Of a stretch of 64,000 nucleotides of DNA, positions 1 to 64,000 are shown one piece after another. The number at the start of each line of letters is the position of its first letter. Within the stretch, counting starts at the first letter, position 1. The stretch spans positions 64,001-128,000 of the forward strand of contig CAVTUQ010000039.1 of NCBI GenBank assembly GCA_963737905.1. Reading direction: 5' to 3'. The position numbers and the translations under genes were made by a program. A model generated the notes under the pieces. The model was given only the letters and a program-made list of their open reading frames with translations. It had not been told where the DNA came from and searched no databases. The DNA is from an uncultured delta proteobacterium (lineage in GTDB: Bacteria; Desulfobacterota; Binatia; UBA9968).

Positions 1-373
1 GGTTGCCGTCCTTGACAATCTTTCGCGTCGTAAAAATTCTCGGCCAGGCGTGCTGCGTTGTTACTTTGATGCTCAGATAACTTTTGTCGTCTTTGAGGCG
101 AATGTTGTAGCGCGGTTTGTATTGCTTGATGAGATTGTTTTCAAGAATCAACGCTTCTTTGTCGCTGCTCGTGACCAGGGTCTCAATATCGGCGACACGA
201 CGCACGAGAAACTCGACTTGGCAGCGTCCATCCGGACTATAAAAGTAAGCCCGCACCCGAGCATGGAGATCTTTGGCTTTGCCGACATAAATAACTTTTC
301 CCCTGTCGTCCCGCATCAAGTAAACACCGGGACGTGAGGGTAGATTGGCTATGTTTTCCGGGGTGATTGCCAT
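1..373 (-). CDS. uvrC: Excinuclease ABC subunit C, N-terminal part (runs off window edge)
   Basis: Manual translation from ATG at 373: MAITPENIANLPSRPGVYLMRDDRGKVIYVGKAKDLHARVRAYF...EALILENNLIKQYKPRYNIRLKDDKSY, the GIY-YIG domain of UvrC. Not in the ORF track because the stop lies outside the window. Confidence 0.96.
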   Translation of the reverse strand, partial: MAITPENIANLPSRPGVYLMRDDRGKVIYVGKAKDLHARVRAYFYSPDGRCQVEFLVRRVADIETLVTSSDKEALILENNLIKQYKPRYNIRLKDDKSYLSIKVTTQHAWPRIFTTRKIVKDGN

Positions 374-587
374 CGGGATTTGCCCAACACGATCGTTGGA
401 AAAGAGCGGACCGCTGGAAATTGAGCATGAACGGAGTCGCCGACTTGACGGATCCGACCTGCCAAACTGGCACTGCCTAACTTCTCCAGCGGTGTCCACA
501 TTTGCACTCGGGTGGACAATTTTCGCAATTTCCGCCCGTCTTTCACCGCCTTTTCAATCATAATGCGGCTAATCCATCGGGAGCAAA

Positions 588-603
588 TTGGCATGGCTTT
601 TGG
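588..603 (+). promoter_or_regulatory. Possible variant sigma54 (-24/-12) promoter for the 659..1072 gene
   Basis: TTGGCATGGCTTTTGG = GG-N10-GG (GG instead of GC at -12); palindrome TGTCCAC-N12-GTGGACA at 493-518 sits at enhancer distance. Confidence 0.35.
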
Positions 604-658
604 ACTATTATCGTTTAACACCGCGACGGAAATTGACGAAAGTGAAACGGAGTATACC

Positions 659-1072
659 ATGTTCGACATTGAAAACCTGATGCACATCGGGGTCTTTAAC
701 CAACTGATCCCCATCTGGCAGGTGTTTTTCTTTATCGCGAGTCTCCTGCCCTTTCTACTATGGAACCGTGTGAAAATCTGCCTCCTCGTAACCTATATGT
801 TTACCTTCTACCTCGGCTTCATGGTTCAATGGGGAGACTACATCTCCACCACCGGTGCGATGCAGCCCTTTGTCCTTTATTCCCTCAGTGGTTTGGCGAT
901 CGCGGTCTTCTTTGTCGCGACGATCTTCAACGAACAACCGGAAAAAACCAAAGTTCGCTGGGTTCGTTTCTCTCAGCAAGCGGATGACGAAGAAGGGCCG
1001 GCTCGGATGCGCCATTCGGACCCCGTGGAAGCCGCCATCAACGTAACTAATGTTTCGGACTCTGAGCGCTGA
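659..1072 (+). CDS. Hypothetical membrane protein (about 3 TM segments, charged tail)
   Basis: Part of ORF 512..1072; ATG at 659 preceded by GGAG; three hydrophobic stretches. Confidence 0.7.
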   Translation: MFDIENLMHIGVFNQLIPIWQVFFFIASLLPFLLWNRVKICLLVTYMFTFYLGFMVQWGDYISTTGAMQPFVLYSLSGLAIAVFFVATIFNEQPEKTKVRWVRFSQQADDEEGPARMRHSDPVEAAINVTNVSDSER

Positions 1073-1121
1073 GAATCTCTCCCACGGTCAACTCTTTGTC
1101 GCTTCTGACTTCATTTCGACA

Positions 1122-3161
1122 CTAGGAACCAGGGCTGCGTGCCGCCAACGGATTACGCAGCCCGATTTCTTGTTCTTCCATCGCCCGAACTCGGTCGCGT
1201 AACTCGGCAGCCCTCTCGAATTCAAGGTTTTGGGCAGCTTTTTTCATCTCTTTCTTAAGCCTTTGAATTAGCCTTGGTAATTCTTTTGCCCCAAAATGGG
1301 CTTCCTTCTCGGCGGCCAAGGGAACGTCGACATAGTCGGCTTCGTAAATTTTCACCAGCGGCGACCCGAGAGATTTGATCACGGTTTGCGGCGTGATGTC
1401 GTGCTCCTTATTGAAAGCCGCCTGCAAACTGCGGCGCCGATTCGTCTCGCCAATCGCCGACTTCATAGAATCGGTGCTGGAATCGGCATAGAGAATAACC
1501 GTCCCGTAAACATTGCGCGCGGCTCGGCCAATCGTCTGGATCAAAGAGCGATCGGAGCGCAAGAACCCCTCTTTGTCGGCATCGAGTATAGCCACCAAGG
1601 AAACTTCCGGAAGGTCGAGTCCCTCTCGCAGGAGGTTGATGCCGACCAGCACATCAAAAACCCCCATGCGCAATTGGCGGATGATCTCGACCCGCTCGAG
1701 GGTCTCGATATCCGAGTGCAAATAGCGAACCTTAACGTTTAGATCTTGGTAGTAATCGGTAAGATCTTCCGCCATTCTTTTGGTTAAAGTCGTTACCAGA
1801 ACTCGTTCCCTCCGCTCGGCTCTTTTGCGTATCTCTTCAAGCAGATCGTCCACCTGATTGCGCGCCGGACGCACCACCACTTCCGGGTCCGTCAAGCCCG
1901 TAGGACGAATGAGCTGCTCCACAACGCCACCTCGGCTCTTTTCCAGCTCATAGTGCGCCGGGGTCGCAGAAACATACATCACCTGGTCCAGGCACGCCTC
2001 GAACTCGGCGAAATTCAAAGGACGATTGTCCAAGGCCGAAGGCAAGCGAAATCCGTATTCGACCAGGGTCTCCTTCCTGGAACGGTCGCCTCGATACATG
2101 CCGCCGATTTGCGGCACCGTGACGTGGCTCTCGTCTATAAAGAGCAGAAATTGGTTCGGAAAGTAGCTGAGCAACGTCGGCGGAGCCTCCCCCGGCTTTC
2201 GCCCGGTGAGATGGCGCGAGTAATTTTCGATGCCCGGGCAAAATCCCATCTCTTCCAACAATTCCAAATCATAGAGCGTTCGTTGCTCCAGCCGCTGCGC
2301 CTCCAAAAGTTTATGCTCCGCCCGCAACACTTCCAGTCGCTCCTTGAGCTCCAGGCGGATATCCTGTATGGCCTGCTTCATTCGATCTTCTCCGGTCACA
2401 TAATGGCTGGCGGGATAGATACAGGCTTTATCGACCCGCCGTTGAATTTTCCCCCGGATGGGATCGATTTCATGAATCGTTTCAATCTGCTCATCGAAAA
2501 ATTCAATGCGGAGCGCCGACGAATCCTCATAAGCCGGAAAGATTTCAACGATATCTCCCCTGACCCGAAAGGTGCCGCGGTGAAAATCAAAGTCGCTGCG
2601 CTGGTATTGAATATCGACCAATTTTCTCAGCATCTGGTCGCGTTGGATCCGGCCGCCTTCTTCGAGATAGACCATCATGTCAAAGTAGGCTTCCGGCGAA
2701 CCGAGACCGTAAATACAAGACACACTGGCGACAATCAGCGTATCGCTCCGCTCCAGCAGTGCTTTGGTCGCGGAGTGGCGCAACTTATCGATTTCATCAT
2801 TGATGGAGGCGTCTTTTTCAATGTAGGTGTCCGTCGAGGGCACGTAAGCCTCCGGCTGGTAGTAGTCATAATAGCTGACAAAATAGCGCACGGCGTTATC
2901 GGGAAACAGCTCGCGAAACTCGTTGTAAAGCTGTGCCGCAAGAGTTTTGTTGGGCGCCATAACCAAAGTTGGTTTGTTGATCCGGGCGATCACGTTGGCC
3001 ATCGTGAAGGTTTTGCCGGAACCGGTGACGCCCAGTAAGACCTGGTCTCGTTTGTTTTTCTGGATTCCCTGGACAAGTTTCTCGATGGCCTGGGGCTGGT
3101 CGCCCTGAGGTTTGAACTCGGAAACCAATCGGAACTGACCTTCTTGTCTATTGCGAATCAT
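1122..3161 (-). CDS. uvrB: Excinuclease ABC subunit B
   Basis: LGVTGSGKT Walker [13 protein letters not shown] beta-hairpin, DESH, C-terminal [14 protein letters not shown] motif; start trimmed to ATG 3161 ([10 protein letters not shown]). Confidence 0.98.
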
Positions 3162-3204
3162 TAGAAAAAAATACCAGCCCGCGGGGGATCGGACAAGCGG
3201 GCGG

Positions 3205-4224
3205 TTATCGGGCCCTGGTATCCTGTCCGGCGTAGAGGCGGTCGATGTAACCGCTGCGATCCAGTTGGGCAAGAGGCCCGGACTCGATGAAGTCGCCCGG
3301 CTTGGTTTTGGCAAATTTCGGATCCCCTTCAGCCAGATGATTGATCACGGCCTGAACTGCGCTTTCGACAGCGAAAGGTTTGGCGGGCATATCGGCTCCA
3401 TAATGCCACGATTCTTCCAATGCCTCGGGATCGCTAGTGCCGAGAAACTTTGCAAGGATTTTGTAGGTGTCCTCCTGCCGGGTTTTGAAGAAATGGATTC
3501 CACGGACGATGGCACGCACTGTACGCAACGTGAGATTCGGGTAGTTTTTCATCAGCGAGCGGCGGGTGGCGATGGTAGAGCCCTGGTATTCTATCTTCAG
3601 ATCCGACAGATTGACCAGGAAATTCATCCCGGCCTTTCGAGCGAATAGCGTTGCCGGCGGCGAAACCATCGTTGCCGCAACTCTGCGCGCGTCGAGAGCG
3701 ATCCACATCGCTTCGTTGGTTCCGAGATAGAGGAACTTGACGTCCTTATCGGGATTCAGTTTCAAATGTTTGAGCGCCGAACGGGCATTTTTCTCGTAAG
3801 CATCCCCTGGACGCTGCAGACCGATAATCCCTCCCACTAAATCCTTGGCGGTGCGGATTTCCGGGCGGCTCACCAGCGTCATGGCGGCGTAACGCGTCAG
3901 CCCGCCAAGCATGACGACCTCCTGGTTCCGAACCGACACCGGGATAAGCAAAAAGGCCGACATCGTAGCGAAATCAGTATCGCCCGAAATGAGCGCCATC
4001 GGCGACACAGCCCCGGCGGTCCGCACGACCTCGACCTGCAACCCCTCATCGCGGAACAAGCCCGCTTCGCTGGCTAAATAGGGAATCGAGTGGGTCACCG
4101 CCCGCGCCGCGTAGCCGATACGGATTTTGTCCTTTTCCGGTTTGCCCTGGGCGCCGGCGTTGACGCCGAGGCTAATCAGAGCCACCGACATCAGCAGGAT
4201 CAAAAAACGCAAACCGGATCTCAC
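3205..4224 (-). CDS. NitT/TauT (SsuA/THI5-like) ABC substrate-binding protein
   Basis: Signal peptide, KIRIGY...[29 protein letters not shown]-terminal [11 protein letters not shown]. Confidence 0.85.
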
Positions 4225-4333
4225 CCTTTCGCCTCCGTTGAATTGCTACCGAAAACTCCCCATAGACTAGGCGACAAACAATAACAAGGACAATAATAGA
4301 ACTAAATACAGGAAAGCTCGAACCGATTAAGGG

Positions 4334-4603
4334 CTATGAGCTGCTGCCCGAACCGTTGCGGGTCAGTCCGCCAGGACGTACCGTCACAAGCCGGCCGGGC
4401 TGGCGAAACATGATCTGCGCGATCATAGGCGAGATGGGCTTGCCGAAGAGACAATAGCCGTGGCCATTTTGATTCTCTCCGTTGGCCCAGGCGGCGAACT
4501 CATCCGGTGTCGGCGTATGGCCGAGGTCAGCTGCGCAACGGCGCACGATGAAGCCCAGCATCATCTTCGTAGCGCTTTGCTTAGCACCGGGAGAACCATC
4601 CAT
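4334..4603 (-). CDS. Hypothetical protein, 89 aa
   Basis: Fills the gap between two genes; protein-like composition (LGFIVRRCAADLGHTPTPDEFAAWAN). Confidence 0.6.
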   Translation of the reverse strand: MDGSPGAKQSATKMMLGFIVRRCAADLGHTPTPDEFAAWANGENQNGHGYCLFGKPISPMIAQIMFRQPGRLVTVRPGGLTRNGSGSSS

Positions 4604-4694
4604 GACCCCACTGTATAAAAAATATTCGCCAAGGTTGCAAGAAAATTTGCTAACTACTATTGGTTTGCATAGTATACTGCTAGTTTAATACGAT

Positions 4695-5252
4695 ATGGCA
4701 CCGCAAGACTGGCAAAGGTATCTTCAATTTCGTTGTACCGGTTGCGGCAACTGCTGCCGCGACACTATCGTTTGCATCACCGACGGCGACATCAAACGGA
4801 TCGTTGACGGAACGGGAAGGTCTCCCCTCGAGTTCGTCCGCTTTTATACCCATGAGGAAGTCTCAATGTCGACCCATGATCCGCTTTGGGTGAAGTTTAA
4901 CGACGAGAAAGCGGTTATGGCTCTCCGCTCGATTCAAGATCGCTGCGTCTTTCTCGACAACGAGACCAACCTCTGCACCATCTACGAGCACCGCCCGGTT
5001 ACCTGCCGGGATCATCCCTTCAGCGTAACTTTTTCCGATACCGGCGCAGTGGAAAAAATTTCTTTGAGTAAAATTGTCAAGTGCCCTCACGCATGGGACG
5101 GCAACATATCCCGCCGAGAATTACGCAAAGTGCAGACCTGGAACGAACGGCAAGAAGAGAATTATTTGAAGAAGGTTCGCGCGTGGAATCGTTGCAAGAC
5201 GCATCCGAAAACCCAACCGGCATTTCTCCGCTTTCTTGGCTTCTCGGTTTAA
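4695..5252 (+). CDS. YkgJ-family CxxCxxCC cysteine-cluster (putative Fe-S/Zn) protein
   Basis: FRCTGCGNCC, CVFLD, CTIYEHRPVTCRDHPF. Confidence 0.88.
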   Translation: MAPQDWQRYLQFRCTGCGNCCRDTIVCITDGDIKRIVDGTGRSPLEFVRFYTHEEVSMSTHDPLWVKFNDEKAVMALRSIQDRCVFLDNETNLCTIYEHRPVTCRDHPFSVTFSDTGAVEKISLSKIVKCPHAWDGNISRRELRKVQTWNERQEENYLKKVRAWNRCKTHPKTQPAFLRFLGFSV

Positions 5253-5342
5253 CGTCATTAATCGCGACACAGGCTTGCTTGCGCTGGACGCCACTCATCC
5301 TTACGCGACGGCTAATCTCATGCAGAGCTCGGACTGTGACAA

Positions 5343-5377
5343 AAAAGCGAGCTCAATTAGCTGATTAGCTCGCTTTT
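5343..5377. terminator. Bidirectional intrinsic terminator
   Basis: AAAAGCGAGCT...AGCTCGCTTTT inverted repeat with A/T tails between convergent genes. Confidence 0.7.
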
Positions 5378-5401
5378 CATCCCGGGTGAACAGATGGATT
5401 A

Positions 5402-6337
5402 CTAATCAGTCATGTGGGTGGTCGCCTTCAAGTGTTTGTCGACGGTTGTATAGCCCTTCCATTGGTCAACCAGCCAATATCGGACCCCGAACTCGAAGCG
5501 GAGTTCTTTCATATCCCTGTCGTAAGGGTTGAAGTGTTGATGGTGCATCATCCCTGGCGGCACGTGCACCGCGTCGCCTTGATTCCAGTCATAGCGTTTC
5601 CCGCCGATCTCTGAGTAACCGTCCCCTTCCAGCGCGTACAGATAGGCTTCCGGGTGGGCATGGCTGTGGCTCTTGGTGTGCGCCAAATCAACGAAGATGG
5701 AACTGATCGCCACACCGGTAGCTTTAAAACCGTTCTGCTTGCCGCTTCGACCCATCAAAAAATAGGTCGCCCCATGCTTCGATTCGTCGGACTTCTCGTG
5801 CTGTTTATGATGCATGGAGACCCGCCTCCCGTCTTCCGGCCAATACTGGGACTCCTCCTTCGGGAAAGCCGATAAGACCTTCGGGTCGTTCTCACCGCAA
5901 TCTTCAAGCTGTTCCATTTTTCCCATATAAACATCGGCTTCCAGATGCCAGGCTAAACCAGACAGGTAACCCACAGGGAGCTTCCCGCTATTGAACAGCT
6001 GATGGGTGGACCGATATGGAATGTGAAAGACGGTTCCAGGGAAGAAGTCGTACCGCTTGTCGTCGAGAATCATGAAACCCTCGCCGCTTTCCACATAAAT
6101 CGCCTCCTCGCCATGAAGATGCTTGCCGGTGTGCCAGCCCACTGGGATTTCTGCGCGCAAAAGGCAGCTGCCGCCGGTTGGGAATCCGAGCTCAGGGGCG
6201 ATCATCAAAGCCGCCTTATAATCCTGACGAGTCCGTACCCATTTAAGATCTTTGCTCCGTGCGACCCGTGGCGCCTCGTCGACTTTCTTTAGATTGTTGG
6301 CCGATCGCTCTAACCAAGCGCTGTAAAAATCATTCAT
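5402..6337 (-). CDS. Bicupin protein (gentisate-dioxygenase-like fold, function unknown)
   Basis: Two cupin motifs HLHGEE...STHQLFN and HAHPEA...HHQHFN; ATG 6337 with GGAGGAG RBS. Confidence 0.8.
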   Translation of the reverse strand: MNDFYSAWLERSANNLKKVDEAPRVARSKDLKWVRTRQDYKAALMIAPELGFPTGGSCLLRAEIPVGWHTGKHLHGEEAIYVESGEGFMILDDKRYDFFPGTVFHIPYRSTHQLFNSGKLPVGYLSGLAWHLEADVYMGKMEQLEDCGENDPKVLSAFPKEESQYWPEDGRRVSMHHKQHEKSDESKHGATYFLMGRSGKQNGFKATGVAISSIFVDLAHTKSHSHAHPEAYLYALEGDGYSEIGGKRYDWNQGDAVHVPPGMMHHQHFNPYDRDMKELRFEFGVRYWLVDQWKGYTTVDKHLKATTHMTD

Positions 6338-6602
6338 GCTTTCTCCTCCATTCAAAATGCATATACTCTTCCTTTATTTAGATTCCTAACGGAGGGCACC
6401 CCCTTTGTCAAATCTACGAGACGGTCAGGGCACCGCATTTGCGGCATCCAAAGCATTTGATTCCTCGGACTCCGGCCGCTCACGTGCACTCGCCCGCTTG
6501 GCCGGAATGATGTTTGAAATACCGAGACATTTCTGAGACATTTTACTAAATACTTGCATTGGGCATCGCTGTCGGTGCAGACTGGAATCGGAGGAAAGGC
6601 TC

Positions 6603-7721
6603 ATGGCAAAAGACAAGACAGCTGGGCTCGAGGGCGTTATCGCCGGAGATACGGCGATCGCTACAGTCGGTAAGGAAGGCAAAGGCCTCACCTACCGAGG
6701 CTACTCGATCTATGACCTCGCCGAACAATCGACGTTCGAAGAGGTCGCCTATCTTCTCATCTACGGTCGTCTACCCAAGCAGACTGAGCTGAACCTTTAC
6801 AAGGAAGCTCTCCGCCAAATACGTGGATTGCCGGTACCGCTCAAGACGGTACTCGAGCAAATTCCCGCAGATACTCACCCCATGGACGTGATGCGCACCG
6901 GTTGTTCGATGCTTGGAACTCTGGAGCCCGAAGGAGCTGCCCGCGATCAGACCGCTGTAGCCAACCGGCTGACGGCATGCTTTAGCTCCATGCTTCTCTA
7001 CTGGTACCACTTTCAAAAGAGCGGCAAACGGATCGAAACCACCACCGACGATGACAGCACCGCCGGCCACTTTCTCCATTTGCTGCACGGCAACAAGCCC
7101 GATGAGCTGCAGCGACGCGCCATTGATGTGTCGCTCATTCTCTACGCCGAGCATGAATTCAACGCATCGACTTTCACCGCCCGCACCATCACTTCCACTC
7201 TGCCCGACTTCTATTCCGCCGTTACCGGCGCCATCGGCGCCCTGCGGGGTCCGCTGCACGGTGGCGCCAATGAAGCCGCCATGGAGCTTATCGAGCGGTT
7301 CAACACACCCGATGAGGCCGAAAAAGGCGTTCTCCAACTGATCGGTGCGAAGAAACTTATCATGGGCTTCGGCCATCGCGTCTACAAAATTTCCGATCCG
7401 CGCTCCGACGTGATCAAAGGCTGGTCCAAAAAACTCGGCGCCGCCCACGGAGATGAGAAACTCTACCCGGTGTCCGAGCGCATCGAGCAGGTCATGCGAC
7501 GGGAGAAAAAACTTTTCCCTAACCTCGATTTTTACAGCGCCAGCGCTTACCACCTGTGCGGCATTCCGACCGCGATGTTCACGCCGCTGTTTGTCGTCGC
7601 CCGCATCACCGGCTGGGCGGCCCACATCATCGAACAACGTGCCGATAACCGTCTGATCCGTCCCAATGCCGATTACATCGGTCCCGACCCCCGGCCCTAC
7701 ATTCCCATCGCCAACCGATAG
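6603..7721 (+). CDS. prpC: 2-methylcitrate synthase
   Basis: [36 protein letters not shown]; adjacent to prpD and prpB. Confidence 0.93.
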
Positions 7722-7725
7722 TCTG

Positions 7726-9165
7726 ATGACCACCGCAGTTTCAAATATTCGCCCTGAACCAGATCCAATCATGGTCGATATTGCCGACTATGCAGCGAAC
7801 TATATTCCCGAGAGTAAGGAAGCCATCGATACCGCGCGCTACTGCTTCATGGACGCTTTGGGCTGCGGTCTGCTGGCCTTGCGTTTTCCGGAATGCGCCA
7901 AGCATCTAGGACCCATCGTCCCCGGGGCACTGTTAATCAACGGCGCTCGCATTCCAGGAACCGAATGGCAACTCGAACCGGTTCACGCCGCTTTTAACAT
8001 CGGCGCGATGATTCGTTGGCTCGACTTCAACGATACCTGGCTCGCCGCCGAATGGGGGCATCCGTCGGATAATCTGGGCGGCATCCTGGCTTTGTCGGAT
8101 TATCTGTGCAGAACCAAACAGAAATCGCTCACCATTGGCGATGTTCTTCATTCCATGATCAAGGCGCACGAGATTCAGGGAGTTCTCGCCCTCGAAAACA
8201 GCTTCAATCGCGTGGGACTCGACCACGTTCTTTTAGTCAGGGTCGCCACCGCTGCCGTGACCGGCGCCTTGCTTGGCGGTAACAAAGAACAAATCATCAG
8301 CGCCATCGCCAACGCCTGGACTGATGGCGGGAGTTTGCGCGTCTATCGCCACGCTCCCAACACAGGCCCGCGTAAGTCCTGGGCCGCGGGAGACGCCACG
8401 AGCCGTGGCGTCCGGTTGGCACTTATGGCACTCCGGGGAGAAATGGGTTATCCGTCGGCGCTATCGGCAAAGACCTGGGGATTTTACGATGTCCTCTTTC
8501 ATGGAAAAGCCTTGAGCTTACCTCGCCCGTTGGCTTCCTATGTCATGGAGAACGTCCTGTTCAAAATCTCCTTCCCGGCGGAATTTCACGCGCAGACGGC
8601 GGTGGAGTGCGCTATCAAGCTACATGAACAGGTAAAGAACCGGCTCGAACAGATCGAAAGGGTGATGATCATCACCCAGGAGTCGGCGATCCGGATTATC
8701 GACAAGACCGGCCCGCTGCACAATCCAGCGGACCGCGACCATTGTATTCAGTACATGACCGCAGTCGGATTGATCTTCGGCGAGCTCACGGCGGATCATT
8801 ACGAAGATAAGTTCGCCCGAGATTCACGCATCGATAGCTTACGCGACAAGATGGTCATCATAGAGGACGCCCGTTACTCGGAGGATTATCTCGACCCCGA
8901 TAAGCGCTCCATCGCCAACGCAGTCCAGGTTTTTTTCAAAGACGGATCGGTTACCGAAAAAATCGCCGTCGAGTATCCCATCGGTCACCGGCGACGCCGC
9001 GCGGAAGGTATTCCCCTTTTGGTAAAGAAGTTTAAATCAAATCTAGATTCGCGCCTGGCACCGCCATGGAGCCAAAAAATTCTCGATCTTTGTCTGGAGC
9101 CGCCAAAGTTGCAAGCCACTCCCGTGGATCAATTCTTGGACATGTTTACTGTCCAATTTGCATGA
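7726..9165 (+). CDS. prpD: 2-methylcitrate dehydratase
   Basis: [47 protein letters not shown]; start ATG 7726. Confidence 0.95.
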
Positions 9166-9199
9166 TCGTCCCAAGATTCGAATAATCTGGAGAAACAAC

Positions 9200-10081
9200 A
9201 TGAATTCAAGGCAAGTGCTTACACAGCTGCTCAAGCGTGACAAACTCTTGGTTGCCCCGGGTTGTTTCGACGGGCTATCCGCTCGTCTCGTAGAGGAGGC
9301 CGGTTTCGAGGCTGTTTACTTGAGCGGCGGCGCGCTCGCTCGCAGCATGGGAATACCCGACATCGGGTTGGTCACCATGTCCGAGGTGATCGAGAGGACG
9401 GGGCAAGTCGTTTCCGCAGTGCGGATACCCGTTATCGCTGACGCCGATACCGGTTATGGCAACGCCGTCAATCTGGTTCGGACGGTTCGAGAGTTCGAAC
9501 GCACCGGAGTGGCGGCCATTCATATCGAAGATCAGATCACGCCGAAACGCTGCGGTCATCTAGACGGCAAAGAGGTCATCCCGCTTGCCGAAATGGAAAA
9601 AAAATTGACAGCCGCGTTAGCCCGCCGCACGGATCCCGACTTTTGCATCATCGCGCGAACCGATGCGCGCGGTGTGCATGGCTTTGACGACGCCATCGAG
9701 AGAGGCCGGGCCTTTGCCCAACTGGGCGTGGATGCGGTGTTTGTCGAAGCGCCACAGTCGGAAGCGGAATTGGAAGAAATCCCCCGAGCCCTTCCCCAGA
9801 TCCCGCTGCTAGTCAACGTGTTCAAAGGCGGGAAAACCCCCATGCTTCCGGTCCAACGACTGCAGCAAATGGGATACCGGATTGCGATCTACCCGTCTGA
9901 AACCCAGAGAGCCGGCATCCACGCTATGCGAATGGCGCTCGGGTTGCTCAAACAAGAGGGTACGACTGAAGCGATGGACGCGGCGCTGACGACGTTCAAG
10001 GAGCGCGATCAAATCGTTGGCCTCGATGATTGGCAAAGACTCGAACGGCGGTACATGGCCGTTGACGGAGAGAAGTCGTAG
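9200..10081 (+). CDS. prpB: Isocitrate lyase/PEP mutase family, probable 2-methylisocitrate lyase
   Basis: DADTGYG, HIEDQ..PKRCGH, ARTDA; follows prpC-prpD. Confidence 0.8.
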   Translation: MNSRQVLTQLLKRDKLLVAPGCFDGLSARLVEEAGFEAVYLSGGALARSMGIPDIGLVTMSEVIERTGQVVSAVRIPVIADADTGYGNAVNLVRTVREFERTGVAAIHIEDQITPKRCGHLDGKEVIPLAEMEKKLTAALARRTDPDFCIIARTDARGVHGFDDAIERGRAFAQLGVDAVFVEAPQSEAELEEIPRALPQIPLLVNVFKGGKTPMLPVQRLQQMGYRIAIYPSETQRAGIHAMRMALGLLKQEGTTEAMDAALTTFKERDQIVGLDDWQRLERRYMAVDGEKS

Positions 10082-10163
10082 TATCCTTAGGCTCGCCCAT
10101 TCGGAACCTTCGAGAAGTTCCTTAGCCTCTCGATGAGAATTTCCAGCCAACCCAAAGAGGATC

Positions 10164-10451
10164 CTAAATCGCATAAATATGAACCGAATCTTCCCCCGGC
10201 GCATGTCCGCGTGTAATCAGTTTTACGATGCTTCGGACGTTGCGGCTAACATCCGAGATATCGGCAACGGGAAACCCGTCCTTCACGTACCTCCCGATCA
10301 GCTTCTCATCACCCATACTGACAATCTGGAGAAACTCCCCATCTTCACCTTTGAAGTACCGCTCGGTTCCGGGAGCTGGGCTGTTCAATTCGTTCTGCAA
10401 AGAGGCCGTAATCTTTACACCAACAAACAACCGCTTTCCCGTCTCAGCCAT
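10164..10451 (-). CDS. Hypothetical protein, 95 aa
   Basis: ATG with GGGAG RBS, globular alpha/beta-like composition. Confidence 0.7.
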   Translation of the reverse strand: MAETGKRLFVGVKITASLQNELNSPAPGTERYFKGEDGEFLQIVSMGDEKLIGRYVKDGFPVADISDVSRNVRSIVKLITRGHAPGEDSVHIYAI

Positions 10452-10640
10452 TGTCGCTTCTCCCTTGGGTACAATTCATAATTTAGCACGGTTGCGTTCT
10501 CTGTAAAGCGACCGGAAGACTCGCAGCGGCGGTGTCCCGTTTGCTTTACCGCTGTGACTAGACATTTTCTTGGCCATGAAATAATGAGTGGTGAGTTGAT
10601 ACCAAAAAACGGTACCCGTAAGAACCAAGGAGTTGTTCAC

Positions 10641-12140
10641 ATGAGCGCATCCATCGCTGTTTTTAACGTTCTGGAAACCACCATTGACGACATTCATGCC
10701 GCCTACAAATCCGGCGAACTCACCGCACGCAGCTTGGTGCAGACGTATCTCGATCGGATCGATGCGTATAACATGCGGGGCCCCGCCATCAACGCGATCA
10801 TCACCCTAAATTCCGAGGCTCTTCAGGAGGCGGATCGCCTTGATAGGGCATTCAAGGCCACCGGTTTTGTCGGTCCGCTGCACGGGATTCCGATTATCAT
10901 CAAGGATCAGGCCGATGCCAAAGGCATGCCGACGACCCTCGGGTCGGTTTTGTTCAAAAACTATTATCCGGATCGAGACGCCTTTGTCGTTGAAAAGCTA
11001 AAAAAAGCCGGCGCCATCATTTTGGCGAAAGCCACCCTGGGTGAGCTCGGCGGCGGCGACACCCATGGCTCCTTGTTCGGCTCAACCCGAAATCCTTACG
11101 ATCCCGAGCGAACCGCCGGAGGCTCCTCCGGCGGTTCCGGGGCAAGCGTCGCAGCAAACTTCTGCACGGTGGCAGTCGGCCAAGAAGGCTTTGCGTCGAT
11201 CCGGCGCCCTGCGACCTGGAACTCGATCGCCGGAATGCGGCCCACGGCCGGGCTTGTGAGTCGCAGCGGAGTCTATGCGGGATGGCCGTCCATCGCCGGA
11301 TCCTTGGGCCCCATGGCACGCACGGTCAAAGACCTGGCCACTCTTTTGGACGTCATGATCGGTTACGATTCGGAGGATCCTCTTACAGCAAGAGGCGTCG
11401 GTCATATCCCCGACAGCTTTACACAGTTGCTCGACAAAAACGGCATGAAAGGAGCACGCATCGGTATCCTGCGCGAGTCGATGGGCTACGACGCAGAGCC
11501 AGGCTCCGAAGACTTCGGTAGAGTCACGGAAGTATTCGACAAAGCCATCGCGGATCTCAAAGCCGCTGGCGCCGAGATCGTCGATCCTATCGTCATTCCA
11601 AAGCTCAAAGTGTTGCTCGCCAAACGCGCGGGAAGCTTCACCGATGAAGAAGAGTCGTTCACAAATTATCTAAGCAGAAGCGCGAAACCCCCATACAGCT
11701 CTCGCGAGGAAGCGAAGAGTTCACCGGATTTTGCCAAAGTCACCAAGCGTTCAAGGGAGCGATGGACAAGAGCCACGGCGGCGACTGCGCATTATGAGTA
11801 TCTCTTGGCACGAGAAGAATTGATGACTTATTTCCTCAAGGTCATGGCCGATTACAAGCTGGACGCCATCGTGCATAAAGCTGTGGAACATCAACCCACC
11901 TTCATCAAAGACGGAGTCAATCCGCCTTTTGTTGACCAAAAAGGCGCGCCGCATATCAACACGTTTCTCGTCTTCGTCCCTTCCATCGTCGTTCCCGCGG
12001 GATTCACCAGCGACAACCTGCCCGCCGGAATCACTTTTCTAGGCCGCCCCTACGATGATGGCAATATGATCAAATTCGCCTACGCCTACGAGCAGGCAAC
12101 CCACCATCGCCACCCACCGGCAAGCACAACCCCGTTATAG
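10641..12140 (+). CDS. Amidase-signature family amidase
   Basis: GPLHGIPIIIKD, GGSSGGS, SIRRPA, GPMARTVKD; ATG 10641 with AAGGAG. Confidence 0.92.
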   Translation: MSASIAVFNVLETTIDDIHAAYKSGELTARSLVQTYLDRIDAYNMRGPAINAIITLNSEALQEADRLDRAFKATGFVGPLHGIPIIIKDQADAKGMPTTLGSVLFKNYYPDRDAFVVEKLKKAGAIILAKATLGELGGGDTHGSLFGSTRNPYDPERTAGGSSGGSGASVAANFCTVAVGQEGFASIRRPATWNSIAGMRPTAGLVSRSGVYAGWPSIAGSLGPMARTVKDLATLLDVMIGYDSEDPLTARGVGHIPDSFTQLLDKNGMKGARIGILRESMGYDAEPGSEDFGRVTEVFDKAIADLKAAGAEIVDPIVIPKLKVLLAKRAGSFTDEEESFTNYLSRSAKPPYSSREEAKSSPDFAKVTKRSRERWTRATAATAHYEYLLAREELMTYFLKVMADYKLDAIVHKAVEHQPTFIKDGVNPPFVDQKGAPHINTFLVFVPSIVVPAGFTSDNLPAGITFLGRPYDDGNMIKFAYAYEQATHHRHPPASTTPL

Positions 12141-12293
12141 CGGCATCATTATTGACGAAGCACGGACCTGATACCCCCCGGAGCCCGGTAGGCTCTGTGT
12201 TGGAAACCGCGGCAATTTTAGGAGCTGAACCAGTTCTTGTAGTGTTTCCCATCTTAATTAGATATAGTGCTTGTGTTTGGATAGGGCCTCCAC

Positions 12294-12602
12294 ATGAAGC
12301 TTACCCTAAGCGTTTTCCTCGCCATCGCGCTCCTTGTCACCGGCGTGCCGCAGGCCTCTTGTACCGAAAACAGCCCCAAGATTGCGGCCTACGCTGGAAT
12401 TGCGAACAGATCGATGTTTCAGGAAACCCCGGACAATTATATTGATGATCGGATTTTCGTATCTTTTTCATTAGCTTCTGCAGCGCGTTTAACTGATCCT
12501 TTCCCCATCGCCGCCTTTTTTAACTGGCAAGCCTGGGAAGAAAAAACCCTAATCAAAAAATATTTCAAAATCTACAAACTTACCTCCGCCTATCTTATTT
12601 AG
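12294..12602 (+). CDS. Hypothetical exported protein, 102 aa
   Basis: N-terminal signal peptide MKLTLSVFLAIALLVTGVPQA; basic/aromatic C-terminus KKYFKIYKLTSAYLI. Confidence 0.55.
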   Translation: MKLTLSVFLAIALLVTGVPQASCTENSPKIAAYAGIANRSMFQETPDNYIDDRIFVSFSLASAARLTDPFPIAAFFNWQAWEEKTLIKKYFKIYKLTSAYLI

Positions 12603-12739
12603 AATCCGCTTTCGCTTCACTGGGTATTTTTATCCGCCCGGCACGAAGCCGAACGCCAAGATTCAGACTCGCATACGGCTTCGCTCACTAGGGCCGGTTC
12701 GATATTCAAACGGCCTGTGCTTTTACCAGGAGACTAAAA

Positions 12740-12844
12740 ATGGAAGATTTTCCAATTTGGCTAAAAATTACTATCTATGCCACCATCGGCTTGACGGTTT
12801 TATATACTGCGTGGGGCATCATTCATTCGATGTTGCAGTCCTGA
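12740..12844 (+). CDS. 34-aa single-TM small protein (not in ORF track)
   Basis: AGGAG RBS then MEDFPIWLKITIYATIGLTVLYTAWGIIHSMLQS*. Confidence 0.65.
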   Translation: MEDFPIWLKITIYATIGLTVLYTAWGIIHSMLQS

Positions 12845-12924
12845 TTCCAACCCTATACGTAGGCGATCCCGGCGGGAGTCAGCAGCGAATCTCCCGCCGG
12901 GAGCAAATTCATGCCGAGGAACGG

Positions 12925-13251
12925 ATGAAATTCTATCGATTGTATAGCGGCGACGACGGACAATCCCATTTCGAACAGCTTGATTCAAGCCAATCATCCG
13001 AATTCTTCAACGCCACGCGCCCCGCCAAGGGACTCCTCTTTAGAAACGATTTCGCTCCGCATATCGTCAATTGGCATCGGGCCCCATGGCGCCGCTGGGT
13101 GATTACAATATCCGGGAGTGTCGATATCGGCCTCGGCGACGGCTCTCGTATGACTTTTGCTCCCGGCGACGTATTTCTTGCCGAAGACACTACCGGCCAG
13201 GGCCACACGGCAACACCTCGCGATTGGGTCAGAGCCTACGTGGACGTTTGA
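12925..13251 (+). CDS. Small cupin-fold protein
   Basis: MKFYRLYSGDDGQSHFE, WHRAP, PGDVFLAEDTTGQGH; ATG 12925 with GAGGA. Confidence 0.8.
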   Translation: MKFYRLYSGDDGQSHFEQLDSSQSSEFFNATRPAKGLLFRNDFAPHIVNWHRAPWRRWVITISGSVDIGLGDGSRMTFAPGDVFLAEDTTGQGHTATPRDWVRAYVDV

Positions 13252-13349
13252 TAGTCCGTGTCCGCGGCTAACTCGTTCAGCCTTTGGCTCGTCCTTTGAC
13301 TTTACAAAACTCACAGTGTTAGTTTCCCCTTGTTTCTGAGGAAAAAGCA

Positions 13350-14357
13350 ATGGGCAGAAAATGCTTGATGATCGTTTTTGCCTTGGCGACGCTGGTCGCT
13401 TTGGGCAAATTAGGTTTCGCGCAAGACAAAATTCTTATCTCCTATGGGGGATTCAACGAGACCGCTGGACCCTTGTGGGTCGGGACGGAAAAAGGCTTTT
13501 TTAAAAAATACGGTTTGGACGTCAGTGCGATTCAAGTCCGCAACGGCCAAGTCAGTTTATCCGCATTGATGTCGGGAGATGTCCAGGCTTTTTGGCCCGC
13601 CATTTCCTCGGTCTTGAGCGGCGTCTCCGGGGGAGCGAAAATCGGCTGCGTCGCGTCGCCTTTCAATAGGATAGCGCGAGAGCTCATCGTGCGGAAGGAG
13701 ATCGATTCTCTCGCGGCCCTCCGGGAAAAGGTCTTCGGGGTGCAGAGCATCGGTGGAGGATTCTGGCTGCAGACGATGATCGTTTTGGACCGGCTGGGTG
13801 TAGACCCCGAGAAGAACAAGCTGCAGATGCGAGTGATCGGCGATGAACCGACGATTCTTCAGGCCCTTCTCGCATCGAACATTGACGCTGCGGTGATCAC
13901 CTTCGCCTCCGCAGCGGTTGCAAAAAGGGCCGGCCTTCGTTCGCTGGCAAACACGGCGAATCTCAAGGTTCCTTACCAAGGAGTCGGCATTTGCACGCGC
14001 AGCGATCGGGTTGTCAATTCTCCGGACGTCATCCTGCGTCTGGCAAAAGGAATGATCGAAACGGTGGCCTTCAGTCAAGACCCGCGCAATAAGCGCGAAG
14101 TCATGGCGGTACTCAAGAAAAACCTTCGCTTGAGCTCTGACGCGGACGCCGAGAAATCATACGATTCGCTCCGTATGGTGTCGACTCTCGACGTCGCACC
14201 CGACCCGGAGGCATGGAAGAATATTCAAAGGCTCGTCTCCCGGGTGACTCCGAAGGTCGCGCAGCTAGATGTCAATCAGATTATTAATGTTGGCTTCGTG
14301 AAGACACTTGAAGAAAACGGCTTCTTGCCTGAGACGAGAAAGAAGCTGGGACAATGA
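13350..14357 (+). CDS. NitT/TauT-family substrate-binding protein
   Basis: Signal peptide, LWVGTEKGFFKKYGLDV, ALMSGDV, LEENGFL. Confidence 0.87.
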   Translation: MGRKCLMIVFALATLVALGKLGFAQDKILISYGGFNETAGPLWVGTEKGFFKKYGLDVSAIQVRNGQVSLSALMSGDVQAFWPAISSVLSGVSGGAKIGCVASPFNRIARELIVRKEIDSLAALREKVFGVQSIGGGFWLQTMIVLDRLGVDPEKNKLQMRVIGDEPTILQALLASNIDAAVITFASAAVAKRAGLRSLANTANLKVPYQGVGICTRSDRVVNSPDVILRLAKGMIETVAFSQDPRNKREVMAVLKKNLRLSSDADAEKSYDSLRMVSTLDVAPDPEAWKNIQRLVSRVTPKVAQLDVNQIINVGFVKTLEENGFLPETRKKLGQ

Positions 14358-14415
14358 AACTAAAGAAACGGAGTGTGAGCGAATCCCCAACGACTCATTG
14401 AATGGAGGACGGACT

Positions 14416-16134
14416 ATGCACGGCGGTAAAGCGATGGTTAAGATTTTTGAGCGGGCGGGCGTTGACTACATCTTCTCCTCCCCGGGAACCGAGTGGCCGC
14501 CGGTGTGGGAAGCGTTCGCCGAGTTCCAGGAGCAGGGGATCAATCGGCCACGGTATATTAATTGCCGCCATGAGGCGACGGCGGTCGCCATGGCTTCGGG
14601 CTACACAAAAATAGTCGGCAAACCACAGGCGGTCTTACTCCATGCCACCGCAGGACCCCTGAACGCGGCGATGTTCTTGCGCGCCGCCTATCAGGAGCGG
14701 GTGCCCATGGTAATCTGTTGCGGCGAAACCTCCGCCTTCGGCGAGGACGCCCGACTACCCGACCCCGGCAATCAGTGGATTCATGACCTCACGGACATCG
14801 GTGGCCCGGCGGAATTGCTCCGCCGTTGCGTCAAGTGGTGTGATCGCGTTACTTCTCCGACGATCCTGGTCCAGAGTATTGAGAGGGCGATGCAAATCGC
14901 CGTGGAACCACCCGCGGGGCCGGTGCTGCTGGGCGTGCCCTTTGAGTGCATGCTGGATGAAGTCTCCTTGCCCGAAGACTGCAGAGCGAACCGGGTCGTG
15001 CGCACGTTCGCGATCGACGATCAGGCTATCCAAGAAGCCGTGGAGATGCTCCTGCGCTCGGAGCGGCCGGTTCTCGTGACGGAGCACGTTGGACGGGACT
15101 CCTCCGTCGTGGGCCCCCTCGTCGAGCTTTGCGAATCGTTAGGCATTCCAGTGATGGAATCCTTCCGGCCGGCATTTTTGAATTTTCCTCGAACTCACGC
15201 TCTATATTTACCCTACGATGCTCGTCGCGTGGAATCCGCCGATTTGGTGTTGGTTGCCGACGCTGTGAGTCCCTGGTACCCCGCAAACAAGACACCGAAA
15301 CCCGGCACCAAAGTGGTTTTTTTAGGCGACGAATATCCGTACTCGCGGCTTCCCTTCTGGGGCTACAAGGTCGACTTGGCGCTAGTGGCTCCGCCCGCCG
15401 TAACTTTGGCGCGACTGATCGAGAGGCTCAAGGCATCGGAAGGGTTCGTCGCAAGCAAAGCTAAGTATCAGGAACGATTCCAACAGATCGGAGAAGAACA
15501 TGATAAGCAGGTGGCGTTTCTTCAGCGCGAAGCCATCGAGCACAGCAGCGATATCCCCGTGGATCCCCGTTGGCTGTGCCAGGCGCTCAACGAATCGATT
15601 CCCTCCGACGCAGTGATCGTGGAAGAAACGACAGTGCATCGGACGCTGATTCAGAACATGATCCCCCGCACTCAACCGATGTCGTACATCGCCCGTGTGA
15701 CCGGAGGGTTGGGGGTAAGCCTGGGTTACGCGCTGGGCGTGAAACTCGCCCAAAAAGAACAACCGGTCTTCGTGCTCATCGGCGACGGCGGCTTTCACTA
15801 CAATCCCGTGCCATCGTGTTTAGGGTTGTCTCAGGAATATGATCTACCGATCACTGTGGTTGTCTTCAATAACCAGCGGTATCTCTCCATGGAACGAGGC
15901 CTGCTCAAGTATTATCCGGATGGGGCCGCCAAAAAAACCGGAGTTCACTTTGGCGGCCCCATCATGCCTAATCCCGACTACCGTCTGTACGCGGACATCT
16001 ATGGAGGCTATGGGGTAAGAGTAAAAGATCCTAAAGAAATTCAACCGTCAGTTGATCGAGCCTTGAGACATAATATGTCAGGACGGTTAGCCGTAATCGA
16101 CGTGGTTTTGAGCGATTACTTGCCGAGACAGTGA
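14416..16134 (+). CDS. ThDP-dependent enzyme (benzoylformate decarboxylase/acetolactate synthase-like)
   Basis: SPGTEW, RHEATAVAMASGY, GDGGF...NN ThDP motif; ATG 14416 with GGAGG. Confidence 0.88.
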   Translation: MHGGKAMVKIFERAGVDYIFSSPGTEWPPVWEAFAEFQEQGINRPRYINCRHEATAVAMASGYTKIVGKPQAVLLHATAGPLNAAMFLRAAYQERVPMVICCGETSAFGEDARLPDPGNQWIHDLTDIGGPAELLRRCVKWCDRVTSPTILVQSIERAMQIAVEPPAGPVLLGVPFECMLDEVSLPEDCRANRVVRTFAIDDQAIQEAVEMLLRSERPVLVTEHVGRDSSVVGPLVELCESLGIPVMESFRPAFLNFPRTHALYLPYDARRVESADLVLVADAVSPWYPANKTPKPGTKVVFLGDEYPYSRLPFWGYKVDLALVAPPAVTLARLIERLKASEGFVASKAKYQERFQQIGEEHDKQVAFLQREAIEHSSDIPVDPRWLCQALNESIPSDAVIVEETTVHRTLIQNMIPRTQPMSYIARVTGGLGVSLGYALGVKLAQKEQPVFVLIGDGGFHYNPVPSCLGLSQEYDLPITVVVFNNQRYLSMERGLLKYYPDGAAKKTGVHFGGPIMPNPDYRLYADIYGGYGVRVKDPKEIQPSVDRALRHNMSGRLAVIDVVLSDYLPRQ

Positions 16135-16346
16135 TGACTCTACACAAGAGGGTGTATTATCGACTTCCAGGAGTAGAGTTCCGCCCCGGTGAGCATTATG
16201 TGAACTGCACAAGAAGCGGCTGATGGCGGCGACGACGTACGCCGACATTGCATTAGATTCGCTGCTCCGATAGTTTGACAATCTTACGCCTGTTATCCCC
16301 TCCTTGGGATTTTCCGGCTGCAACAAGCTCAGTTTCAAGGTCTAAA

Positions 16347-17621
16347 GTGCTCGATTCACTCCGTGGACGACTGTCCAATCTCTTTTACGGCTGGCGGATG
16401 ATTGCCGTGGGTTCGACCCTCCGGATCCTAGGAGGCGGCCTCTATTTCTATGGCTTCTCAGTATTCTTTTTACCTCTGAGCCAGGATTTGGGCTTGAGCC
16501 GAGCGGCCACCTCGCTGGTCTTTTCACTAGCGCGCGCACAAGGAGCATTCGAGGGTCCCGTTGCCGGCTATTTTATGGACCGCTTCGGTCCCCGTCCGCT
16601 GATGATCCTGGCAATCACGATGACCAGCGTCGGGCACATGCTGCTCTCTAGCGTCCACAGTTATTTTACTCTCCTCGTGGTCTATATGGGCGTGGTCTCG
16701 CTCTCGTTCCATGCCGGTTTTATGGATGCCCCTATGCTAATCGCCAACACCTGGTTTATACGAAAGCGAACTATGGCGATGGCTCTGGTCAGCGGATCCA
16801 TCGGCATTGGAGGGTTTATCTTTACCCCCTTGCTGTCCGCAGCCGTGCACGCTTGGGGATGGCGGCAAGCTGCGTTCGGATGCGGGGTTGTTTTCCTATT
16901 GATCGGTCTGCCCTTGGCACTCTTTGTCAGGCGCTCGCCGGAAAGCATGGGACTTCGCCCGGACGGCGACCCACCCATGGCGTCGCAAACGCAGTACCTC
17001 AATAAAACCCACGTCGTTGCCCATCAGGAAGTTAATTTTGCTCTCTCCGCCGCCTTGCGCACGTCGTCGTTCTGGCTCCTCACCGCCGCCACCGGGATTC
17101 GCATCGCGATTCTCAGTGCCATCAATGTGCACTACGTTCCGATCATGGTTTGGAAAGGATTTAGCGAACCACGCGCGGCGTTTTTTCTCGCCGCCCAGGC
17201 CTTCATGAGTTTGCCGTCCCATCTGTTATTCGGGTGGATAGCGGACCGGGTCAACAAGCCGCGGCTGATGGCCGCTTGTATGCTAACGGCCATGTGCGCT
17301 GTGCTTGTGCTTATATACGTCGATTCACAATGGGGCATCCTGTCGTTCATTGCGCTTTTTAGCGTGGTGGAATCCACATTTCCGGTATACTGGTCCACCG
17401 TAGGCGATTTTTTCGGGCGACAGAACTTTGCCAAGATTCGCGGTTCCATGAGCTTCATACAGACGTGGGGTGCTGTCCTCGGGCCGGTCATCGCCGGAGC
17501 GATTTACGACACCACCCACAGTTATGAATTCCTGCTCTGGTCAGCCATCGGACTCCTGTTGGTGGCGAGCTGCCTTTACGCCATGGTAGTCAAACCGGCA
17601 ATAGCGTCAACAACGCATTGA
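16347..17621 (+). CDS. MFS transporter (OFA/MCT-like)
   Basis: About 12 hydrophobic segments; FYGW, GYFMDRFGPR, GWIADR motifs. Start uncertain (GTG 16347 or 16275). Confidence 0.9.
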   Translation: MLDSLRGRLSNLFYGWRMIAVGSTLRILGGGLYFYGFSVFFLPLSQDLGLSRAATSLVFSLARAQGAFEGPVAGYFMDRFGPRPLMILAITMTSVGHMLLSSVHSYFTLLVVYMGVVSLSFHAGFMDAPMLIANTWFIRKRTMAMALVSGSIGIGGFIFTPLLSAAVHAWGWRQAAFGCGVVFLLIGLPLALFVRRSPESMGLRPDGDPPMASQTQYLNKTHVVAHQEVNFALSAALRTSSFWLLTAATGIRIAILSAINVHYVPIMVWKGFSEPRAAFFLAAQAFMSLPSHLLFGWIADRVNKPRLMAACMLTAMCAVLVLIYVDSQWGILSFIALFSVVESTFPVYWSTVGDFFGRQNFAKIRGSMSFIQTWGAVLGPVIAGAIYDTTHSYEFLLWSAIGLLLVASCLYAMVVKPAIASTTH

Positions 17622-17697
17622 CCAAGTATTCTCTTCGTGGACGTGCGACGGATTCCGTAACCATTACCGGATATCACCGAAATCCGGGCAAATCTCG

Positions 17698-18630
17698 CTA
17701 AAGTCGCCACAGATCACGAAAGCAGATTGCCACCACCTGCTCATAAGGCACCGGGCCGGCGAGATGACCGATGGATTGAGCGAATCGGTTGAGCCCAGCG
17801 ACGGCCTCTTCATAAATGACAGGATCGTAAAAAGTTAAGTCTCGTTGAACGATCGTCGTAATCAGCTCGGCCGCCTCCAGGGGGAACTTGCGCCGCCCCA
17901 CCTCGGCGGCCAGGGTCGGATCTCCGCGCAGGGCTTTTTGTGTTTTTACAATGGCCCTGACCGCAGCAGCGACACTTTCCGCATCACGCTCAATTTGCAC
18001 TTCGGTTGTAGCCAGCCCGGCAAACGTGAAACGGCGGACATCGGCGGGATCATCGCCGCGCCGGACGTCGACGAGGATTTTTCCTACTCCCCGCCGAACC
18101 GCAGTTTCGCCACCCATAGCGTTCGCCCAAAAACCATCGATCTGCCCTTCCTCCAGGGCACGGGCAGCGAATACCCCGAAGGACACATCCCGTCCCTTGG
18201 CCCCCGGCAACTCCACGATCTGAAGATCCCTGTCCGGATCGATCTTTGCGTCGATGAGCATCTGGCGCAGAGCCAGGTCCGGCCCCTCTGCTGCCGTCAG
18301 ACGCAGCCCCTTGACTGCGCTCAGGTCGCCCCGCTGCGCGGCTAGATCAGCTCGGACGACGAGCAACCAAGGGGTCCCCTGCGAGAGTGCGACGACGAGT
18401 TTCGCCCCTTCCCATCGGGGGAATTCCGTCAGGATATCGTGTACCGAGCCGGCGATCATGGCATCCACCGCCCCATTTCGCAGCGCCTTGGTTGCCCCAA
18501 GCATAGGCACCAGCTCGATGTGTGCCTTCAACCCCTCCGCCTTGTAAAAACCCAGCACCTCCGCCGCCAGCGCTGGAAAACAGGTGTTGCTGACGAGATC
18601 TACCGCTGCGATGCGCATCTGCACAGCCAT
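17698..18630 (-). CDS. NitT/TauT-fold binding protein lacking a signal peptide
   Basis: AAEVLGFYKAEGL, ALRNGAVDA, ALEEGQIDG; begins directly with MRIAAVDLVSNTCFP. Confidence 0.8.
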   Translation of the reverse strand: MAVQMRIAAVDLVSNTCFPALAAEVLGFYKAEGLKAHIELVPMLGATKALRNGAVDAMIAGSVHDILTEFPRWEGAKLVVALSQGTPWLLVVRADLAAQRGDLSAVKGLRLTAAEGPDLALRQMLIDAKIDPDRDLQIVELPGAKGRDVSFGVFAARALEEGQIDGFWANAMGGETAVRRGVGKILVDVRRGDDPADVRRFTFAGLATTEVQIERDAESVAAAVRAIVKTQKALRGDPTLAAEVGRRKFPLEAAELITTIVQRDLTFYDPVIYEEAVAGLNRFAQSIGHLAGPVPYEQVVAICFRDLWRL

Positions 18631-18704
18631 TCTCCTAAACAACCAAGGGAATAAGCCGAAAGTTAAAACCTGGATCTGACTCCCAACATGTGCCGCATTT
18701 GCCT

Positions 18705-20633
18705 TTATAGTTCATCATTGCCACCGACACCTTTCGCGAGACTTTCCAAAGTTTGCCATCGTGAGTAGCATGCCTCGAGTTCGTCTTTTACCGCTTCCAG
18801 GCGTTCCATGGCCGCGGTGATCTTGTCGCCCGGCTGGCGATAAAAATCTCCATCGCCCATGAGCCTGTGTAACTCCGACTGTTCCGCTTCCAAGGCTTCG
18901 ATTTTTGCCGGCAGTCCTTCCAGCTCCCGCTGTTCTTTGTATGAAGGTCGACGATTCCTATTGTTCCTTTTCTCCGCTACGGCGCCGGCAATGGCCCGCG
19001 GCACGCTGGCATGTTTTGGCATTTCTTTCAGGGGCGCAGCCGGTCGCTGTCGCTTCCAATCCTCGTATCCACCGGCATATTCTCCCACCTTACCTTTTTC
19101 CTCAAAAACCAAGGTGCTGGTCACAACGTTATCGAGAAAGGTCCGGTCATGGCTCACCAGCAGCAGCGTCCCTTGGTAATCTGCCAGCAGCTCTTCTAAC
19201 AGTTCGAGTGTTTCTACATCCAGATCGTTGGTCGGCTCGTCCAGCACCAGCATGTTCGCCGATTGCGTAAAAATCTTTGCTAGCAACAAGCGATTACGCT
19301 CGCCGCCGGACAACGCCTGCACCGGCGAGTCGATGCGCTGGGGCGGAAAGAGAAAGTCTTTCAGGTAGCCTATAACATGGCGGGACCGCCCCTGCACGGT
19401 GACATAGTCGGAGCCATCGGTCATGTTCTCGCGTACCGTCTTCTCGGGATTTAATTCGCGACGGTGCTGGTCGAAGTAGGCCAGCTTCAGGCGGGTTCCC
19501 ATGGCGATCTCCCCGCTGGTGGGTGCTATTTCGCCCACGATCAGCTTGAGGAGTGTGCTTTTGCCGCAACCGTTGGGGCCGATAATCCCTATCCGATCGC
19601 CGCGCAGGACCGTCGTCGATAGGTCGTGAATAATAACACGATCGCCATAAAGGAACCTGACTCGGCGCAAGTCGGCCACCAATTTACCGGATATTGCACC
19701 GGCGTCAAGGCCGAAGCGGACTGTGCCCTGAAATTCAAGGCGCTGGCTCCGCTCCCGGCGCATGGCCTGAAGGACTCTTACTCGCCCTTCGTTGCGTGTG
19801 CGCCGCGCCTTGATGCCCTGGCGAATCCACGCTTCTTCTTCCGCTAGCTTCCGATCGAAGTTAGCCGCCGCTCGGGCCTCGATCTCCAGCAGTTCCTCTT
19901 TTTTACTCAAGTAAGCCTCATAGTCTCCGGGAAAAGAATTTAACTTTCCTCGATCCAGTTCAACGATACGGGTGGCCAAATGTTTCAGCAGCATGCGATC
20001 GTGGGTGATAAAGATCAACGCACCGTGGTAATCGAGTAAAAAATCTTCCAGCCACGTAATCGCAGTGATGTCGAGATGGTTGGTCGGCTCGTCCAACAGC
20101 AACAGATCGGGTTCGCTTACCAATGCCCGCGCCAGCATGGCCTGTCTTCGAATTCCGCCGGAACAGCTGGCAAGACGCTGGTCCGCAGGCAACCTCAACC
20201 GGGTCAAGACCATCTCCACCTTCTGCCCGATGTTCCAGCCACCCAAAGCATCGATGCGCGCTTGCAACAGCGCCAGCCGCTGTAGTGACGTTCCCTCCCC
20301 CGCGCCGCCCACCTCGTCGGTCAACTGGTGATACTCCGTCAGCAACACGCCCAGTTCGCCCAGTCCTGCGGCCACCACTTCATAAATCGTCTCTTCCGTA
20401 TCCGGCGGCACCTCTTGCTCGAGATGCGCCACGCGCAGCGTATCCTCTCGCCAGATATCGCCTTCGTCCGGTGACGCCATCCCGGTAATCACCCGCAACA
20501 ATGTCGTCTTGCCGGCGCCGTTGCGACCGAGGAGACACACCCGCTCGCCCCGCTCGACTTGAAAATCAACATGGGCAAGCAACGGCAAATGGCCATAGGC
20601 CAGAGATATGTTATCGAGACGAAGGAGAGGCAT
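18705..20633 (-). CDS. uup: ABC-F ATPase Uup
   Basis: Two ABC domains (GRNGAGKT, GPNGCGKS), WIRQGIKARRTRNEGR linker, C-terminal coiled coil SYKEQRELEGLP. Confidence 0.93.
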   Translation of the reverse strand: MPLLRLDNISLAYGHLPLLAHVDFQVERGERVCLLGRNGAGKTTLLRVITGMASPDEGDIWREDTLRVAHLEQEVPPDTEETIYEVVAAGLGELGVLLTEYHQLTDEVGGAGEGTSLQRLALLQARIDALGGWNIGQKVEMVLTRLRLPADQRLASCSGGIRRQAMLARALVSEPDLLLLDEPTNHLDITAITWLEDFLLDYHGALIFITHDRMLLKHLATRIVELDRGKLNSFPGDYEAYLSKKEELLEIEARAAANFDRKLAEEEAWIRQGIKARRTRNEGRVRVLQAMRRERSQRLEFQGTVRFGLDAGAISGKLVADLRRVRFLYGDRVIIHDLSTTVLRGDRIGIIGPNGCGKSTLLKLIVGEIAPTSGEIAMGTRLKLAYFDQHRRELNPEKTVRENMTDGSDYVTVQGRSRHVIGYLKDFLFPPQRIDSPVQALSGGERNRLLLAKIFTQSANMLVLDEPTNDLDVETLELLEELLADYQGTLLLVSHDRTFLDNVVTSTLVFEEKGKVGEYAGGYEDWKRQRPAAPLKEMPKHASVPRAIAGAVAEKRNNRNRRPSYKEQRELEGLPAKIEALEAEQSELHRLMGDGDFYRQPGDKITAAMERLEAVKDELEACYSRWQTLESLAKGVGGNDEL

Positions 20634-20750
20634 GAATAACTATGTACCGCAGGGATCGAGAATCGAGTGCCCTTTCCGGTTTCGAGTTTCAGGTTGAACC
20701 GAGAACCCAGGTGGGCTTATGAAACCTACTAACGCGTGACTCGACGGCCG

Positions 20751-23159
20751 TTAGGGTACCGAACCCGCTGCAAGCGTCTCGCTGGAAGGAAAGTCTCCGG
20801 AAGATTCCGACTCCAAGGCCAGCGCCAGTGCCTCGTCGACCGTTTTTAAGAACTCGAAACGAATACCCTCGCGTGCCGCGGTCGGAATCTCCTCCATGTC
20901 CCGTCGATTCAATTCCGGGAGCAAGACACAAGAAATTCCGGCTGTCTTGGCTGCCAGCACTTTTTCCTTAATTCCTCCTACCGGCAACACCAACCCCCGA
21001 AGACTGATTTCGCCCGTCATCGCGACATCCTTGCTGATTCGTCGGCCGGTGAGAAGTGAGACGATAGCAACAAAAAGGGTGACTCCCGCGCTGGGCCCGT
21101 CTTTAGGTATGGCGCCTGCGGGGATATGGATGTGCAAATCGTTCTTCCGGAAGATTTCAGGGTTGATGCCGAGCGTTTCGGCGCGTGATTTGACAAGACT
21201 CCACGCGGCTTGCGCGCTTTCTTTCATGACATCGCCGAGCTGACCCGTCAATTGCAACCTGCCGTCCCCGGGCATTTTAGTCGCTTCCACAAACAAGATG
21301 TCCCCACCAAAAGGGGTCCATGCCAGGCCCGTGGCTACGCCGGGTAGACTGGTGCGTAGCGCGATCTCATTGAAGAACTTTTGCGGCCCGAGATATTCCC
21401 GGATCGATTCCTTATCGATTGTCGTCTTTTCCTTGAGCCCCTCCGCCACCCTGGTCGCGACGCCCCGACAGACAGTTCCTAGCTCCCGCTCAAGTTGACG
21501 AACCCCGGCTTCACGCGTGTAGGATCGAATGATTTCGCGAATCGCATCGTCAGTAAAAGCGATGACATCGGTAGCCAGCCCATTTTCGGCAATCTGTCGA
21601 GGAATCAGATAATTTTTGGCGATCGCCAGTTTTTCCACCTCGATATAACCAGCCAATGGCAAGATTTCCATCCGATCGCGGAGAGGGGCCGGAATCGTAT
21701 CGAGCACATTCGCCGTCGCGATAAACAAGACTTGGCTCAAATCAAAAGGCACGGCAAGATAATGGTCTTGAAAAGTCGCGTTTTGCGAAGGGTCCAGGAC
21801 CTCCAGCAGCGCCGCCGATGGATCGCCGTGGAAACTGGCGCTGAGCTTATCGATTTCATCCAACATAAAGACGGGATTCTTGGTGCCCGCTTTCCGAATT
21901 CCTTGAATAATATTTCCGGGAAGGGCACCGACATAAGTGCGCCTGTGCCCCCGGATCTCTGCTTCGTCGTGGACACCGCCAAGACTCTGGCGCACGAATT
22001 TCCGGTTCATAGCCCGAGCGATGCTTTGCCCGAGGGACGTCTTGCCCACTCCGGGAGGACCGACAAAACACAAGATTGGGCTCTTCCCATGGGGCACGAG
22101 TTTACGAACTGCCAGAAATTCAACGATTCGCTTTTTTACTTTTTCCAAATCGTAATGATCCGCATCGAGAATTTCACGCGCTTTCGGAAGATCAATTTGT
22201 TCCTCGCTGGAAAGGCTCCAGGGAAGCTCCACCATCCAATCGAGATAAGTCCGTAGAGCTGAATATTCTGCGGCAATTTCGGGAATCCGCTCGAACCGAG
22301 TGAGCTCCCTGAGTACTTCCTTTTCCACCTCGGGCGGCATTTTTGCATCGTAGATTTTCTTACGCAGATCCTCGACTTCCTGGCTCTGGCCGTCTTCTTC
22401 GCCCAGCTCCTTTTGTATGGCCTTTAGCTGCTCGCGAAGGAAATACTGGCGTTGTGTCCGGTCCATCGATTCTTTAGTTTGCTCACCAATCTTTTTGCTC
22501 AGTTCCAGCAGCTCGATCTGATGCGCGAGCTTTTGTGAAACTTTTTCCGCGCGGGCGGCGGGGTCCAGAATCTCTAGAAGCTCCTGCTTCTCGGGAAGCG
22601 AGAAGTCCAATGTCGACGCGATCATGTCAATCAGCGACAAAGGATTTTCGATCCTTTCGATGGTGGTTTTTATTTCGTTCATCGGCTCAGGCAATAAGCT
22701 TAAAGCCTTCACGGCTTCCTGGCGCAGGTGCAAAATTCTCGCTTCGAATTGCTTCGATTGAGGTATCTTTTCTTCAATCAACGTCACGCGAGCTATAAAA
22801 AACGGATCCGTCTCGAGAAATTCGGCGATTTCAAAACGTTGGCGGCCCTGAATGATAATCTGGCGCTGGCCGTCAGGCAGACCGAACATGCGCAGTACAT
22901 CGGCGGAGGTGCCCACTCGAAACAGATCTTTCGAATGGGGTGCCTCTATCGCGGGATCTCGCTGGGCAATGAACCCCACAGAGAATTGTTGGCGGACCGC
23001 TTCCTCTATCGCTCGGACGCTAGCGGGGCGTCCAACCACCAGGGGCATAACCGTGGCGGGAAAGAGCACCGTGTTGCGCAGCGGCAGAATGACCAAGGCC
23101 CCGGCAGGAATAGTAAGGCGAGGTTTTGACTTAGGGGCTTCCTTCTCTTCTGCAGTCAT
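20751..23159 (-). CDS. lon: ATP-dependent protease La (LonA)
   Basis: LON N-domain LPLRNTVLFP, GPPGVGKT, PKDGPSAG catalytic Ser, GGIKEK Lys. Confidence 0.97.
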   Translation of the reverse strand: MTAEEKEAPKSKPRLTIPAGALVILPLRNTVLFPATVMPLVVGRPASVRAIEEAVRQQFSVGFIAQRDPAIEAPHSKDLFRVGTSADVLRMFGLPDGQRQIIIQGRQRFEIAEFLETDPFFIARVTLIEEKIPQSKQFEARILHLRQEAVKALSLLPEPMNEIKTTIERIENPLSLIDMIASTLDFSLPEKQELLEILDPAARAEKVSQKLAHQIELLELSKKIGEQTKESMDRTQRQYFLREQLKAIQKELGEEDGQSQEVEDLRKKIYDAKMPPEVEKEVLRELTRFERIPEIAAEYSALRTYLDWMVELPWSLSSEEQIDLPKAREILDADHYDLEKVKKRIVEFLAVRKLVPHGKSPILCFVGPPGVGKTSLGQSIARAMNRKFVRQSLGGVHDEAEIRGHRRTYVGALPGNIIQGIRKAGTKNPVFMLDEIDKLSASFHGDPSAALLEVLDPSQNATFQDHYLAVPFDLSQVLFIATANVLDTIPAPLRDRMEILPLAGYIEVEKLAIAKNYLIPRQIAENGLATDVIAFTDDAIREIIRSYTREAGVRQLERELGTVCRGVATRVAEGLKEKTTIDKESIREYLGPQKFFNEIALRTSLPGVATGLAWTPFGGDILFVEATKMPGDGRLQLTGQLGDVMKESAQAAWSLVKSRAETLGINPEIFRKNDLHIHIPAGAIPKDGPSAGVTLFVAIVSLLTGRRISKDVAMTGEISLRGLVLPVGGIKEKVLAAKTAGISCVLLPELNRRDMEEIPTAAREGIRFEFLKTVDEALALALESESSGDFPSSETLAAGSVP

Positions 23160-23587
23160 GAAAGTTTCCTCAACTCGATGATGAGCAGTCCGTCCTGAAG
23201 CGAAACTTCTCCGAGCGCTAAGGAGTGTCTTCCCTCGATCAGAGCCAGGCGCCGTTCGAAACGTCCAAGCGGGATCTCCCAGATCTTTAGTTCCCCGTCA
23301 TTGCAGCATTTCGGCAGGGGCCGTTCGCCGGCGATCACGAGTTCGCGTCCCTCCAACCGCACGTTCATACGATCAGCCGTGACTCCGGGTAGAGCTGAGA
23401 TCACCCACAAGCTTTCATCGGTCTCGACGACGTTTACAGGCGGTTCCCAAGCGGGGCTTCTGCCGTGAGAAGAACGATACTGAACACCCGCAGCAATTTG
23501 CAAAAAATTCCTGTGGATTCGCTCCACTTGTTGAAGCAGGTCATTGGCTCGGTGCCACATCACAATATCCCAATGCCGGGACGCCAT
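23156..23587 (-). CDS. Hsp20/alpha-crystallin small heat-shock protein
   Basis: WEPPVNVVET, LPGV, EIPLGRFER, DGLLIIEL; ATGA overlap with lon. Confidence 0.88.
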   Translation of the reverse strand: MASRHWDIVMWHRANDLLQQVERIHRNFLQIAAGVQYRSSHGRSPAWEPPVNVVETDESLWVISALPGVTADRMNVRLEGRELVIAGERPLPKCCNDGELKIWEIPLGRFERRLALIEGRHSLALGEVSLQDGLLIIELRKLS

Positions 23588-23643
23588 ATCAATCAACCCT
23601 CAAGTCAAGAATAAAGTAATTCTCTATCAGACACTCATTCAAA

Positions 23644-23672
23644 AGCCTAGGATTCGAGAGCCGCGTTGTCAA
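23644..23672 (-). promoter_or_regulatory. Sigma70-type promoter for hsp20-lon
   Basis: Minus strand TTGACA-17 nt-TAGGCT. Confidence 0.55.
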
Positions 23673-23892
23673 GAAAGTGAACCCAAAGAGTGACAAAAAT
23701 GTCAGCCTGTCAACGCCATGGCAATCCGGGTGACAGCCGCGATTTGTACAATTCCAAATTTTCCCCAAATGACCGTATGGCGTGAGAGCGGGTGTGGGTG
23801 GCTTGATTCTTGCCCTCTAAGTTTAAGGCTTGGGTTGGTGACGCTCAAAAACTGGCCCCAGCCCCACGAAAGAACGAAGCCGACCCAGAAAA

Positions 23893-24129
23893 ATGATTTA
23901 CCTAGCTACTTACCATAAAAAAAGTGAGTTTCGGCCACTCTGCCAGAAGTCTAGAAGGCTGATCTTTATCGAAGCCGAAGCTAGGCTAGCCCTCGATAAG
24001 GTTATAGCACTGGTTAGAAACCTTACAGAAGGCAACTTCGAAGAATCAAGCGTTGAGATCATTGGTCAAAAGGCCTGGGACGCCGCAAAGATAAAGCATC
24101 CGCGAATCAAATTCTACAAACTGGATTGA
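23893..24129 (+). CDS. Hypothetical protein, 78 aa
   Basis: Isolated ORF with protein-like amphipathic pattern; no recognised motif. Confidence 0.5.
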   Translation: MIYLATYHKKSEFRPLCQKSRRLIFIEAEARLALDKVIALVRNLTEGNFEESSVEIIGQKAWDAAKIKHPRIKFYKLD

Positions 24130-24185
24130 AAAAGAGCAGGAGTGACGAATGTCCTTGGAGGAGAGCCCTGCATCGAAAAAAAATC

Positions 24186-24214
24186 TTGACAGCGACTTAT
24201 AAACGACCGATAAT
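24186..24214 (+). promoter_or_regulatory. Sigma70-type promoter
   Basis: TTGACA-17 nt-GATAAT; next ORF starts about 330 nt downstream. Confidence 0.55.
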
Positions 24215-24544
24215 TTGTGTCCATAACTCTCCCATCGGTGACACGACAGCGAGCCTACAGGAAACTCCTACCCGTTAGGAAAGGCGAGTTAGCTCTCAAT
24301 TGTTTGCAGGTGTCAATAAAACGTCACCGAATGTCAAGAAAAAAATCATTCAAAAGCTCATTTGTTCCTTTCAGGAACCTATGGATCTAAGTTGAGTCAA
24401 CGCTTCGTTGGATCGACGTATTTGGCTTATGAACGATTGCGCACCGCCCATCCAAACACAAACATTCGAGCAGATTTTGGATCTATAGCCTTTTGAATTG
24501 CGCCCCTCACAGCGGGCGACACGGGAGGATAATCAAGAAGGTCT

Positions 24545-24934
24545 ATGAATGCCATGATTGTGGAAAACATAATAAGCTGGTTTCTGTTCGCTCTGGCCTC
24601 TACGTGCACCTTATCATTTGCATCTACCGTTTATGATAACTTTCTCAGCTGGAAACGACGGGAGCGCGACAGAAAGGCAACAACGAGGATTGTCTCTCTT
24701 GCAGATTCAAAGCCGAGCCCGCTCCTGATGGAACATTCGTTGCCCCGTGGCTATGATAGTCCCGAACTCTTCCGCGAGGATCTATGGATTCGAAGGATAG
24801 AGCATAGCCGTCGGGAACATGCCGCGATGGCGGCGTCACTCCCACAAGTGAAAGCGGGTCTCGGAGCTTCTGAAGACTATTCCAGGCGACTCTGTGAGAT
24901 GCTGGCTCACCACGCAAGGACCCGGCCCCGATAA
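24545..24934 (+). CDS. Hypothetical protein with N-terminal membrane anchor
   Basis: Hydrophobic N-terminus followed by basic KRRERDRK and helical tail. Confidence 0.55.
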   Translation: MNAMIVENIISWFLFALASTCTLSFASTVYDNFLSWKRRERDRKATTRIVSLADSKPSPLLMEHSLPRGYDSPELFREDLWIRRIEHSRREHAAMAASLPQVKAGLGASEDYSRRLCEMLAHHARTRPR

Positions 24935-25267
24935 TCGTTTGGTTGTTATTCGTAAGTGATTATTCTTTGCGGGTGACCCCACCCGTGACCTCCACACTCC
25001 GCCTTCATTTTAGCTAGCAAAGCACCGTCAGCGCGTTCTTTTTTCCTGACGTCATTCATGTTTCCCGGGTAATGAGAAGCTAAGCCCTCGGGCGATTATC
25101 CTCGCACACCAATTCCCATTGCAGCAAACTCTCGGATATGAAAATCTCAGGAAGCTTAAGATCGAGCCTAGTTTTTGATGCCCTTTCTGCTTCCGGATTA
25201 TGCCTTTCATTTCGACTCTTCGATAATATTGGGTGTGTTCTAAAGCCGACATTGTAAGGAGGCCAAC

Positions 25268-26341
25268 ATGTCTGTCGATTTTGTCACCAACCAGGAGATC
25301 ATCCTCGCAGCGCGCCGAAATCTCACGCAAAACGTGTGGAACTACCTTTGTGGTGGGGCCGAGTCTGAAACAACGATGCGTCGGAACCGCTTTGGGCTAG
25401 ATAGCTTGGCCTTTCGGCCACGGGTCCTTGTCGACGTTTCCAAGATCGATACCTCGACGACCTTCCTTGGACACAGACTGAGAGTTCCGGTTATGTTGGC
25501 GCCGATCGGATCACTGCAAGTGATTACGCCGGAGGGTGGAGTGGCCGTCGCCAGGGCGGCTGAAGAGTTTGGGACAATCAACTTCGTCAGTTCCGTGACT
25601 CAACCGAGCCTAGAGGAAATCGCGGCTGCCGGCCGCAGTCCCAAGGTCTTTCAGCTCTACGTGCAGGGTGACTTGAAGTGGATCGAGAACCTCCTCCTTC
25701 GCGTTAGCAAGGCTGGTTATGCAGCGCTCTGCCTAACCGTGGATACCGCACACTATGGTCACCGCGAGCGTCAAATGATGGATCGTTGGTTGCCGCCGAG
25801 TCGGCGCGGCTCAGGTTATGAGTATCGCGCCGCCCTCACGTGGGAGACCCTGGATGCGATTAAAGAAATGGCAAATCTGCCGTTCATTTTGAAGGGTATA
25901 GCAACAGCCGAAGACGCAGCCATCGCAGTCCAACACGGCGTCAACACAATCTATGTCTCCAATCATGGGGGACGCCAACTGGACCACGGGAAAGCGACAA
26001 TCGAGATGCTGCCAGAGATTGTGCAGGCGGTTGACGGTAAAGCGCAGATCGTGCTGGACGGCGGCATCATGCGCGGCAGCGATGTTCTAAAGGCCATTGC
26101 TTTGGGTGCAACGGCTGTGAGCATCGGCAAGCTCCAGGGCTGGGGATTAGCGGCGGCCGGTCAAGCGGGTCTGGTCCGTGTTCTTGAATTACTAGAGAGC
26201 GAGATTACCACGACCATGGGACTCCTCGGCGTCACCCGTCTCAATCAACTTACTTCCATTCATTTGTGTAAGGTGCAACCCTTGGGGCCAACTCATGAAA
26301 TGAGTGCGTTTATCCATATGCCGGGTGGGCAACTCCTATAA
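25268..26341 (+). CDS. FMN-dependent alpha-hydroxy-acid oxidase/dehydrogenase
   Basis: FRPRVL, FQLY, TVDT, ILKG, SNHGGRQLD, DGGIMRGSD. Confidence 0.93.
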   Translation: MSVDFVTNQEIILAARRNLTQNVWNYLCGGAESETTMRRNRFGLDSLAFRPRVLVDVSKIDTSTTFLGHRLRVPVMLAPIGSLQVITPEGGVAVARAAEEFGTINFVSSVTQPSLEEIAAAGRSPKVFQLYVQGDLKWIENLLLRVSKAGYAALCLTVDTAHYGHRERQMMDRWLPPSRRGSGYEYRAALTWETLDAIKEMANLPFILKGIATAEDAAIAVQHGVNTIYVSNHGGRQLDHGKATIEMLPEIVQAVDGKAQIVLDGGIMRGSDVLKAIALGATAVSIGKLQGWGLAAAGQAGLVRVLELLESEITTTMGLLGVTRLNQLTSIHLCKVQPLGPTHEMSAFIHMPGGQLL

Positions 26342-26509
26342 TGCTCGGAGCCTATTCCATCGAACCTTTTACGGAATAAAATCTCTTGACACATGTCCCA
26401 CCCGTTTACTATATGCGATTACATCAGCAGCAAAGTAAGTCTTTCCGAGAACGAAACTTGCTGCGAGTTGAGGGAAGACATCCGAGCAGGCCGTTCACTG
26501 CAGGGGATT

Positions 26510-26743
26510 ATGATGGGGTTTCGAATTCTTTTTGATGAAGACAAGCTGAAACAGGGAATCTACCAACAAGAAGACGACCTTCTCTCACAAAGCAACGGCG
26601 TGGGGTGGCCGAAGGGCACCTGGTTTCAGAAACGTCTCCGCCAAGTCAGACAACAGCAACGAAGAAAACTCGCGGAAACCGACTTCGTATACGAATGCGC
26701 CTTGGGTACGATTATCGTTCGACAATCGAACGGCAGGGACTAG
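26510..26743 (+). CDS. Hypothetical small protein (77 aa) with WPxxTWFxxRL motif
   Basis: Part of ORF 26393..26743; ATG 26510 preceded by AGGGG; motif shared with 30727..30918. Confidence 0.55.
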   Translation: MMGFRILFDEDKLKQGIYQQEDDLLSQSNGVGWPKGTWFQKRLRQVRQQQRRKLAETDFVYECALGTIIVRQSNGRD

Positions 26744-27150
26744 ACTAACCCGAATTTCCAGCTCTCAAGCCACAACGATTTCAATGTAACGATGAAGGTC
26801 ATCGGCGGATAGACCCGTGAGCCGAGCCTAGATCCTGGAAAAATTTTTCGCAGACCCGGTTCCCGACCTGCAGCGCGTTTCCGACGTCCAGGAAGCCTCG
26901 GCGCGCGCCGTGGAGGGCGATGCAAGCTCTGGGTCCGTCGCTTCCGAAAGTCGATCCAAAAACTCTTTTACGAAGGCTCAGAGTCTGAAGGTTTCTTGGA
27001 CAAAACTAAGCTCCGCTAACCTTTGCGTGCCACGCAATGGCCCGTAATTGCGAGTTGCCGGGTTGAACAACTATGTCCAACGTGGGCCTAACTACGGTTG
27101 ACAGACCACTGAAAACTGCCTTTTTTGTAGCTAATTTGCATCGGTCCTAA

Positions 27151-27167
27151 TCGGCATGTCCCTTGCG
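27151..27167 (+). promoter_or_regulatory. Sigma54 (-24/-12) promoter
   Basis: TCGGCATGTCCCTTGCG = GG-N10-GC with TTGC, 37 nt before ATG 27204. Confidence 0.65.
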
Positions 27168-27203
27168 TCCCCGGAAGTTTTACGCCAATCAAGGAGGATT
27201 GCC

Positions 27204-28001
27204 ATGACGAGAATGGTATCTAGGTGCTTGTTACTCTTCTTCTTGGTTTTGGGATGCACGTTGAAAAAAGAAGAGGCTCAGGCGCCAAAGGTTCCGGAGC
27301 CGACGCCCGCTCCGATCTCATCGACTCCTGTGGAGCCCCAAGCAAGCCCAGTAGCAACGCCCGCAAACCCAACGTTCACCAAAGAGGACATCCGGATGTT
27401 GCAAGCGCGACTGAAAGCGGCCGGCTTTTACGTGGGACCCATCGATGGGATACCCGGGCCGAAGACCAGATCCGGGATCCTTCGGCTGCAAGCAGCATGC
27501 GGGAGCCTCAAGGACCTGTTAGAAAATTCTGCGGCGGGAAATCAAACAGGGAAACTGGATAGTACGGGCAATAGTCGAAAGAGCGAAGACATCCGTCTGA
27601 TCCAAGTACGACTGAAGGATGCCGGTTTCGACCCGGGTCCGATCGATGGGGTTTCGGGATCTAAAACGACAGCGGCGATTCTACGCTTTGAAGCGGGCTG
27701 CACGATGCTTAAAAATTTGCCGCCGCATTTGGATGAGGCACCTCAAACCGCCGACAAAGCAATATCTCTCACTCGGGCGGAGATGCGCTATCCGACCGCA
27801 GCAAAATCGATCGGATTTGGCTCCGATACGGTGAGTGCGAGTGGAAATCAAACTCTCAGCAGCGAAAAGATTCGGCAAGAACAATTGCGCTTGAGGGACG
27901 CGGGCTTTGACCCGGGTCCGATCGACGGGATTCTAGGACCTAAAACCAAAGCAGCCATGCAGCGATATCAAAAGTCGCTCGCACTGAAAAATCCACGCTA
28001 A
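27204..28001 (+). CDS. Lipoprotein with three peptidoglycan-binding (PG_binding_1-like) repeats
   Basis: AAGGAGG RBS, lipobox VLGC, Pro-rich linker, three QxRLxxAGF(D/Y)xGPIDGxxGxKT repeats. Confidence 0.85.
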   Translation: MTRMVSRCLLLFFLVLGCTLKKEEAQAPKVPEPTPAPISSTPVEPQASPVATPANPTFTKEDIRMLQARLKAAGFYVGPIDGIPGPKTRSGILRLQAACGSLKDLLENSAAGNQTGKLDSTGNSRKSEDIRLIQVRLKDAGFDPGPIDGVSGSKTTAAILRFEAGCTMLKNLPPHLDEAPQTADKAISLTRAEMRYPTAAKSIGFGSDTVSASGNQTLSSEKIRQEQLRLRDAGFDPGPIDGILGPKTKAAMQRYQKSLALKNPR

Positions 28002-28027
28002 CTATCGACACACCGGCTCCCGAGCCT

Positions 28028-28153
28028 CTACATGGCCAGGCTTAGGAAGTAGGAACGATCGATGAAAACTACGATGCGCATGAGCGCGTAAAGCATCGCC
28101 ATGTATCCACAAAGAAGCCCGGCGATCGTCATCGAGACAAACAGCCTATACAT
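28028..28153 (-). CDS. 41-aa hydrophobic small protein (not in ORF track)
   Basis: GGAGGA RBS then MYRLFVSMTIAGLLCGYMAMLYALMRIVVFIDRSYFLSLAM*; sigma54 motif upstream. Confidence 0.65.
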   Translation of the reverse strand: MYRLFVSMTIAGLLCGYMAMLYALMRIVVFIDRSYFLSLAM

Positions 28154-28198
28154 ATGAAGTTCCTCCGTTTGGTTGCTCAGGTATCGCTAAACTACAAG

Positions 28199-28215
28199 CG
28201 CAAGCTTGATGCCAA
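28199..28215 (-). promoter_or_regulatory. Sigma54 (-24/-12) promoter
   Basis: Minus strand TTGGCATCAAGCTTGCG, near-consensus GG-N10-GC. Confidence 0.7.
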
Positions 28216-28399
28216 GTGACTTTGCTACCTGGGACCTATAACAACCCTGCGGAATAGAAATGGAATTTTAGGAACGCCAGCTTGGCACAAGCTCAGAGGC
28301 AGAAGCGGAAGTCAACTTTATGATACAGGGGAGTATCCGAAATGACTCAGTCACAGTGGAGACAGTCTGGGACGGCCTGTCACACCTTACCCCAACTAA

Positions 28400-30079
28400 T
28401 CACCTGGCTACGGTGGTTTTGCGGCGACCGATAGCGGCTTCGGCTCGGGGACTGATTGCCCGCTGAACGGCGACGTTTAACAGCGCCGGCTGTCCAGAAG
28501 CGAAGGCACGCTGCAATGCTGGTTCCAGATCTTCAGCATGCTCCACAAACTCTCCGTACCCACCGAGTCCTTGAACCACCCGTTCGTAGCGCGTTTGCAG
28601 TAACTCGGTAGCGACAGGCCGGCCGTATAAACCTAGCTGGATTTGCCGGTCGATGCCCCAAGCGGAATCGTTACCTAATATCGCCACGATGTTGAGTCTG
28701 TGACGCACCGCCGTATCGAATTCCATTCCATTGAAACCAAAGGCTCCATCGCCGGTCAGCATGATCACCCGTGAGTCAGGGTAAGCTACTTTCGCAGCCA
28801 GCGCTGTGGGGAGCGACGATCCCAACATCCCTAGACTAGAAACGTAAAACCAACGCTTGGGCTTGATAGCGGGCAACAAAGACCGGGCGAAATGGCAAAA
28901 GTCTCCACCATCAAACACCAGGCAGTCGTCGGGACGCAGGATAGACTTGATGGTCTTGTGGACGAAGAGGGCATGCATCGGTGTCTCGGATCGAGCCAGA
29001 TTTTCTGCCCAGACCGACTGCCCAGCACTCACCTCGCGCAATTCATCCAGCCACGGAAGGTCCTTCCATGTGAAGCTGGCCGCTTCCTTCGTCATCTGAT
29101 CCAAAACACTGGTGACATCACCCACCATGCCCACGGCAACTCCTCGATTGCGGCCGATCTCCAAGGCCGAAGGATCGATTTGGACGATCTTAGCCGCCGC
29201 CGCTATGTGAGGCGGACGACAAAAACCAATGGTGAAGTCTTGCTTGCGCCCCAGAAGCAAAACAACGTCGGCCTCGCGAACCTTGGCGGCTGCTCGATTC
29301 AAGCCGCGCTCGAAAAATCCAAAGACATACGTGTGATCGTCAGATACCAAGCCCCGCGATTGCTCTTCCGTCAGCAACGGTAGATGGGTGGTTTCGATGA
29401 AGCGTTGGAGGGCCTCACCGGAAAGCGTATAACCGGCGGCGCTGCCAGCGATGATCAGAGGTTTCTTTGCCTGGTGCAGAAGCTCGATCGCCCGCCGCAC
29501 ACTTTCCGGATGGGCGAGCATCGACTCCTTCGCGCGGTATTCACCCGGTTCATGCAACACCACCTGCTCTTCGTCTAAGCTCTCTTCTTGTAGGTTGATG
29601 GGGATCGTCAAGTGAACCGGCCCGCGCCGGCCACTGAAAGCCAGGCGCATTGCCCGTCGGATAAATTCTGGAATCCTTCGCGCATCATCGACTAGAAACG
29701 AACCCTTGGTCATCGGCGCAGCCATATGCACCTGGTCGATCTCCTGCTGGCCCCCACGTCCCAAGTCATGGAGGTCGGCGCAGCCGGCAATGGAAATGAC
29801 GGGGCTTTCACTGTGCATGGCATTGGTCAGGCCGGGAATTGCATTGGCAAAGCCCGGAGTAGTGTACATGCAAATGCCGGGCTGTTCCGTGATGCGACCC
29901 CACGCGTCCGCCATATGGACCGCCGCCTGTTCGTGACGGGTATCGATGATGCGGAAGTTCTGATCCGCCATACTGTCTAACACCGGCAGAATATGATCGC
30001 CGGCCAAGGCAAAAATATTGGCCACCCCTTCGAGTTTGAGCGCTCTGCAGATTAGCTCAGCTCCAGTGATTCGACCCAT
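28400..30079 (-). CDS. ThDP-dependent enzyme, acetolactate synthase/2-hydroxyacyl-CoA lyase-like
   Basis: RHEQAAVHMADAWGR, GRRGPVHL, DGGDF, GDGAFGF...ND. Confidence 0.9.
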   Translation of the reverse strand: MGRITGAELICRALKLEGVANIFALAGDHILPVLDSMADQNFRIIDTRHEQAAVHMADAWGRITEQPGICMYTTPGFANAIPGLTNAMHSESPVISIAGCADLHDLGRGGQQEIDQVHMAAPMTKGSFLVDDARRIPEFIRRAMRLAFSGRRGPVHLTIPINLQEESLDEEQVVLHEPGEYRAKESMLAHPESVRRAIELLHQAKKPLIIAGSAAGYTLSGEALQRFIETTHLPLLTEEQSRGLVSDDHTYVFGFFERGLNRAAAKVREADVVLLLGRKQDFTIGFCRPPHIAAAAKIVQIDPSALEIGRNRGVAVGMVGDVTSVLDQMTKEAASFTWKDLPWLDELREVSAGQSVWAENLARSETPMHALFVHKTIKSILRPDDCLVFDGGDFCHFARSLLPAIKPKRWFYVSSLGMLGSSLPTALAAKVAYPDSRVIMLTGDGAFGFNGMEFDTAVRHRLNIVAILGNDSAWGIDRQIQLGLYGRPVATELLQTRYERVVQGLGGYGEFVEHAEDLEPALQRAFASGQPALLNVAVQRAISPRAEAAIGRRKTTVAR

Positions 30080-30726
30080 TATCGCTCCTTTAGGTTTGCC
30101 GACGAAAAACTTTCCTTCTTATGTGCAATTGCTTCATCCTCTGTATCATACAATTGCGTAAAGACAGTCAAGCGTTTCCGGGGGTCATAATCACCATCGT
30201 GCGAACAGTCACAGAGCGAGCCTGTAGAGGGCACACGGCGAAACCGGTCAAAAAATCAATGCGGGGGAAAACATTCAATTAAAAGTGCAGGTCATCGCCT
30301 CATGCCGCGCGCGGCTTAATTCGAATCGCGACGGGGCATTTATGGACGCAGCGCGGTGGGCCCTACGACTGCCGAAGATCAAACTATTGCAGTAGAAAAG
30401 TTAAACAGTTTTTTTAGTCGCGCCGGAAGTATTGGTCAAAGGCCCACGACGCTAATACAAAACCAAAGAAGTAACCAACGAATTGTGTGAGTCCGGGCAC
30501 AGATTTCAGCATGTACCAGAAAGTCGCTAACAGCACTATGCCATACGTACCCATGGGCCATTCACGCAACCGTCAGCAAACCAGAGCTGCTATCGGACTG
30601 TTCTTGCTCGGGACGAGTAACTGAGGGGACCATTTTTTAACCGTGGGTGGCGGGCGCCTTAACGATCAAGCCGTTGGTCCTGCGCGCAGAAACTTGAAAA
30701 AGCTTTACCCGCAGGGTCGCGCTTGA

Positions 30727-30918
30727 TTAAGCTTTTTCGGCTTGCGAATCGCCGCCAGGTTTGGCCTCCATCGTCACGGATTCCTTCTGGTTGGTGCCAG
30801 GCTTGCGATGGGCTTCCTGCTCCCGTGCCCGCAACGCATTCAGTCGCTCCCGGAACCAAGTTTTCTCGGGCCAGGCCCAGTTATGATCAGAGTTGGGGTC
30901 GAACTCCGGCGGTTTCAT
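30727..30918 (-). CDS. Hypothetical small protein (63 aa) with WPxxTWFxxRL motif
   Basis: MKPPEFDPNSDHNWAWPEKTWFRERLNALR...; sigma54 motif immediately upstream; no clear SD sequence. Confidence 0.55.
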   Translation of the reverse strand: MKPPEFDPNSDHNWAWPEKTWFRERLNALRAREQEAHRKPGTNQKESVTMEAKPGGDSQAEKA

Positions 30919-30937
30919 GGCGATCTGAGGATTGCCC

Positions 30938-30954
30938 AGCAATCAGCATGCCAT
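30938..30954 (-). promoter_or_regulatory. Sigma54 (-24/-12) promoter
   Basis: Minus strand ATGGCATGCTGATTGCT, near-consensus TGGCA-N-TTGCT with GG-N10-GC spacing. Confidence 0.7.
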
Positions 30955-31139
30955 AGCCTTTAGTGCGAATTTCCGAATGATTTTTCAGGAATCGATGGAA
31001 TGACTGAACGAAAACCGTTACTTGCCTTTACTCGCCGCCAAATTTTGAACGTTCAGCCGAACCGCTATAAATTGGCAAAGAAACAGATGCGCCTGGAGGG
31101 CAAGTCGTCACTTTCTCCGACCACGAACAAGAACGCTGT

Positions 31140-31769
31140 TTATGAGAAACTCTTCCAATTCAGGAATGACTTATCGGAATAGAGCGCGTCAACATCCGAA
31201 GGAACTGTGATGCCGCGGCTTTTTAAATAATCGGCGATCGGCTTGAGAGGCAGGCCCACGGCGGCCAGATAGTCGCCGCGAATGGACTCGATCAAATTGC
31301 GACCTTCCCCTTGGATCGAATAGGCGCCCGCCTTATCGAGCGATTCGTCACAGGAGAGATAATGCTCGCACTCTTTCTCCGAGTAGTCGCGCATCTTGAC
31401 CGAGACTTCTTCGACGATCCTAAGACCCGGCCCGCCCAAATCATCGAGGATGGCGACGCTGGTAAAGATCCGATGGATTTTTCCTGAAAGCAAGCGCAGC
31501 ATCCGTTTCGCATCCGCTATTCCATCAGGTTTACCGATCTTGCTAAGGTTTACTAGAATCATAGTGTCGCTACCGACAACTATGCTTTCGGGATAATTTC
31601 TAGCCACCGATTGGGCTTTTCCTACGGCGAAATCGAGAACCTCCTCTGCAACGGATCGATCGCTTATCGAAAGTTCATCGAACTCTGGAGCGATTACCTC
31701 GAACGGCAGACCGAGAAGCGCGATGATCTCACGACGGCGAGGCGAGGTGGAGGCCAGGAGGAGTCTCAT
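31140..31769 (-). CDS. maf: Maf-family nucleoside triphosphate pyrophosphatase
   Basis: LLLASTSPRR, GSDT, GKP, DKAGAYSIQG, VGLP. Confidence 0.93.
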   Translation of the reverse strand: MRLLLASTSPRRREIIALLGLPFEVIAPEFDELSISDRSVAEEVLDFAVGKAQSVARNYPESIVVGSDTMILVNLSKIGKPDGIADAKRMLRLLSGKIHRIFTSVAILDDLGGPGLRIVEEVSVKMRDYSEKECEHYLSCDESLDKAGAYSIQGEGRNLIESIRGDYLAAVGLPLKPIADYLKSRGITVPSDVDALYSDKSFLNWKSFS

Positions 31770-32947
31770 GAAAACAAAAAAGTCGTGTTCGTGACTCGTG
31801 AATCGTTACCGGGAAGCGCAAGCTCGGCGGGATCGAACCGCGCGCCGAGCGATCCGCCGTAGGTCCTGAGACACTGGACAACTTCATCGAAGTGGTTCAC
31901 GCGCACCATCTGCGCGCGTAGCTGCGCCGCCCCAGGGGAATCGCAACAGTACCACGCCAGATGTTTGCGCATACCAACGAAACTTCGGATCACGTTGTGT
32001 TTTTCAAAATGACGGCTATGCTCCAGGAGGACGCGAAAACGCTCCTCCAGACCGATGGACGGTGAATCAATCGTTAAACCGGCAGCGGAGCGCAAAGCCT
32101 GCTTCGCCTGGTCCTTGGCTCTGAAGATCCACGGATTACCCTGGGCAGCGCGCCCGAGGAGGACGCCGTCGACCCCGGTTTCACGCACGCGGCGGAAAAC
32201 CGCCTCCATGTGTTTTACGTCTCCGTTACCGAGAATGAGAGTCGGGGAATTCTTTGCAATCTCGACGGCACGCCCGATCGCTTCCCAATCGGCGTTGCCC
32301 TTGTAACCCTGCTGGAGAGTCCGGCCGTGAAGAGTGATGGCCGCTAGACCCTCCGCCAGCAGAGTTTGCATCCAGTCCTCGACGACGACGCGGTCGTAGC
32401 CGACCCGCGTCTTGACCGACAGAGGGATGAGACGCCGCCAGGCCGGGGTCTCCAGTCCGCTCCTAAGTCGATTTGAAGTCTTGATGCCCTGGATTAACTC
32501 CGGGCTGATCTTGAGATCGTACAGAGTTTGTCCTTCAACCCAGTCTTTGATGCCTTGGCCTGCCGCCTGGATGATCGAACGAGCTAAATCTGGCGTGCGA
32601 ATTAGAGCCGCCCCGCTACCCGTGGCGGCAACTTTTTTTGCCGGGCAACCCATATTAATATCCAAGCCATCAAAGCCAAGTTCACAAACGATGTGCGCAA
32701 CCTTGTAGAACATTTCCGGCCTATGACCGTAGACCTGTGCAACCACCGGACGTTCGATCGGGTCATACATCAGGTCTTTGATGAGGCTGTGGGGTGCAAA
32801 GAAGGCGGTCTCGACATTGACAAACTCCGTAAATATAACATCCGGATCGCCGTGCTTTGCCGTGATAAAACGAAAAGAAGCATCGGTGACTCCATCCATG
32901 GGTGAAAGACCGATAATGGGCCTAACTATTTTTTGCCAGAAATTCAT
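31766..32947 (-). CDS. dus: tRNA-dihydrouridine synthase
   Basis: SPMDGVTD, DINMGCP, SVKTR, LHGRT, GNGD, GRAAQGNPW, MRKHLAWY. Confidence 0.93.
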   Translation of the reverse strand: MNFWQKIVRPIIGLSPMDGVTDASFRFITAKHGDPDVIFTEFVNVETAFFAPHSLIKDLMYDPIERPVVAQVYGHRPEMFYKVAHIVCELGFDGLDINMGCPAKKVAATGSGAALIRTPDLARSIIQAAGQGIKDWVEGQTLYDLKISPELIQGIKTSNRLRSGLETPAWRRLIPLSVKTRVGYDRVVVEDWMQTLLAEGLAAITLHGRTLQQGYKGNADWEAIGRAVEIAKNSPTLILGNGDVKHMEAVFRRVRETGVDGVLLGRAAQGNPWIFRAKDQAKQALRSAAGLTIDSPSIGLEERFRVLLEHSRHFEKHNVIRSFVGMRKHLAWYCCDSPGAAQLRAQMVRVNHFDEVVQCLRTYGGSLGARFDPAELALPGNDSRVTNTTFLFS

Positions 32948-33153
32948 GTTGCTTGGTCGTTAGGATACCATTGGCTCCCTAACCCTTTCAAATGGCACTT
33001 CAGTTGCGAAGTTTGACGTAACGAGTTTGAAGGAAGGATAAGAACAAGGATGAAAGCGGAGTTATCGATTCGGGACAGCGGGAAGGACTTATGTATCTAA
33101 CAAGCACTTGCCGCACGTTCTTACGGGTATAGAATGGAATCTCGCGCACCAAC

Positions 33154-34227
33154 ATGAAGATCGCTCAGATCACCAGCGTGTATATCTCCGTTCCACCGAA
33201 GACCCATGGGGGAACGGAGCGGATCGTCTACCACCTTTGCCAACAGCTCGATCGGCGCGGGCATCATGTCGAGCTTTTCGCGTCAGGAGATTCGCAAGTC
33301 ACTTGCACGTTGCAAGCGGTCTTGCCGGTCGCCACGCAGTATGATCCCCAATCAACGTTCTACCTGGAAAAGGAGTATGAGGCGCGCAACACCTACAATC
33401 TTTATCGCCAGGCGGAACGCTTCGACGTCATTCACGCTCACTGGACAACCCTCGCCCCCTATTTTTCTGCGCTTGCGACAATCCCCACACTGGTCACCTA
33501 TGCTTATATTGAGAAGGAGCTGCACCAATACTATCAGAAACATTTTCCGCGTTGCCTTCCGGTATGCGTCAGCCGCGCTCAGGCAAACATGCTGGGAGAC
33601 GATTCGCTTCCGGTGGTTTACAACGGGGTGGATCTAGACGAGATTCCCTTTAATGACCGGCCGGAAGATTTCTTCATGATCGTCGGCCGCATGACCCCCG
33701 GGAAGGGCATTGCCGAGGCGATCCGCATTGCCAAAAAGGCGAAAGTGAAGCTCCTCATTGTCGGTCATGTCACAACCCACCTACCGTGGAGCGAGGAGTA
33801 TTTTTTAAAAGAAATCAAGCCGCACATCGACGGCGATCACGTTCGTTATATCGAGCGTTTGGCTTATCACGACATCGTGCAAACGATGGGCAAAGCCAGA
33901 GGCTTTCTCTTTCCGCTGCAGTGGGATGAACCCTTCGGTATGGTGGTCATCGAAGCGATGGCTGCGGGAACGCCGGTGCTGGCGTACCGCCGCGGCTCGA
34001 TGCCGGAATTAATCAAGAACAGTGAGACCGGCTACCTGGTTGAAAACGAGGAAGAGATGGTCGAGATGACGCATCGGGTCTCAACCGTGGATCGCGCACG
34101 CTGTCGCAACTGGGTGCAACAGAATTTTTCGGTAGAACAAATGGTGGACCGCTACGAGCAGCTCTATCGAAAGGTAACCAGCGGGCACTGGAGCCTGAAG
34201 GGCAAACCAGAGCGCCACCATGCGTGA
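33154..34227 (+). CDS. Glycosyltransferase family 4
   Basis: VPPKTHGGTER, YNG, GRMTPGKG, EPFGMVVIEAMAAGTPV. Confidence 0.92.
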   Translation: MKIAQITSVYISVPPKTHGGTERIVYHLCQQLDRRGHHVELFASGDSQVTCTLQAVLPVATQYDPQSTFYLEKEYEARNTYNLYRQAERFDVIHAHWTTLAPYFSALATIPTLVTYAYIEKELHQYYQKHFPRCLPVCVSRAQANMLGDDSLPVVYNGVDLDEIPFNDRPEDFFMIVGRMTPGKGIAEAIRIAKKAKVKLLIVGHVTTHLPWSEEYFLKEIKPHIDGDHVRYIERLAYHDIVQTMGKARGFLFPLQWDEPFGMVVIEAMAAGTPVLAYRRGSMPELIKNSETGYLVENEEEMVEMTHRVSTVDRARCRNWVQQNFSVEQMVDRYEQLYRKVTSGHWSLKGKPERHHA

Positions 34228-35224
34228 CAAAAACTGGAATCTCGAGCGGCTGCGGAGCGAGAGCAGCTATTGGCGCTCGTGTATTCTGATCACAGCCGCC
34301 CATCTGGATCTATTCGGTTGGATCGGCAAGCAAGAAAAAAGCCCAAAAGCTCTGGCGGCCCATTTTGGCGGCAGCACTTCCGGATGGGAAATTTTTCTCA
34401 ATGCGCTTTGCGCCATGGGCTTAATGCGAAGGCACCGCGATAAGTTTGCCAATGGCGCATTTGCCGCGCACACTCTCACGCGTGGGGGCGCCGCTTTTCT
34501 GCTGCCCGCTTATGACGCATGGGACAATTGGGGTGGTCTCGCCTCTGCCCTCATCGCCGGAAAGCGACCCGGGCTGCAGAAGCCTTTCGTTTCTGATCGA
34601 ACGAAGGCTGGGCGGTTGCTTCATAGCCTGGAGCTCGACGCTCGTGAGATCGCACCCTATCTGATCGAGAAATTACCGTTGCGCCGATCCGCAACTTTGC
34701 TGGACATCGGTGGCGGGCTGGGAACTTTCTCCATTGCTTTTTGTCGCTCTTATCCCCGTCTACAAGTAACCTTGGTGGAGCATCCTCACGTCCTTCCTCT
34801 GGCCCGTCGCGCCGTGAAAAAAGCCGGCATGGCGAGACGGGTGCAGATCGTGGGGGCCGACTTCTCAACAGACGCTCTGCCGCGGGGATTCGATACCATA
34901 TTTGTCTCCAATGTCCTCCACGCCCACGGCGCCGCAGAAAACCGCGCCCTGCTGCATAAGCTCCAGCGCTGTTTGAACCCTCACGGCCAATTGATTATCC
35001 GCGACGTCTTTATGAGCCCAAAGCGTACGGCACCCGAGTGGGCCACGCTCTTTTCAGTTCTGCTCCTTGTGCACACACCGCGAGGGCGTTGCTATGCACT
35101 CGACGAGATTCGCGCGTGGTTGCGCCAAGCCGGCTTTTCACGGATACGGGGACCCTTCCGTTCCAGCCCGCTTCCGTGTGATCCCGACTCGATCTTAATC
35201 GGGGCCAAAACGGGTAAGGAATAA
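34220..35224 (+). CDS. SAM-dependent O-methyltransferase (dimerisation domain plus Methyltransf_2-like)
   Basis: LLDIGGGLG, GADF, SNVLH; overlaps the GT4 stop. Confidence 0.88.
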   Translation: MRDKNWNLERLRSESSYWRSCILITAAHLDLFGWIGKQEKSPKALAAHFGGSTSGWEIFLNALCAMGLMRRHRDKFANGAFAAHTLTRGGAAFLLPAYDAWDNWGGLASALIAGKRPGLQKPFVSDRTKAGRLLHSLELDAREIAPYLIEKLPLRRSATLLDIGGGLGTFSIAFCRSYPRLQVTLVEHPHVLPLARRAVKKAGMARRVQIVGADFSTDALPRGFDTIFVSNVLHAHGAAENRALLHKLQRCLNPHGQLIIRDVFMSPKRTAPEWATLFSVLLLVHTPRGRCYALDEIRAWLRQAGFSRIRGPFRSSPLPCDPDSILIGAKTGKE

Positions 35225-35269
35225 TGAGAGCAACCGGAGCAAGCCGTCTCGTCTCCCAATAATGATTGG

Positions 35270-35455
35270 CTAAAGATCCGACGCCAGAGTTCCCCGGGTT
35301 CCCCAGTCCTCCTTGTCGATATCTTGAAAGAGGATATGGAGCGAGTCGGGCTTGACCTTGACCACCTCCTCGAAGTCTTGGGTGATCCTGCGCACCAGTT
35401 CCTTTTTCTGCTCCTTGGTTCTGCCCTTATACATATGAATGTGCACCACCGGCAT
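35270..35455 (-). CDS. 4-oxalocrotonate tautomerase family protein
   Basis: GGAGG RBS, catalytic Pro1 (MPVVHIHMYKGRTKEQK), 61 aa. Confidence 0.9.
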   Translation of the reverse strand: MPVVHIHMYKGRTKEQKKELVRRITQDFEEVVKVKPDSLHILFQDIDKEDWGTRGTLASDL

Positions 35456-35567
35456 GTTCACCTCCGCCATTGAAAAGTATAAATGCAGAATTATGAAAGC
35501 AAAGGGCATAAGGCAAGAGCTGCACAGGAAGCAAGCGGATTCATGAAACCGATCCGGTCGTTACGCT

Positions 35568-36512
35568 CTATTGTTTCGCGGACCGGCTATATCGTGTTTT
35601 CAATTGCTGAAGATACGCCTGCATTCCATCTTGAGAGGTGTCATGGGGAAGTTTTTTGAAGTCATCGATCAGGATTCTGATATCGCCGACTTTCTCCGAC
35701 AAGGCGGCAATCTGATCGAAATATCGGTAGTAGGCCAGATCATGGCTGAGCTTTGCTTCCAGCACCGTGGGTGGGTGCTGGCCCGCTATCTGACGTTGAA
35801 ACTGGCGATTATAAACTGGATAGGATGGAATAAGATTCAGAATCTGTGTCTTGGCCTCTTCTATTTCAACGGTCTTGAAAAGTTTCTCCGCCTCGGTCAC
35901 CAGAGCGTTCAACTCCCGTGCATACTGTCTCTCTTCCTCCAGCGTTGCCAACGCTTGCTTTAAGTATTGTTGATCTCCCTTGCGCCTGAAAAATTCCACC
36001 GCGGCCAGGGAACCAAGGGGGGTAACGATCGACTCTTCAATTTCCCAAGGCAGGGCGAAATTGTTGTCACCGTGTAGGTCCTCATGCAGAATTACTTTGA
36101 CCCGTCGCACGATCCCTTCTTCTGCGAAACCCACCGTGGCGACGGAGCGCGAATCGGCGAACTCATTTCCCTGGCGATAGTAGACGCTATAGCCGTCCAC
36201 CTGATAGACCTGTTCCAATTTCAAATCCTCTTTGGCCACGGAGAAGCCGATGGCCATACGAATGTCGACCGGAGCGTGCAGAGCCAGGGTTCCGTCGCGC
36301 TGCATCCAGAACCACAACATGGAGAGCGCTGGCCCCTCCTGCACGGTCCGGCTGAGCGCTGCCGTGGGCTCGATACCCAGTGTCTTGCCGAAGGCTTTGA
36401 CCTCCCCGACAAGGCGCGCGTTTTCTTCGAGTCGCGTTCCATGATCGAGCCGAGCAAGAGCACAAGAAGAGAGACCCAGGGTGAGAAAGCAACCGGCGAC
36501 GAGTTTAACCAA
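35568..36512 (-). CDS. Lipoprotein, putative zinc metallopeptidase
   Basis: Lipobox LSSC; ILHEDLH followed by EIEES (HExxH plus downstream E). Confidence 0.65.
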   Translation of the reverse strand: MVKLVAGCFLTLGLSSCALARLDHGTRLEENARLVGEVKAFGKTLGIEPTAALSRTVQEGPALSMLWFWMQRDGTLALHAPVDIRMAIGFSVAKEDLKLEQVYQVDGYSVYYRQGNEFADSRSVATVGFAEEGIVRRVKVILHEDLHGDNNFALPWEIEESIVTPLGSLAAVEFFRRKGDQQYLKQALATLEEERQYARELNALVTEAEKLFKTVEIEEAKTQILNLIPSYPVYNRQFQRQIAGQHPPTVLEAKLSHDLAYYRYFDQIAALSEKVGDIRILIDDFKKLPHDTSQDGMQAYLQQLKTRYSRSAKQ

Positions 36513-36572
36513 CTGCCATCGGCGCCGCGTCCGCCTCCGTCCCGTTGAACCATTTTGGATTGAACCTGAACG

Positions 36573-37454
36573 TCAGAGAGTAAACAGAGAAGCGAGGGGA
36601 GCCAGCCGAGGAATCGCCCCGACCTCGACCAGCATTTGCATCTCGGCGGCCGCGAGCTTTTGCTCCGCTTCGGTGAAGGTGAACTCGATCTTCGGATAAC
36701 GAGCTGAAGCTAGGAGCGCCTCCTTGTCCCCACCGTAACGCTTGACAAACTCCTCGCCGATCTCATCCAGGTGGGCTTCGCTATATGCGAAGGAGCGGCG
36801 AAAGGCCGCGAGCAAGGTCTCTTTGATCCCTGGATAACGTTGCAGCAGATCCTCCCGCGCTGCAATCATGTGCTTGATCATCTGGTCGAACCCATGAAGC
36901 TTTCGCCATGCCTCGCCGTCGGTGTAAAGGCAACGCACACCATCGGCTTCTTCGCCGCGGAAGAAAAAATGATCGAGCAAAACAACGGCGTCCACCTTGC
37001 CGCTCCGCAGCACGTCGAGGAGTTTCTCCTGAGGGTGAGACTCCCAGCGCAGCGTGCGGTCGTCTACCCCATAAACGCGGCGCAGCAGATAACGGTGAAT
37101 CGCGTGGGCGCCCTGGTGCGTCGCAATGAGACGGCCGGCGAGATCCTGCGGAGCTTCCACCGGGCCGTCGATGCGGACGAAGACCCCGTTGCCCTTCATC
37201 GTCGATTTCCATTCCGTGGAGAGCCCGATAATGGGCGCTCCCTGAAGTTTTCGGCTGAGAAAATTCGGCAGGTAGATATTCGCCACCTGGACGTCGCCAC
37301 GGATCAGAGCCTCCTCCTGCTCATGGCTGGGCGGGTCGGGCAGCTCGATCACTTTCATGTCAAAACCCTCCGGCCTCACCTTCCCAGTAGCCAGGGCATA
37401 ATACGTGCGAAACATACAGAAACGGTTGCGATAGTGCGCGAAGGTCAATTCCAT
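36573..37454 (-). CDS. Cytoplasmic binding-protein-fold protein (MqnA/MqnD- or NitT/TauT-like)
   Basis: ALIRGDVQVA, DLAGRLIA, LRSGKVDAVV, AFRRSFAY; no signal peptide. Confidence 0.7.
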   Translation of the reverse strand: MELTFAHYRNRFCMFRTYYALATGKVRPEGFDMKVIELPDPPSHEQEEALIRGDVQVANIYLPNFLSRKLQGAPIIGLSTEWKSTMKGNGVFVRIDGPVEAPQDLAGRLIATHQGAHAIHRYLLRRVYGVDDRTLRWESHPQEKLLDVLRSGKVDAVVLLDHFFFRGEEADGVRCLYTDGEAWRKLHGFDQMIKHMIAAREDLLQRYPGIKETLLAAFRRSFAYSEAHLDEIGEEFVKRYGGDKEALLASARYPKIEFTFTEAEQKLAAAEMQMLVEVGAIPRLAPLASLFTL

Positions 37455-37464
37455 AATCTTGCCT

Positions 37465-38703
37465 TTAGGATTTGGCTACCTCTTGCCTACGCCGATTGCA
37501 GATATCCAAAGCGGCCATCACATAAACCTTGGTACAATTGACCATGTTGTCAATGCCGACGCCCCGCCGCACTCCGCTTGGCGTATCCCACTCCGCCGGC
37601 GCCCTTGTCTCCGTTGGGTCAACCAGGTGGGTACCGAAACCGGGACCATAGGTGATGCTGGGAACACCATAAGCGGCGATCCGCGATCCGTCACTGGTGA
37701 TACCGTAGCGGATTGGTTTCGCATAGGGCACCGGCTTGCCGAAGACCGCCTTGTGCGCATTCGCCATGGCCTTAACTACATATTCGCTCTTGGAAATCTC
37801 ATAGCCGTCCGTTGATAAATAAAGATCAACCCGTGTGTCGAGGATGTCACTCTCCCGTTTTTGCACCTTCGCGCAGACGGCCTCGATCTCGCGCTTGATC
37901 TCCAGCGGCGGTGTCCCCGGCAAAATTTTTACGATGACGAAGATGTCCGTCGTTGGGCGGGTGCCCGGCTTGAACGGATTACCCCCTTCAATCGCGCCGA
38001 TCTGCACGGTAGGCAGCATAAATTTGTGGGTGTATTTGCGCTGATACTCTTTTTCCCAATCCTGGATCGCCTGGGCAACTTTAGTTGCCGCGAGCACGAA
38101 TTTGGTTGCCTTTCCGTCTACGCTCGCCCGCGCCCAAACCACGCCTGCGTTGCCGATCTGGAGCTGCAAGCCGGTGGGTTCGCCGATAATGCACATATCT
38201 GCCATCACGCCGTGATCCATCATGTGCCGCGCCCCGACGCCAGCGCCGCGGTAGGTCTTACCCTGGAATCTACCGATCTGAGCCTTTTCAATCTCGCCGA
38301 CCACGCCGGATATGATGAGATCGCCTTTGAGCTGAACATCTGCTTTTTGTATCGCCGATACCGCCTCGATATAGCAGGGAAACGCAGCCTTCATATTGAC
38401 CAGACCACGGCCGTAGATTCGGTCGTCTTCGACGACCGTCTCCTGCGGGTTGTCGAAATGATCCATATGAGCGCAAAACATTAGAGTTGCGCCGCCCCCG
38501 GTTCCCTTCAATCTTCCGATGACATTGGGTCGTCCCTCCTCCACTTCCTGATACTCGACCGCCATTCCCAGCCTTTCGAACTCGCTGCCAAGATATTCCG
38601 CAATTTCCCTCTCTTCCCCTGTGATGCTGACGATGTCAGCCACATTCCGGGCAAGCTCAACAATTCTTTGCCGATCCACCTGTTCAAGCACTTGGGGTTT
38701 CAT
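37465..38703 (-). CDS. M20-family amidohydrolase (ArgE/DapE-like) with atypical metal motifs
   Basis: RPNVIGRLKG, AHMD, YGRGLVNMK, GEPT, ITYGPG. Confidence 0.82.
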   Translation of the reverse strand: MKPQVLEQVDRQRIVELARNVADIVSITGEEREIAEYLGSEFERLGMAVEYQEVEEGRPNVIGRLKGTGGGATLMFCAHMDHFDNPQETVVEDDRIYGRGLVNMKAAFPCYIEAVSAIQKADVQLKGDLIISGVVGEIEKAQIGRFQGKTYRGAGVGARHMMDHGVMADMCIIGEPTGLQLQIGNAGVVWARASVDGKATKFVLAATKVAQAIQDWEKEYQRKYTHKFMLPTVQIGAIEGGNPFKPGTRPTTDIFVIVKILPGTPPLEIKREIEAVCAKVQKRESDILDTRVDLYLSTDGYEISKSEYVVKAMANAHKAVFGKPVPYAKPIRYGITSDGSRIAAYGVPSITYGPGFGTHLVDPTETRAPAEWDTPSGVRRGVGIDNMVNCTKVYVMAALDICNRRRQEVAKS

Positions 38704-38841
38704 TCTCTCTCCTCTCTACCTGTTGCAAAGTGTTCGCAGAGATTTTTCTGTAGCACACTCGCTTCAGTACTGACAAGAACGTGGCTGCTGGTTGGCGTGG
38801 CGGTTGACGGTCGCCGTCGATTCGCTTAGATTTGTACGTCG

Positions 38842-39414
38842 ATGATGATTGGATTGGATATCGATGGCGTATTGGCGGATTTTGTTTCCCCTTTTCTGCG
38901 GGTTTTGGAAGACCAGATAGGCTGTGCGCCGATAGACCCGCAAACTTACGTAGACCTCTATTTTTCCGGTCACGCCGGACTGTCCAAAGAGATCGTTACC
39001 GAATGCGTGATGAAAGTTTCCAACGACCCGAAATTCTGGGAGGCGCTCGCGCCTCTCCCGTCGGTCGGCCAATGGCAGGCGTTGGACAGGCTCAGCCGCA
39101 AACAGAAACTGGTTTTTGTCACCCACCGCTACGAACGGGAGACCTACGACATCGGCCAAGTTACTTGCGATTGGCTCAAAAAACATGGGGTCGGCAATCC
39201 GGTGGTCTATTTCACGCAGAAGCACAAGTCTGAGCTGATCGGAAAATTGAAAGTTGAGCTGTTCGTCGATGATCGGCATGAAAACTGCCGAGACGTTGCG
39301 GAGAACACGGATGCCGTCGTGCTAATGCCCCACCGCTCTTATAATCAGTCTTTCAGTCATCCTCGGGTGCAACGAATTCAGGACCTGGATGAACTATTTC
39401 ACTATATCGAATAG
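38842..39414 (+). CDS. HAD-superfamily 5'(3')-nucleotidase-like protein
   Basis: IGLDIDGVLAD, VTHR, K, FVDD, YNQ. Confidence 0.85.
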   Translation: MMIGLDIDGVLADFVSPFLRVLEDQIGCAPIDPQTYVDLYFSGHAGLSKEIVTECVMKVSNDPKFWEALAPLPSVGQWQALDRLSRKQKLVFVTHRYERETYDIGQVTCDWLKKHGVGNPVVYFTQKHKSELIGKLKVELFVDDRHENCRDVAENTDAVVLMPHRSYNQSFSHPRVQRIQDLDELFHYIE

Positions 39415-39441
39415 TCACCGTGCGACCAAAACAAGCAGCAA

Positions 39442-39481
39442 TGAACCTTTGAACGGCTTGAACGTATGGAACGATTTGAAC
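39442..39481. repeat. Short tandem repeat of (T/G)GAAC cores, 8-9 nt period, five copies
   Basis: TGAACCTT TGAACGGCT TGAACGTAT GGAACGATT TGAAC in an intergenic region. Confidence 0.6.
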
Positions 39482-39510
39482 TTCTCGATGTGAAACCAAG
39501 GAGGTGAAAG

Positions 39511-40236
39511 ATGTATGGCTGGCGCGCAAAAATCGGTCATGTGGCTCCGTCACGCGGCGACACCCTGGTGTATGAGTTTTATAAGATGCTTCCCGAAGGA
39601 TTTATGCTCCTCAACAGCACCGGAACCATCCGGCAGCTCGTGGATGCGGACTTCGAGAGACAACTGCAAAGAATCGAAGAAGCGGCAGCCGATTTGGTTG
39701 ATAACAAATGCGACGCGATCATCGTCGGCGGATCACCGCTGTTTACGAAACTCGGTTATGGCAGCGACGTTGACATGGGAAAAAAGCTCACGGCGAAATA
39801 CGGGGTACCCATCTCGCCGGGGATCACCGGCGAGATCGAAGCGCTGAAATCACTGAACCTTAAGAAACTCGTCGTGGCCACTCCGCACGAAGAGTCGCTG
39901 AATCAAAGAATGAAGGCTTTTCTTGAGAATTCCGGTTTTCAAGTGCTTAAAATTGAAGGATATGGGGTGCGCAAGAATGCCGACCTGACCGACATGGATG
40001 TCCATGCCGCGTACAAAATCGCCAAGCGTCTCTATCAGCAAGCACCCGAGGCCGACGGTGTTTTTATCCCCTGCCCCCGCTGGCCCACTATCACCGACGT
40101 AGATCTGCTGGAGATGGAAATCGGAAAGCCGGTCGTAACCAGCTGTCAATCTTACATCTGGCACGGGTTGCGAATGGCCAAGGTTAAGGAGAAGATCGGC
40201 GGCTTCGGCCGGCTAATGGCGTCATTGGCAAACTAA
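39511..40236 (+). CDS. Maleate isomerase/arylmalonate decarboxylase (Asp/Glu racemase) family protein
   Basis: GWRAKIGHVAPS, VVATP, ADGVFIPC, IGKPVVTS, GFGRL. Confidence 0.85.
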   Translation: MYGWRAKIGHVAPSRGDTLVYEFYKMLPEGFMLLNSTGTIRQLVDADFERQLQRIEEAAADLVDNKCDAIIVGGSPLFTKLGYGSDVDMGKKLTAKYGVPISPGITGEIEALKSLNLKKLVVATPHEESLNQRMKAFLENSGFQVLKIEGYGVRKNADLTDMDVHAAYKIAKRLYQQAPEADGVFIPCPRWPTITDVDLLEMEIGKPVVTSCQSYIWHGLRMAKVKEKIGGFGRLMASLAN

Positions 40237-40356
40237 CACACGGGCTTATTTGCCCCTGCCGCCGAAAACATTTTTCCACAGATCGGCACGCAGAGGTCCC
40301 TGGCTGAGACGCTGCTCAACCTTCGGGTGAACCCTATGCTGGTTCGGACTGAAGAG

Positions 40357-40680
40357 TTACTTGTCGAATGCGGACTTCAGGATCGGCTCGAGTTCGCCGC
40401 GCTCGTGAAGCTCGTGAACTATGTCGCAGCCGCCGACGAATTTTCCGTCAATATAGACCTGCGGAATCGTCGGCCACTTCGAGTAGCGTTTGATCCCGTC
40501 TCTAAGAGCTGGGTCCGCTAAAACGTCTTCAGTCGCGAACGGGACACCGTAGGATTTTAGTATCTCGACGGTATGTGCTGAAAAGCCGCACTGGGGAAAT
40601 TCCGGGGTGCCCTTCATGTAAAGCATCACCTTGTTCTTTTTCACTTTTTCATCGATCTGCGTCAAAACTTCATCTGCCAT
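40357..40680 (-). CDS. grxD: Monothiol glutaredoxin Grx4
   Basis: MKGTPEFPQCGFS, WPTIPQ, GGCD. Confidence 0.95.
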   Translation of the reverse strand: MADEVLTQIDEKVKKNKVMLYMKGTPEFPQCGFSAHTVEILKSYGVPFATEDVLADPALRDGIKRYSKWPTIPQVYIDGKFVGGCDIVHELHERGELEPILKSAFDK

Positions 40681-40704
40681 TTGAGTTCTCCTTCTTAATA
40701 AGCC

Positions 40705-40959
40705 TTAGGAACCCAACTTCTCCCACTGCGCGGGTGAAAAAGTCTTCAACGCCAGCGCATGGATACGTTGGTCGTCCATCGCTTCCTTGAGGGCCTCGTT
40801 CACCATCCGATGCTGCTCGAGCAATCCCTTACCCTCGAAAGCCGGAGAGACAATGATCACTTGCCAATGGTCACCGCCGCCGGTCAAATCCTGCGTTTCG
40901 ACGGTCGATCCCGGAAGCGCCTTTGCCAGTGTTTGCTTGATTTCCTCTGGGCTAATCAT
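40705..40959 (-). CDS. BolA/IbaG family protein
   Basis: GGGDHW, FEGK..LEQHRMV, IHALAL. Confidence 0.93.
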   Translation of the reverse strand: MISPEEIKQTLAKALPGSTVETQDLTGGGDHWQVIIVSPAFEGKGLLEQHRMVNEALKEAMDDQRIHALALKTFSPAQWEKLGS

Positions 40960-41005
40960 GACAAAATTCTACAGACTTAAAGATACCGTTTCAAGCACAA
41001 AAATA

Positions 41006-41515
41006 CTACTCGCGCCTGGCCTGCGGATCGAAGTCAGGGCGGACCTTTTGCATCATCTCGCGGAGGTCTTTGCGCAACTCATCCAACGTCGGCCGACCGA
41101 CATACCAGTAACCACAGTAGAGATTATGCACGGTCCGATCCGGCATGAGGGAGAAGGTATAAGGAATGGCCGTAACACCCCGCGTCTTGGAGGTCTCGGT
41201 CATATCTAATTGCTGAACCACCTTGCGCTCCTGATCGCTGAGGAATGGAAACTCGGCGCCCAAACCGGTTCTGAACGCGGCATTCACTTCGGGCGAATCG
41301 ACGCTGACGACGGCAAGCTTGCAGTAATTGATGGCGAGTTCTTCTTGAAGTTCCACGTAATGGCGCAACTGCACCTGACATTTCCCTCACCAGTAGCCGC
41401 GGTAGAATGACAGGATGAAGGGAAATTTTCCAATCAGTTCGGAAAGCTTAGTCGGCTGGCCGTCTTGATCGGGAAGCTCGATATCCGGGAAACGTTGTCC
41501 AATACTTTGATTCAT
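41006..41515 (-). CDS. AhpC/TSA-like (peroxiredoxin-like) selenoprotein, Sec at codon 43
   Basis: ATG 41515: MNQSIGQRFPDIELPDQDG...SFYRGYW-TGA(41387-41389)-GKCQVQL continues in frame into ORF 41006..41374; UxxC at the CxxC site; 169 aa. Confidence 0.88.
41355..41386 (-). promoter_or_regulatory. Bacterial SECIS-like hairpin
   Basis: Stem GGUGC-AGUU-GCGCC (41375..41362) begins 12 nt after the UGA, G in the apical loop; lower stem AUGU/ACGU. Confidence 0.6.
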
Positions 41516-41585
41516 GGGCTTACCCTTTCTGAAAGATCGCGCAGGTCAATCAAGCGACAATATTTACAGAATAAACACTCGCCCG

Positions 41586-42329
41586 TCAATGCGTGCGCTT
41601 TAGCCAATCTCGGGCCTCCAACGATTGCCCCGTAACCGTCGCGGAATCATCCGAGGCCAGATAGACGAAGACGGGCACAATATCGTCCGGAGTTACCAAG
41701 GCTAGCGGATCCTCTTCGGGATAGGCGAGGGCGCGCATCTCGGTCCTGGTAGGGCCCGGATTGACTGAATTCACCCGGATGCCGAATTCGCGGACCTCGT
41801 CCGCAAGCACTTGCGTCAAACCTTCCACCCCGAATTTGGAGGCGGCGTAAGCACCCCAACGGGCCTTGCCCACGCGTCCGACACCGGACGAGACATTAAT
41901 AATCGACCCGCTTCGCTGGGGCATCATGATTTTCAGCGTTTCTCTAATCATGAGGAACGATCCGGTGAGGTTGACTCGCACGACGTCCTCCCAGGCTGAA
42001 ACCGGATACTCGGCGACGGGTACACGAGGCCCGAGCAGGCTAGCATTATTCACGAGCGCATCGAGTTTGCCGAATTGTTCCAGCGCTGCTTGCACGATCG
42101 CCTTCGCTTGCGCCGCGTCGCCTTTATCGCCAACGCGACCATGAGCCTCCCCACCGATGGAACGAATGTGAGTGATCGCATGATTAAGATCGGCAGCGCC
42201 GCGGGCGCAAATAAACACGCGGGCTCCCTCGCGCGCATACGCGATGGCGACCGCTTTGCCGATTCCACGGCTGCCGCCGGTGATCAACGCGACCTTCCCA
42301 CTTAATTTTTGTTCTCCCTTGCTTGCCAT
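41586..42329 (-). CDS. Short-chain dehydrogenase/reductase (YciK-like)
   Basis: TGGSRGIG, NNA, SS, YAASK, NPGPTRTEMRALAYPEED. Confidence 0.92.
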   Translation of the reverse strand: MASKGEQKLSGKVALITGGSRGIGKAVAIAYAREGARVFICARGAADLNHAITHIRSIGGEAHGRVGDKGDAAQAKAIVQAALEQFGKLDALVNNASLLGPRVPVAEYPVSAWEDVVRVNLTGSFLMIRETLKIMMPQRSGSIINVSSGVGRVGKARWGAYAASKFGVEGLTQVLADEVREFGIRVNSVNPGPTRTEMRALAYPEEDPLALVTPDDIVPVFVYLASDDSATVTGQSLEARDWLKRTH

Positions 42330-42370
42330 TTCCTAAACGCTATCACATAGTTATCGGATTGGCGAAACCG

Positions 42371-43327
42371 ATGAAAAGTTACCAGAGACTCCTCATCTTT
42401 GTGCTGCTCGTGCTCGCTCTCACCGCTTTAGTCAGCCCCTGGGCGGCTACCGCCTGGGACCTGATGTCCGGCGCCGATTCTGTAGCACGGCAGGACCGCA
42501 TTCCCTTTTCGCGTATCTTCAACCGATTTTTCATGGTCTCCGGTGTTCTATTGTTCTTCGCCTACCGGCCGCTGCTCAAGATCGAATCACCGTCTCAATT
42601 AGGCCTTGCGCCGAGAACAAGGGCTGTGCACGATATCTCCATCGGCCTCTCCTTCGCTCTCGGATCCATGCTGGCCTTGGGCTTCATTATGTCACTGGCT
42701 GGAGTCTATCAGCCCTTTTTTCGCCTGTCCCTGAGCGCATCGGTGGAGCAGTGCGTGCAAGCGTTACTCACTGCGTTCAGCGTCGGCTTTTTGGAAGAAA
42801 TCTTTTTTCGCGGTATTATTTTCCGCGGGCTGCTGGAAGATTGGAAGCCGCTGCCCGCTTTTCTGGTCGCAAATTTGTTCTACTCGGCGTTACATTTCGT
42901 CAAGCCGGGAGAAGAATATTTTCTGTCGGGGATCGATCCTTGGGCCGGTGTCCGTCACTTGTTTTCCACCTTCGCGCCGTTTCTCGAACCCGCAGAGATC
43001 GCTCCAGGAATGATCGGTCTCTTGCTGATCGGGATCGTGCTGAGCTACGCCTTCCTTCGCACCGGCACCCTGTATCTATCCATCGGGCTCCATGCGGGCT
43101 GGATCATCAGCATCAAGACGGTCCGCGTTTTCGGCGATTACCAGAGGGAAAACCTGGGTTGGCTGTTTGGCTCCACCGATCCAAAAATAGTCAGCGGCGT
43201 AATGACTTGGGTCGGCATCGTGCTGGTGGGCGTCGCGGTCCATTGGACCACCCGGAATCGTGCCGGCCTCCGCGTCCCAAATAAGACCGGAAAACTGACT
43301 GCCGCACGAGAAGTAGCAGACGCCTAG
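42371..43327 (+). CDS. CPBP (CAAX/Abi) intramembrane metalloprotease
   Basis: EEIFFRG, YSALHF, LHAGW; multiple TM segments. Confidence 0.9.
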   Translation: MKSYQRLLIFVLLVLALTALVSPWAATAWDLMSGADSVARQDRIPFSRIFNRFFMVSGVLLFFAYRPLLKIESPSQLGLAPRTRAVHDISIGLSFALGSMLALGFIMSLAGVYQPFFRLSLSASVEQCVQALLTAFSVGFLEEIFFRGIIFRGLLEDWKPLPAFLVANLFYSALHFVKPGEEYFLSGIDPWAGVRHLFSTFAPFLEPAEIAPGMIGLLLIGIVLSYAFLRTGTLYLSIGLHAGWIISIKTVRVFGDYQRENLGWLFGSTDPKIVSGVMTWVGIVLVGVAVHWTTRNRAGLRVPNKTGKLTAAREVADA

Positions 43328-43360
43328 CCTGGTCTGTCACGCTGTGGCTAGAAATTCAGC

Positions 43361-44452
43361 TCAATCGTCGCCCACGAGAACACATTGATCCGGATGCGCA
43401 AGAGCAAAAACCCGTTGGCCTTTCTCAAATTGCCGCGAAGGAGAAGTGACAATGCGCAGGGATACCGGCGGGAGAGCCAGCGCCACCGTGTAGTCCACCG
43501 CATCACCGAAGTAAATGCGTCGCTCGAGGACTCCAGAAAACAAATTAAACCCTTTGCTCGCCAGTTCCCGCGCCTCCGACTCGTCTGCGGTCAGGAGAAA
43601 ATTGTGGGGGCGGATACATACCGACATCTTGCCAGATGCGGTTGAATGGGAGCCATTGGCGATTGTGATCTGGAGGTCCGGTCCCAAAGATAGGGTATTC
43701 CCCCCCTCGAGCCGGCCCGATAAAATATTCGTTTTACCGATAAACTCCGCCACAAAGCGGGTTCGCGGTTGATCGAAGATCTCACTCGGGGTGCCAACCT
43801 GCACCATTCGCCCCTTGTTTAGGACAACGATACGATCCGATGTCACCATCGCCTCGGCTTGATCGTGGGTCACATAGATCGTCGTAATACCAAATTCCTC
43901 GTGCAACCGGCGAATCTCGAAACGCATCTCCTCACGAAGATTCGCGTCAAGATTGCTCAGTGGCTCGTCCAAAAGAAGGATCTGCGGCTCCACGACCAAG
44001 GCCCGCGCCAGGGCGACGCGTTGCTGCTGGCCGCCGGAAAGCTCGGCGGGATAGCGCGCTTTCAACGCCTCCAGATGCACCACGCGGAGCAAACGCTCGG
44101 TCTTTTCATCGATTTCCCGGCTGGTGAGTTTCTTGAACTTGAGGCCGTAGGCGACGTTCTGAAACACCGTCATATGCGGCCATATGGCGTAGCTCTGAAA
44201 GATCATCGACATATTGCGGCGCTCGGGGGGAATCAAAGTCGAAGCGGATGAAATGACTTGGTCGTTGACGCGAATTTCCCCCGCGTCCGGTTGGAGAAAG
44301 CCGGCCACCAGCCGTAGCGTCGTCGTCTTCCCGCAGCCGGACGGCCCCAGAAGCGAGACGAATTCGCCGTCTTTGATCTCCAAGCGCAGATCATCCACGG
44401 CGGCCATGCCGGTAAATTTCTTCGTCAGACCGTGGAAGGATACGCTGGCCAT
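43361..44452 (-). CDS. ABC transporter ATP-binding protein (FbpC/PotA type)
   Basis: GPSGCGKT, LSGGQQQR, DEPLSNLD, C-terminal TOBE-like region. Confidence 0.95.
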   Translation of the reverse strand: MASVSFHGLTKKFTGMAAVDDLRLEIKDGEFVSLLGPSGCGKTTTLRLVAGFLQPDAGEIRVNDQVISSASTLIPPERRNMSMIFQSYAIWPHMTVFQNVAYGLKFKKLTSREIDEKTERLLRVVHLEALKARYPAELSGGQQQRVALARALVVEPQILLLDEPLSNLDANLREEMRFEIRRLHEEFGITTIYVTHDQAEAMVTSDRIVVLNKGRMVQVGTPSEIFDQPRTRFVAEFIGKTNILSGRLEGGNTLSLGPDLQITIANGSHSTASGKMSVCIRPHNFLLTADESEARELASKGFNLFSGVLERRIYFGDAVDYTVALALPPVSLRIVTSPSRQFEKGQRVFALAHPDQCVLVGDD

Positions 44453-44455
44453 GCG

Positions 44456-46183
44456 CTACTCTCGCGTCGCCACCACTTCTCGCCCCGCGAACCATTGCAT
44501 GGCCACAACCACCGCAAAAGAAACGGCCAACAAAAGAATGCCCAAGACCGAGATCACTCCGACCTGCCCTTCCTCTTTGAGATCGAAGATCACCACGGAG
44601 ACCACCTTGGATGCCGGCGCGAACAGCAGAATCGAGGCACTGAGCTCACGAATCACCCCGATGAAGATGAACGACCAGGCGGCGATCAGGCCGGAACGCG
44701 CCAGCGGCGCGGTCACGTCCTTCAGGACTAGCAGCCGGTTGGCGCCGATAATCCGGCTCGCGTCTTCCAGCTCCGGGTGAATGCTTTTGAACGTGGACTC
44801 CGCCTGGGAAAAGCCGATGGGCATCTCTTTAGTCAAGTAGGCGACGAAAAGAATCCAAATGGTTCCGTAAAGCACCAAGGGCGGCCGCGTGTACGCAATG
44901 AACAAACCCACCGCCAGAACGATGCCCGGAATCACCAGCGGTGCCAGCGCGAAGAAACTCAGATAACGCGCGCCCCTGAAGAGATTGCGGTTGGTGATGT
45001 AAGCGATGAGGGTCGCCAGCAGAGTGCCGAGGGTGGCGGTCAGAATCCCTAGCTTGAAAGTATTGTAGATCGCCCGCTGGGTGTCGCCGTACTCAAAAAA
45101 GGCGAAGGAAAAATTCTTAAAGGTAAAATTGTCCCACGTCAAGGGCATCGCCCAGGCCTTGGACAGCGCTGCTTTCAATAAAATCCAGTAGGGCAGAAAG
45201 ACCGACAGCGACAGTATACCGAGCAACAGCAGCAGCAACGGCACCCGCCCGCAACCCAAGCGAATCAAGCGCTTCTGGCCGCCCTTGCCACCCACGGTGC
45301 TGAAACCACGCCGCCCGAGAATTTTCTTTTGCAAGGCGATCAATACCATCGTCGCCAGGAGAAGCGGCACAGAGAACGCTGCGGCCATATCCAGGCGAGG
45401 CGGATATTGAAACAGCGCCCAGATCTGCGTGGTGATGGTGTGGATGCCTGCAGGCAAGCCCAGAATCGCCGGCGCGCCGAACAACGATAGCGAGTGCAGA
45501 AAGGCGAGGATGAATCCACCGATCAACGCTGGCAGCGCCAATGGCATCGTCACCGTCCAGGCGGTCTGCCACTTGTTCGCGCCGAGGATCTCCGCGGCGT
45601 CTTCCAAATCCGATGAGATCAGCTCGCAGACGTTGGCGACCATCGAAAACACATAAGGAAAACTATAGAGGGCCATGACGAAGATCAGCCCCGGCATCGT
45701 GAAAATGTTAAAGAGTGCGTCTTCCGATCCCGTTACAGAACGGTAAAACTTGTTGAGCGCTCCGGCATTCGGCCCGGCCAGCAAGGTCCAAGCAAATGCG
45801 CCCAAAAACGGCGGCGTCACGAAGGAAGCCATCACCAGCGCCCGGATCGGCTTTTTCCAAGGTAGATCGGTCCGCGTCACCAGCCAGGCGAACAGAGTGC
45901 CGACGGCGACGGCGATCACACCGACCCAGAACGAGATCACGACTGTATTCCAGATGGCTTTTAGAAAAGCGGCGTTGGTGAAGACCTCGAGGTAACGCCC
46001 CAGGCTGAAGCCGGTCTCATCCCACAGGCTGGCGCGAAAGATCGCCCCCAGAGGCAAAACCATCAGAAACACGAGCAATAGCGCCGCGGCAATCCACACC
46101 GGCAAGGTGGTATCCCACCGTTGCAGAACAGCCCAACTTGCCGCCGGTGCGCGCCCTACCGCGTCCGTAGTCGAAGCAGGCAT
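44456..46183 (-). CDS. ABC transporter permease (fused two-domain FbpB type)
   Basis: Two EAA-loop motifs (LEDAAEILGA, LEDASRIIGA). Confidence 0.93.
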   Translation of the reverse strand: MPASTTDAVGRAPAASWAVLQRWDTTLPVWIAAALLLVFLMVLPLGAIFRASLWDETGFSLGRYLEVFTNAAFLKAIWNTVVISFWVGVIAVAVGTLFAWLVTRTDLPWKKPIRALVMASFVTPPFLGAFAWTLLAGPNAGALNKFYRSVTGSEDALFNIFTMPGLIFVMALYSFPYVFSMVANVCELISSDLEDAAEILGANKWQTAWTVTMPLALPALIGGFILAFLHSLSLFGAPAILGLPAGIHTITTQIWALFQYPPRLDMAAAFSVPLLLATMVLIALQKKILGRRGFSTVGGKGGQKRLIRLGCGRVPLLLLLLGILSLSVFLPYWILLKAALSKAWAMPLTWDNFTFKNFSFAFFEYGDTQRAIYNTFKLGILTATLGTLLATLIAYITNRNLFRGARYLSFFALAPLVIPGIVLAVGLFIAYTRPPLVLYGTIWILFVAYLTKEMPIGFSQAESTFKSIHPELEDASRIIGANRLLVLKDVTAPLARSGLIAAWSFIFIGVIRELSASILLFAPASKVVSVVIFDLKEEGQVGVISVLGILLLAVSFAVVVAMQWFAGREVVATRE

Positions 46184-46206
46184 AGAGTCTATTTATGGGC
46201 TTTCTA

Positions 46207-47226
46207 TTAGGCGCCGAAAAATTCAACGAAGCGTTTCTTGATTTCCGCGTTACGCTTCTCGAGCTCGTCGGGATCGGCCGAGAGAAGTTTTAAATCTTTG
46301 AGCTTGGGTTTATCGGCCGGATAGGTGACTTCGGGATGGCCCGTATAGAGTCCTTCCTTGTCGGCCAAAAGTTGCTGCGACTCTTTGGCAAAAATAAATT
46401 CGGTGAAAAGCTTCGCCGCGTTTGGATGGGGTGCGTTTTTGGCGATGGCAACAGGCGAGACCACCAAAGGGATTCCTTCTTTGGGATAGACGATCTTGAT
46501 GGGATTTCCTTGCTTAAGGGTTTTGTAATAAAAGTACTCTGCACCGTTTACGCCTACCGGCCGTTCTCCCGAAGCCACAATACCCGCGGGATCATTGGCG
46601 GACTGGACCAGATGAAGTTTGTTTTTTGCCAGATCGCGGAAGTATTCCCAGCCATAGACGTTCACGAGCGCCAACACATGAGTCATGATGATGCCGCTAT
46701 AACCGGGATGGGCGCTGACCTCCTTGCCGCTCCACTTCGAATTCAGCAGGTCCTTCCAGGTGGCAGGCGCATCCTTCTCCGCGACAATTTTGGGGTTGTA
46801 GGCGATCACGGACAAGGTGGCTCTCATGCCGAAGTAAAAGCCGTTCTTGTCCTTGAAACCGGCCGGAAAGCTCTCGACTCCCTTGGGAGTATATTGCAAG
46901 AGCAATCCTTTCTCCTTGAGCAGCACAAAATGACCGGCATCAGAAGTGTGTATCAAATCGACATTCTTGATACCTGCCGCTGCCTCCTGCATGACCCGCT
47001 GCAAAACTCGCTGCGACCCCGTGCGATGAACTTCCACTTCAATTCCCTTGTATTTGTTTTGGAAATAGTGGGCGATCGCGGTGGAAGAAGGAAGGGCCAA
47101 TGAAGTGTACCAGACTACCTTGGCTTCCTTGCCCGCCGCCTGAATCATGGCGGCATCCTGGGCGAAGGCCGCAGCGGCGGTGGCAACCGAGAGCGTGAAC
47201 AATAAAAAGGTGAGACTCTTTTTCAT
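46207..47226 (-). CDS. ABC transporter substrate-binding protein (FbpA/AfuA-like)
   Basis: Signal peptide, VVWYTS, PATWKDLL, YPKEG, APHPNAAKLF. Confidence 0.92.
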   Translation of the reverse strand: MKKSLTFLLFTLSVATAAAAFAQDAAMIQAAGKEAKVVWYTSLALPSSTAIAHYFQNKYKGIEVEVHRTGSQRVLQRVMQEAAAGIKNVDLIHTSDAGHFVLLKEKGLLLQYTPKGVESFPAGFKDKNGFYFGMRATLSVIAYNPKIVAEKDAPATWKDLLNSKWSGKEVSAHPGYSGIIMTHVLALVNVYGWEYFRDLAKNKLHLVQSANDPAGIVASGERPVGVNGAEYFYYKTLKQGNPIKIVYPKEGIPLVVSPVAIAKNAPHPNAAKLFTEFIFAKESQQLLADKEGLYTGHPEVTYPADKPKLKDLKLLSADPDELEKRNAEIKKRFVEFFGA

Positions 47227-47231
47227 GTTTA

Positions 47232-48632
47232 TTACCTCCTAAGTGTTTTTCCGTCCGGCTCGTGGCCAATCAAATGATCCGTCAAGATCGTGATCGACGG
47301 CAGCTGCTCCAGTGTTTTAACCGATTTAACGATTACGTCAAGCTGCCCCTCAGATAACGCCAACCGCGCGTTGGCGCGAAATTTTACCACGATTTCTTCC
47401 GGGGGCAACGGTGATTCAAGCCCACCGCGAGGATGGGGTTGATTCTCCTCCAGCACCGTACCATCCACAAGCTTGATTTTGACGTGGCCAGAGAAATGAC
47501 TCGGATAGTCGATGGTCGGATCGAGCTCGTAACGGACTTTTTTTGCCAAGCTTAGTATTTCGGGATCCCGGATGGCTTCCTCGGTAAACTCCTCCAGTCC
47601 CGCCCGGCCACGAATGAGCATCACGGCGATACTGTAGGGCAAACTGAATTTTGCTCCATAAGAACTCGTCGGTCGCTGCTTGTCGGCGAGGGGCTCCCAG
47701 AGCCGGTGCACCGGACCCTCCGCCGTACGGCATACGATTTCGACGACACGCTCCGGCGCGATGGCATGTTTCTGTCTCAAGTTCAGGGCACAGTCCATAT
47801 AGGGATGGGATATCGATCCGCAGGGATACGATTTAAAAGTTAATTTAGGTATCTCCCAACTAGCGCCGAGTTCGTTGAGTTTTTCGAATGGGTATTCATT
47901 CGCGCCGCCGAAGGAACGATAAAAGCCGTGCGTACCTTCAAAGACAGTTTTCGGTCCACGAAATCCCTCCTGCGCAAGCAGCGTCGCGATCACTCCCCCA
48001 TGAGCGGACCAGCCGGGATGCAGCCGCTTGGTCCAAGTGCCATCGGCTAGATATTCGATGATCCCCGAGCTTTGACTGCCGCACAATCCGAAGGTATCGC
48101 TCCATTGCGCCGGATCGAGACCATAGAGTTTGCCGGCGGCAGCAGCAGCGCCGAAGGTAGAACAAAGAGCGGTCGGATGAAAGCCGCGCGCATGAAACTT
48201 ACCCGGCGCCACGAGACCGATTTTGCACATCACTTCGGTCCCGGCGATGGCCGCTTCCAAGACGGCTTTTCCGCTTGCGCGCAGATCCTCACCCACTGCC
48301 AGCGCCGTCATGCCGGCGCAGCAGCCGGTGTGTACGATCGCTTCTTCCAATGTGTCGTCATAATCGAGACCATGCGCCAGCGTCCCATTGGCCAGGACGG
48401 CATTGGCGGCGGCCACTTTCACCGGCGAGCCGATCAAACGGCTGGAGGTCGGCCCGCCAAGCTTCTGCGCCACATTCACGATCATTCGCCCAAAGTCCAT
48501 CGTCGATGAGGCCAGCGCAATCCCCAGGGTGTCGAGAAACACTAACTTGGCTTTCTCAACGACCTCCTGCGGCACTTCTTCAAGCTTCAATCCACAGAGG
48601 AATCTGGCTATCGCTTGAGAGTACGACTCCAC
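47232..48632 (-). CDS. MmgE/PrpD family protein
   Basis: AHGLDYDD, GFHPT, KRLHPG, KSYPCGSISHP, KFSLPY. Confidence 0.9.
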   Translation of the reverse strand: MESYSQAIARFLCGLKLEEVPQEVVEKAKLVFLDTLGIALASSTMDFGRMIVNVAQKLGGPTSSRLIGSPVKVAAANAVLANGTLAHGLDYDDTLEEAIVHTGCCAGMTALAVGEDLRASGKAVLEAAIAGTEVMCKIGLVAPGKFHARGFHPTALCSTFGAAAAAGKLYGLDPAQWSDTFGLCGSQSSGIIEYLADGTWTKRLHPGWSAHGGVIATLLAQEGFRGPKTVFEGTHGFYRSFGGANEYPFEKLNELGASWEIPKLTFKSYPCGSISHPYMDCALNLRQKHAIAPERVVEIVCRTAEGPVHRLWEPLADKQRPTSSYGAKFSLPYSIAVMLIRGRAGLEEFTEEAIRDPEILSLAKKVRYELDPTIDYPSHFSGHVKIKLVDGTVLEENQPHPRGGLESPLPPEEIVVKFRANARLALSEGQLDVIVKSVKTLEQLPSITILTDHLIGHEPDGKTLRR

Positions 48633-50062
48633 TTTTTACTCCCTGGTTTCGCAGCTCTGCTTTTCCGCTCACCGTTGTCCTTGCCCCCGGAAAGCGCCCG
48701 CAGCAAAGGCTTGAGACTCCTGACTTCCTCCAACCGGCTAATGAGCTCAATCGCCGCCTCGGCGTTTTTGCGCGGCAACACCAGATCCGCGCAGTCGCGA
48801 AACTTGTCGCCGAGTTCGGCCCAGCTCATGGGTTTTTGCGGGTGTCCCCGCGCAACGTCATAACGGCCTTCGATCATTTTGCCGTTCTTGAGTTTGATGC
48901 GAATTCGCGAGCGCACTTGATCATAACCGAGGGCTTCCAGCTCATCATCGATATAAAGCGTCACCCTCTTCATCAGCTCCACGACTTTTCGCTCACGGAC
49001 CTTGCGATCGACGAACTGGGCGATGCCCGCTTTGCGTTCCAAAACCGCGATCGCCATACAAAAAGGTATGCTGAATTTCCCCTCCAACGCGGTTTTCGGC
49101 ATCGGGTAAATCAAAGCATTAGGAACATTGGAATTAGTGCCGACGGCGATGGACTCGATATCATCGGCGTAAAGATCATGCTCCCTTACCAGGTCAAGGA
49201 TAAGATCCTGCGCCGGATGAGACAGAGAGCCCGAGGGATAAGGTTTGATGGAAATGCCGGGTTCCAGCATGAAATAGGGTCGCCCCAAACGGCCGGCAAT
49301 CTTGCTCTCATCGTAGCCACCGGCCATGGCGTGATAAAAACCCCGCCGCGCTTCCAGGATATTCGTCGCCGCCGTGAATCCCGCCTGGGCTAGTAGCGCT
49401 GCAGTCACACCGTTTTCCGCCGCTCGCCCGGCATGCAACGGCTTGGTCATCGTGCCGAAATTTTCGCGCAACCCGGATGCCATACTGGCGGCGATACCCA
49501 GAGTCCGAATCAACGCCTCTTCTTTGAGGCGAAGAATTTTTGCCACCGCCATCGCCGCGCCGAGCCCGCCTATAGTCGCGGTCGAGTGAAAACCCGATTG
49601 ATAATGATGCGGATTGATAGCATCCGCGATCCGACACTCAACCTCCACCCCGATGATGTAAGCCAGTAAAAACTCTTCGCCGCTGATCTTCTCCTTTTCA
49701 CCGATGGCTAAAGCGGCGTTAAGAACCGGCGTCGTCGGATGAGTCAATAAACCGTAAACTGCGTCCCTGGACGTTGAAAGCTGCGTGTCGTCGTAATCCA
49801 TGGCATGGCCCGCAACACCGTTGATCAAAGCAGCCTTCGGTGCCGATACTTTGAGTCCAGTTCCCAAAACCGTGGATTCTTCTTTTCCGCCCATCTGGCG
49901 CACGTGGTTCAGCACGATGCGCGATCCCTCTTCTGTGACGCCGGCGAGCGCTACCCCGAATCCATCCAAGACAAAACCACGCGCCGCACGAATAATCTCC
50001 GGGGGGATATCCCGGTAGCGCGTCTTGGCGACATAATGCGCCACTTCCTGCGTCAATCCCAT
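48608..50062 (-). CDS. MmgE/PrpD family protein
   Basis: GHAMDYDD, THPT, GFHST, NFGTMTKPLHAG, KPYPSGSLSHP; ATG 50062. Confidence 0.9.
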   Translation of the reverse strand: MGLTQEVAHYVAKTRYRDIPPEIIRAARGFVLDGFGVALAGVTEEGSRIVLNHVRQMGGKEESTVLGTGLKVSAPKAALINGVAGHAMDYDDTQLSTSRDAVYGLLTHPTTPVLNAALAIGEKEKISGEEFLLAYIIGVEVECRIADAINPHHYQSGFHSTATIGGLGAAMAVAKILRLKEEALIRTLGIAASMASGLRENFGTMTKPLHAGRAAENGVTAALLAQAGFTAATNILEARRGFYHAMAGGYDESKIAGRLGRPYFMLEPGISIKPYPSGSLSHPAQDLILDLVREHDLYADDIESIAVGTNSNVPNALIYPMPKTALEGKFSIPFCMAIAVLERKAGIAQFVDRKVRERKVVELMKRVTLYIDDELEALGYDQVRSRIRIKLKNGKMIEGRYDVARGHPQKPMSWAELGDKFRDCADLVLPRKNAEAAIELISRLEEVRSLKPLLRALSGGKDNGERKSRAAKPGSKKWSRTLKR

Positions 50063-50134
50063 TGCGCTCCCTTCACTCACTCCCATCGACTGGTGACCCC
50101 ATAGCATGAACAATAGTAAGTGTCGAACCCCAGA

Positions 50135-50202
50135 CAAGTTCAAGTTCCAGGTTCAAAGTTCAAAGAAAAACTCGTCTCATCTACCTTGAACGTTGGACTT
50201 TG
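50135..50202. repeat. Intergenic GTTCAA/TTGAAC repeat with inverted arms
   Basis: CAAGTTCAAGTTCCAGGTTCAAAGTTCAAAG ... CCTTGAACGTTGGACTTTG. Confidence 0.55.
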
Positions 50203-50302
50203 CAGCTCGAGGCACCGACAAAGGTTGACACCTCGTGCGTGTCAGATCATATGTTCGATTGAGACGACGTCCATCGCCGCTACCCATCTGAAGGAGTTTG
50301 AC

Positions 50303-51568
50303 ATGAGCCAAGATGCCAGTAACCGCTATGTTGCCGCTCTAACTACGGGCAAAGGCCTGCGCAATGAATTCATCTATTCGATGACCTTTGATGACTACAA
50401 GGCCTTTCCTGATCCGTTTCCACGCACGACTTTTACCGTGCGCGAAGTCGAAGCACGGATCGCGCGCTATCCGAATCCGGCAAAGTTTGGAGAATTATTT
50501 CAATGGGATATTCACGGCAGGCTTCTCGCACCGGCAAAGCCATCGATCCCGGGGATCGCCGTCGTCATGATCCACGGCGGCGCCGTGAATGAATATGAAT
50601 TCATCTTCACACCGGACGGGCCAGAAACGTATCTCGATCTAACCCAAGTGCCTCCGACGGAATCCCGCGCCGGCGTCGCGCAGCATATGGCATCGCTTGG
50701 GATTCCCGTGCTCGCGGTCTCGCTCCCCGGACATTACAGCCGGAAGCCGTGGCCGCCCATTCCAGAACGCAGACCGGAGTTCATCATCGGAGAGATTCCC
50801 GGAGACGAAGAATTGAAGAACCGGCTTGCAGTTTACACGTTTCGCATGTGCATCGAGGCGATCAAAGTTTTGATCGAAAAGAGCTTGCCCGATCACAAAC
50901 TCTTCTGTTGGGGCCACTCCACCGGCGGAGAATACTTTTACTTACTCGAGCAGTACGGCCTCAAAAATAACCTGATCGGCGGTTTGGGATTCGGCACCGG
51001 CATGCCGGCATGGATACGTAAAGAATGGGATCTGGCCTGCGCCAAAAAATCTCCCGAGGAGCGGGCCAAGCCGTTTCGTAGCCTCACCGACCTGAGCCGC
51101 CGGTCGCCCGACGGATACGTGAAAAGCGGCTATGTTGGACCGAACCAACCCTGGGGCAGCGCCGAGCGCTGGTTCGAATTGGAAAATCACCGCCGTCCGC
51201 AATTTAAACCTTACTTGCAAGATATCGAGCACAGCGCCCATGATGTTTTGCTGCCGGAGATCCGTGAGATCTCGGGCCTGCCCGATGACGAGCTTTTCGT
51301 TACCTACAAGGCGGATCTTGATCGCTTGCGCGGCAAAAAAATGCTCCACATCGTCGGTGAACTGGACAAGGGCCACTGGATCGAAGGCGGCGAGCAAGGA
51401 CTCGAGTTTCGTCGCGAGGTCTATGCCTTTAAACGTTTTGCACCCTATGCCGAAGACTTGCGACTGATCGTCGTCCCCAATCTCACCCACTACGGCCACG
51501 TCGAGAGTTACAATGAGCGATTAGCAAACTTGATGGTGACAGGTTTCAGGGACTATTTCCCGCAATAG
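50303..51568 (+). CDS. Uncharacterised alpha/beta-hydrolase-fold protein
   Basis: MIHGG, SLPGH, WGHSTGG nucleophile elbow, GELD, THYGH; ATG 50303 with AAGGAG. Confidence 0.75.
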   Translation: MSQDASNRYVAALTTGKGLRNEFIYSMTFDDYKAFPDPFPRTTFTVREVEARIARYPNPAKFGELFQWDIHGRLLAPAKPSIPGIAVVMIHGGAVNEYEFIFTPDGPETYLDLTQVPPTESRAGVAQHMASLGIPVLAVSLPGHYSRKPWPPIPERRPEFIIGEIPGDEELKNRLAVYTFRMCIEAIKVLIEKSLPDHKLFCWGHSTGGEYFYLLEQYGLKNNLIGGLGFGTGMPAWIRKEWDLACAKKSPEERAKPFRSLTDLSRRSPDGYVKSGYVGPNQPWGSAERWFELENHRRPQFKPYLQDIEHSAHDVLLPEIREISGLPDDELFVTYKADLDRLRGKKMLHIVGELDKGHWIEGGEQGLEFRREVYAFKRFAPYAEDLRLIVVPNLTHYGHVESYNERLANLMVTGFRDYFPQ

Positions 51569-51655
51569 TCTGCCGAGTTACCGCCTCCGACGACCCTTCT
51601 GCTGAACAACATTTACTTGACAGGAAGGGTAATCTAACTTAGAAATTGCTATCGA

Positions 51656-52687
51656 ATGCCAAAATATAGCCAATGGAATCTAAGCATTATCTTTAAGAGC
51701 CTCTCTGTTCCAAAGTGGCTGCTTGCCGCGATCATTTTTTTCATCTCAAGCAGCGCCGGCGCCGAGCCGCTTAGAATCGCCTACACGTCCATCGCCGTTG
51801 TCTACGGTCCCCTCTGGGTCACGCAAGACGCCGACATTTTTAAGAAATACAACATCGACCCCGAACTTCTGTATATCGCTGGCGGTCCACCGTCTTTACA
51901 GGCTTTGATCGCCGGGGACGTTGCGATTGCGTTTACCGCCGGCGGTGCGACAGTAGCTGCCAATCTTTCCGGTTCGGATGTCGTACTTCTCGGTGCCAGC
52001 ATCGACTCCCTTCCCTTCGAGCTCTGGTCCGTTCCCAGCATCAAAGATCCGGAAAAATTGAGAGGAACAAGACTGGGAGTTAGCCGGATCGGCGCAACAA
52101 CGGATTTCATCGCGCGCTATCTACTCAAGAAATGGAGGCTGCAGCCCGACAAAGACGTGGCAATTTTTCAAGCGGGAGCCGGACCGCAAATATTCGCGGC
52201 GTTGAAGGGCGGTTCTGTCCAAAGCGGCGTGCTATCCACGGGACCTGAAACATTGCGTGCGGAAGCAGACGGATACTTCAGGCTCGCCGATGTTGCTACG
52301 TCAGGCCTGGTTTATCCTTTCGGACCCTTTGCCGCCCGTCAGGCTTTTCTCAAAAGCCACTCCGATCTGGTAACCCGGTTTATGAAAGCTTACGTCGAAG
52401 GCATCCATCGCTTCAAAACGGATAAGGTCTTCGCCCTCGCCACCCTTGAAAAACACATGAAGCAAAAAGTCACCCCGGCCGCGGAACGGATCTATGAAAT
52501 CTACGCGACAAAATATTTCAAGCGGGCTCCCGAAGCGACACCGGCCGCAATCCAGACGATTTTAGAAGAGATTGCGGCGACCCGTCCTCTACCCCCCGGC
52601 ATCACGCCCCAGCGCTTCGCAGAGTCGCGTTTCATTCGTGAATTGGTATCCAGTGGCTTTGTCGACAACCTTTACAAAAGCCACTAG
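51656..52687 (+). CDS. NitT/TauT-family substrate-binding protein
   Basis: Signal peptide, LRIAY, IFKKYNID, ALIAGDV, LVSSGFVDNLY. Confidence 0.87.
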   Translation: MPKYSQWNLSIIFKSLSVPKWLLAAIIFFISSSAGAEPLRIAYTSIAVVYGPLWVTQDADIFKKYNIDPELLYIAGGPPSLQALIAGDVAIAFTAGGATVAANLSGSDVVLLGASIDSLPFELWSVPSIKDPEKLRGTRLGVSRIGATTDFIARYLLKKWRLQPDKDVAIFQAGAGPQIFAALKGGSVQSGVLSTGPETLRAEADGYFRLADVATSGLVYPFGPFAARQAFLKSHSDLVTRFMKAYVEGIHRFKTDKVFALATLEKHMKQKVTPAAERIYEIYATKYFKRAPEATPAAIQTILEEIAATRPLPPGITPQRFAESRFIRELVSSGFVDNLYKSH

Positions 52688-52723
52688 TTTTAAACGCCTC
52701 ACATTTAGCGGGAGAAAGAAGCC

Positions 52724-53348
52724 ATGGCAAAAATCAGCGACATCCACGTACCCTACAACACCGGCTGGGCCGGGGAACTGAAAAAGGGCCAAGTCCTACG
52801 CATCACCGCGACTACGACAGTGGACTTTGTCTTTTTCCGCCTGCAAAATTTGCGCGAGCGCTTCGATCAGGCGCGGACCAAGGTTTACAACATGAAGTTG
52901 TTTATCAGCACCGGAGACAAGGTCATGGGTCGTAACAACCAACACATGATGACGATCCTTGCCGACGGATTTGAACAAGGCACACACGATTTACAGAAGG
53001 GCATGTGCAGCGGCTATCGATTCCAACTCGCAAAGCAGGAAGGCCGTCTCGGGGAATACTATCCAAGGCAGATCGCTGAAATTCCCGACCATGGCTGCTA
53101 CGAGAATCTATCCAAGGCATTGGCCCCCTATGGGATCATCCCTGAAGATATTCCAAGTCCTTTCAATCTCAATCAGCATATGAAAATCGACGGCGTTACC
53201 GGGCGCATGGAGCATACCCAAGTGCGCCCCCAGCCAGGTAACTTCATGGATCTCCGTGCGGAAATGGATTTGCTGGTCGCTCTCAGCGCATGTCCCGATC
53301 TCGCGGTCGGCGGGAAAGCCCGTCGACGTTTCAATTTACCAGCCCTAG
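52724..53348 (+). CDS. DUF1989 (urea carboxylase-associated) family protein with one apparent +1 frameshift near the 3' end
   Basis: ERFDQART, HDL..GMC, HGCYENL, IPSPFNL, LRAEMDLLVALSACP; removing one A at 53315-53317 gives GGKPVDVSIYQP-TAG(53346-53348). Confidence 0.8.
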
Positions 53349-53383
53349 ACCCGAAACGCTTATCCTCAAAGGAGAAGAGAACT

Positions 53384-53950
53384 ATTGCTTCCATCGTTAT
53401 AGTGGCAATGCCTTACGGCTCCCTGAGCGCGCAGACACTTTCGCAGGTTTCACGCATCGGTTTAGAAAAGGCGGCAGACTGGTGGCAGAAATCGATGCAA
53501 ACCTCCAAGCACAAGACCTACTTCGTGCTGGCGGGATACGATAACGATGCCGGACAGGAACTCCAACTGCGCAAGGAAGCGTTGCATAAAATGCTCGACG
53601 GCCAGGAGCCAGAGTTGCTGAGTAATATTATTGAAATCAGCGCAAACAATGAGGTGGGCCTGGCGCAAAAGATCTCTCGTGTCAGAGATCTGCTGCCCAT
53701 CGAGACCATTACCGTGTTTGTTGAATCGCGCAATGCGGTCAGCGTAAAGTCAATCTTCAAGAGAAAATTCGGCAAGACCCTGCAGATCAGAAAGTTCAAG
53801 GCGGACTTTGAATTCGATCACCAGTGGATCAGCACATCAACATCTTTCGCCTGGTTTTCGCGGAACTGGCTCCTGCGCGTTTGGTTCGAGCTGAAAAAGC
53901 GGCTGGGCCGCAGTATCCGAAAGAAAATTAGATACCTGTTTCGGTCGTAG
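53384..53950 (+). CDS. Hypothetical protein, weakly YdcF/DUF218-like
   Basis: C-terminal half of ORF 52724..53950 with its own AAGGAG at 53369; start ATT 53384 or ATG 53408. Confidence 0.55.
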   Translation: MASIVIVAMPYGSLSAQTLSQVSRIGLEKAADWWQKSMQTSKHKTYFVLAGYDNDAGQELQLRKEALHKMLDGQEPELLSNIIEISANNEVGLAQKISRVRDLLPIETITVFVESRNAVSVKSIFKRKFGKTLQIRKFKADFEFDHQWISTSTSFAWFSRNWLLRVWFELKKRLGRSIRKKIRYLFRS

Positions 53951-53961
53951 CGAAAACCAGC

Positions 53962-54006
53962 GGAGTGTTGGAGTATTGCGAAACCCAACACTCCATTCAC
54001 TCCATT
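53962..54006. repeat. REP-like palindrome
   Basis: GGAGTGTTGG (53962-53971) and CCAACACTCC (53985-53994), perfect 10-bp inverted repeat with duplicated half-units. Confidence 0.65.
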
Positions 54007-54079
54007 CTCGCTTGTAGGTTGCCTGCCGTAGTCGAAAGATAGTATATGCAAACTAGCCTAAAGCTTTCGGAGGTGCGCT

Positions 54080-55303
54080 ATGTCTGTCTCGCCTGAAAAA
54101 TTCAACGTCGGCGGGATTCTTCTCAACCAGCCCTTCAAAATTCGCCGTCTCGGCCACTTCGGCTTCAATCTCGTGAATATGGATGAAGGGGTTCGCTTTT
54201 ATATCGATTGGCTGGGGTTTCGCGTGTCCGATGTAATGGATTACTCGAGACGAGCCAAAAGTCCCGATCAGGTCGCCGGCCTGGGAGATCCCAATGGCTA
54301 CTTCACCCGCTACGGAACCGACCACCATGCGATGGTCCTGTTCCCCAAGCGCGTCCGCGACGCGCTCGGCCGAAGTGAAAAGCCTGGAATCACCGTCAAT
54401 CAGATCACCTGGCAAGTGGGCAGTTTGCGAGAGGTCGGTGATGGGATCAAATGGTTCCAGGAGAAAAACATCAAGATTCAGCGGTCGGGCCGCGACATGC
54501 CCGGATCGAACTGGCACACTTACCTTTTCGATCCGGACGGTCACCAGAATGAGCTTTATTATGGCATCGAGCAAATCGGCTGGAATGGCCACAGCAAGCC
54601 GAGAATAATGTATGACCGCGGTTTCGACCATCCGCCGGAGCTGCCGCAGATTTCCGAACAGCAAGAGGTTCAAGATGCGCTGGCAAAGAATGTCGACTTG
54701 CTTTCGGGTTATCGCTCTGTGGAGAAGTTGGCCGCGATCTTTGAAGTTGACGGTATTTCACTGCCGCGCCCTTTCAAAATCGTGCGCCTCGGCCCCGTTT
54801 ATCTTTTTGTTGAGAATCCCCAAGCTGCTGAATCCTTCTACCGTGAAATTTTGGGCTTTACTTTGACCGAGGAGATTGTCTTCAAAGGATATCGCTGTGT
54901 TTTTCTTCGTTGTAACACGGAACATCACTCGCTGGCGCTTTTCCCACTGGCGCTCCGGGAAGTCCTCGGTCTCAGCTCCCACTCCAAATGCGCTGCCTTT
55001 GGATTGCAGCTGGCTAACTACCACCAACTTCGCGACGCCGTGAAATTTCTCCGCGACCACGATGTGAAAGTCACCGAAATAATTCCTCCCGAGCTTCATC
55101 CCGGCATCGACTATGCGGCTCAGGTCTTCGACCCGGACGGCCATTGCATTCAGCTTTACCATGCGATGGAGCAGATCGGGTGGGACGGAAAGCCAAGAGC
55201 GAAAGAGTCGCGAAGGCCGCGTCCCCTCAGCCAGTGGCCGGAGGTCTTGGAAGCGGACGCCAACGCTTATCTAGGCGAGCCTTTCCTGGGACCGTGGGGA
55301 TAA
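54080..55303 (+). CDS. Duplicated VOC-family (glyoxalase/extradiol dioxygenase-like) protein
   Basis: Two homologous halves: PFKIRRLGH...DPDGHQNELYYGIEQIGW and PFKIVRLGP...DPDGHCIQLYHAMEQIGW. Confidence 0.87.
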   Translation: MSVSPEKFNVGGILLNQPFKIRRLGHFGFNLVNMDEGVRFYIDWLGFRVSDVMDYSRRAKSPDQVAGLGDPNGYFTRYGTDHHAMVLFPKRVRDALGRSEKPGITVNQITWQVGSLREVGDGIKWFQEKNIKIQRSGRDMPGSNWHTYLFDPDGHQNELYYGIEQIGWNGHSKPRIMYDRGFDHPPELPQISEQQEVQDALAKNVDLLSGYRSVEKLAAIFEVDGISLPRPFKIVRLGPVYLFVENPQAAESFYREILGFTLTEEIVFKGYRCVFLRCNTEHHSLALFPLALREVLGLSSHSKCAAFGLQLANYHQLRDAVKFLRDHDVKVTEIIPPELHPGIDYAAQVFDPDGHCIQLYHAMEQIGWDGKPRAKESRRPRPLSQWPEVLEADANAYLGEPFLGPWG

Positions 55304-55309
55304 ACAGCG

Positions 55310-56389
55310 ATGGGATGGTCTACGGCGATGGTCAGGCCGCGATCCGGTTCCTGCGCGATTTTCTTACTCGTAGCGGGTTGCTTGTTATTATCAACCGAAA
55401 CTGCGACGGCCAATCCTTACCTTCCCAAGCCGGGTGAGCCGCCAATCGCAGCGCGCGTCGGCACCTGCGCGATCACCGGCGGCTTCATCCACCTTTACAG
55501 CGCGTTATACAACGGGCTGTTTGGCAAATACGGCATCAAAGTAGAGCACATTTCACTGCGTGGAGGAGTGGTGAGTATGGCGGCCCTGTCCGCAGACGAA
55601 ATACAGTTTGTCTACTGCTCCGCCGATCCCATGATTCCCCGCATCGCCGCCGGCGCCGAAGCGAAGCTCGTGGGATCGCCCCTTGTGGGGCTCCCGTGGG
55701 TGCTGATGGCACGCCAGGACATCAAAAAGCCCATGGATCTGAAAGGCAAAAGCATCGCTGTGTCGCGTCCCGGAGGTCTCACCGACCAACTGGCGAAAGC
55801 GGTGCTAAAAAAATTCAACCTGACGACTCAGGAAGTAAAACTGCTGCACATCGGCGGCACGGGACAACTGGAGCCTTACAACGCGCTACTGCAAGGCTTG
55901 GCGCAGGCGGTGATGCTGACGCCCCCGCTCGACGTGCGCGCTCGCCGCGACGGCTACCATCTGATCTTCAATCTCAACGACCTCGGTGTACCCGCTATTT
56001 ATAGTTCCGTTTTCACAAACCTCAAAAGCTTGAAGGACAGGCCGGTTCTGATCCAGAGGTTTGTGGCAGGGATCGCCGACTCCATCCACTTCGTGGAGAA
56101 AAATCCGGAAAAAGGCCGCGCCGCCCTGGCGAAAGTTCTCAATCTCAGCGACCCTGAAGTTCTCCAGTCCGCCTACGACGCCTACGCCAAATCGCTCGTC
56201 AACCGTCGTCTGGTAGTGCCTGGCAATGCCGTGACGGAGGCTGTGGAGCTGGCGCGCGCGGACGGCACTCAAATAAGAAAGAAACCCCAGGAGATCTTTG
56301 ATAATAGTTTTGCCGAGCAATTGGACAGCAGCGGTTTTCTGAAAGAGTTATGGGGCAGCGAACTTCAACCAAAAGAAAAAAGAAAGTAA
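55310..56389 (+). CDS. NitT/TauT-family substrate-binding protein
   Basis: Signal peptide, GLFGKYGIKVE, DLKGKSIAVSRPG, LDSSGFLKELW. Confidence 0.87.
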   Translation: MGWSTAMVRPRSGSCAIFLLVAGCLLLSTETATANPYLPKPGEPPIAARVGTCAITGGFIHLYSALYNGLFGKYGIKVEHISLRGGVVSMAALSADEIQFVYCSADPMIPRIAAGAEAKLVGSPLVGLPWVLMARQDIKKPMDLKGKSIAVSRPGGLTDQLAKAVLKKFNLTTQEVKLLHIGGTGQLEPYNALLQGLAQAVMLTPPLDVRARRDGYHLIFNLNDLGVPAIYSSVFTNLKSLKDRPVLIQRFVAGIADSIHFVEKNPEKGRAALAKVLNLSDPEVLQSAYDAYAKSLVNRRLVVPGNAVTEAVELARADGTQIRKKPQEIFDNSFAEQLDSSGFLKELWGSELQPKEKRK

Positions 56390-56402
56390 GGAGCCCAAAC
56401 CC

Positions 56403-57281
56403 ATGGAAGAAAAAGTTGCCTTTCAGTCAGACGGATTAAAATTGGCCGGCATCGTGCGCACGCCCGAAAACGGCCGCGCGGGTGAGCGGAGGCCCGCGTT
56501 TATCGCGTTGCATGGCTTCGGCGGTAACAAAGACGGCCACGGGCAGACCGTTGTGGCGAACCAGTTTACGCAATGGGGCTATGTAACGATGCGCATCGAT
56601 TTCAGAGGATGCGGCGAAAGCGAAGGCGAGCGCGGGCGAATCATCTGTCTCGATCAGGTGGCCGATACGCGCAATGCACTGACCTACCTCGCCGGGCGCC
56701 CGGAAGTGGACCCCGAGCGCATCGGGCTAGTGGGCAGCAGCTTCGGCGCGGCCGTTGCCGTATTCACGGGCGGAGCGGACCGGCGAGTAGCGGCTGTGAT
56801 CTCGTGTGGCGGTTGGGGAGACGGCGAGCGCAAGTTCCGCGGCCAGCACCCGACACCGGAGGCTTGGGCTCGCTTCGCCAACATGCTGGAAGAGGGGAAG
56901 CGTCATCGCGAGCGCACCGGCAAGTCTTTGATGGTTCCGCGCTTCGACATCGTGCCGATCCCCGAGCACTTGCGTCGCAACATGAGCGCAGGGTCTATTA
57001 TGGAGTTTCCTGCCGAGACGGCGCAGAGCATGAACGATTTTCGCGCCGACGATCAGGTGGGCAACATCTCGCCTCGACCGCTCTTGCTTCTCCACAGCGC
57101 CAACGACTCGGTCACTCCCACTTACGAATCCATCGAAATGTTCAAGCGGGCCAAACAGCCGGCGGAACTGCACTTGCTGTCGGACGTCGACCACTTCACG
57201 TTCAACGAAGAAAACCAGCGTTTGACCCACATCGTCTCCAACTGGCTGGAGCGCTACTTCCCCGTGCAAAAACCACGGTGA
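56403..57281 (+). CDS. Alpha/beta hydrolase
   Basis: LHGFGG, DFRGCGESEG, GSSFG, D (SANDSV), H (VDHF). Confidence 0.9.
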   Translation: MEEKVAFQSDGLKLAGIVRTPENGRAGERRPAFIALHGFGGNKDGHGQTVVANQFTQWGYVTMRIDFRGCGESEGERGRIICLDQVADTRNALTYLAGRPEVDPERIGLVGSSFGAAVAVFTGGADRRVAAVISCGGWGDGERKFRGQHPTPEAWARFANMLEEGKRHRERTGKSLMVPRFDIVPIPEHLRRNMSAGSIMEFPAETAQSMNDFRADDQVGNISPRPLLLLHSANDSVTPTYESIEMFKRAKQPAELHLLSDVDHFTFNEENQRLTHIVSNWLERYFPVQKPR

Positions 57282-57293
57282 AAACTGCATCTT

Positions 57294-57360
57294 CCTCACC
57301 CTCTTCACTATCGATCTTCGCATGAACCCTCTCCCTTCCAGAGAGAGGGAAGGGTGAGGG
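57294..57360. repeat. CCCTC/GAGGG-type REP-like palindrome
   Basis: CCTCACCCT...CCCTCTC...GAGAGGG.AGGGTGAGG nested inverted repeats. Confidence 0.6.
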
Positions 57361-57384
57361 TGAAAAGTCACAAGGAAAAATCCC

Positions 57385-58437
57385 GTGCCCAGATTCAATC
57401 ACAACCAACTTCAAAATTTCATTGACGGGTTGCTCACAGCCGGCGGCATGCCACCGGATGACGCCAAGCTCGTGGCCAAACTGCTAGTCAAGGCCGATCT
57501 GCGCGGCTATCCCGGGCACGGCGTCACTCGGGTTGCTCCCTATCTTACGTGGATCAAGGACGGAACAATCAATCTTCGCGAAGGACCTAAGATAGTACGT
57601 GAAGGAAAAATCACCGCCGTCATCGAAGGCAACCACTACATCGGTCAGGCGGCAGCCCATATGGCGATGGAGCTAGCGATCAGAAAAGCCAAGGAACATG
57701 GGGTCGGTGTAGTAACCCTCCGTCGTGCCAGCCACAGCGGGCGGCTCGCAGACTATATGGAGATGGCGGCCGATGCCGGCATGATCGCCATGGGCGCGGT
57801 CAGCGTTGGTTCCGGCACCACGACTTTATATGGCGGGATGGAACGCATTATCGGCACCCATCCCATGGCCTTCGGCATACCGGAGCGAAACGGCCGGCAT
57901 ATCATTCTCGACTTCGCCACGGCATCCATGAGCATGGGCGAGATTCAAAAACGCGTCGCGAAGAAAGAAGCCATTCCCGACGGTGTGATGCTCGATGGGC
58001 ACGGCAATCCGACCAATGATTTCAAAGCCTTTCGCGGCCCGCCGCGCGGCGTCTTCCTCCCCTTCGGTGGCCATAAGGGCTCCGGCGTCGCACTGATCAC
58101 AGAGTTCCTTGGTGGCCTGCTTTCAGGCAACGGGCTAGCGAAACACTGGTGGGACAAAGGCGGGCACGGCATCAATGGCGTGTTCCTTGAAGCCATCGCC
58201 GTCGAAGAATTCCAGTCGCTCAATGAATTCTTAGATCGAGTAGATGAGCTGATTGCCTTCGTCAAGTCACGAAAAACAGCTCCAGGATTCAAAGAAATTC
58301 TTTTGCCTGGCGAGCAGGGACGAAAAAATGAAGAACAACAGATCAAAGAAGGCGTGGAAATCGACGAGCCAACCTGGGCGGAACTAAAACAAGTCGCGGC
58401 GGAGCTTGGGATTGATGAACTCCCTAAATCTCTGTAA
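57385..58437 (+). CDS. Ldh_2-family (malate/L-lactate/L-sulfolactate dehydrogenase-like) oxidoreductase
   Basis: ADLRGYPGHG, HSGRL, GTHPMAFG, LDFATA, PFGGHKGSG, LLPGE. Confidence 0.92.
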   Translation: MPRFNHNQLQNFIDGLLTAGGMPPDDAKLVAKLLVKADLRGYPGHGVTRVAPYLTWIKDGTINLREGPKIVREGKITAVIEGNHYIGQAAAHMAMELAIRKAKEHGVGVVTLRRASHSGRLADYMEMAADAGMIAMGAVSVGSGTTTLYGGMERIIGTHPMAFGIPERNGRHIILDFATASMSMGEIQKRVAKKEAIPDGVMLDGHGNPTNDFKAFRGPPRGVFLPFGGHKGSGVALITEFLGGLLSGNGLAKHWWDKGGHGINGVFLEAIAVEEFQSLNEFLDRVDELIAFVKSRKTAPGFKEILLPGEQGRKNEEQQIKEGVEIDEPTWAELKQVAAELGIDELPKSL

Positions 58438-58502
58438 AGGCCATTTTACGCCCGGACAATGCGCCGCTCATCTATTCTCCAGTTTTGAAAAAAGGAAGCC
58501 GG

Positions 58503-59516
58503 ATGTTTAAGAACATCTTCTCGGTCGCGCTGTCGCTGATGCTGTTGCTGTTGGAGGGGCTAGGGACGGCACAGGACAAAAAACTCGAGCCGCTGATCGT
58601 CTCTTACAGTTCTTTCACTGGAAACCGGGCCCCTTTTTGGATTGCTAAGGAACTCGGGCTTTATGAAAAATACGGCCTGGAGGTAAAGCTCGTTAGTATT
58701 GCCGCAGGCAGTGTTTCCCTCGCGGCACTCCTTGCTGGCAATGTCCACCTCACTACCGATTCCAGCGCTGGCATTGTCAGCGCCGGCGCGAGAGGCGCTC
58801 CCATTGTCACGGTTTCCACCAACGGCGCGCTGCCGTATCAGCTCATTGCTATTCCCATGATCAAATCCCCGGGGGAACTTAGGGGAAAAGTCGTTGGTAG
58901 CAGCCGAATCGGCGCGGGCACGGATTTCCTCCTGCGGCGCATCCTTTCCAAGCTCGGCTTGGTGCCAGGCAAGGATGTTTCCTTGATACCAACCGGGGTC
59001 AGCGAGTCGGAAAAAAGAATCCAATTGATGTTCCAAGGAAAGATCGACGCAACCATCGGCGAGTCTGACAAGATTTTTCAATTTACGGAGATGGGCGGCC
59101 AAAAGCTTTCCGTTTTAGGCGCTCCAAAGGATTTCGGCGTGCCTTTGCCCGGTAGCGAAATCAGTACGACAAGGCAACTCTTGCGCGACCTGCGGCCGCG
59201 CCTCAAGGCCTTCTTCATGGCGTACAGCGAGGCGATCGCTACGGGAAGAAAAAATCGGGAGCTCGTTTATCGGACATTCCGCAAATACATGCGGATTGAT
59301 AACCCAAAGCTTTTGGACTTCACCTACCGAGTTCAATTTTTGGAAGCGATACCACCGAAACCCTATCCCCGGGAAGACGCCATCCAGGCAAGCATCGAGG
59401 ATCTCAGAGAGACAGTGCCGAAACTTGAAGGCATGAAAGTTTCCGAGTTCATCGACGCTTCGCTGATAAAAGAAATCGACAACGAAGGATTTTTCATCCG
59501 ATTGGAGAAACAATGA
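58503..59516 (+). CDS. NitT/TauT-family substrate-binding protein
   Basis: Signal peptide, WIAKELGLYEKYGLEV, ALLAGNV, IDNEGFF. Confidence 0.87.
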   Translation: MFKNIFSVALSLMLLLLEGLGTAQDKKLEPLIVSYSSFTGNRAPFWIAKELGLYEKYGLEVKLVSIAAGSVSLAALLAGNVHLTTDSSAGIVSAGARGAPIVTVSTNGALPYQLIAIPMIKSPGELRGKVVGSSRIGAGTDFLLRRILSKLGLVPGKDVSLIPTGVSESEKRIQLMFQGKIDATIGESDKIFQFTEMGGQKLSVLGAPKDFGVPLPGSEISTTRQLLRDLRPRLKAFFMAYSEAIATGRKNRELVYRTFRKYMRIDNPKLLDFTYRVQFLEAIPPKPYPREDAIQASIEDLRETVPKLEGMKVSEFIDASLIKEIDNEGFFIRLEKQ

Positions 59517-60472
59517 AGGTTACGCTAAGCCTCGCCATTTTGTTGGCTCAGTTATTAATCTGCGGCCACACCAGCCGTGCGGAGGAAAAAATTCGCCTTG
59601 GCATCTCTGCTGTATCACTTGGCTTTTTGCCCACTATCGTCGCGGAAAAGAAGGGTTTTTATGCAAAGTATGGACTGGCGCCGGAGCATGTCCTGGTAGC
59701 CTGTGCCATTGCCACCAACGCGCTTCTTTCCGAGGATCTCGACTACGCGGTTTGCACAGGTCCAGGGGTGTCCGGAGCGATCAAAGGACTCCCGATCAAA
59801 CTCATCGTAACGACACAGGATAAACTCGGCTACTTCATATTGGTCCGGCCCGAGGTTCAGAAGTTAACGGACCTTCGCGGGAAAACCCTCGGCATCAGCA
59901 CCTTTGGCAGCCAAGCGTACCTGACGACCGTGACGCTTTTGCGGAAATTTGGTATGGAACCGGGGAGAGACATTAATTTGTTGCCCTCCGGAGATAACCG
60001 GGCTCGCCTTGCCGCCATGGACTCCAAAAAAATCGACGCCGCTTTGGCTACCTCGCCGACGGACATTTTCGCAATTCAGCGTGGCTACAAGATTCTTCTC
60101 TGGACGCGCGATCACGTGCCGCTGACGCAAAACGTCGTGGTCGTCACGGACAAAAAACTCAAGCAATCGTCGGATCAAGTCAAACGCATGATCAAAGGCA
60201 CGATTGAAGCCCTCAGATTTATCAGAGAGAGAAAAGACGAGACCGTAGAGATCGCCTCTCAGTGGCTGAAGCTGGACCCGGCAATCACGCGCGCCGCCCT
60301 GGAAAACAATATTCCTTCGTACAGCGCGGATGGGGATTTGACCGATCAGGCGTTGCGCGACCTGATCCAGTATGAACTGGATCGTTCCAATCTGAAGAAG
60401 GAGATCCCGCTGTCTCAGGTTGCGAGCCGCGACCTGCTTCAGCAAGCGCAAAAGGAACTCAACCTCAAATAG
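59513..60472 (+). CDS. NitT/TauT-family substrate-binding protein
   Basis: Signal peptide, VAEKKGFYAKYGL, DLRGKTLGIS; ATGA overlap with the previous gene. Confidence 0.87.
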   Translation: MKVTLSLAILLAQLLICGHTSRAEEKIRLGISAVSLGFLPTIVAEKKGFYAKYGLAPEHVLVACAIATNALLSEDLDYAVCTGPGVSGAIKGLPIKLIVTTQDKLGYFILVRPEVQKLTDLRGKTLGISTFGSQAYLTTVTLLRKFGMEPGRDINLLPSGDNRARLAAMDSKKIDAALATSPTDIFAIQRGYKILLWTRDHVPLTQNVVVVTDKKLKQSSDQVKRMIKGTIEALRFIRERKDETVEIASQWLKLDPAITRAALENNIPSYSADGDLTDQALRDLIQYELDRSNLKKEIPLSQVASRDLLQQAQKELNLK

Positions 60473-60476
60473 AATT

Positions 60477-61688
60477 ATGACCACCAACCAAGCTTCATGC
60501 GCTCCTCTAGCGGGGATCCGAGTTCTGGATTTTACCCACGTGCTCGCCGGGCCGTTTTGCACCCGGCTATTGGCGGATCTCGGCGCCGATGTCGTTCGAG
60601 TCGAGAGCAGCAAACACCCGGACTACCCCTGGCCCTCTGCTTTCATCAGCGACGACGGACGGCATGCATCCTATTTGAACACCAATCGCAGCAAGCGCTC
60701 TATAGCGATTGATCTCAAGAACGAAACTGGCCAGAAAGTCGCCGCGCGCCTGGCCGCCACTAGCGACGTGGTTATCGAAAATTTTAGTGCCGGCGTCATG
60801 GGCAGGCTCAAACTCGATTACCCGACCCTGCAAGTTCTCAATCCGGCTCTTATTTACGTGAGCATGTCCGGCTACGGCCACGACGGCCCGCGCCGCGATT
60901 GGACCAGCATGAACATGAATCTGCAAGGCTACAGCGGGCTCATGATGGTGACCGGCGCGGAAGGCGACCCGCCCACAGCCATCTCGAACTCGTGGAACGA
61001 TTACATCGGCGGGCTCCACGCCTGCTTTGCTATTTTGCAGGCGGTGGATCAACGCTTGAGCAGCGGCAAAGGCGCTCGCATCGATTTGAGCCAATTCGAA
61101 TGCAGCGCTGCGATGATCGGCCCGTTACTGCTGAGCAGCGCTGTGAACGGAACGACGCCTCTCCGCAGGGGAAACCGCTCGGCGATTTGTGCTCCCCAGG
61201 GAGTCTACCGCTGCGCCGGGGCAGACGAGTGGTGCGCCCTCAGCGTCGAGACCGACGAGCAGTGGAAGGCCTTGACGAAATCGATGGGACAGGAGGATTG
61301 GGGATCGCACAGCCGGTTCGCCACTGTCACCGGTCGAATGCGCCATCACGATGAGGTCGATCAAAAGATTGAAGCCTGGACCCAAATCCTTCCCAATACG
61401 GAAGTAGAGTGCCGGCTCAAGACTGTTGGGATTCCTGCAGAACGGATGCGGCGGATCAACGACTTGCTCGAATCTGAGAATGGTGCCACAGTCTTCGTTA
61501 AAATGGAGGAGCGGCGCATGGGCTCGATCCTGACAACCCGCCTTCCCTTTTCACTTTCTTCGGATTCTCTGCCAGCACCCACTAGCGCGCCAGGCCTGGG
61601 CGAGCAGACCATGGAAGTTCTACGCGAATGGCTGAATCTTTCTCAGCAGGAGATCGCAACCATGAAAGATCAAAAAGCGCTCCTATGA
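60477..61688 (+). CDS. Class III CoA transferase (CaiB/BaiF)
   Basis: PLAGIRVLDFTHVLAGP, LADLGADVVRVE, NRSKRS, ENF, SGYG, WNDYIGG (catalytic Asp position), APGLGE. Confidence 0.93.
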   Translation: MTTNQASCAPLAGIRVLDFTHVLAGPFCTRLLADLGADVVRVESSKHPDYPWPSAFISDDGRHASYLNTNRSKRSIAIDLKNETGQKVAARLAATSDVVIENFSAGVMGRLKLDYPTLQVLNPALIYVSMSGYGHDGPRRDWTSMNMNLQGYSGLMMVTGAEGDPPTAISNSWNDYIGGLHACFAILQAVDQRLSSGKGARIDLSQFECSAAMIGPLLLSSAVNGTTPLRRGNRSAICAPQGVYRCAGADEWCALSVETDEQWKALTKSMGQEDWGSHSRFATVTGRMRHHDEVDQKIEAWTQILPNTEVECRLKTVGIPAERMRRINDLLESENGATVFVKMEERRMGSILTTRLPFSLSSDSLPAPTSAPGLGEQTMEVLREWLNLSQQEIATMKDQKALL

Positions 61689-62230
61689 CGGATTTCCCTG
61701 AGTCGATCATTACGCCGGAGCTGCGGAGCTGGATCGGCCGCGAGAGTGCGCGGGCTCGACTGGAAATCATGTCCGCTTCCGACGTGCGACGCTATGTCGA
61801 TGCCACGGGGGACGCAAATCCGTTGTGGCTCGACGATAACTTCGCCCGGAGCGGCGGCTACCGCAGCCGTTTGCTTCCGCCCACTCTCGTGGGCTGGGTT
61901 CCGTTCAGCATGAGGGAAGGCGATTCGGCATCCAGTTCCGACGCCACCGATCTACGCCGGCAGCTGCCGCTGCCCGAAGGCTATACCAATGTGCGCAATG
62001 CCGGTTCCGAGACTGAATGGTTGCAACCGGTTTATGTCGGCGAGCAGCTTTCCACCCAGAGCCGCATCGTGGATATTGTCGCACGGCAAGGACGCGCGGG
62101 ATTGGGAATCTACATCACCCAAGAGGAACAAATTTTAAATTCGCAGCAGGAAATCGTCATGCGCCGCCGCCATACCGTCGCCATGTTCCCGGCACGAAAG
62201 TTTTCCGATCCGAAGAAGGAAACCGACTAA
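61685..62230 (+). CDS. MaoC/hot-dog dehydratase-like protein (N-terminal-type subunit)
   Basis: DVRRYVDATGDANPLW, LPPT, NAGSETEW..PVYVGE. Confidence 0.85.
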   Translation: MTDFPESIITPELRSWIGRESARARLEIMSASDVRRYVDATGDANPLWLDDNFARSGGYRSRLLPPTLVGWVPFSMREGDSASSSDATDLRRQLPLPEGYTNVRNAGSETEWLQPVYVGEQLSTQSRIVDIVARQGRAGLGIYITQEEQILNSQQEIVMRRRHTVAMFPARKFSDPKKETD

Positions 62231-63360
62231 ATGGCGCGCATCATAGATCTAACCGGACTGACAGGAGCCTACGCCACCCGGCTCTTCGCCGAGCAGGGAC
62301 ACGAAGTCATTCGGATTGAAAGTCCCGAAGGTGATGGCTTGAGACGCTTGCCGCCTTTCCTTGGCGACAAGCAGGATCTGGAACACGGGGCTTACCATCA
62401 ATTCTTAAACGCCGGCAAGAAAAGTCTCGCGTTGAATTTGGATTCTCCTGCGGGGCAAAAGATCTTCCTCGAACTCGCGAGTCAAAGTGACGCGCTCGTT
62501 TCTGACGATTCTCTGCCCCTCGAAGACCGCTTGCTTTTTGAAGCCAATCCAAAATTAGTCATCACCCAGATTCAGAACCAGGAGCCCGAGATCTGCGCGG
62601 TCGCGCGCTCGGGCCTCATGTCCCTAACCGGACAGCCGGGCCAAGCTCCCGCGATCCTCGGCGCCCACGTGCCTGTCTCTGGCAGTCGGAATCTACATCG
62701 CCGTCGCCACTGCCGCCGCCCTTCTGACTCTCGAAGAAAACTGGAAAAGGATCCATCGCCACGGTCTCCGTACGTGAAGCCCTGGAGAGTTTCGTGGAGC
62801 AGGCGATGGTGGAATACAGTTTCTCCGGTACGGTCACCGAGCGCAGGGGAAGCAAAGGAGCGATCACCGCCGTTTCCGGAGCACTCCCGTGCAAGAACGG
62901 CCACTGGGTGATCAGCCAGATTCATCGACCTGGCCGCTGGACAAAATTCATGGACTGGGTGCAAGACCCCGAGCTGATCTCGGATCCATCGCTGGCGCAA
63001 GAGGAAAACCAGCACAAACGCCGGGATTTCATTATGGATCGCCTAGACGAATGGGCCAAGGGTTTCACCAAGACGGAACTGGTGGAAGAAGCTCAGCGCC
63101 GTCACTTTCCGGCGTCACCGGTCTCCACACCGCTCGACCTAATCGACGACCCTCAGCTCATCGCGCGGGGATTCCTGAAGGAGATCGATCATCCCGAATT
63201 CGGCCGGATCAAATTTCCAGTAGGAGCGATCGCCAGTGTTTTGAAAACCCAGCTGCTTGCAGCGCCCAGACTCGGCGAACATAACACGGAGATTCTGGCT
63301 CAACTCGGTTATACCGCAGACGACCATCAAACGTTGCTTGCGGCCGGAGCAATCCAATAG
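62231..63360 (+). pseudogene. Class III CoA transferase interrupted by two +1 frameshifts (pseudogene or sequencing error)
   Basis: Frame of 62231 to GAHVP, shifts near 62678 to LAVGIYIAVATAAALLTLEE, shifts near 62739 to TGKGSIATVSVREAL...APRLGEH; corrected length 375 aa. Confidence 0.8.
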
Positions 63361-63367
63361 GTTTGTA

Positions 63368-63411
63368 CCCTTCCCTCCTCTCCCGCGCCGCAGGGAGGAT
63401 GAAAAAGGGGG
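63368..63411. repeat. CCCTC/GAGGG-type REP-like palindrome
   Basis: CCCTT..TCCTCTCCC...GGGAGGA...AAGGGG imperfect nested inverted repeat, similar to 57294..57360. Confidence 0.45.
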
Positions 63412-63426
63412 CCTGAATAAAAGCTA

Positions 63427-63867
63427 ATGGCCTTCAACCAACTTTATTTCGAGGACATTAACGTCGGCGATTCAATTCCCAGCCGCGAATATGGCCCTCT
63501 GACTATCGTCGATACGGTCCGTTGGGCCGGGCTGCAAGAAAACACCCAGCATCTCCACTACGACCGGGATCATGTGCGCGAGCACAACGGACTGCCCACT
63601 TTCATAGCCAGCGGCGCCTATCGCCAGGCTCTGCTGATTCGAACGCTCACGGATTGGATCGGTCCGCGCGGCTGGCTGAGAAAAATCAGCGTGCGGCACA
63701 CCCATTCGACTTTCGAAGGAGATTGGATGCGGTTTGGTGGCCACGTCGTCGAAAAATCTTCCGACCCCTCGGATTCGTGGGTCGCTTGTGAGATCGAAGG
63801 CAGCAATCAAGAAGGCCGGCAGATACTTACCGGCCGGTGCACACTGCTGTTGCCGCCACGTGGATAG
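63427..63867 (+). CDS. MaoC-family dehydratase
   Basis: LYFEDINVGD, LHYD, GLP, LTDWIG, GRCTLLLP. Confidence 0.88.
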   Translation: MAFNQLYFEDINVGDSIPSREYGPLTIVDTVRWAGLQENTQHLHYDRDHVREHNGLPTFIASGAYRQALLIRTLTDWIGPRGWLRKISVRHTHSTFEGDWMRFGGHVVEKSSDPSDSWVACEIEGSNQEGRQILTGRCTLLLPPRG

Positions 63868-64000
63868 GTCGATGCCTTTATCAAGTCTAATCGGGCTTTT
63901 TGATCGGCTGCGATGATTATTGCTATTCGCCGAATTCCTAGTGTAACCAGTTGTTGAGTTTAACGGGTTAAACGTCGAAAATCTCTATTCTTATCCCCGA

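Follow-up and report, generated by a model that had tools for sequence, protein, structure and literature searches.

ORF1 and ORF2, two short ORFs in a 64,000 nt stretch of an uncultured Binatia genome (contig CAVTUQ010000039.1; the whole stretch is called the window below), are real protein-coding genes and paralogous members of two families, B and A, of one superfamily of small proteins. As judged by comparison with Pfam, NCBIfam, PADLOC, PHROGs and the PDB, none of which gave a convincing match, the superfamily itself is new. Its only common element is a Trp-rich motif followed by a predicted polar helix, and within this lineage genomes contain several paralogues that differ in their genetic wiring. 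We tentatively suggest that the proteins are small regulators or adaptors, largely unstructured alone, whose Trp-capped helix would fold onto one conserved partner.

Two paralogous small-protein genes

The ORFs lie 4 kb apart on opposite strands, and their translations agree with the original prediction. ORF1 (26513..26743, + strand) is the family-B gene; family consensus sets its start at the second ATG, 26513, giving 76 aa, versus 77 aa from the start at 26510 assumed previously. ORF2 (30727..30918, − strand) is the family-A gene and encodes 63 aa. Both assignments draw on translation, homologues, conservation and matches to the profile of a third family. Longer readings, of 116 aa for ORF1 and of 71 aa, were rejected; both extend into promoters. 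The motif of ORF1, WPKGTWFQKRLRQVR (26606..26650, + strand), was located by translation, six-frame scanning and conservation across families A and B, and that of ORF2, WPEKTWFRERLNALR (30829..30873, − strand), by translation, six-frame scanning and the family-A alignment (A1). They are identical at 8/15 positions, and the differences between them in codon usage that had been listed (CCG/CCC, ACC/ACT, TTT/TTC, CGT/CGA and CTC/CTG) are all present in the DNA. The pattern WP..TWF..RL has exactly two matches in a six-frame scan of the whole window.

Taken alone, the resemblance of this pair is no better than chance. BLASTP scored it at 25 bits (E=1e-5 for that single comparison), and in an all-against-all comparison of 834 six-frame ORFs of 40–130 aa it reached 29.8 bits and rank 11 of 20,321 pairs. 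The top pairs of five shuffled windows scored 28.5–31.4 bits, and pairs of at least 25 bits numbered 71 in the real window versus 35–65 in the shuffles. It is because of the family evidence, that is, homologues and profiles, and not because of the pair score, that we regard the relationship as real. The idea that two non-coding ORFs resemble each other by accident draws on a pair score no higher than the best pairs of shuffled windows, but has virtually no probability left, being refuted by the homologues, the alignments, the substitution rates, the profile–profile comparisons and the family-C profile matches.

Searches recovered 95 homologues of ORF2 (family A) and 62 of ORF1 (family B), so the label 'orphan' under which the two had been introduced was wrong. 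Synonymous sites are saturated and amino-acid sites constrained in both families: across the conserved parts pS was 0.60–0.82 versus pN of 0.08–0.35, with pN 0.15–0.35 versus pS 0.60–0.72 in family B outside the motif, and pS 0.763 and pN 0.235 over the 12 codons after the motif in family A. ORF1 and ORF2 are therefore coding.

A genome-wide pattern search recovered, beyond A and B, a third and larger family, C; the supposition of only two kinds of protein does not hold. Profile–profile comparison joins C to both others with E about 1e-12 to each (C versus A, 97.8% probability, E=6.9e-13; C versus B, 97.8%, E=1.1e-12 over 54 columns), and A versus B gave 83.7% and E=8e-6. Of the window's 1,528 six-frame ORFs, the family-C profile matched only ORF1 (E=2e-13) and ORF2 (E=4.9e-13); the next-best match had E=0.65. 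Together with the substitution rates, these comparisons bear out the proposed protein-level conservation of the motif and its common descent.

The superfamily and its distribution

The motif is the best-conserved stretch of both family A and family B. In family A (alignment A1), N13, W14, W16, P17, K19, T20 and W21 are invariant and nothing is conserved besides the motif helix. Family B (alignment A2) is at least 90% conserved in an N-terminal FRILFDE..KLKQG.Y segment, the motif and a C-terminal VYEC.LGT..R segment. None of the 110 aligned A and B sequences departs from W, P, T and W, and conservation across the two families is complete or no lower than 90% at W, P, T, W, F, R and L. The superfamily core is N-W-x-W-P-x-x-T-W-F-[QR]-x-R-L, and the sole superfamily-wide element extends it to N-W-x-W-P-x-x-T-W-F-[QR]-x-R-L-x-x-[LVI]-[RK], which reads as a Trp-rich turn that caps a polar, Arg/Gln/Glu-rich helix at its start. 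An N-terminal hydrophobic segment and a G.Y are further features common to families B and C. The helix that the original prediction placed after the motif is indeed predicted (residues 20–37 of ORF2 and 38–52 of ORF1), while the structure models that contain it are of low confidence.

The superfamily comprises 133 clusters (50% identity, E≤1e-3) with a median length of 77 aa, members being roughly 55–80 residues long. With P0193 left out, 124/132 clusters have lengths of ≤135 aa and 129/132 contain WPxxTW, and in 128 of those 129 an R stands at +9 and an L at +10; these motif statistics are partly circular, because genome scan and profile were built on the motif. Near-invariant are R at +9 and [RK] at +14, with Q or R at +7. 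Rare fused forms occur, one combining a predicted membrane segment with an SH3 domain (P0222), the other having a YtxH-like N-terminus at 29.9 bits, under the curated cut-off (P0257). Family labels throughout were assigned by our own regular expressions. A quick tree placed B as a clade (support 95) inside the diversity of C and gathered the A-type rows into a single group (support 84). Since it covers 56 columns and is weakly resolved, we draw no order of events from it.

Going by record titles, the superfamily is nearly confined to MAGs that carry the label Binatia or Deltaproteobacteria; a few titles name Verrucomicrobiia, Acidiferrales or Syntrophobacter. At least 69 family loci were found in at least 50 assemblies, and at least 15 assemblies carry two or more families. 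Soils and sediments commonly harbour bacteria of the Binatia type, which are uncultured; to our knowledge, almost all of their lineage-specific genes are unannotated.

That the family was undescribed, as originally proposed, is borne out by the libraries and by literature text searches, which returned no match. Pfam yielded no family at E≤0.1 for ORF1 or ORF2 in either start version, and NCBIfam none at E≤1 for P0001 and P0002; with the 116-aa version of ORF1, NCBIfam returned only two matches, both sub-threshold (13.3 and 12 bits versus curated cut-offs of 177.8 and 216). Among 55 family-C members, Pfam gave only five scattered single matches (best E=0.014). PADLOC returned one weak match, to Cas11 (E=0.012, 13.5 bits), and PHROGs none for A, B or C. 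Profile searches of the PDB with alignments A1, A2 and A5 gave no match at E≤10, the ESM Atlas no usable match for either window protein, and tblastn no match of ORF2 to plasmids or of ORF1 to phages. Identity as a zf-HC2 anti-sigma factor was considered because one family-C gene (L012) has an ECF sigma/zf-HC2 pair on one side and a further zf-HC2 gene on the other, and was rejected: no member of A, B or C matched PF13490, with its H-x3-C-x2-C zinc motif.

Promoters and genomic context

In family A, a sigma54-type promoter goes with an upstream element of fixed position, and the leader is very short. In the sigma54 consensus, TGGCAC-N5-TTGCW, the GG and GC dinucleotides are spaced by 10 nt. 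The −24/−12 element of ORF2, TGGCATGCTGATTGCT (TGGCAT-N5-TTGCT; 30953..30938, − strand), found by pattern match and family-A conservation, has this spacing and ends 19 nt before the ATG. The pattern TGG[CT][ACT][CT]-N5-TTGC[ATC] lies within 80 nt of the ATG in 33/33 family-A genes, versus 0.04 expected from a background of 10 matches in 649,510 nt, and the elements end 16–37 nt before the ATG in all 33 upstream regions. It was present upstream of 0/6 family-B and 0/28 family-C genes. At the level of sequence, the proposal that one member sits behind a sigma54 promoter holds strongly.

Sixty-six nucleotides upstream of the ORF2 promoter is a second conserved element, AACGGTTTTCGTTC (family seed GACAAATTTTGTTC; 31006..31019, − strand), a candidate enhancer-binding-protein site recognized by its conservation in family A. 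The best common 14-mer of 25 non-redundant family-A upstream regions scored 239, versus 206.7±1.9 for shuffles (maximum 211, n=30), and it stands at −65 to −69 in 14/25 of these regions. We know of no activator site that it resembles. Two scans of window ORFs, 43 and 12 in number, contained no enhancer-binding protein gene. An ORF on the + strand overlapping the element (31000..31182) was not taken for a gene, because it is similar only in the close relative L064.

ORF1 is preceded by a sigma70-type promoter-like element, TTGACA ... TACTATATG (26386..26415, + strand), assigned by consensus match and conservation, 127 nt upstream of its start. The pattern TTGAC[AG]-N15-19-T[AT]nn[AT][ATG] occurs upstream of family-B genes in the window and at 5/7 loci (L020, L042, L081, L109 and L113), a comparison in which the upstream sequence of L093 was limited to 135 nt; in L045 a variant can be recognized by eye. 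The family-C operon runs from a thioredoxin through a 140-aa protein of unknown function to the family-C gene at its end. A profile of this 140-aa protein had no match in the window, and a complex prediction for it with a family-C protein, both entered as alignments, scored 0.02 versus a mark of 0.32, a score that weighs neither for nor against binding.

Maf lies upstream in 9/20 flanked A/B loci and is the sole conserved neighbour; the genes downstream of A and B vary between loci. With Maf as the only recurrent neighbour, genomic context gives no clue to the function of A and B. A tRNA search found no tRNAs in the window.

Candidate functions

The original prediction had the motif docking on a common partner, which is plausible. 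AlphaFold2 monomer models from 63- and 96-row alignments had pLDDT of 57 for family B and 60.7 for family A, with pTM of 0.30, no packed core and only the helix ordered, at low confidence. We lean towards a specific partner rather than a generic property because of the six absolutely invariant positions, the low-pLDDT monomers and the hydrophilic helix. In our preferred, tentative reading, proteins largely unstructured on their own would fold their Trp-capped helix onto one specific conserved cellular partner, protein or nucleic acid, and paralogues would deliver different signals to the same site. The inputs would be an enhancer-binding protein for A, housekeeping expression for B and possibly redox for C, and family-specific tails, a disordered charged tail in A and a Cys-containing beta-hairpin in B, would set each effect. 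A bolder version, to which we give distinctly less credence, makes interchangeable homologous mini-proteins a signal-integrating switch: they would compete through the Trp-capped helix for one partner site, with the sigma54 activator, housekeeping sigma70 and the thioredoxin-linked operon as inputs and the differing tails deciding the outcome.

Strict invariance of the motif could equally reflect a self-contained fold or an oligomer. The motif might thus form the core of a small structure, for example a Trp-held homo-oligomeric helical bundle, instead of serving for docking, in which case the partner need not be common. Structural cores typically show the kind of invariance seen here at W, P, T, W, R and L, and the segments common to B and C, the conserved C-terminal hairpin of family B and the doubling of the motif in L093, P0164 and P0182 all point the same way. 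The monomer models without a packed core, and the conservation of family A in the motif helix only, argue against it, and we consider it unlikely, on a par with the switch.

Somewhat less likely still is that an Arg-rich helix targets a site on RNA or DNA and not a protein. Both B and C have strongly basic helices (pI is 9.4 for the protein that contains the 18-mer TWFQKRLRQVRQQQRRKL and 10.0 for a family-C representative), and the near-invariant basic positions and the Q/R at +7 would suit such binding. However, in family A the protein is close to neutral (pI 6.7) and Arg residues alternate with Glu along its helix, and the invariant positions are mostly aromatic or aliphatic. Nor was a conserved RNA element found adjoining the genes: Rfam gave no credible match in 23000..33500, and neither the ORF1 leader (z=−0.71) nor the region 3′ of ORF1 (z=0.79) folded better than shuffles.

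Trp/Arg-rich membrane-active peptides anchor at the membrane interface, and the four aromatic residues in nine positions, together with the fused forms P0222 and P0257, might suggest the same role here. We consider this very improbable: mean hydrophobicity was negative in three helix 18-mers (−0.42 to −0.82; hydrophobic moment 0.20–0.42), at odds with a membrane-binding amphipathic helix, A and B have no signal peptide or membrane segment, and invariant P, T and R are more than generic membrane binding would require.

No more credible is the reading of the proteins as regulatory leader peptides or as ribosomally synthesized precursors of modified peptides, in which an enzyme or the ribosome would recognize the conserved N-terminal part ahead of a variable tail. 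Many short paralogues per genome with a conserved front, and the variable tails of A and C, fit this scheme, but no maturation enzyme or peptidase-transporter was found among 54 ORFs beside A/B and 66 beside C, nor any constant downstream gene, as a leader or arrest peptide would have; a 51-aa ORF that follows ORF2 was seen again at two loci only (L064 and L030). ORF2 has no Cys and ORF1 one, the family-B tail is conserved, and there is no hypervariable Cys/Ser/Thr-rich core.

Relation to known systems and significance

The psp genes of enterobacteria are small stress genes controlled by sigma54 and an enhancer-binding protein. Family A is likewise a very small protein gene with a −24/−12 promoter (10-nt spacing) and a fixed upstream element, but has no membrane segment and no known sequence relation to psp. 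Escherichia coli IraP, IraM and IraD are small anti-adaptors, each under a different signal, that converge on RssB; here too several small proteins per genome stand behind different promoters and would share a target. Unlike A, B and C, which are homologous and have an invariant motif, the Ira proteins are mutually unrelated and have no motif in common. Phage lambda N and HIV Rev are arginine-rich helical RNA-binding peptides, and the superfamily has a similar short polar helix, rich in Arg and Gln and containing Trp; in contrast, its invariants are W, P, T, W and L, and family A is not basic. The Nif11 and NHLP types are leader-peptide families of modified peptides that also have many short paralogues with a conserved front and a variable tail, but the present families have no maturation genes nearby, no Cys-rich cores and, in B, a conserved tail.

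Gene callers overlook proteins this small or give them wrong starts, and in the present case two 'hypothetical' ORFs have led to an entire superfamily. The word 'new' is used of the family; the mechanism, with its putative partner, may or may not be new. If true, the signal-integrating switch would add a principle of regulation that is not known to have been described in any bacterial phylum, and would rest on a protein fold or motif without a known relative. With its regulatory handles, namely a sigma54-type promoter and candidate activator site, a sigma70-type promoter-like element and a thioredoxin-linked operon, the superfamily is a tractable entry into regulation in an unstudied phylum.

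Two small ORFs share a motif

A six-frame scan of the 64-kb window found WP..TWF..RL only twice: in ORF1 (26510..26743, + strand), whose 77-aa translation contains WPKGTWFQKRLRQVR, and in ORF2 (30727..30918, − strand), whose 63-aa translation contains WPEKTWFRERLNALR. The synonymous codon differences between the two motifs that were listed in the original prediction are present in the DNA. Compared singly, the two proteins aligned with a BLASTP score of 25 bits (E=1e-5). Because anyone reading raw sequence is in effect making every possible comparison at once, we used an all-vs-all comparison of 834 stop-to-stop ORFs of 40–130 aa from the six frames of the window, in which the pair scored 29.8 bits and ranked 11th among 20,321 non-overlapping pairs. 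Pairs of at least 25 bits numbered 71 in the real window versus 35–65 in five triplet-block shuffles, and the pair's score fell inside the range of the best shuffled pairs (28.5–31.4 bits), consistent with a resemblance due to chance. Taken alone, the pair is no more than chance, and the case therefore rests on its relatives, which make a chance resemblance barely conceivable.

The genes around ORF1 and ORF2 form an ordinary chromosomal set. Near neighbours encode an FMN-dependent dehydrogenase, a protein with three peptidoglycan-binding repeats, a thiamine-pyrophosphate enzyme, Maf and Dus; more distant genes in the window encode UvrB, Lon, citrate synthase, PrpD-like enzymes and eight NMT1/THI5-type solute-binding proteins (3205..4224, 13350..14357, 17698..18642, 36573..37454, 51656..52687, 55310..56389, 58485..59516 and 59513..60472), an unusual number for one 64-kb stretch. 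A hydrophobic 51-aa ORF located 3′ of ORF2 (30414..30569, − strand) was conserved at only two other loci from the genome scan described below, L064 (92% identity) and L030 (66%); it could encode a genuine small membrane protein but is not a constant neighbour of ORF2. The 81 nt at 30655..30735 (− strand), starting from the last ORF2 codons and stop, folded at −29.3 kcal/mol (z = −2.48 vs shuffles) and may be a terminator-like hairpin, without a clear U-tract. The stretch separating ORF1 from the peptidoglycan-binding gene holds another terminator-like hairpin, here with a T-run after it (26849..26872, − strand) and no obvious minus-strand gene upstream.

Families A and B are coding and conserved

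The two proteins had been described as orphans, which is wrong: ORF2 has 95 homologues (family A; 56–111 aa, identity down to about 42%) and ORF1 has 62 (family B), every one of them unnamed or annotated as 'hypothetical protein'. Family A has the invariant residues N13, W14, W16, P17, K19, T20 and W21, and the FRERLNA..ARE.E that comes after them is conserved to at least 90%. Conservation of at least 90% also holds for the family B motif and for two further stretches of that family, R-I-L-F-D-E..K-L.Q-G.Y at the N-terminus and V-Y.C.L-G-T...R at the C-terminus. When both families were aligned jointly (110 sequences), W, P, T and W proved invariant, and F, R and L were at least 90% conserved.

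The original prediction had read the codon differences as protein-level conservation and proposed an analysis of synonymous bias, which bore it out. We computed pS and pN on the DNA of 31 A, 8 B and 27 C genes, leaving out the motif columns because the search pattern had forced them. Synonymous sites were saturated in all three families (pS 0.60–0.82), and amino-acid sites outside the motif were constrained: pN was 0.235 over the 12 codons past the motif in family A; family B had 0.165 across its tail and 0.35 in the part preceding the motif; and family C had 0.297 ahead of the motif. ORF1 and ORF2 are both coding, each with its own family.

A third family ties A and B together

The degenerate DNA pattern W-P-x-x-T-W-F-[QR..]-x-R-L was scanned over one genome per species (185,579 species) and matched in at least 118 places. 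Among the matches listed, 34 belonged to family A, 7 to family B and 28 to a new family C, and 49 were unrelated, such as a 440-aa Thiobacillus protein where the matching DNA codes for different amino acids; labels were assigned by our own regular expressions, with L090 and L002 moved to family A. The pattern search suggested in the original prediction yielded both further copies and a new family.

Family C proteins are mostly 52–67 aa and read M..W-Q-L-I-F.Q-S-[RK].N...Y..(8–10 residues)..N-W.W-P..T-W-F-Q.R-L, combining a B-like front with an A-like N-W-x-W-P. Profile comparison matched C to A (probability 97.8%, E=6.9e-13, 35 columns) and to B (97.8%, E=1.1e-12, 54 columns), against only 83.7% (E=8e-6) for A and B directly. 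We ran a profile made solely from 55 family C proteins over all 1,528 six-frame ORFs of the window; it retrieved ORF1 (2e-13) and ORF2 (4.9e-13) and nothing among the remaining ORFs (next best E=0.65). These profile matches confirm the resemblance of family C to both A and B and tie the two together.

When the joint A+B profile was searched exhaustively by HMM against 1.84 billion cluster representatives, 133 clusters (50% identity) matched at E≤1e-3, 32 of them at E≤1e-10. We rejected P0193 (842 aa, E=2.5e-7), whose 11 repeats carry G-W-P-A-K-T-Y and which looks like an unrelated repeat protein. With P0193 left out, WPxxTW was present in 129 of 132 clusters, and of these 128 had R at +9 and L at +10, 115 had W at −2 and 92 had N at −3. 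Median length was 77 aa, with 124 of the 132 clusters at 135 aa or less. The proteins P0184 and P0187 are intermediates with a C-like front and B-like features, and in a quick, weakly resolved tree B formed a clade nested in the diversity of C, with the A-type rows grouped together.

Several variants were also observed. The motif occurs twice in tandem within a single small protein at locus L093 and in proteins P0164 and P0182. Among rare longer forms, P0198 and P0222 have a C-like N-terminus and a hydrophobic segment, read by eye as membrane-spanning, with an additional bacterial SH3 domain in P0222; P0257 has a YtxH-like N-terminus ahead of the motif (29.9 bits, below cut-off); P0214, P0284 and P0211 carry an additional C-terminal segment; and in P0212, possibly a miscalled or chimeric ORF, an A-like front runs into the end portion of a Ham1-type pyrophosphatase.

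All 69 family loci listed are MAG-derived. The MAGs are labelled Candidatus Binatia, Deltaproteobacteria or delta proteobacterium, Thermodesulfobacteriota and Syntrophobacter(aceae), and a few Verrucomicrobiia, Acidiferrales or Proteobacteria; Binatia is a class in the candidate phylum Binatota. The loci are spread over at least 50 assemblies, at least 15 of which hold two or more different families, and both the locus counts and the lineage limits are lower bounds. Among the matches listed, the closest relative of the window is one MAG (about 80–82% nucleotide identity) in which A and B share a contig and lie on opposite strands, the arrangement of the window. Nothing similar to ORF2 was found among plasmids, or to ORF1 among phages.

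No significant match to the superfamily was found in Pfam, NCBIfam, PADLOC, PHROGs or PDB sequences, and the ESM Atlas gave no usable match. A search of openly accessible literature text for the motif strings found no paper, and nothing relevant was found in the accessible portion of the literature on Binatia or Binatota with 'small protein' or sigma-54. What emerges is a real family, larger than originally thought and undescribed in the libraries and literature searched.

Each family has its own promoter or operon context

The sigma54 promoter predicted for one member was strongly confirmed. The pattern TGG[CT][ACT][CT]-N5-TTGC[ATC] was present in 33/33 family A upstream regions, including that of ORF2 (30953..30938, − strand), ending 16–37 nt before the ATG, versus 0.04 expected from background (10 in 649,510 nt). 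It was absent upstream of six B genes and 28 C genes. At sigma54-type promoters transcription starts about 11 nt past the GC, and the family A leader would therefore be only some 6–27 nt long; no Shine-Dalgarno sequence was seen in it. The sole other match in the window, TGGCTTGATTCTTGCC (23799..23814, + strand), sits about 95 nt 5′ of a 78-aa ORF without a family match (23893..24129, + strand).

Family A upstream regions also share a 14-mer (seed GACAAATTTTGTTC; score 239 vs 206.7±1.9 in shuffles), which in 14 of the 25 non-redundant regions precedes the promoter by 65–69 nt, the position expected for an activator site; the window copy, AACGGTTTTCGTTC (31019..31006, − strand), is a candidate. 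Some 30 nt further upstream (about 31036..31053, − strand) sits a second element, the A/T-centred GAACGTTCAAAATTTGGC, and similar strings were seen by eye at loci L017, L064 and L026.

Family B has a conserved promoter-like TTGACA...TACTATATG-type stretch, found by pattern in 5/7 loci among the matches listed and, by pattern and conservation, upstream of ORF1 (26386..26415, + strand). The same stretch shows the longer, 116-aa version of ORF1 to be incorrect.

In family C, the genes carry strong GGAGG ribosome-binding sites and are preceded in 13 of 19 flanked loci by a conserved gene for a 140-aa protein, which had no Pfam or PDB match and has 1,404 homologue clusters, all unnamed. A thioredoxin gene lies directly 5′ of this gene in nine of the 13 loci (L060, L061, L077, L011, L032, L043, L066, L067 and L075), the others being L018, L031, L063 and L080. 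Cys102 of the 140-aa protein is invariant among 13 aligned sequences and, with the thioredoxin context, hints at a redox link for the family C branch. At L012, the family C gene is directly 3′ of an ECF sigma factor/zf-HC2 anti-sigma pair and precedes a second zf-HC2 gene; a sigma54 activator gene adjoins two other C loci, L013 and L032.

Predicted structure and possible function

AlphaFold2 models from the family alignments predicted one helix starting at the motif T-W-F, covering residues 20–37 of ORF2 (best block pLDDT 86) and 38–52 of ORF1, which has an additional C-terminal hairpin. The rest of the models was of low confidence (mean pLDDT 60.7 for ORF2 and 57 for ORF1). The helix is polar (mean hydrophobicity −0.42 to −0.82), and the invariant W, P, T, W, R and L indicate a structural core or a specific contact, not a generic physical property. 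Together, the polarity and this absolute invariance lead us to favour, tentatively, a Trp-capped helix that would fold upon a specific partner.

If the invariant residues form a structural core, a self-contained fold or oligomer could account for them, which we consider unlikely; that their specific contact is with a nucleic-acid target is somewhat less likely again. A membrane anchor is very improbable given that the predicted helix is polar. A modified-peptide precursor or leader peptide is slightly more improbable still.

The original observation of a shared motif is confirmed, and its interpretation is partly supported; docking on a common partner through a short helical motif is plausible. 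Coding status, homology, distribution and promoter architecture are established; the functional steps are proposals. Slightly short of an even chance, in our estimation, is the model in which the putative Trp-capped helix folds on its specific partner and the paralogues would deliver different regulatory inputs to the same site.
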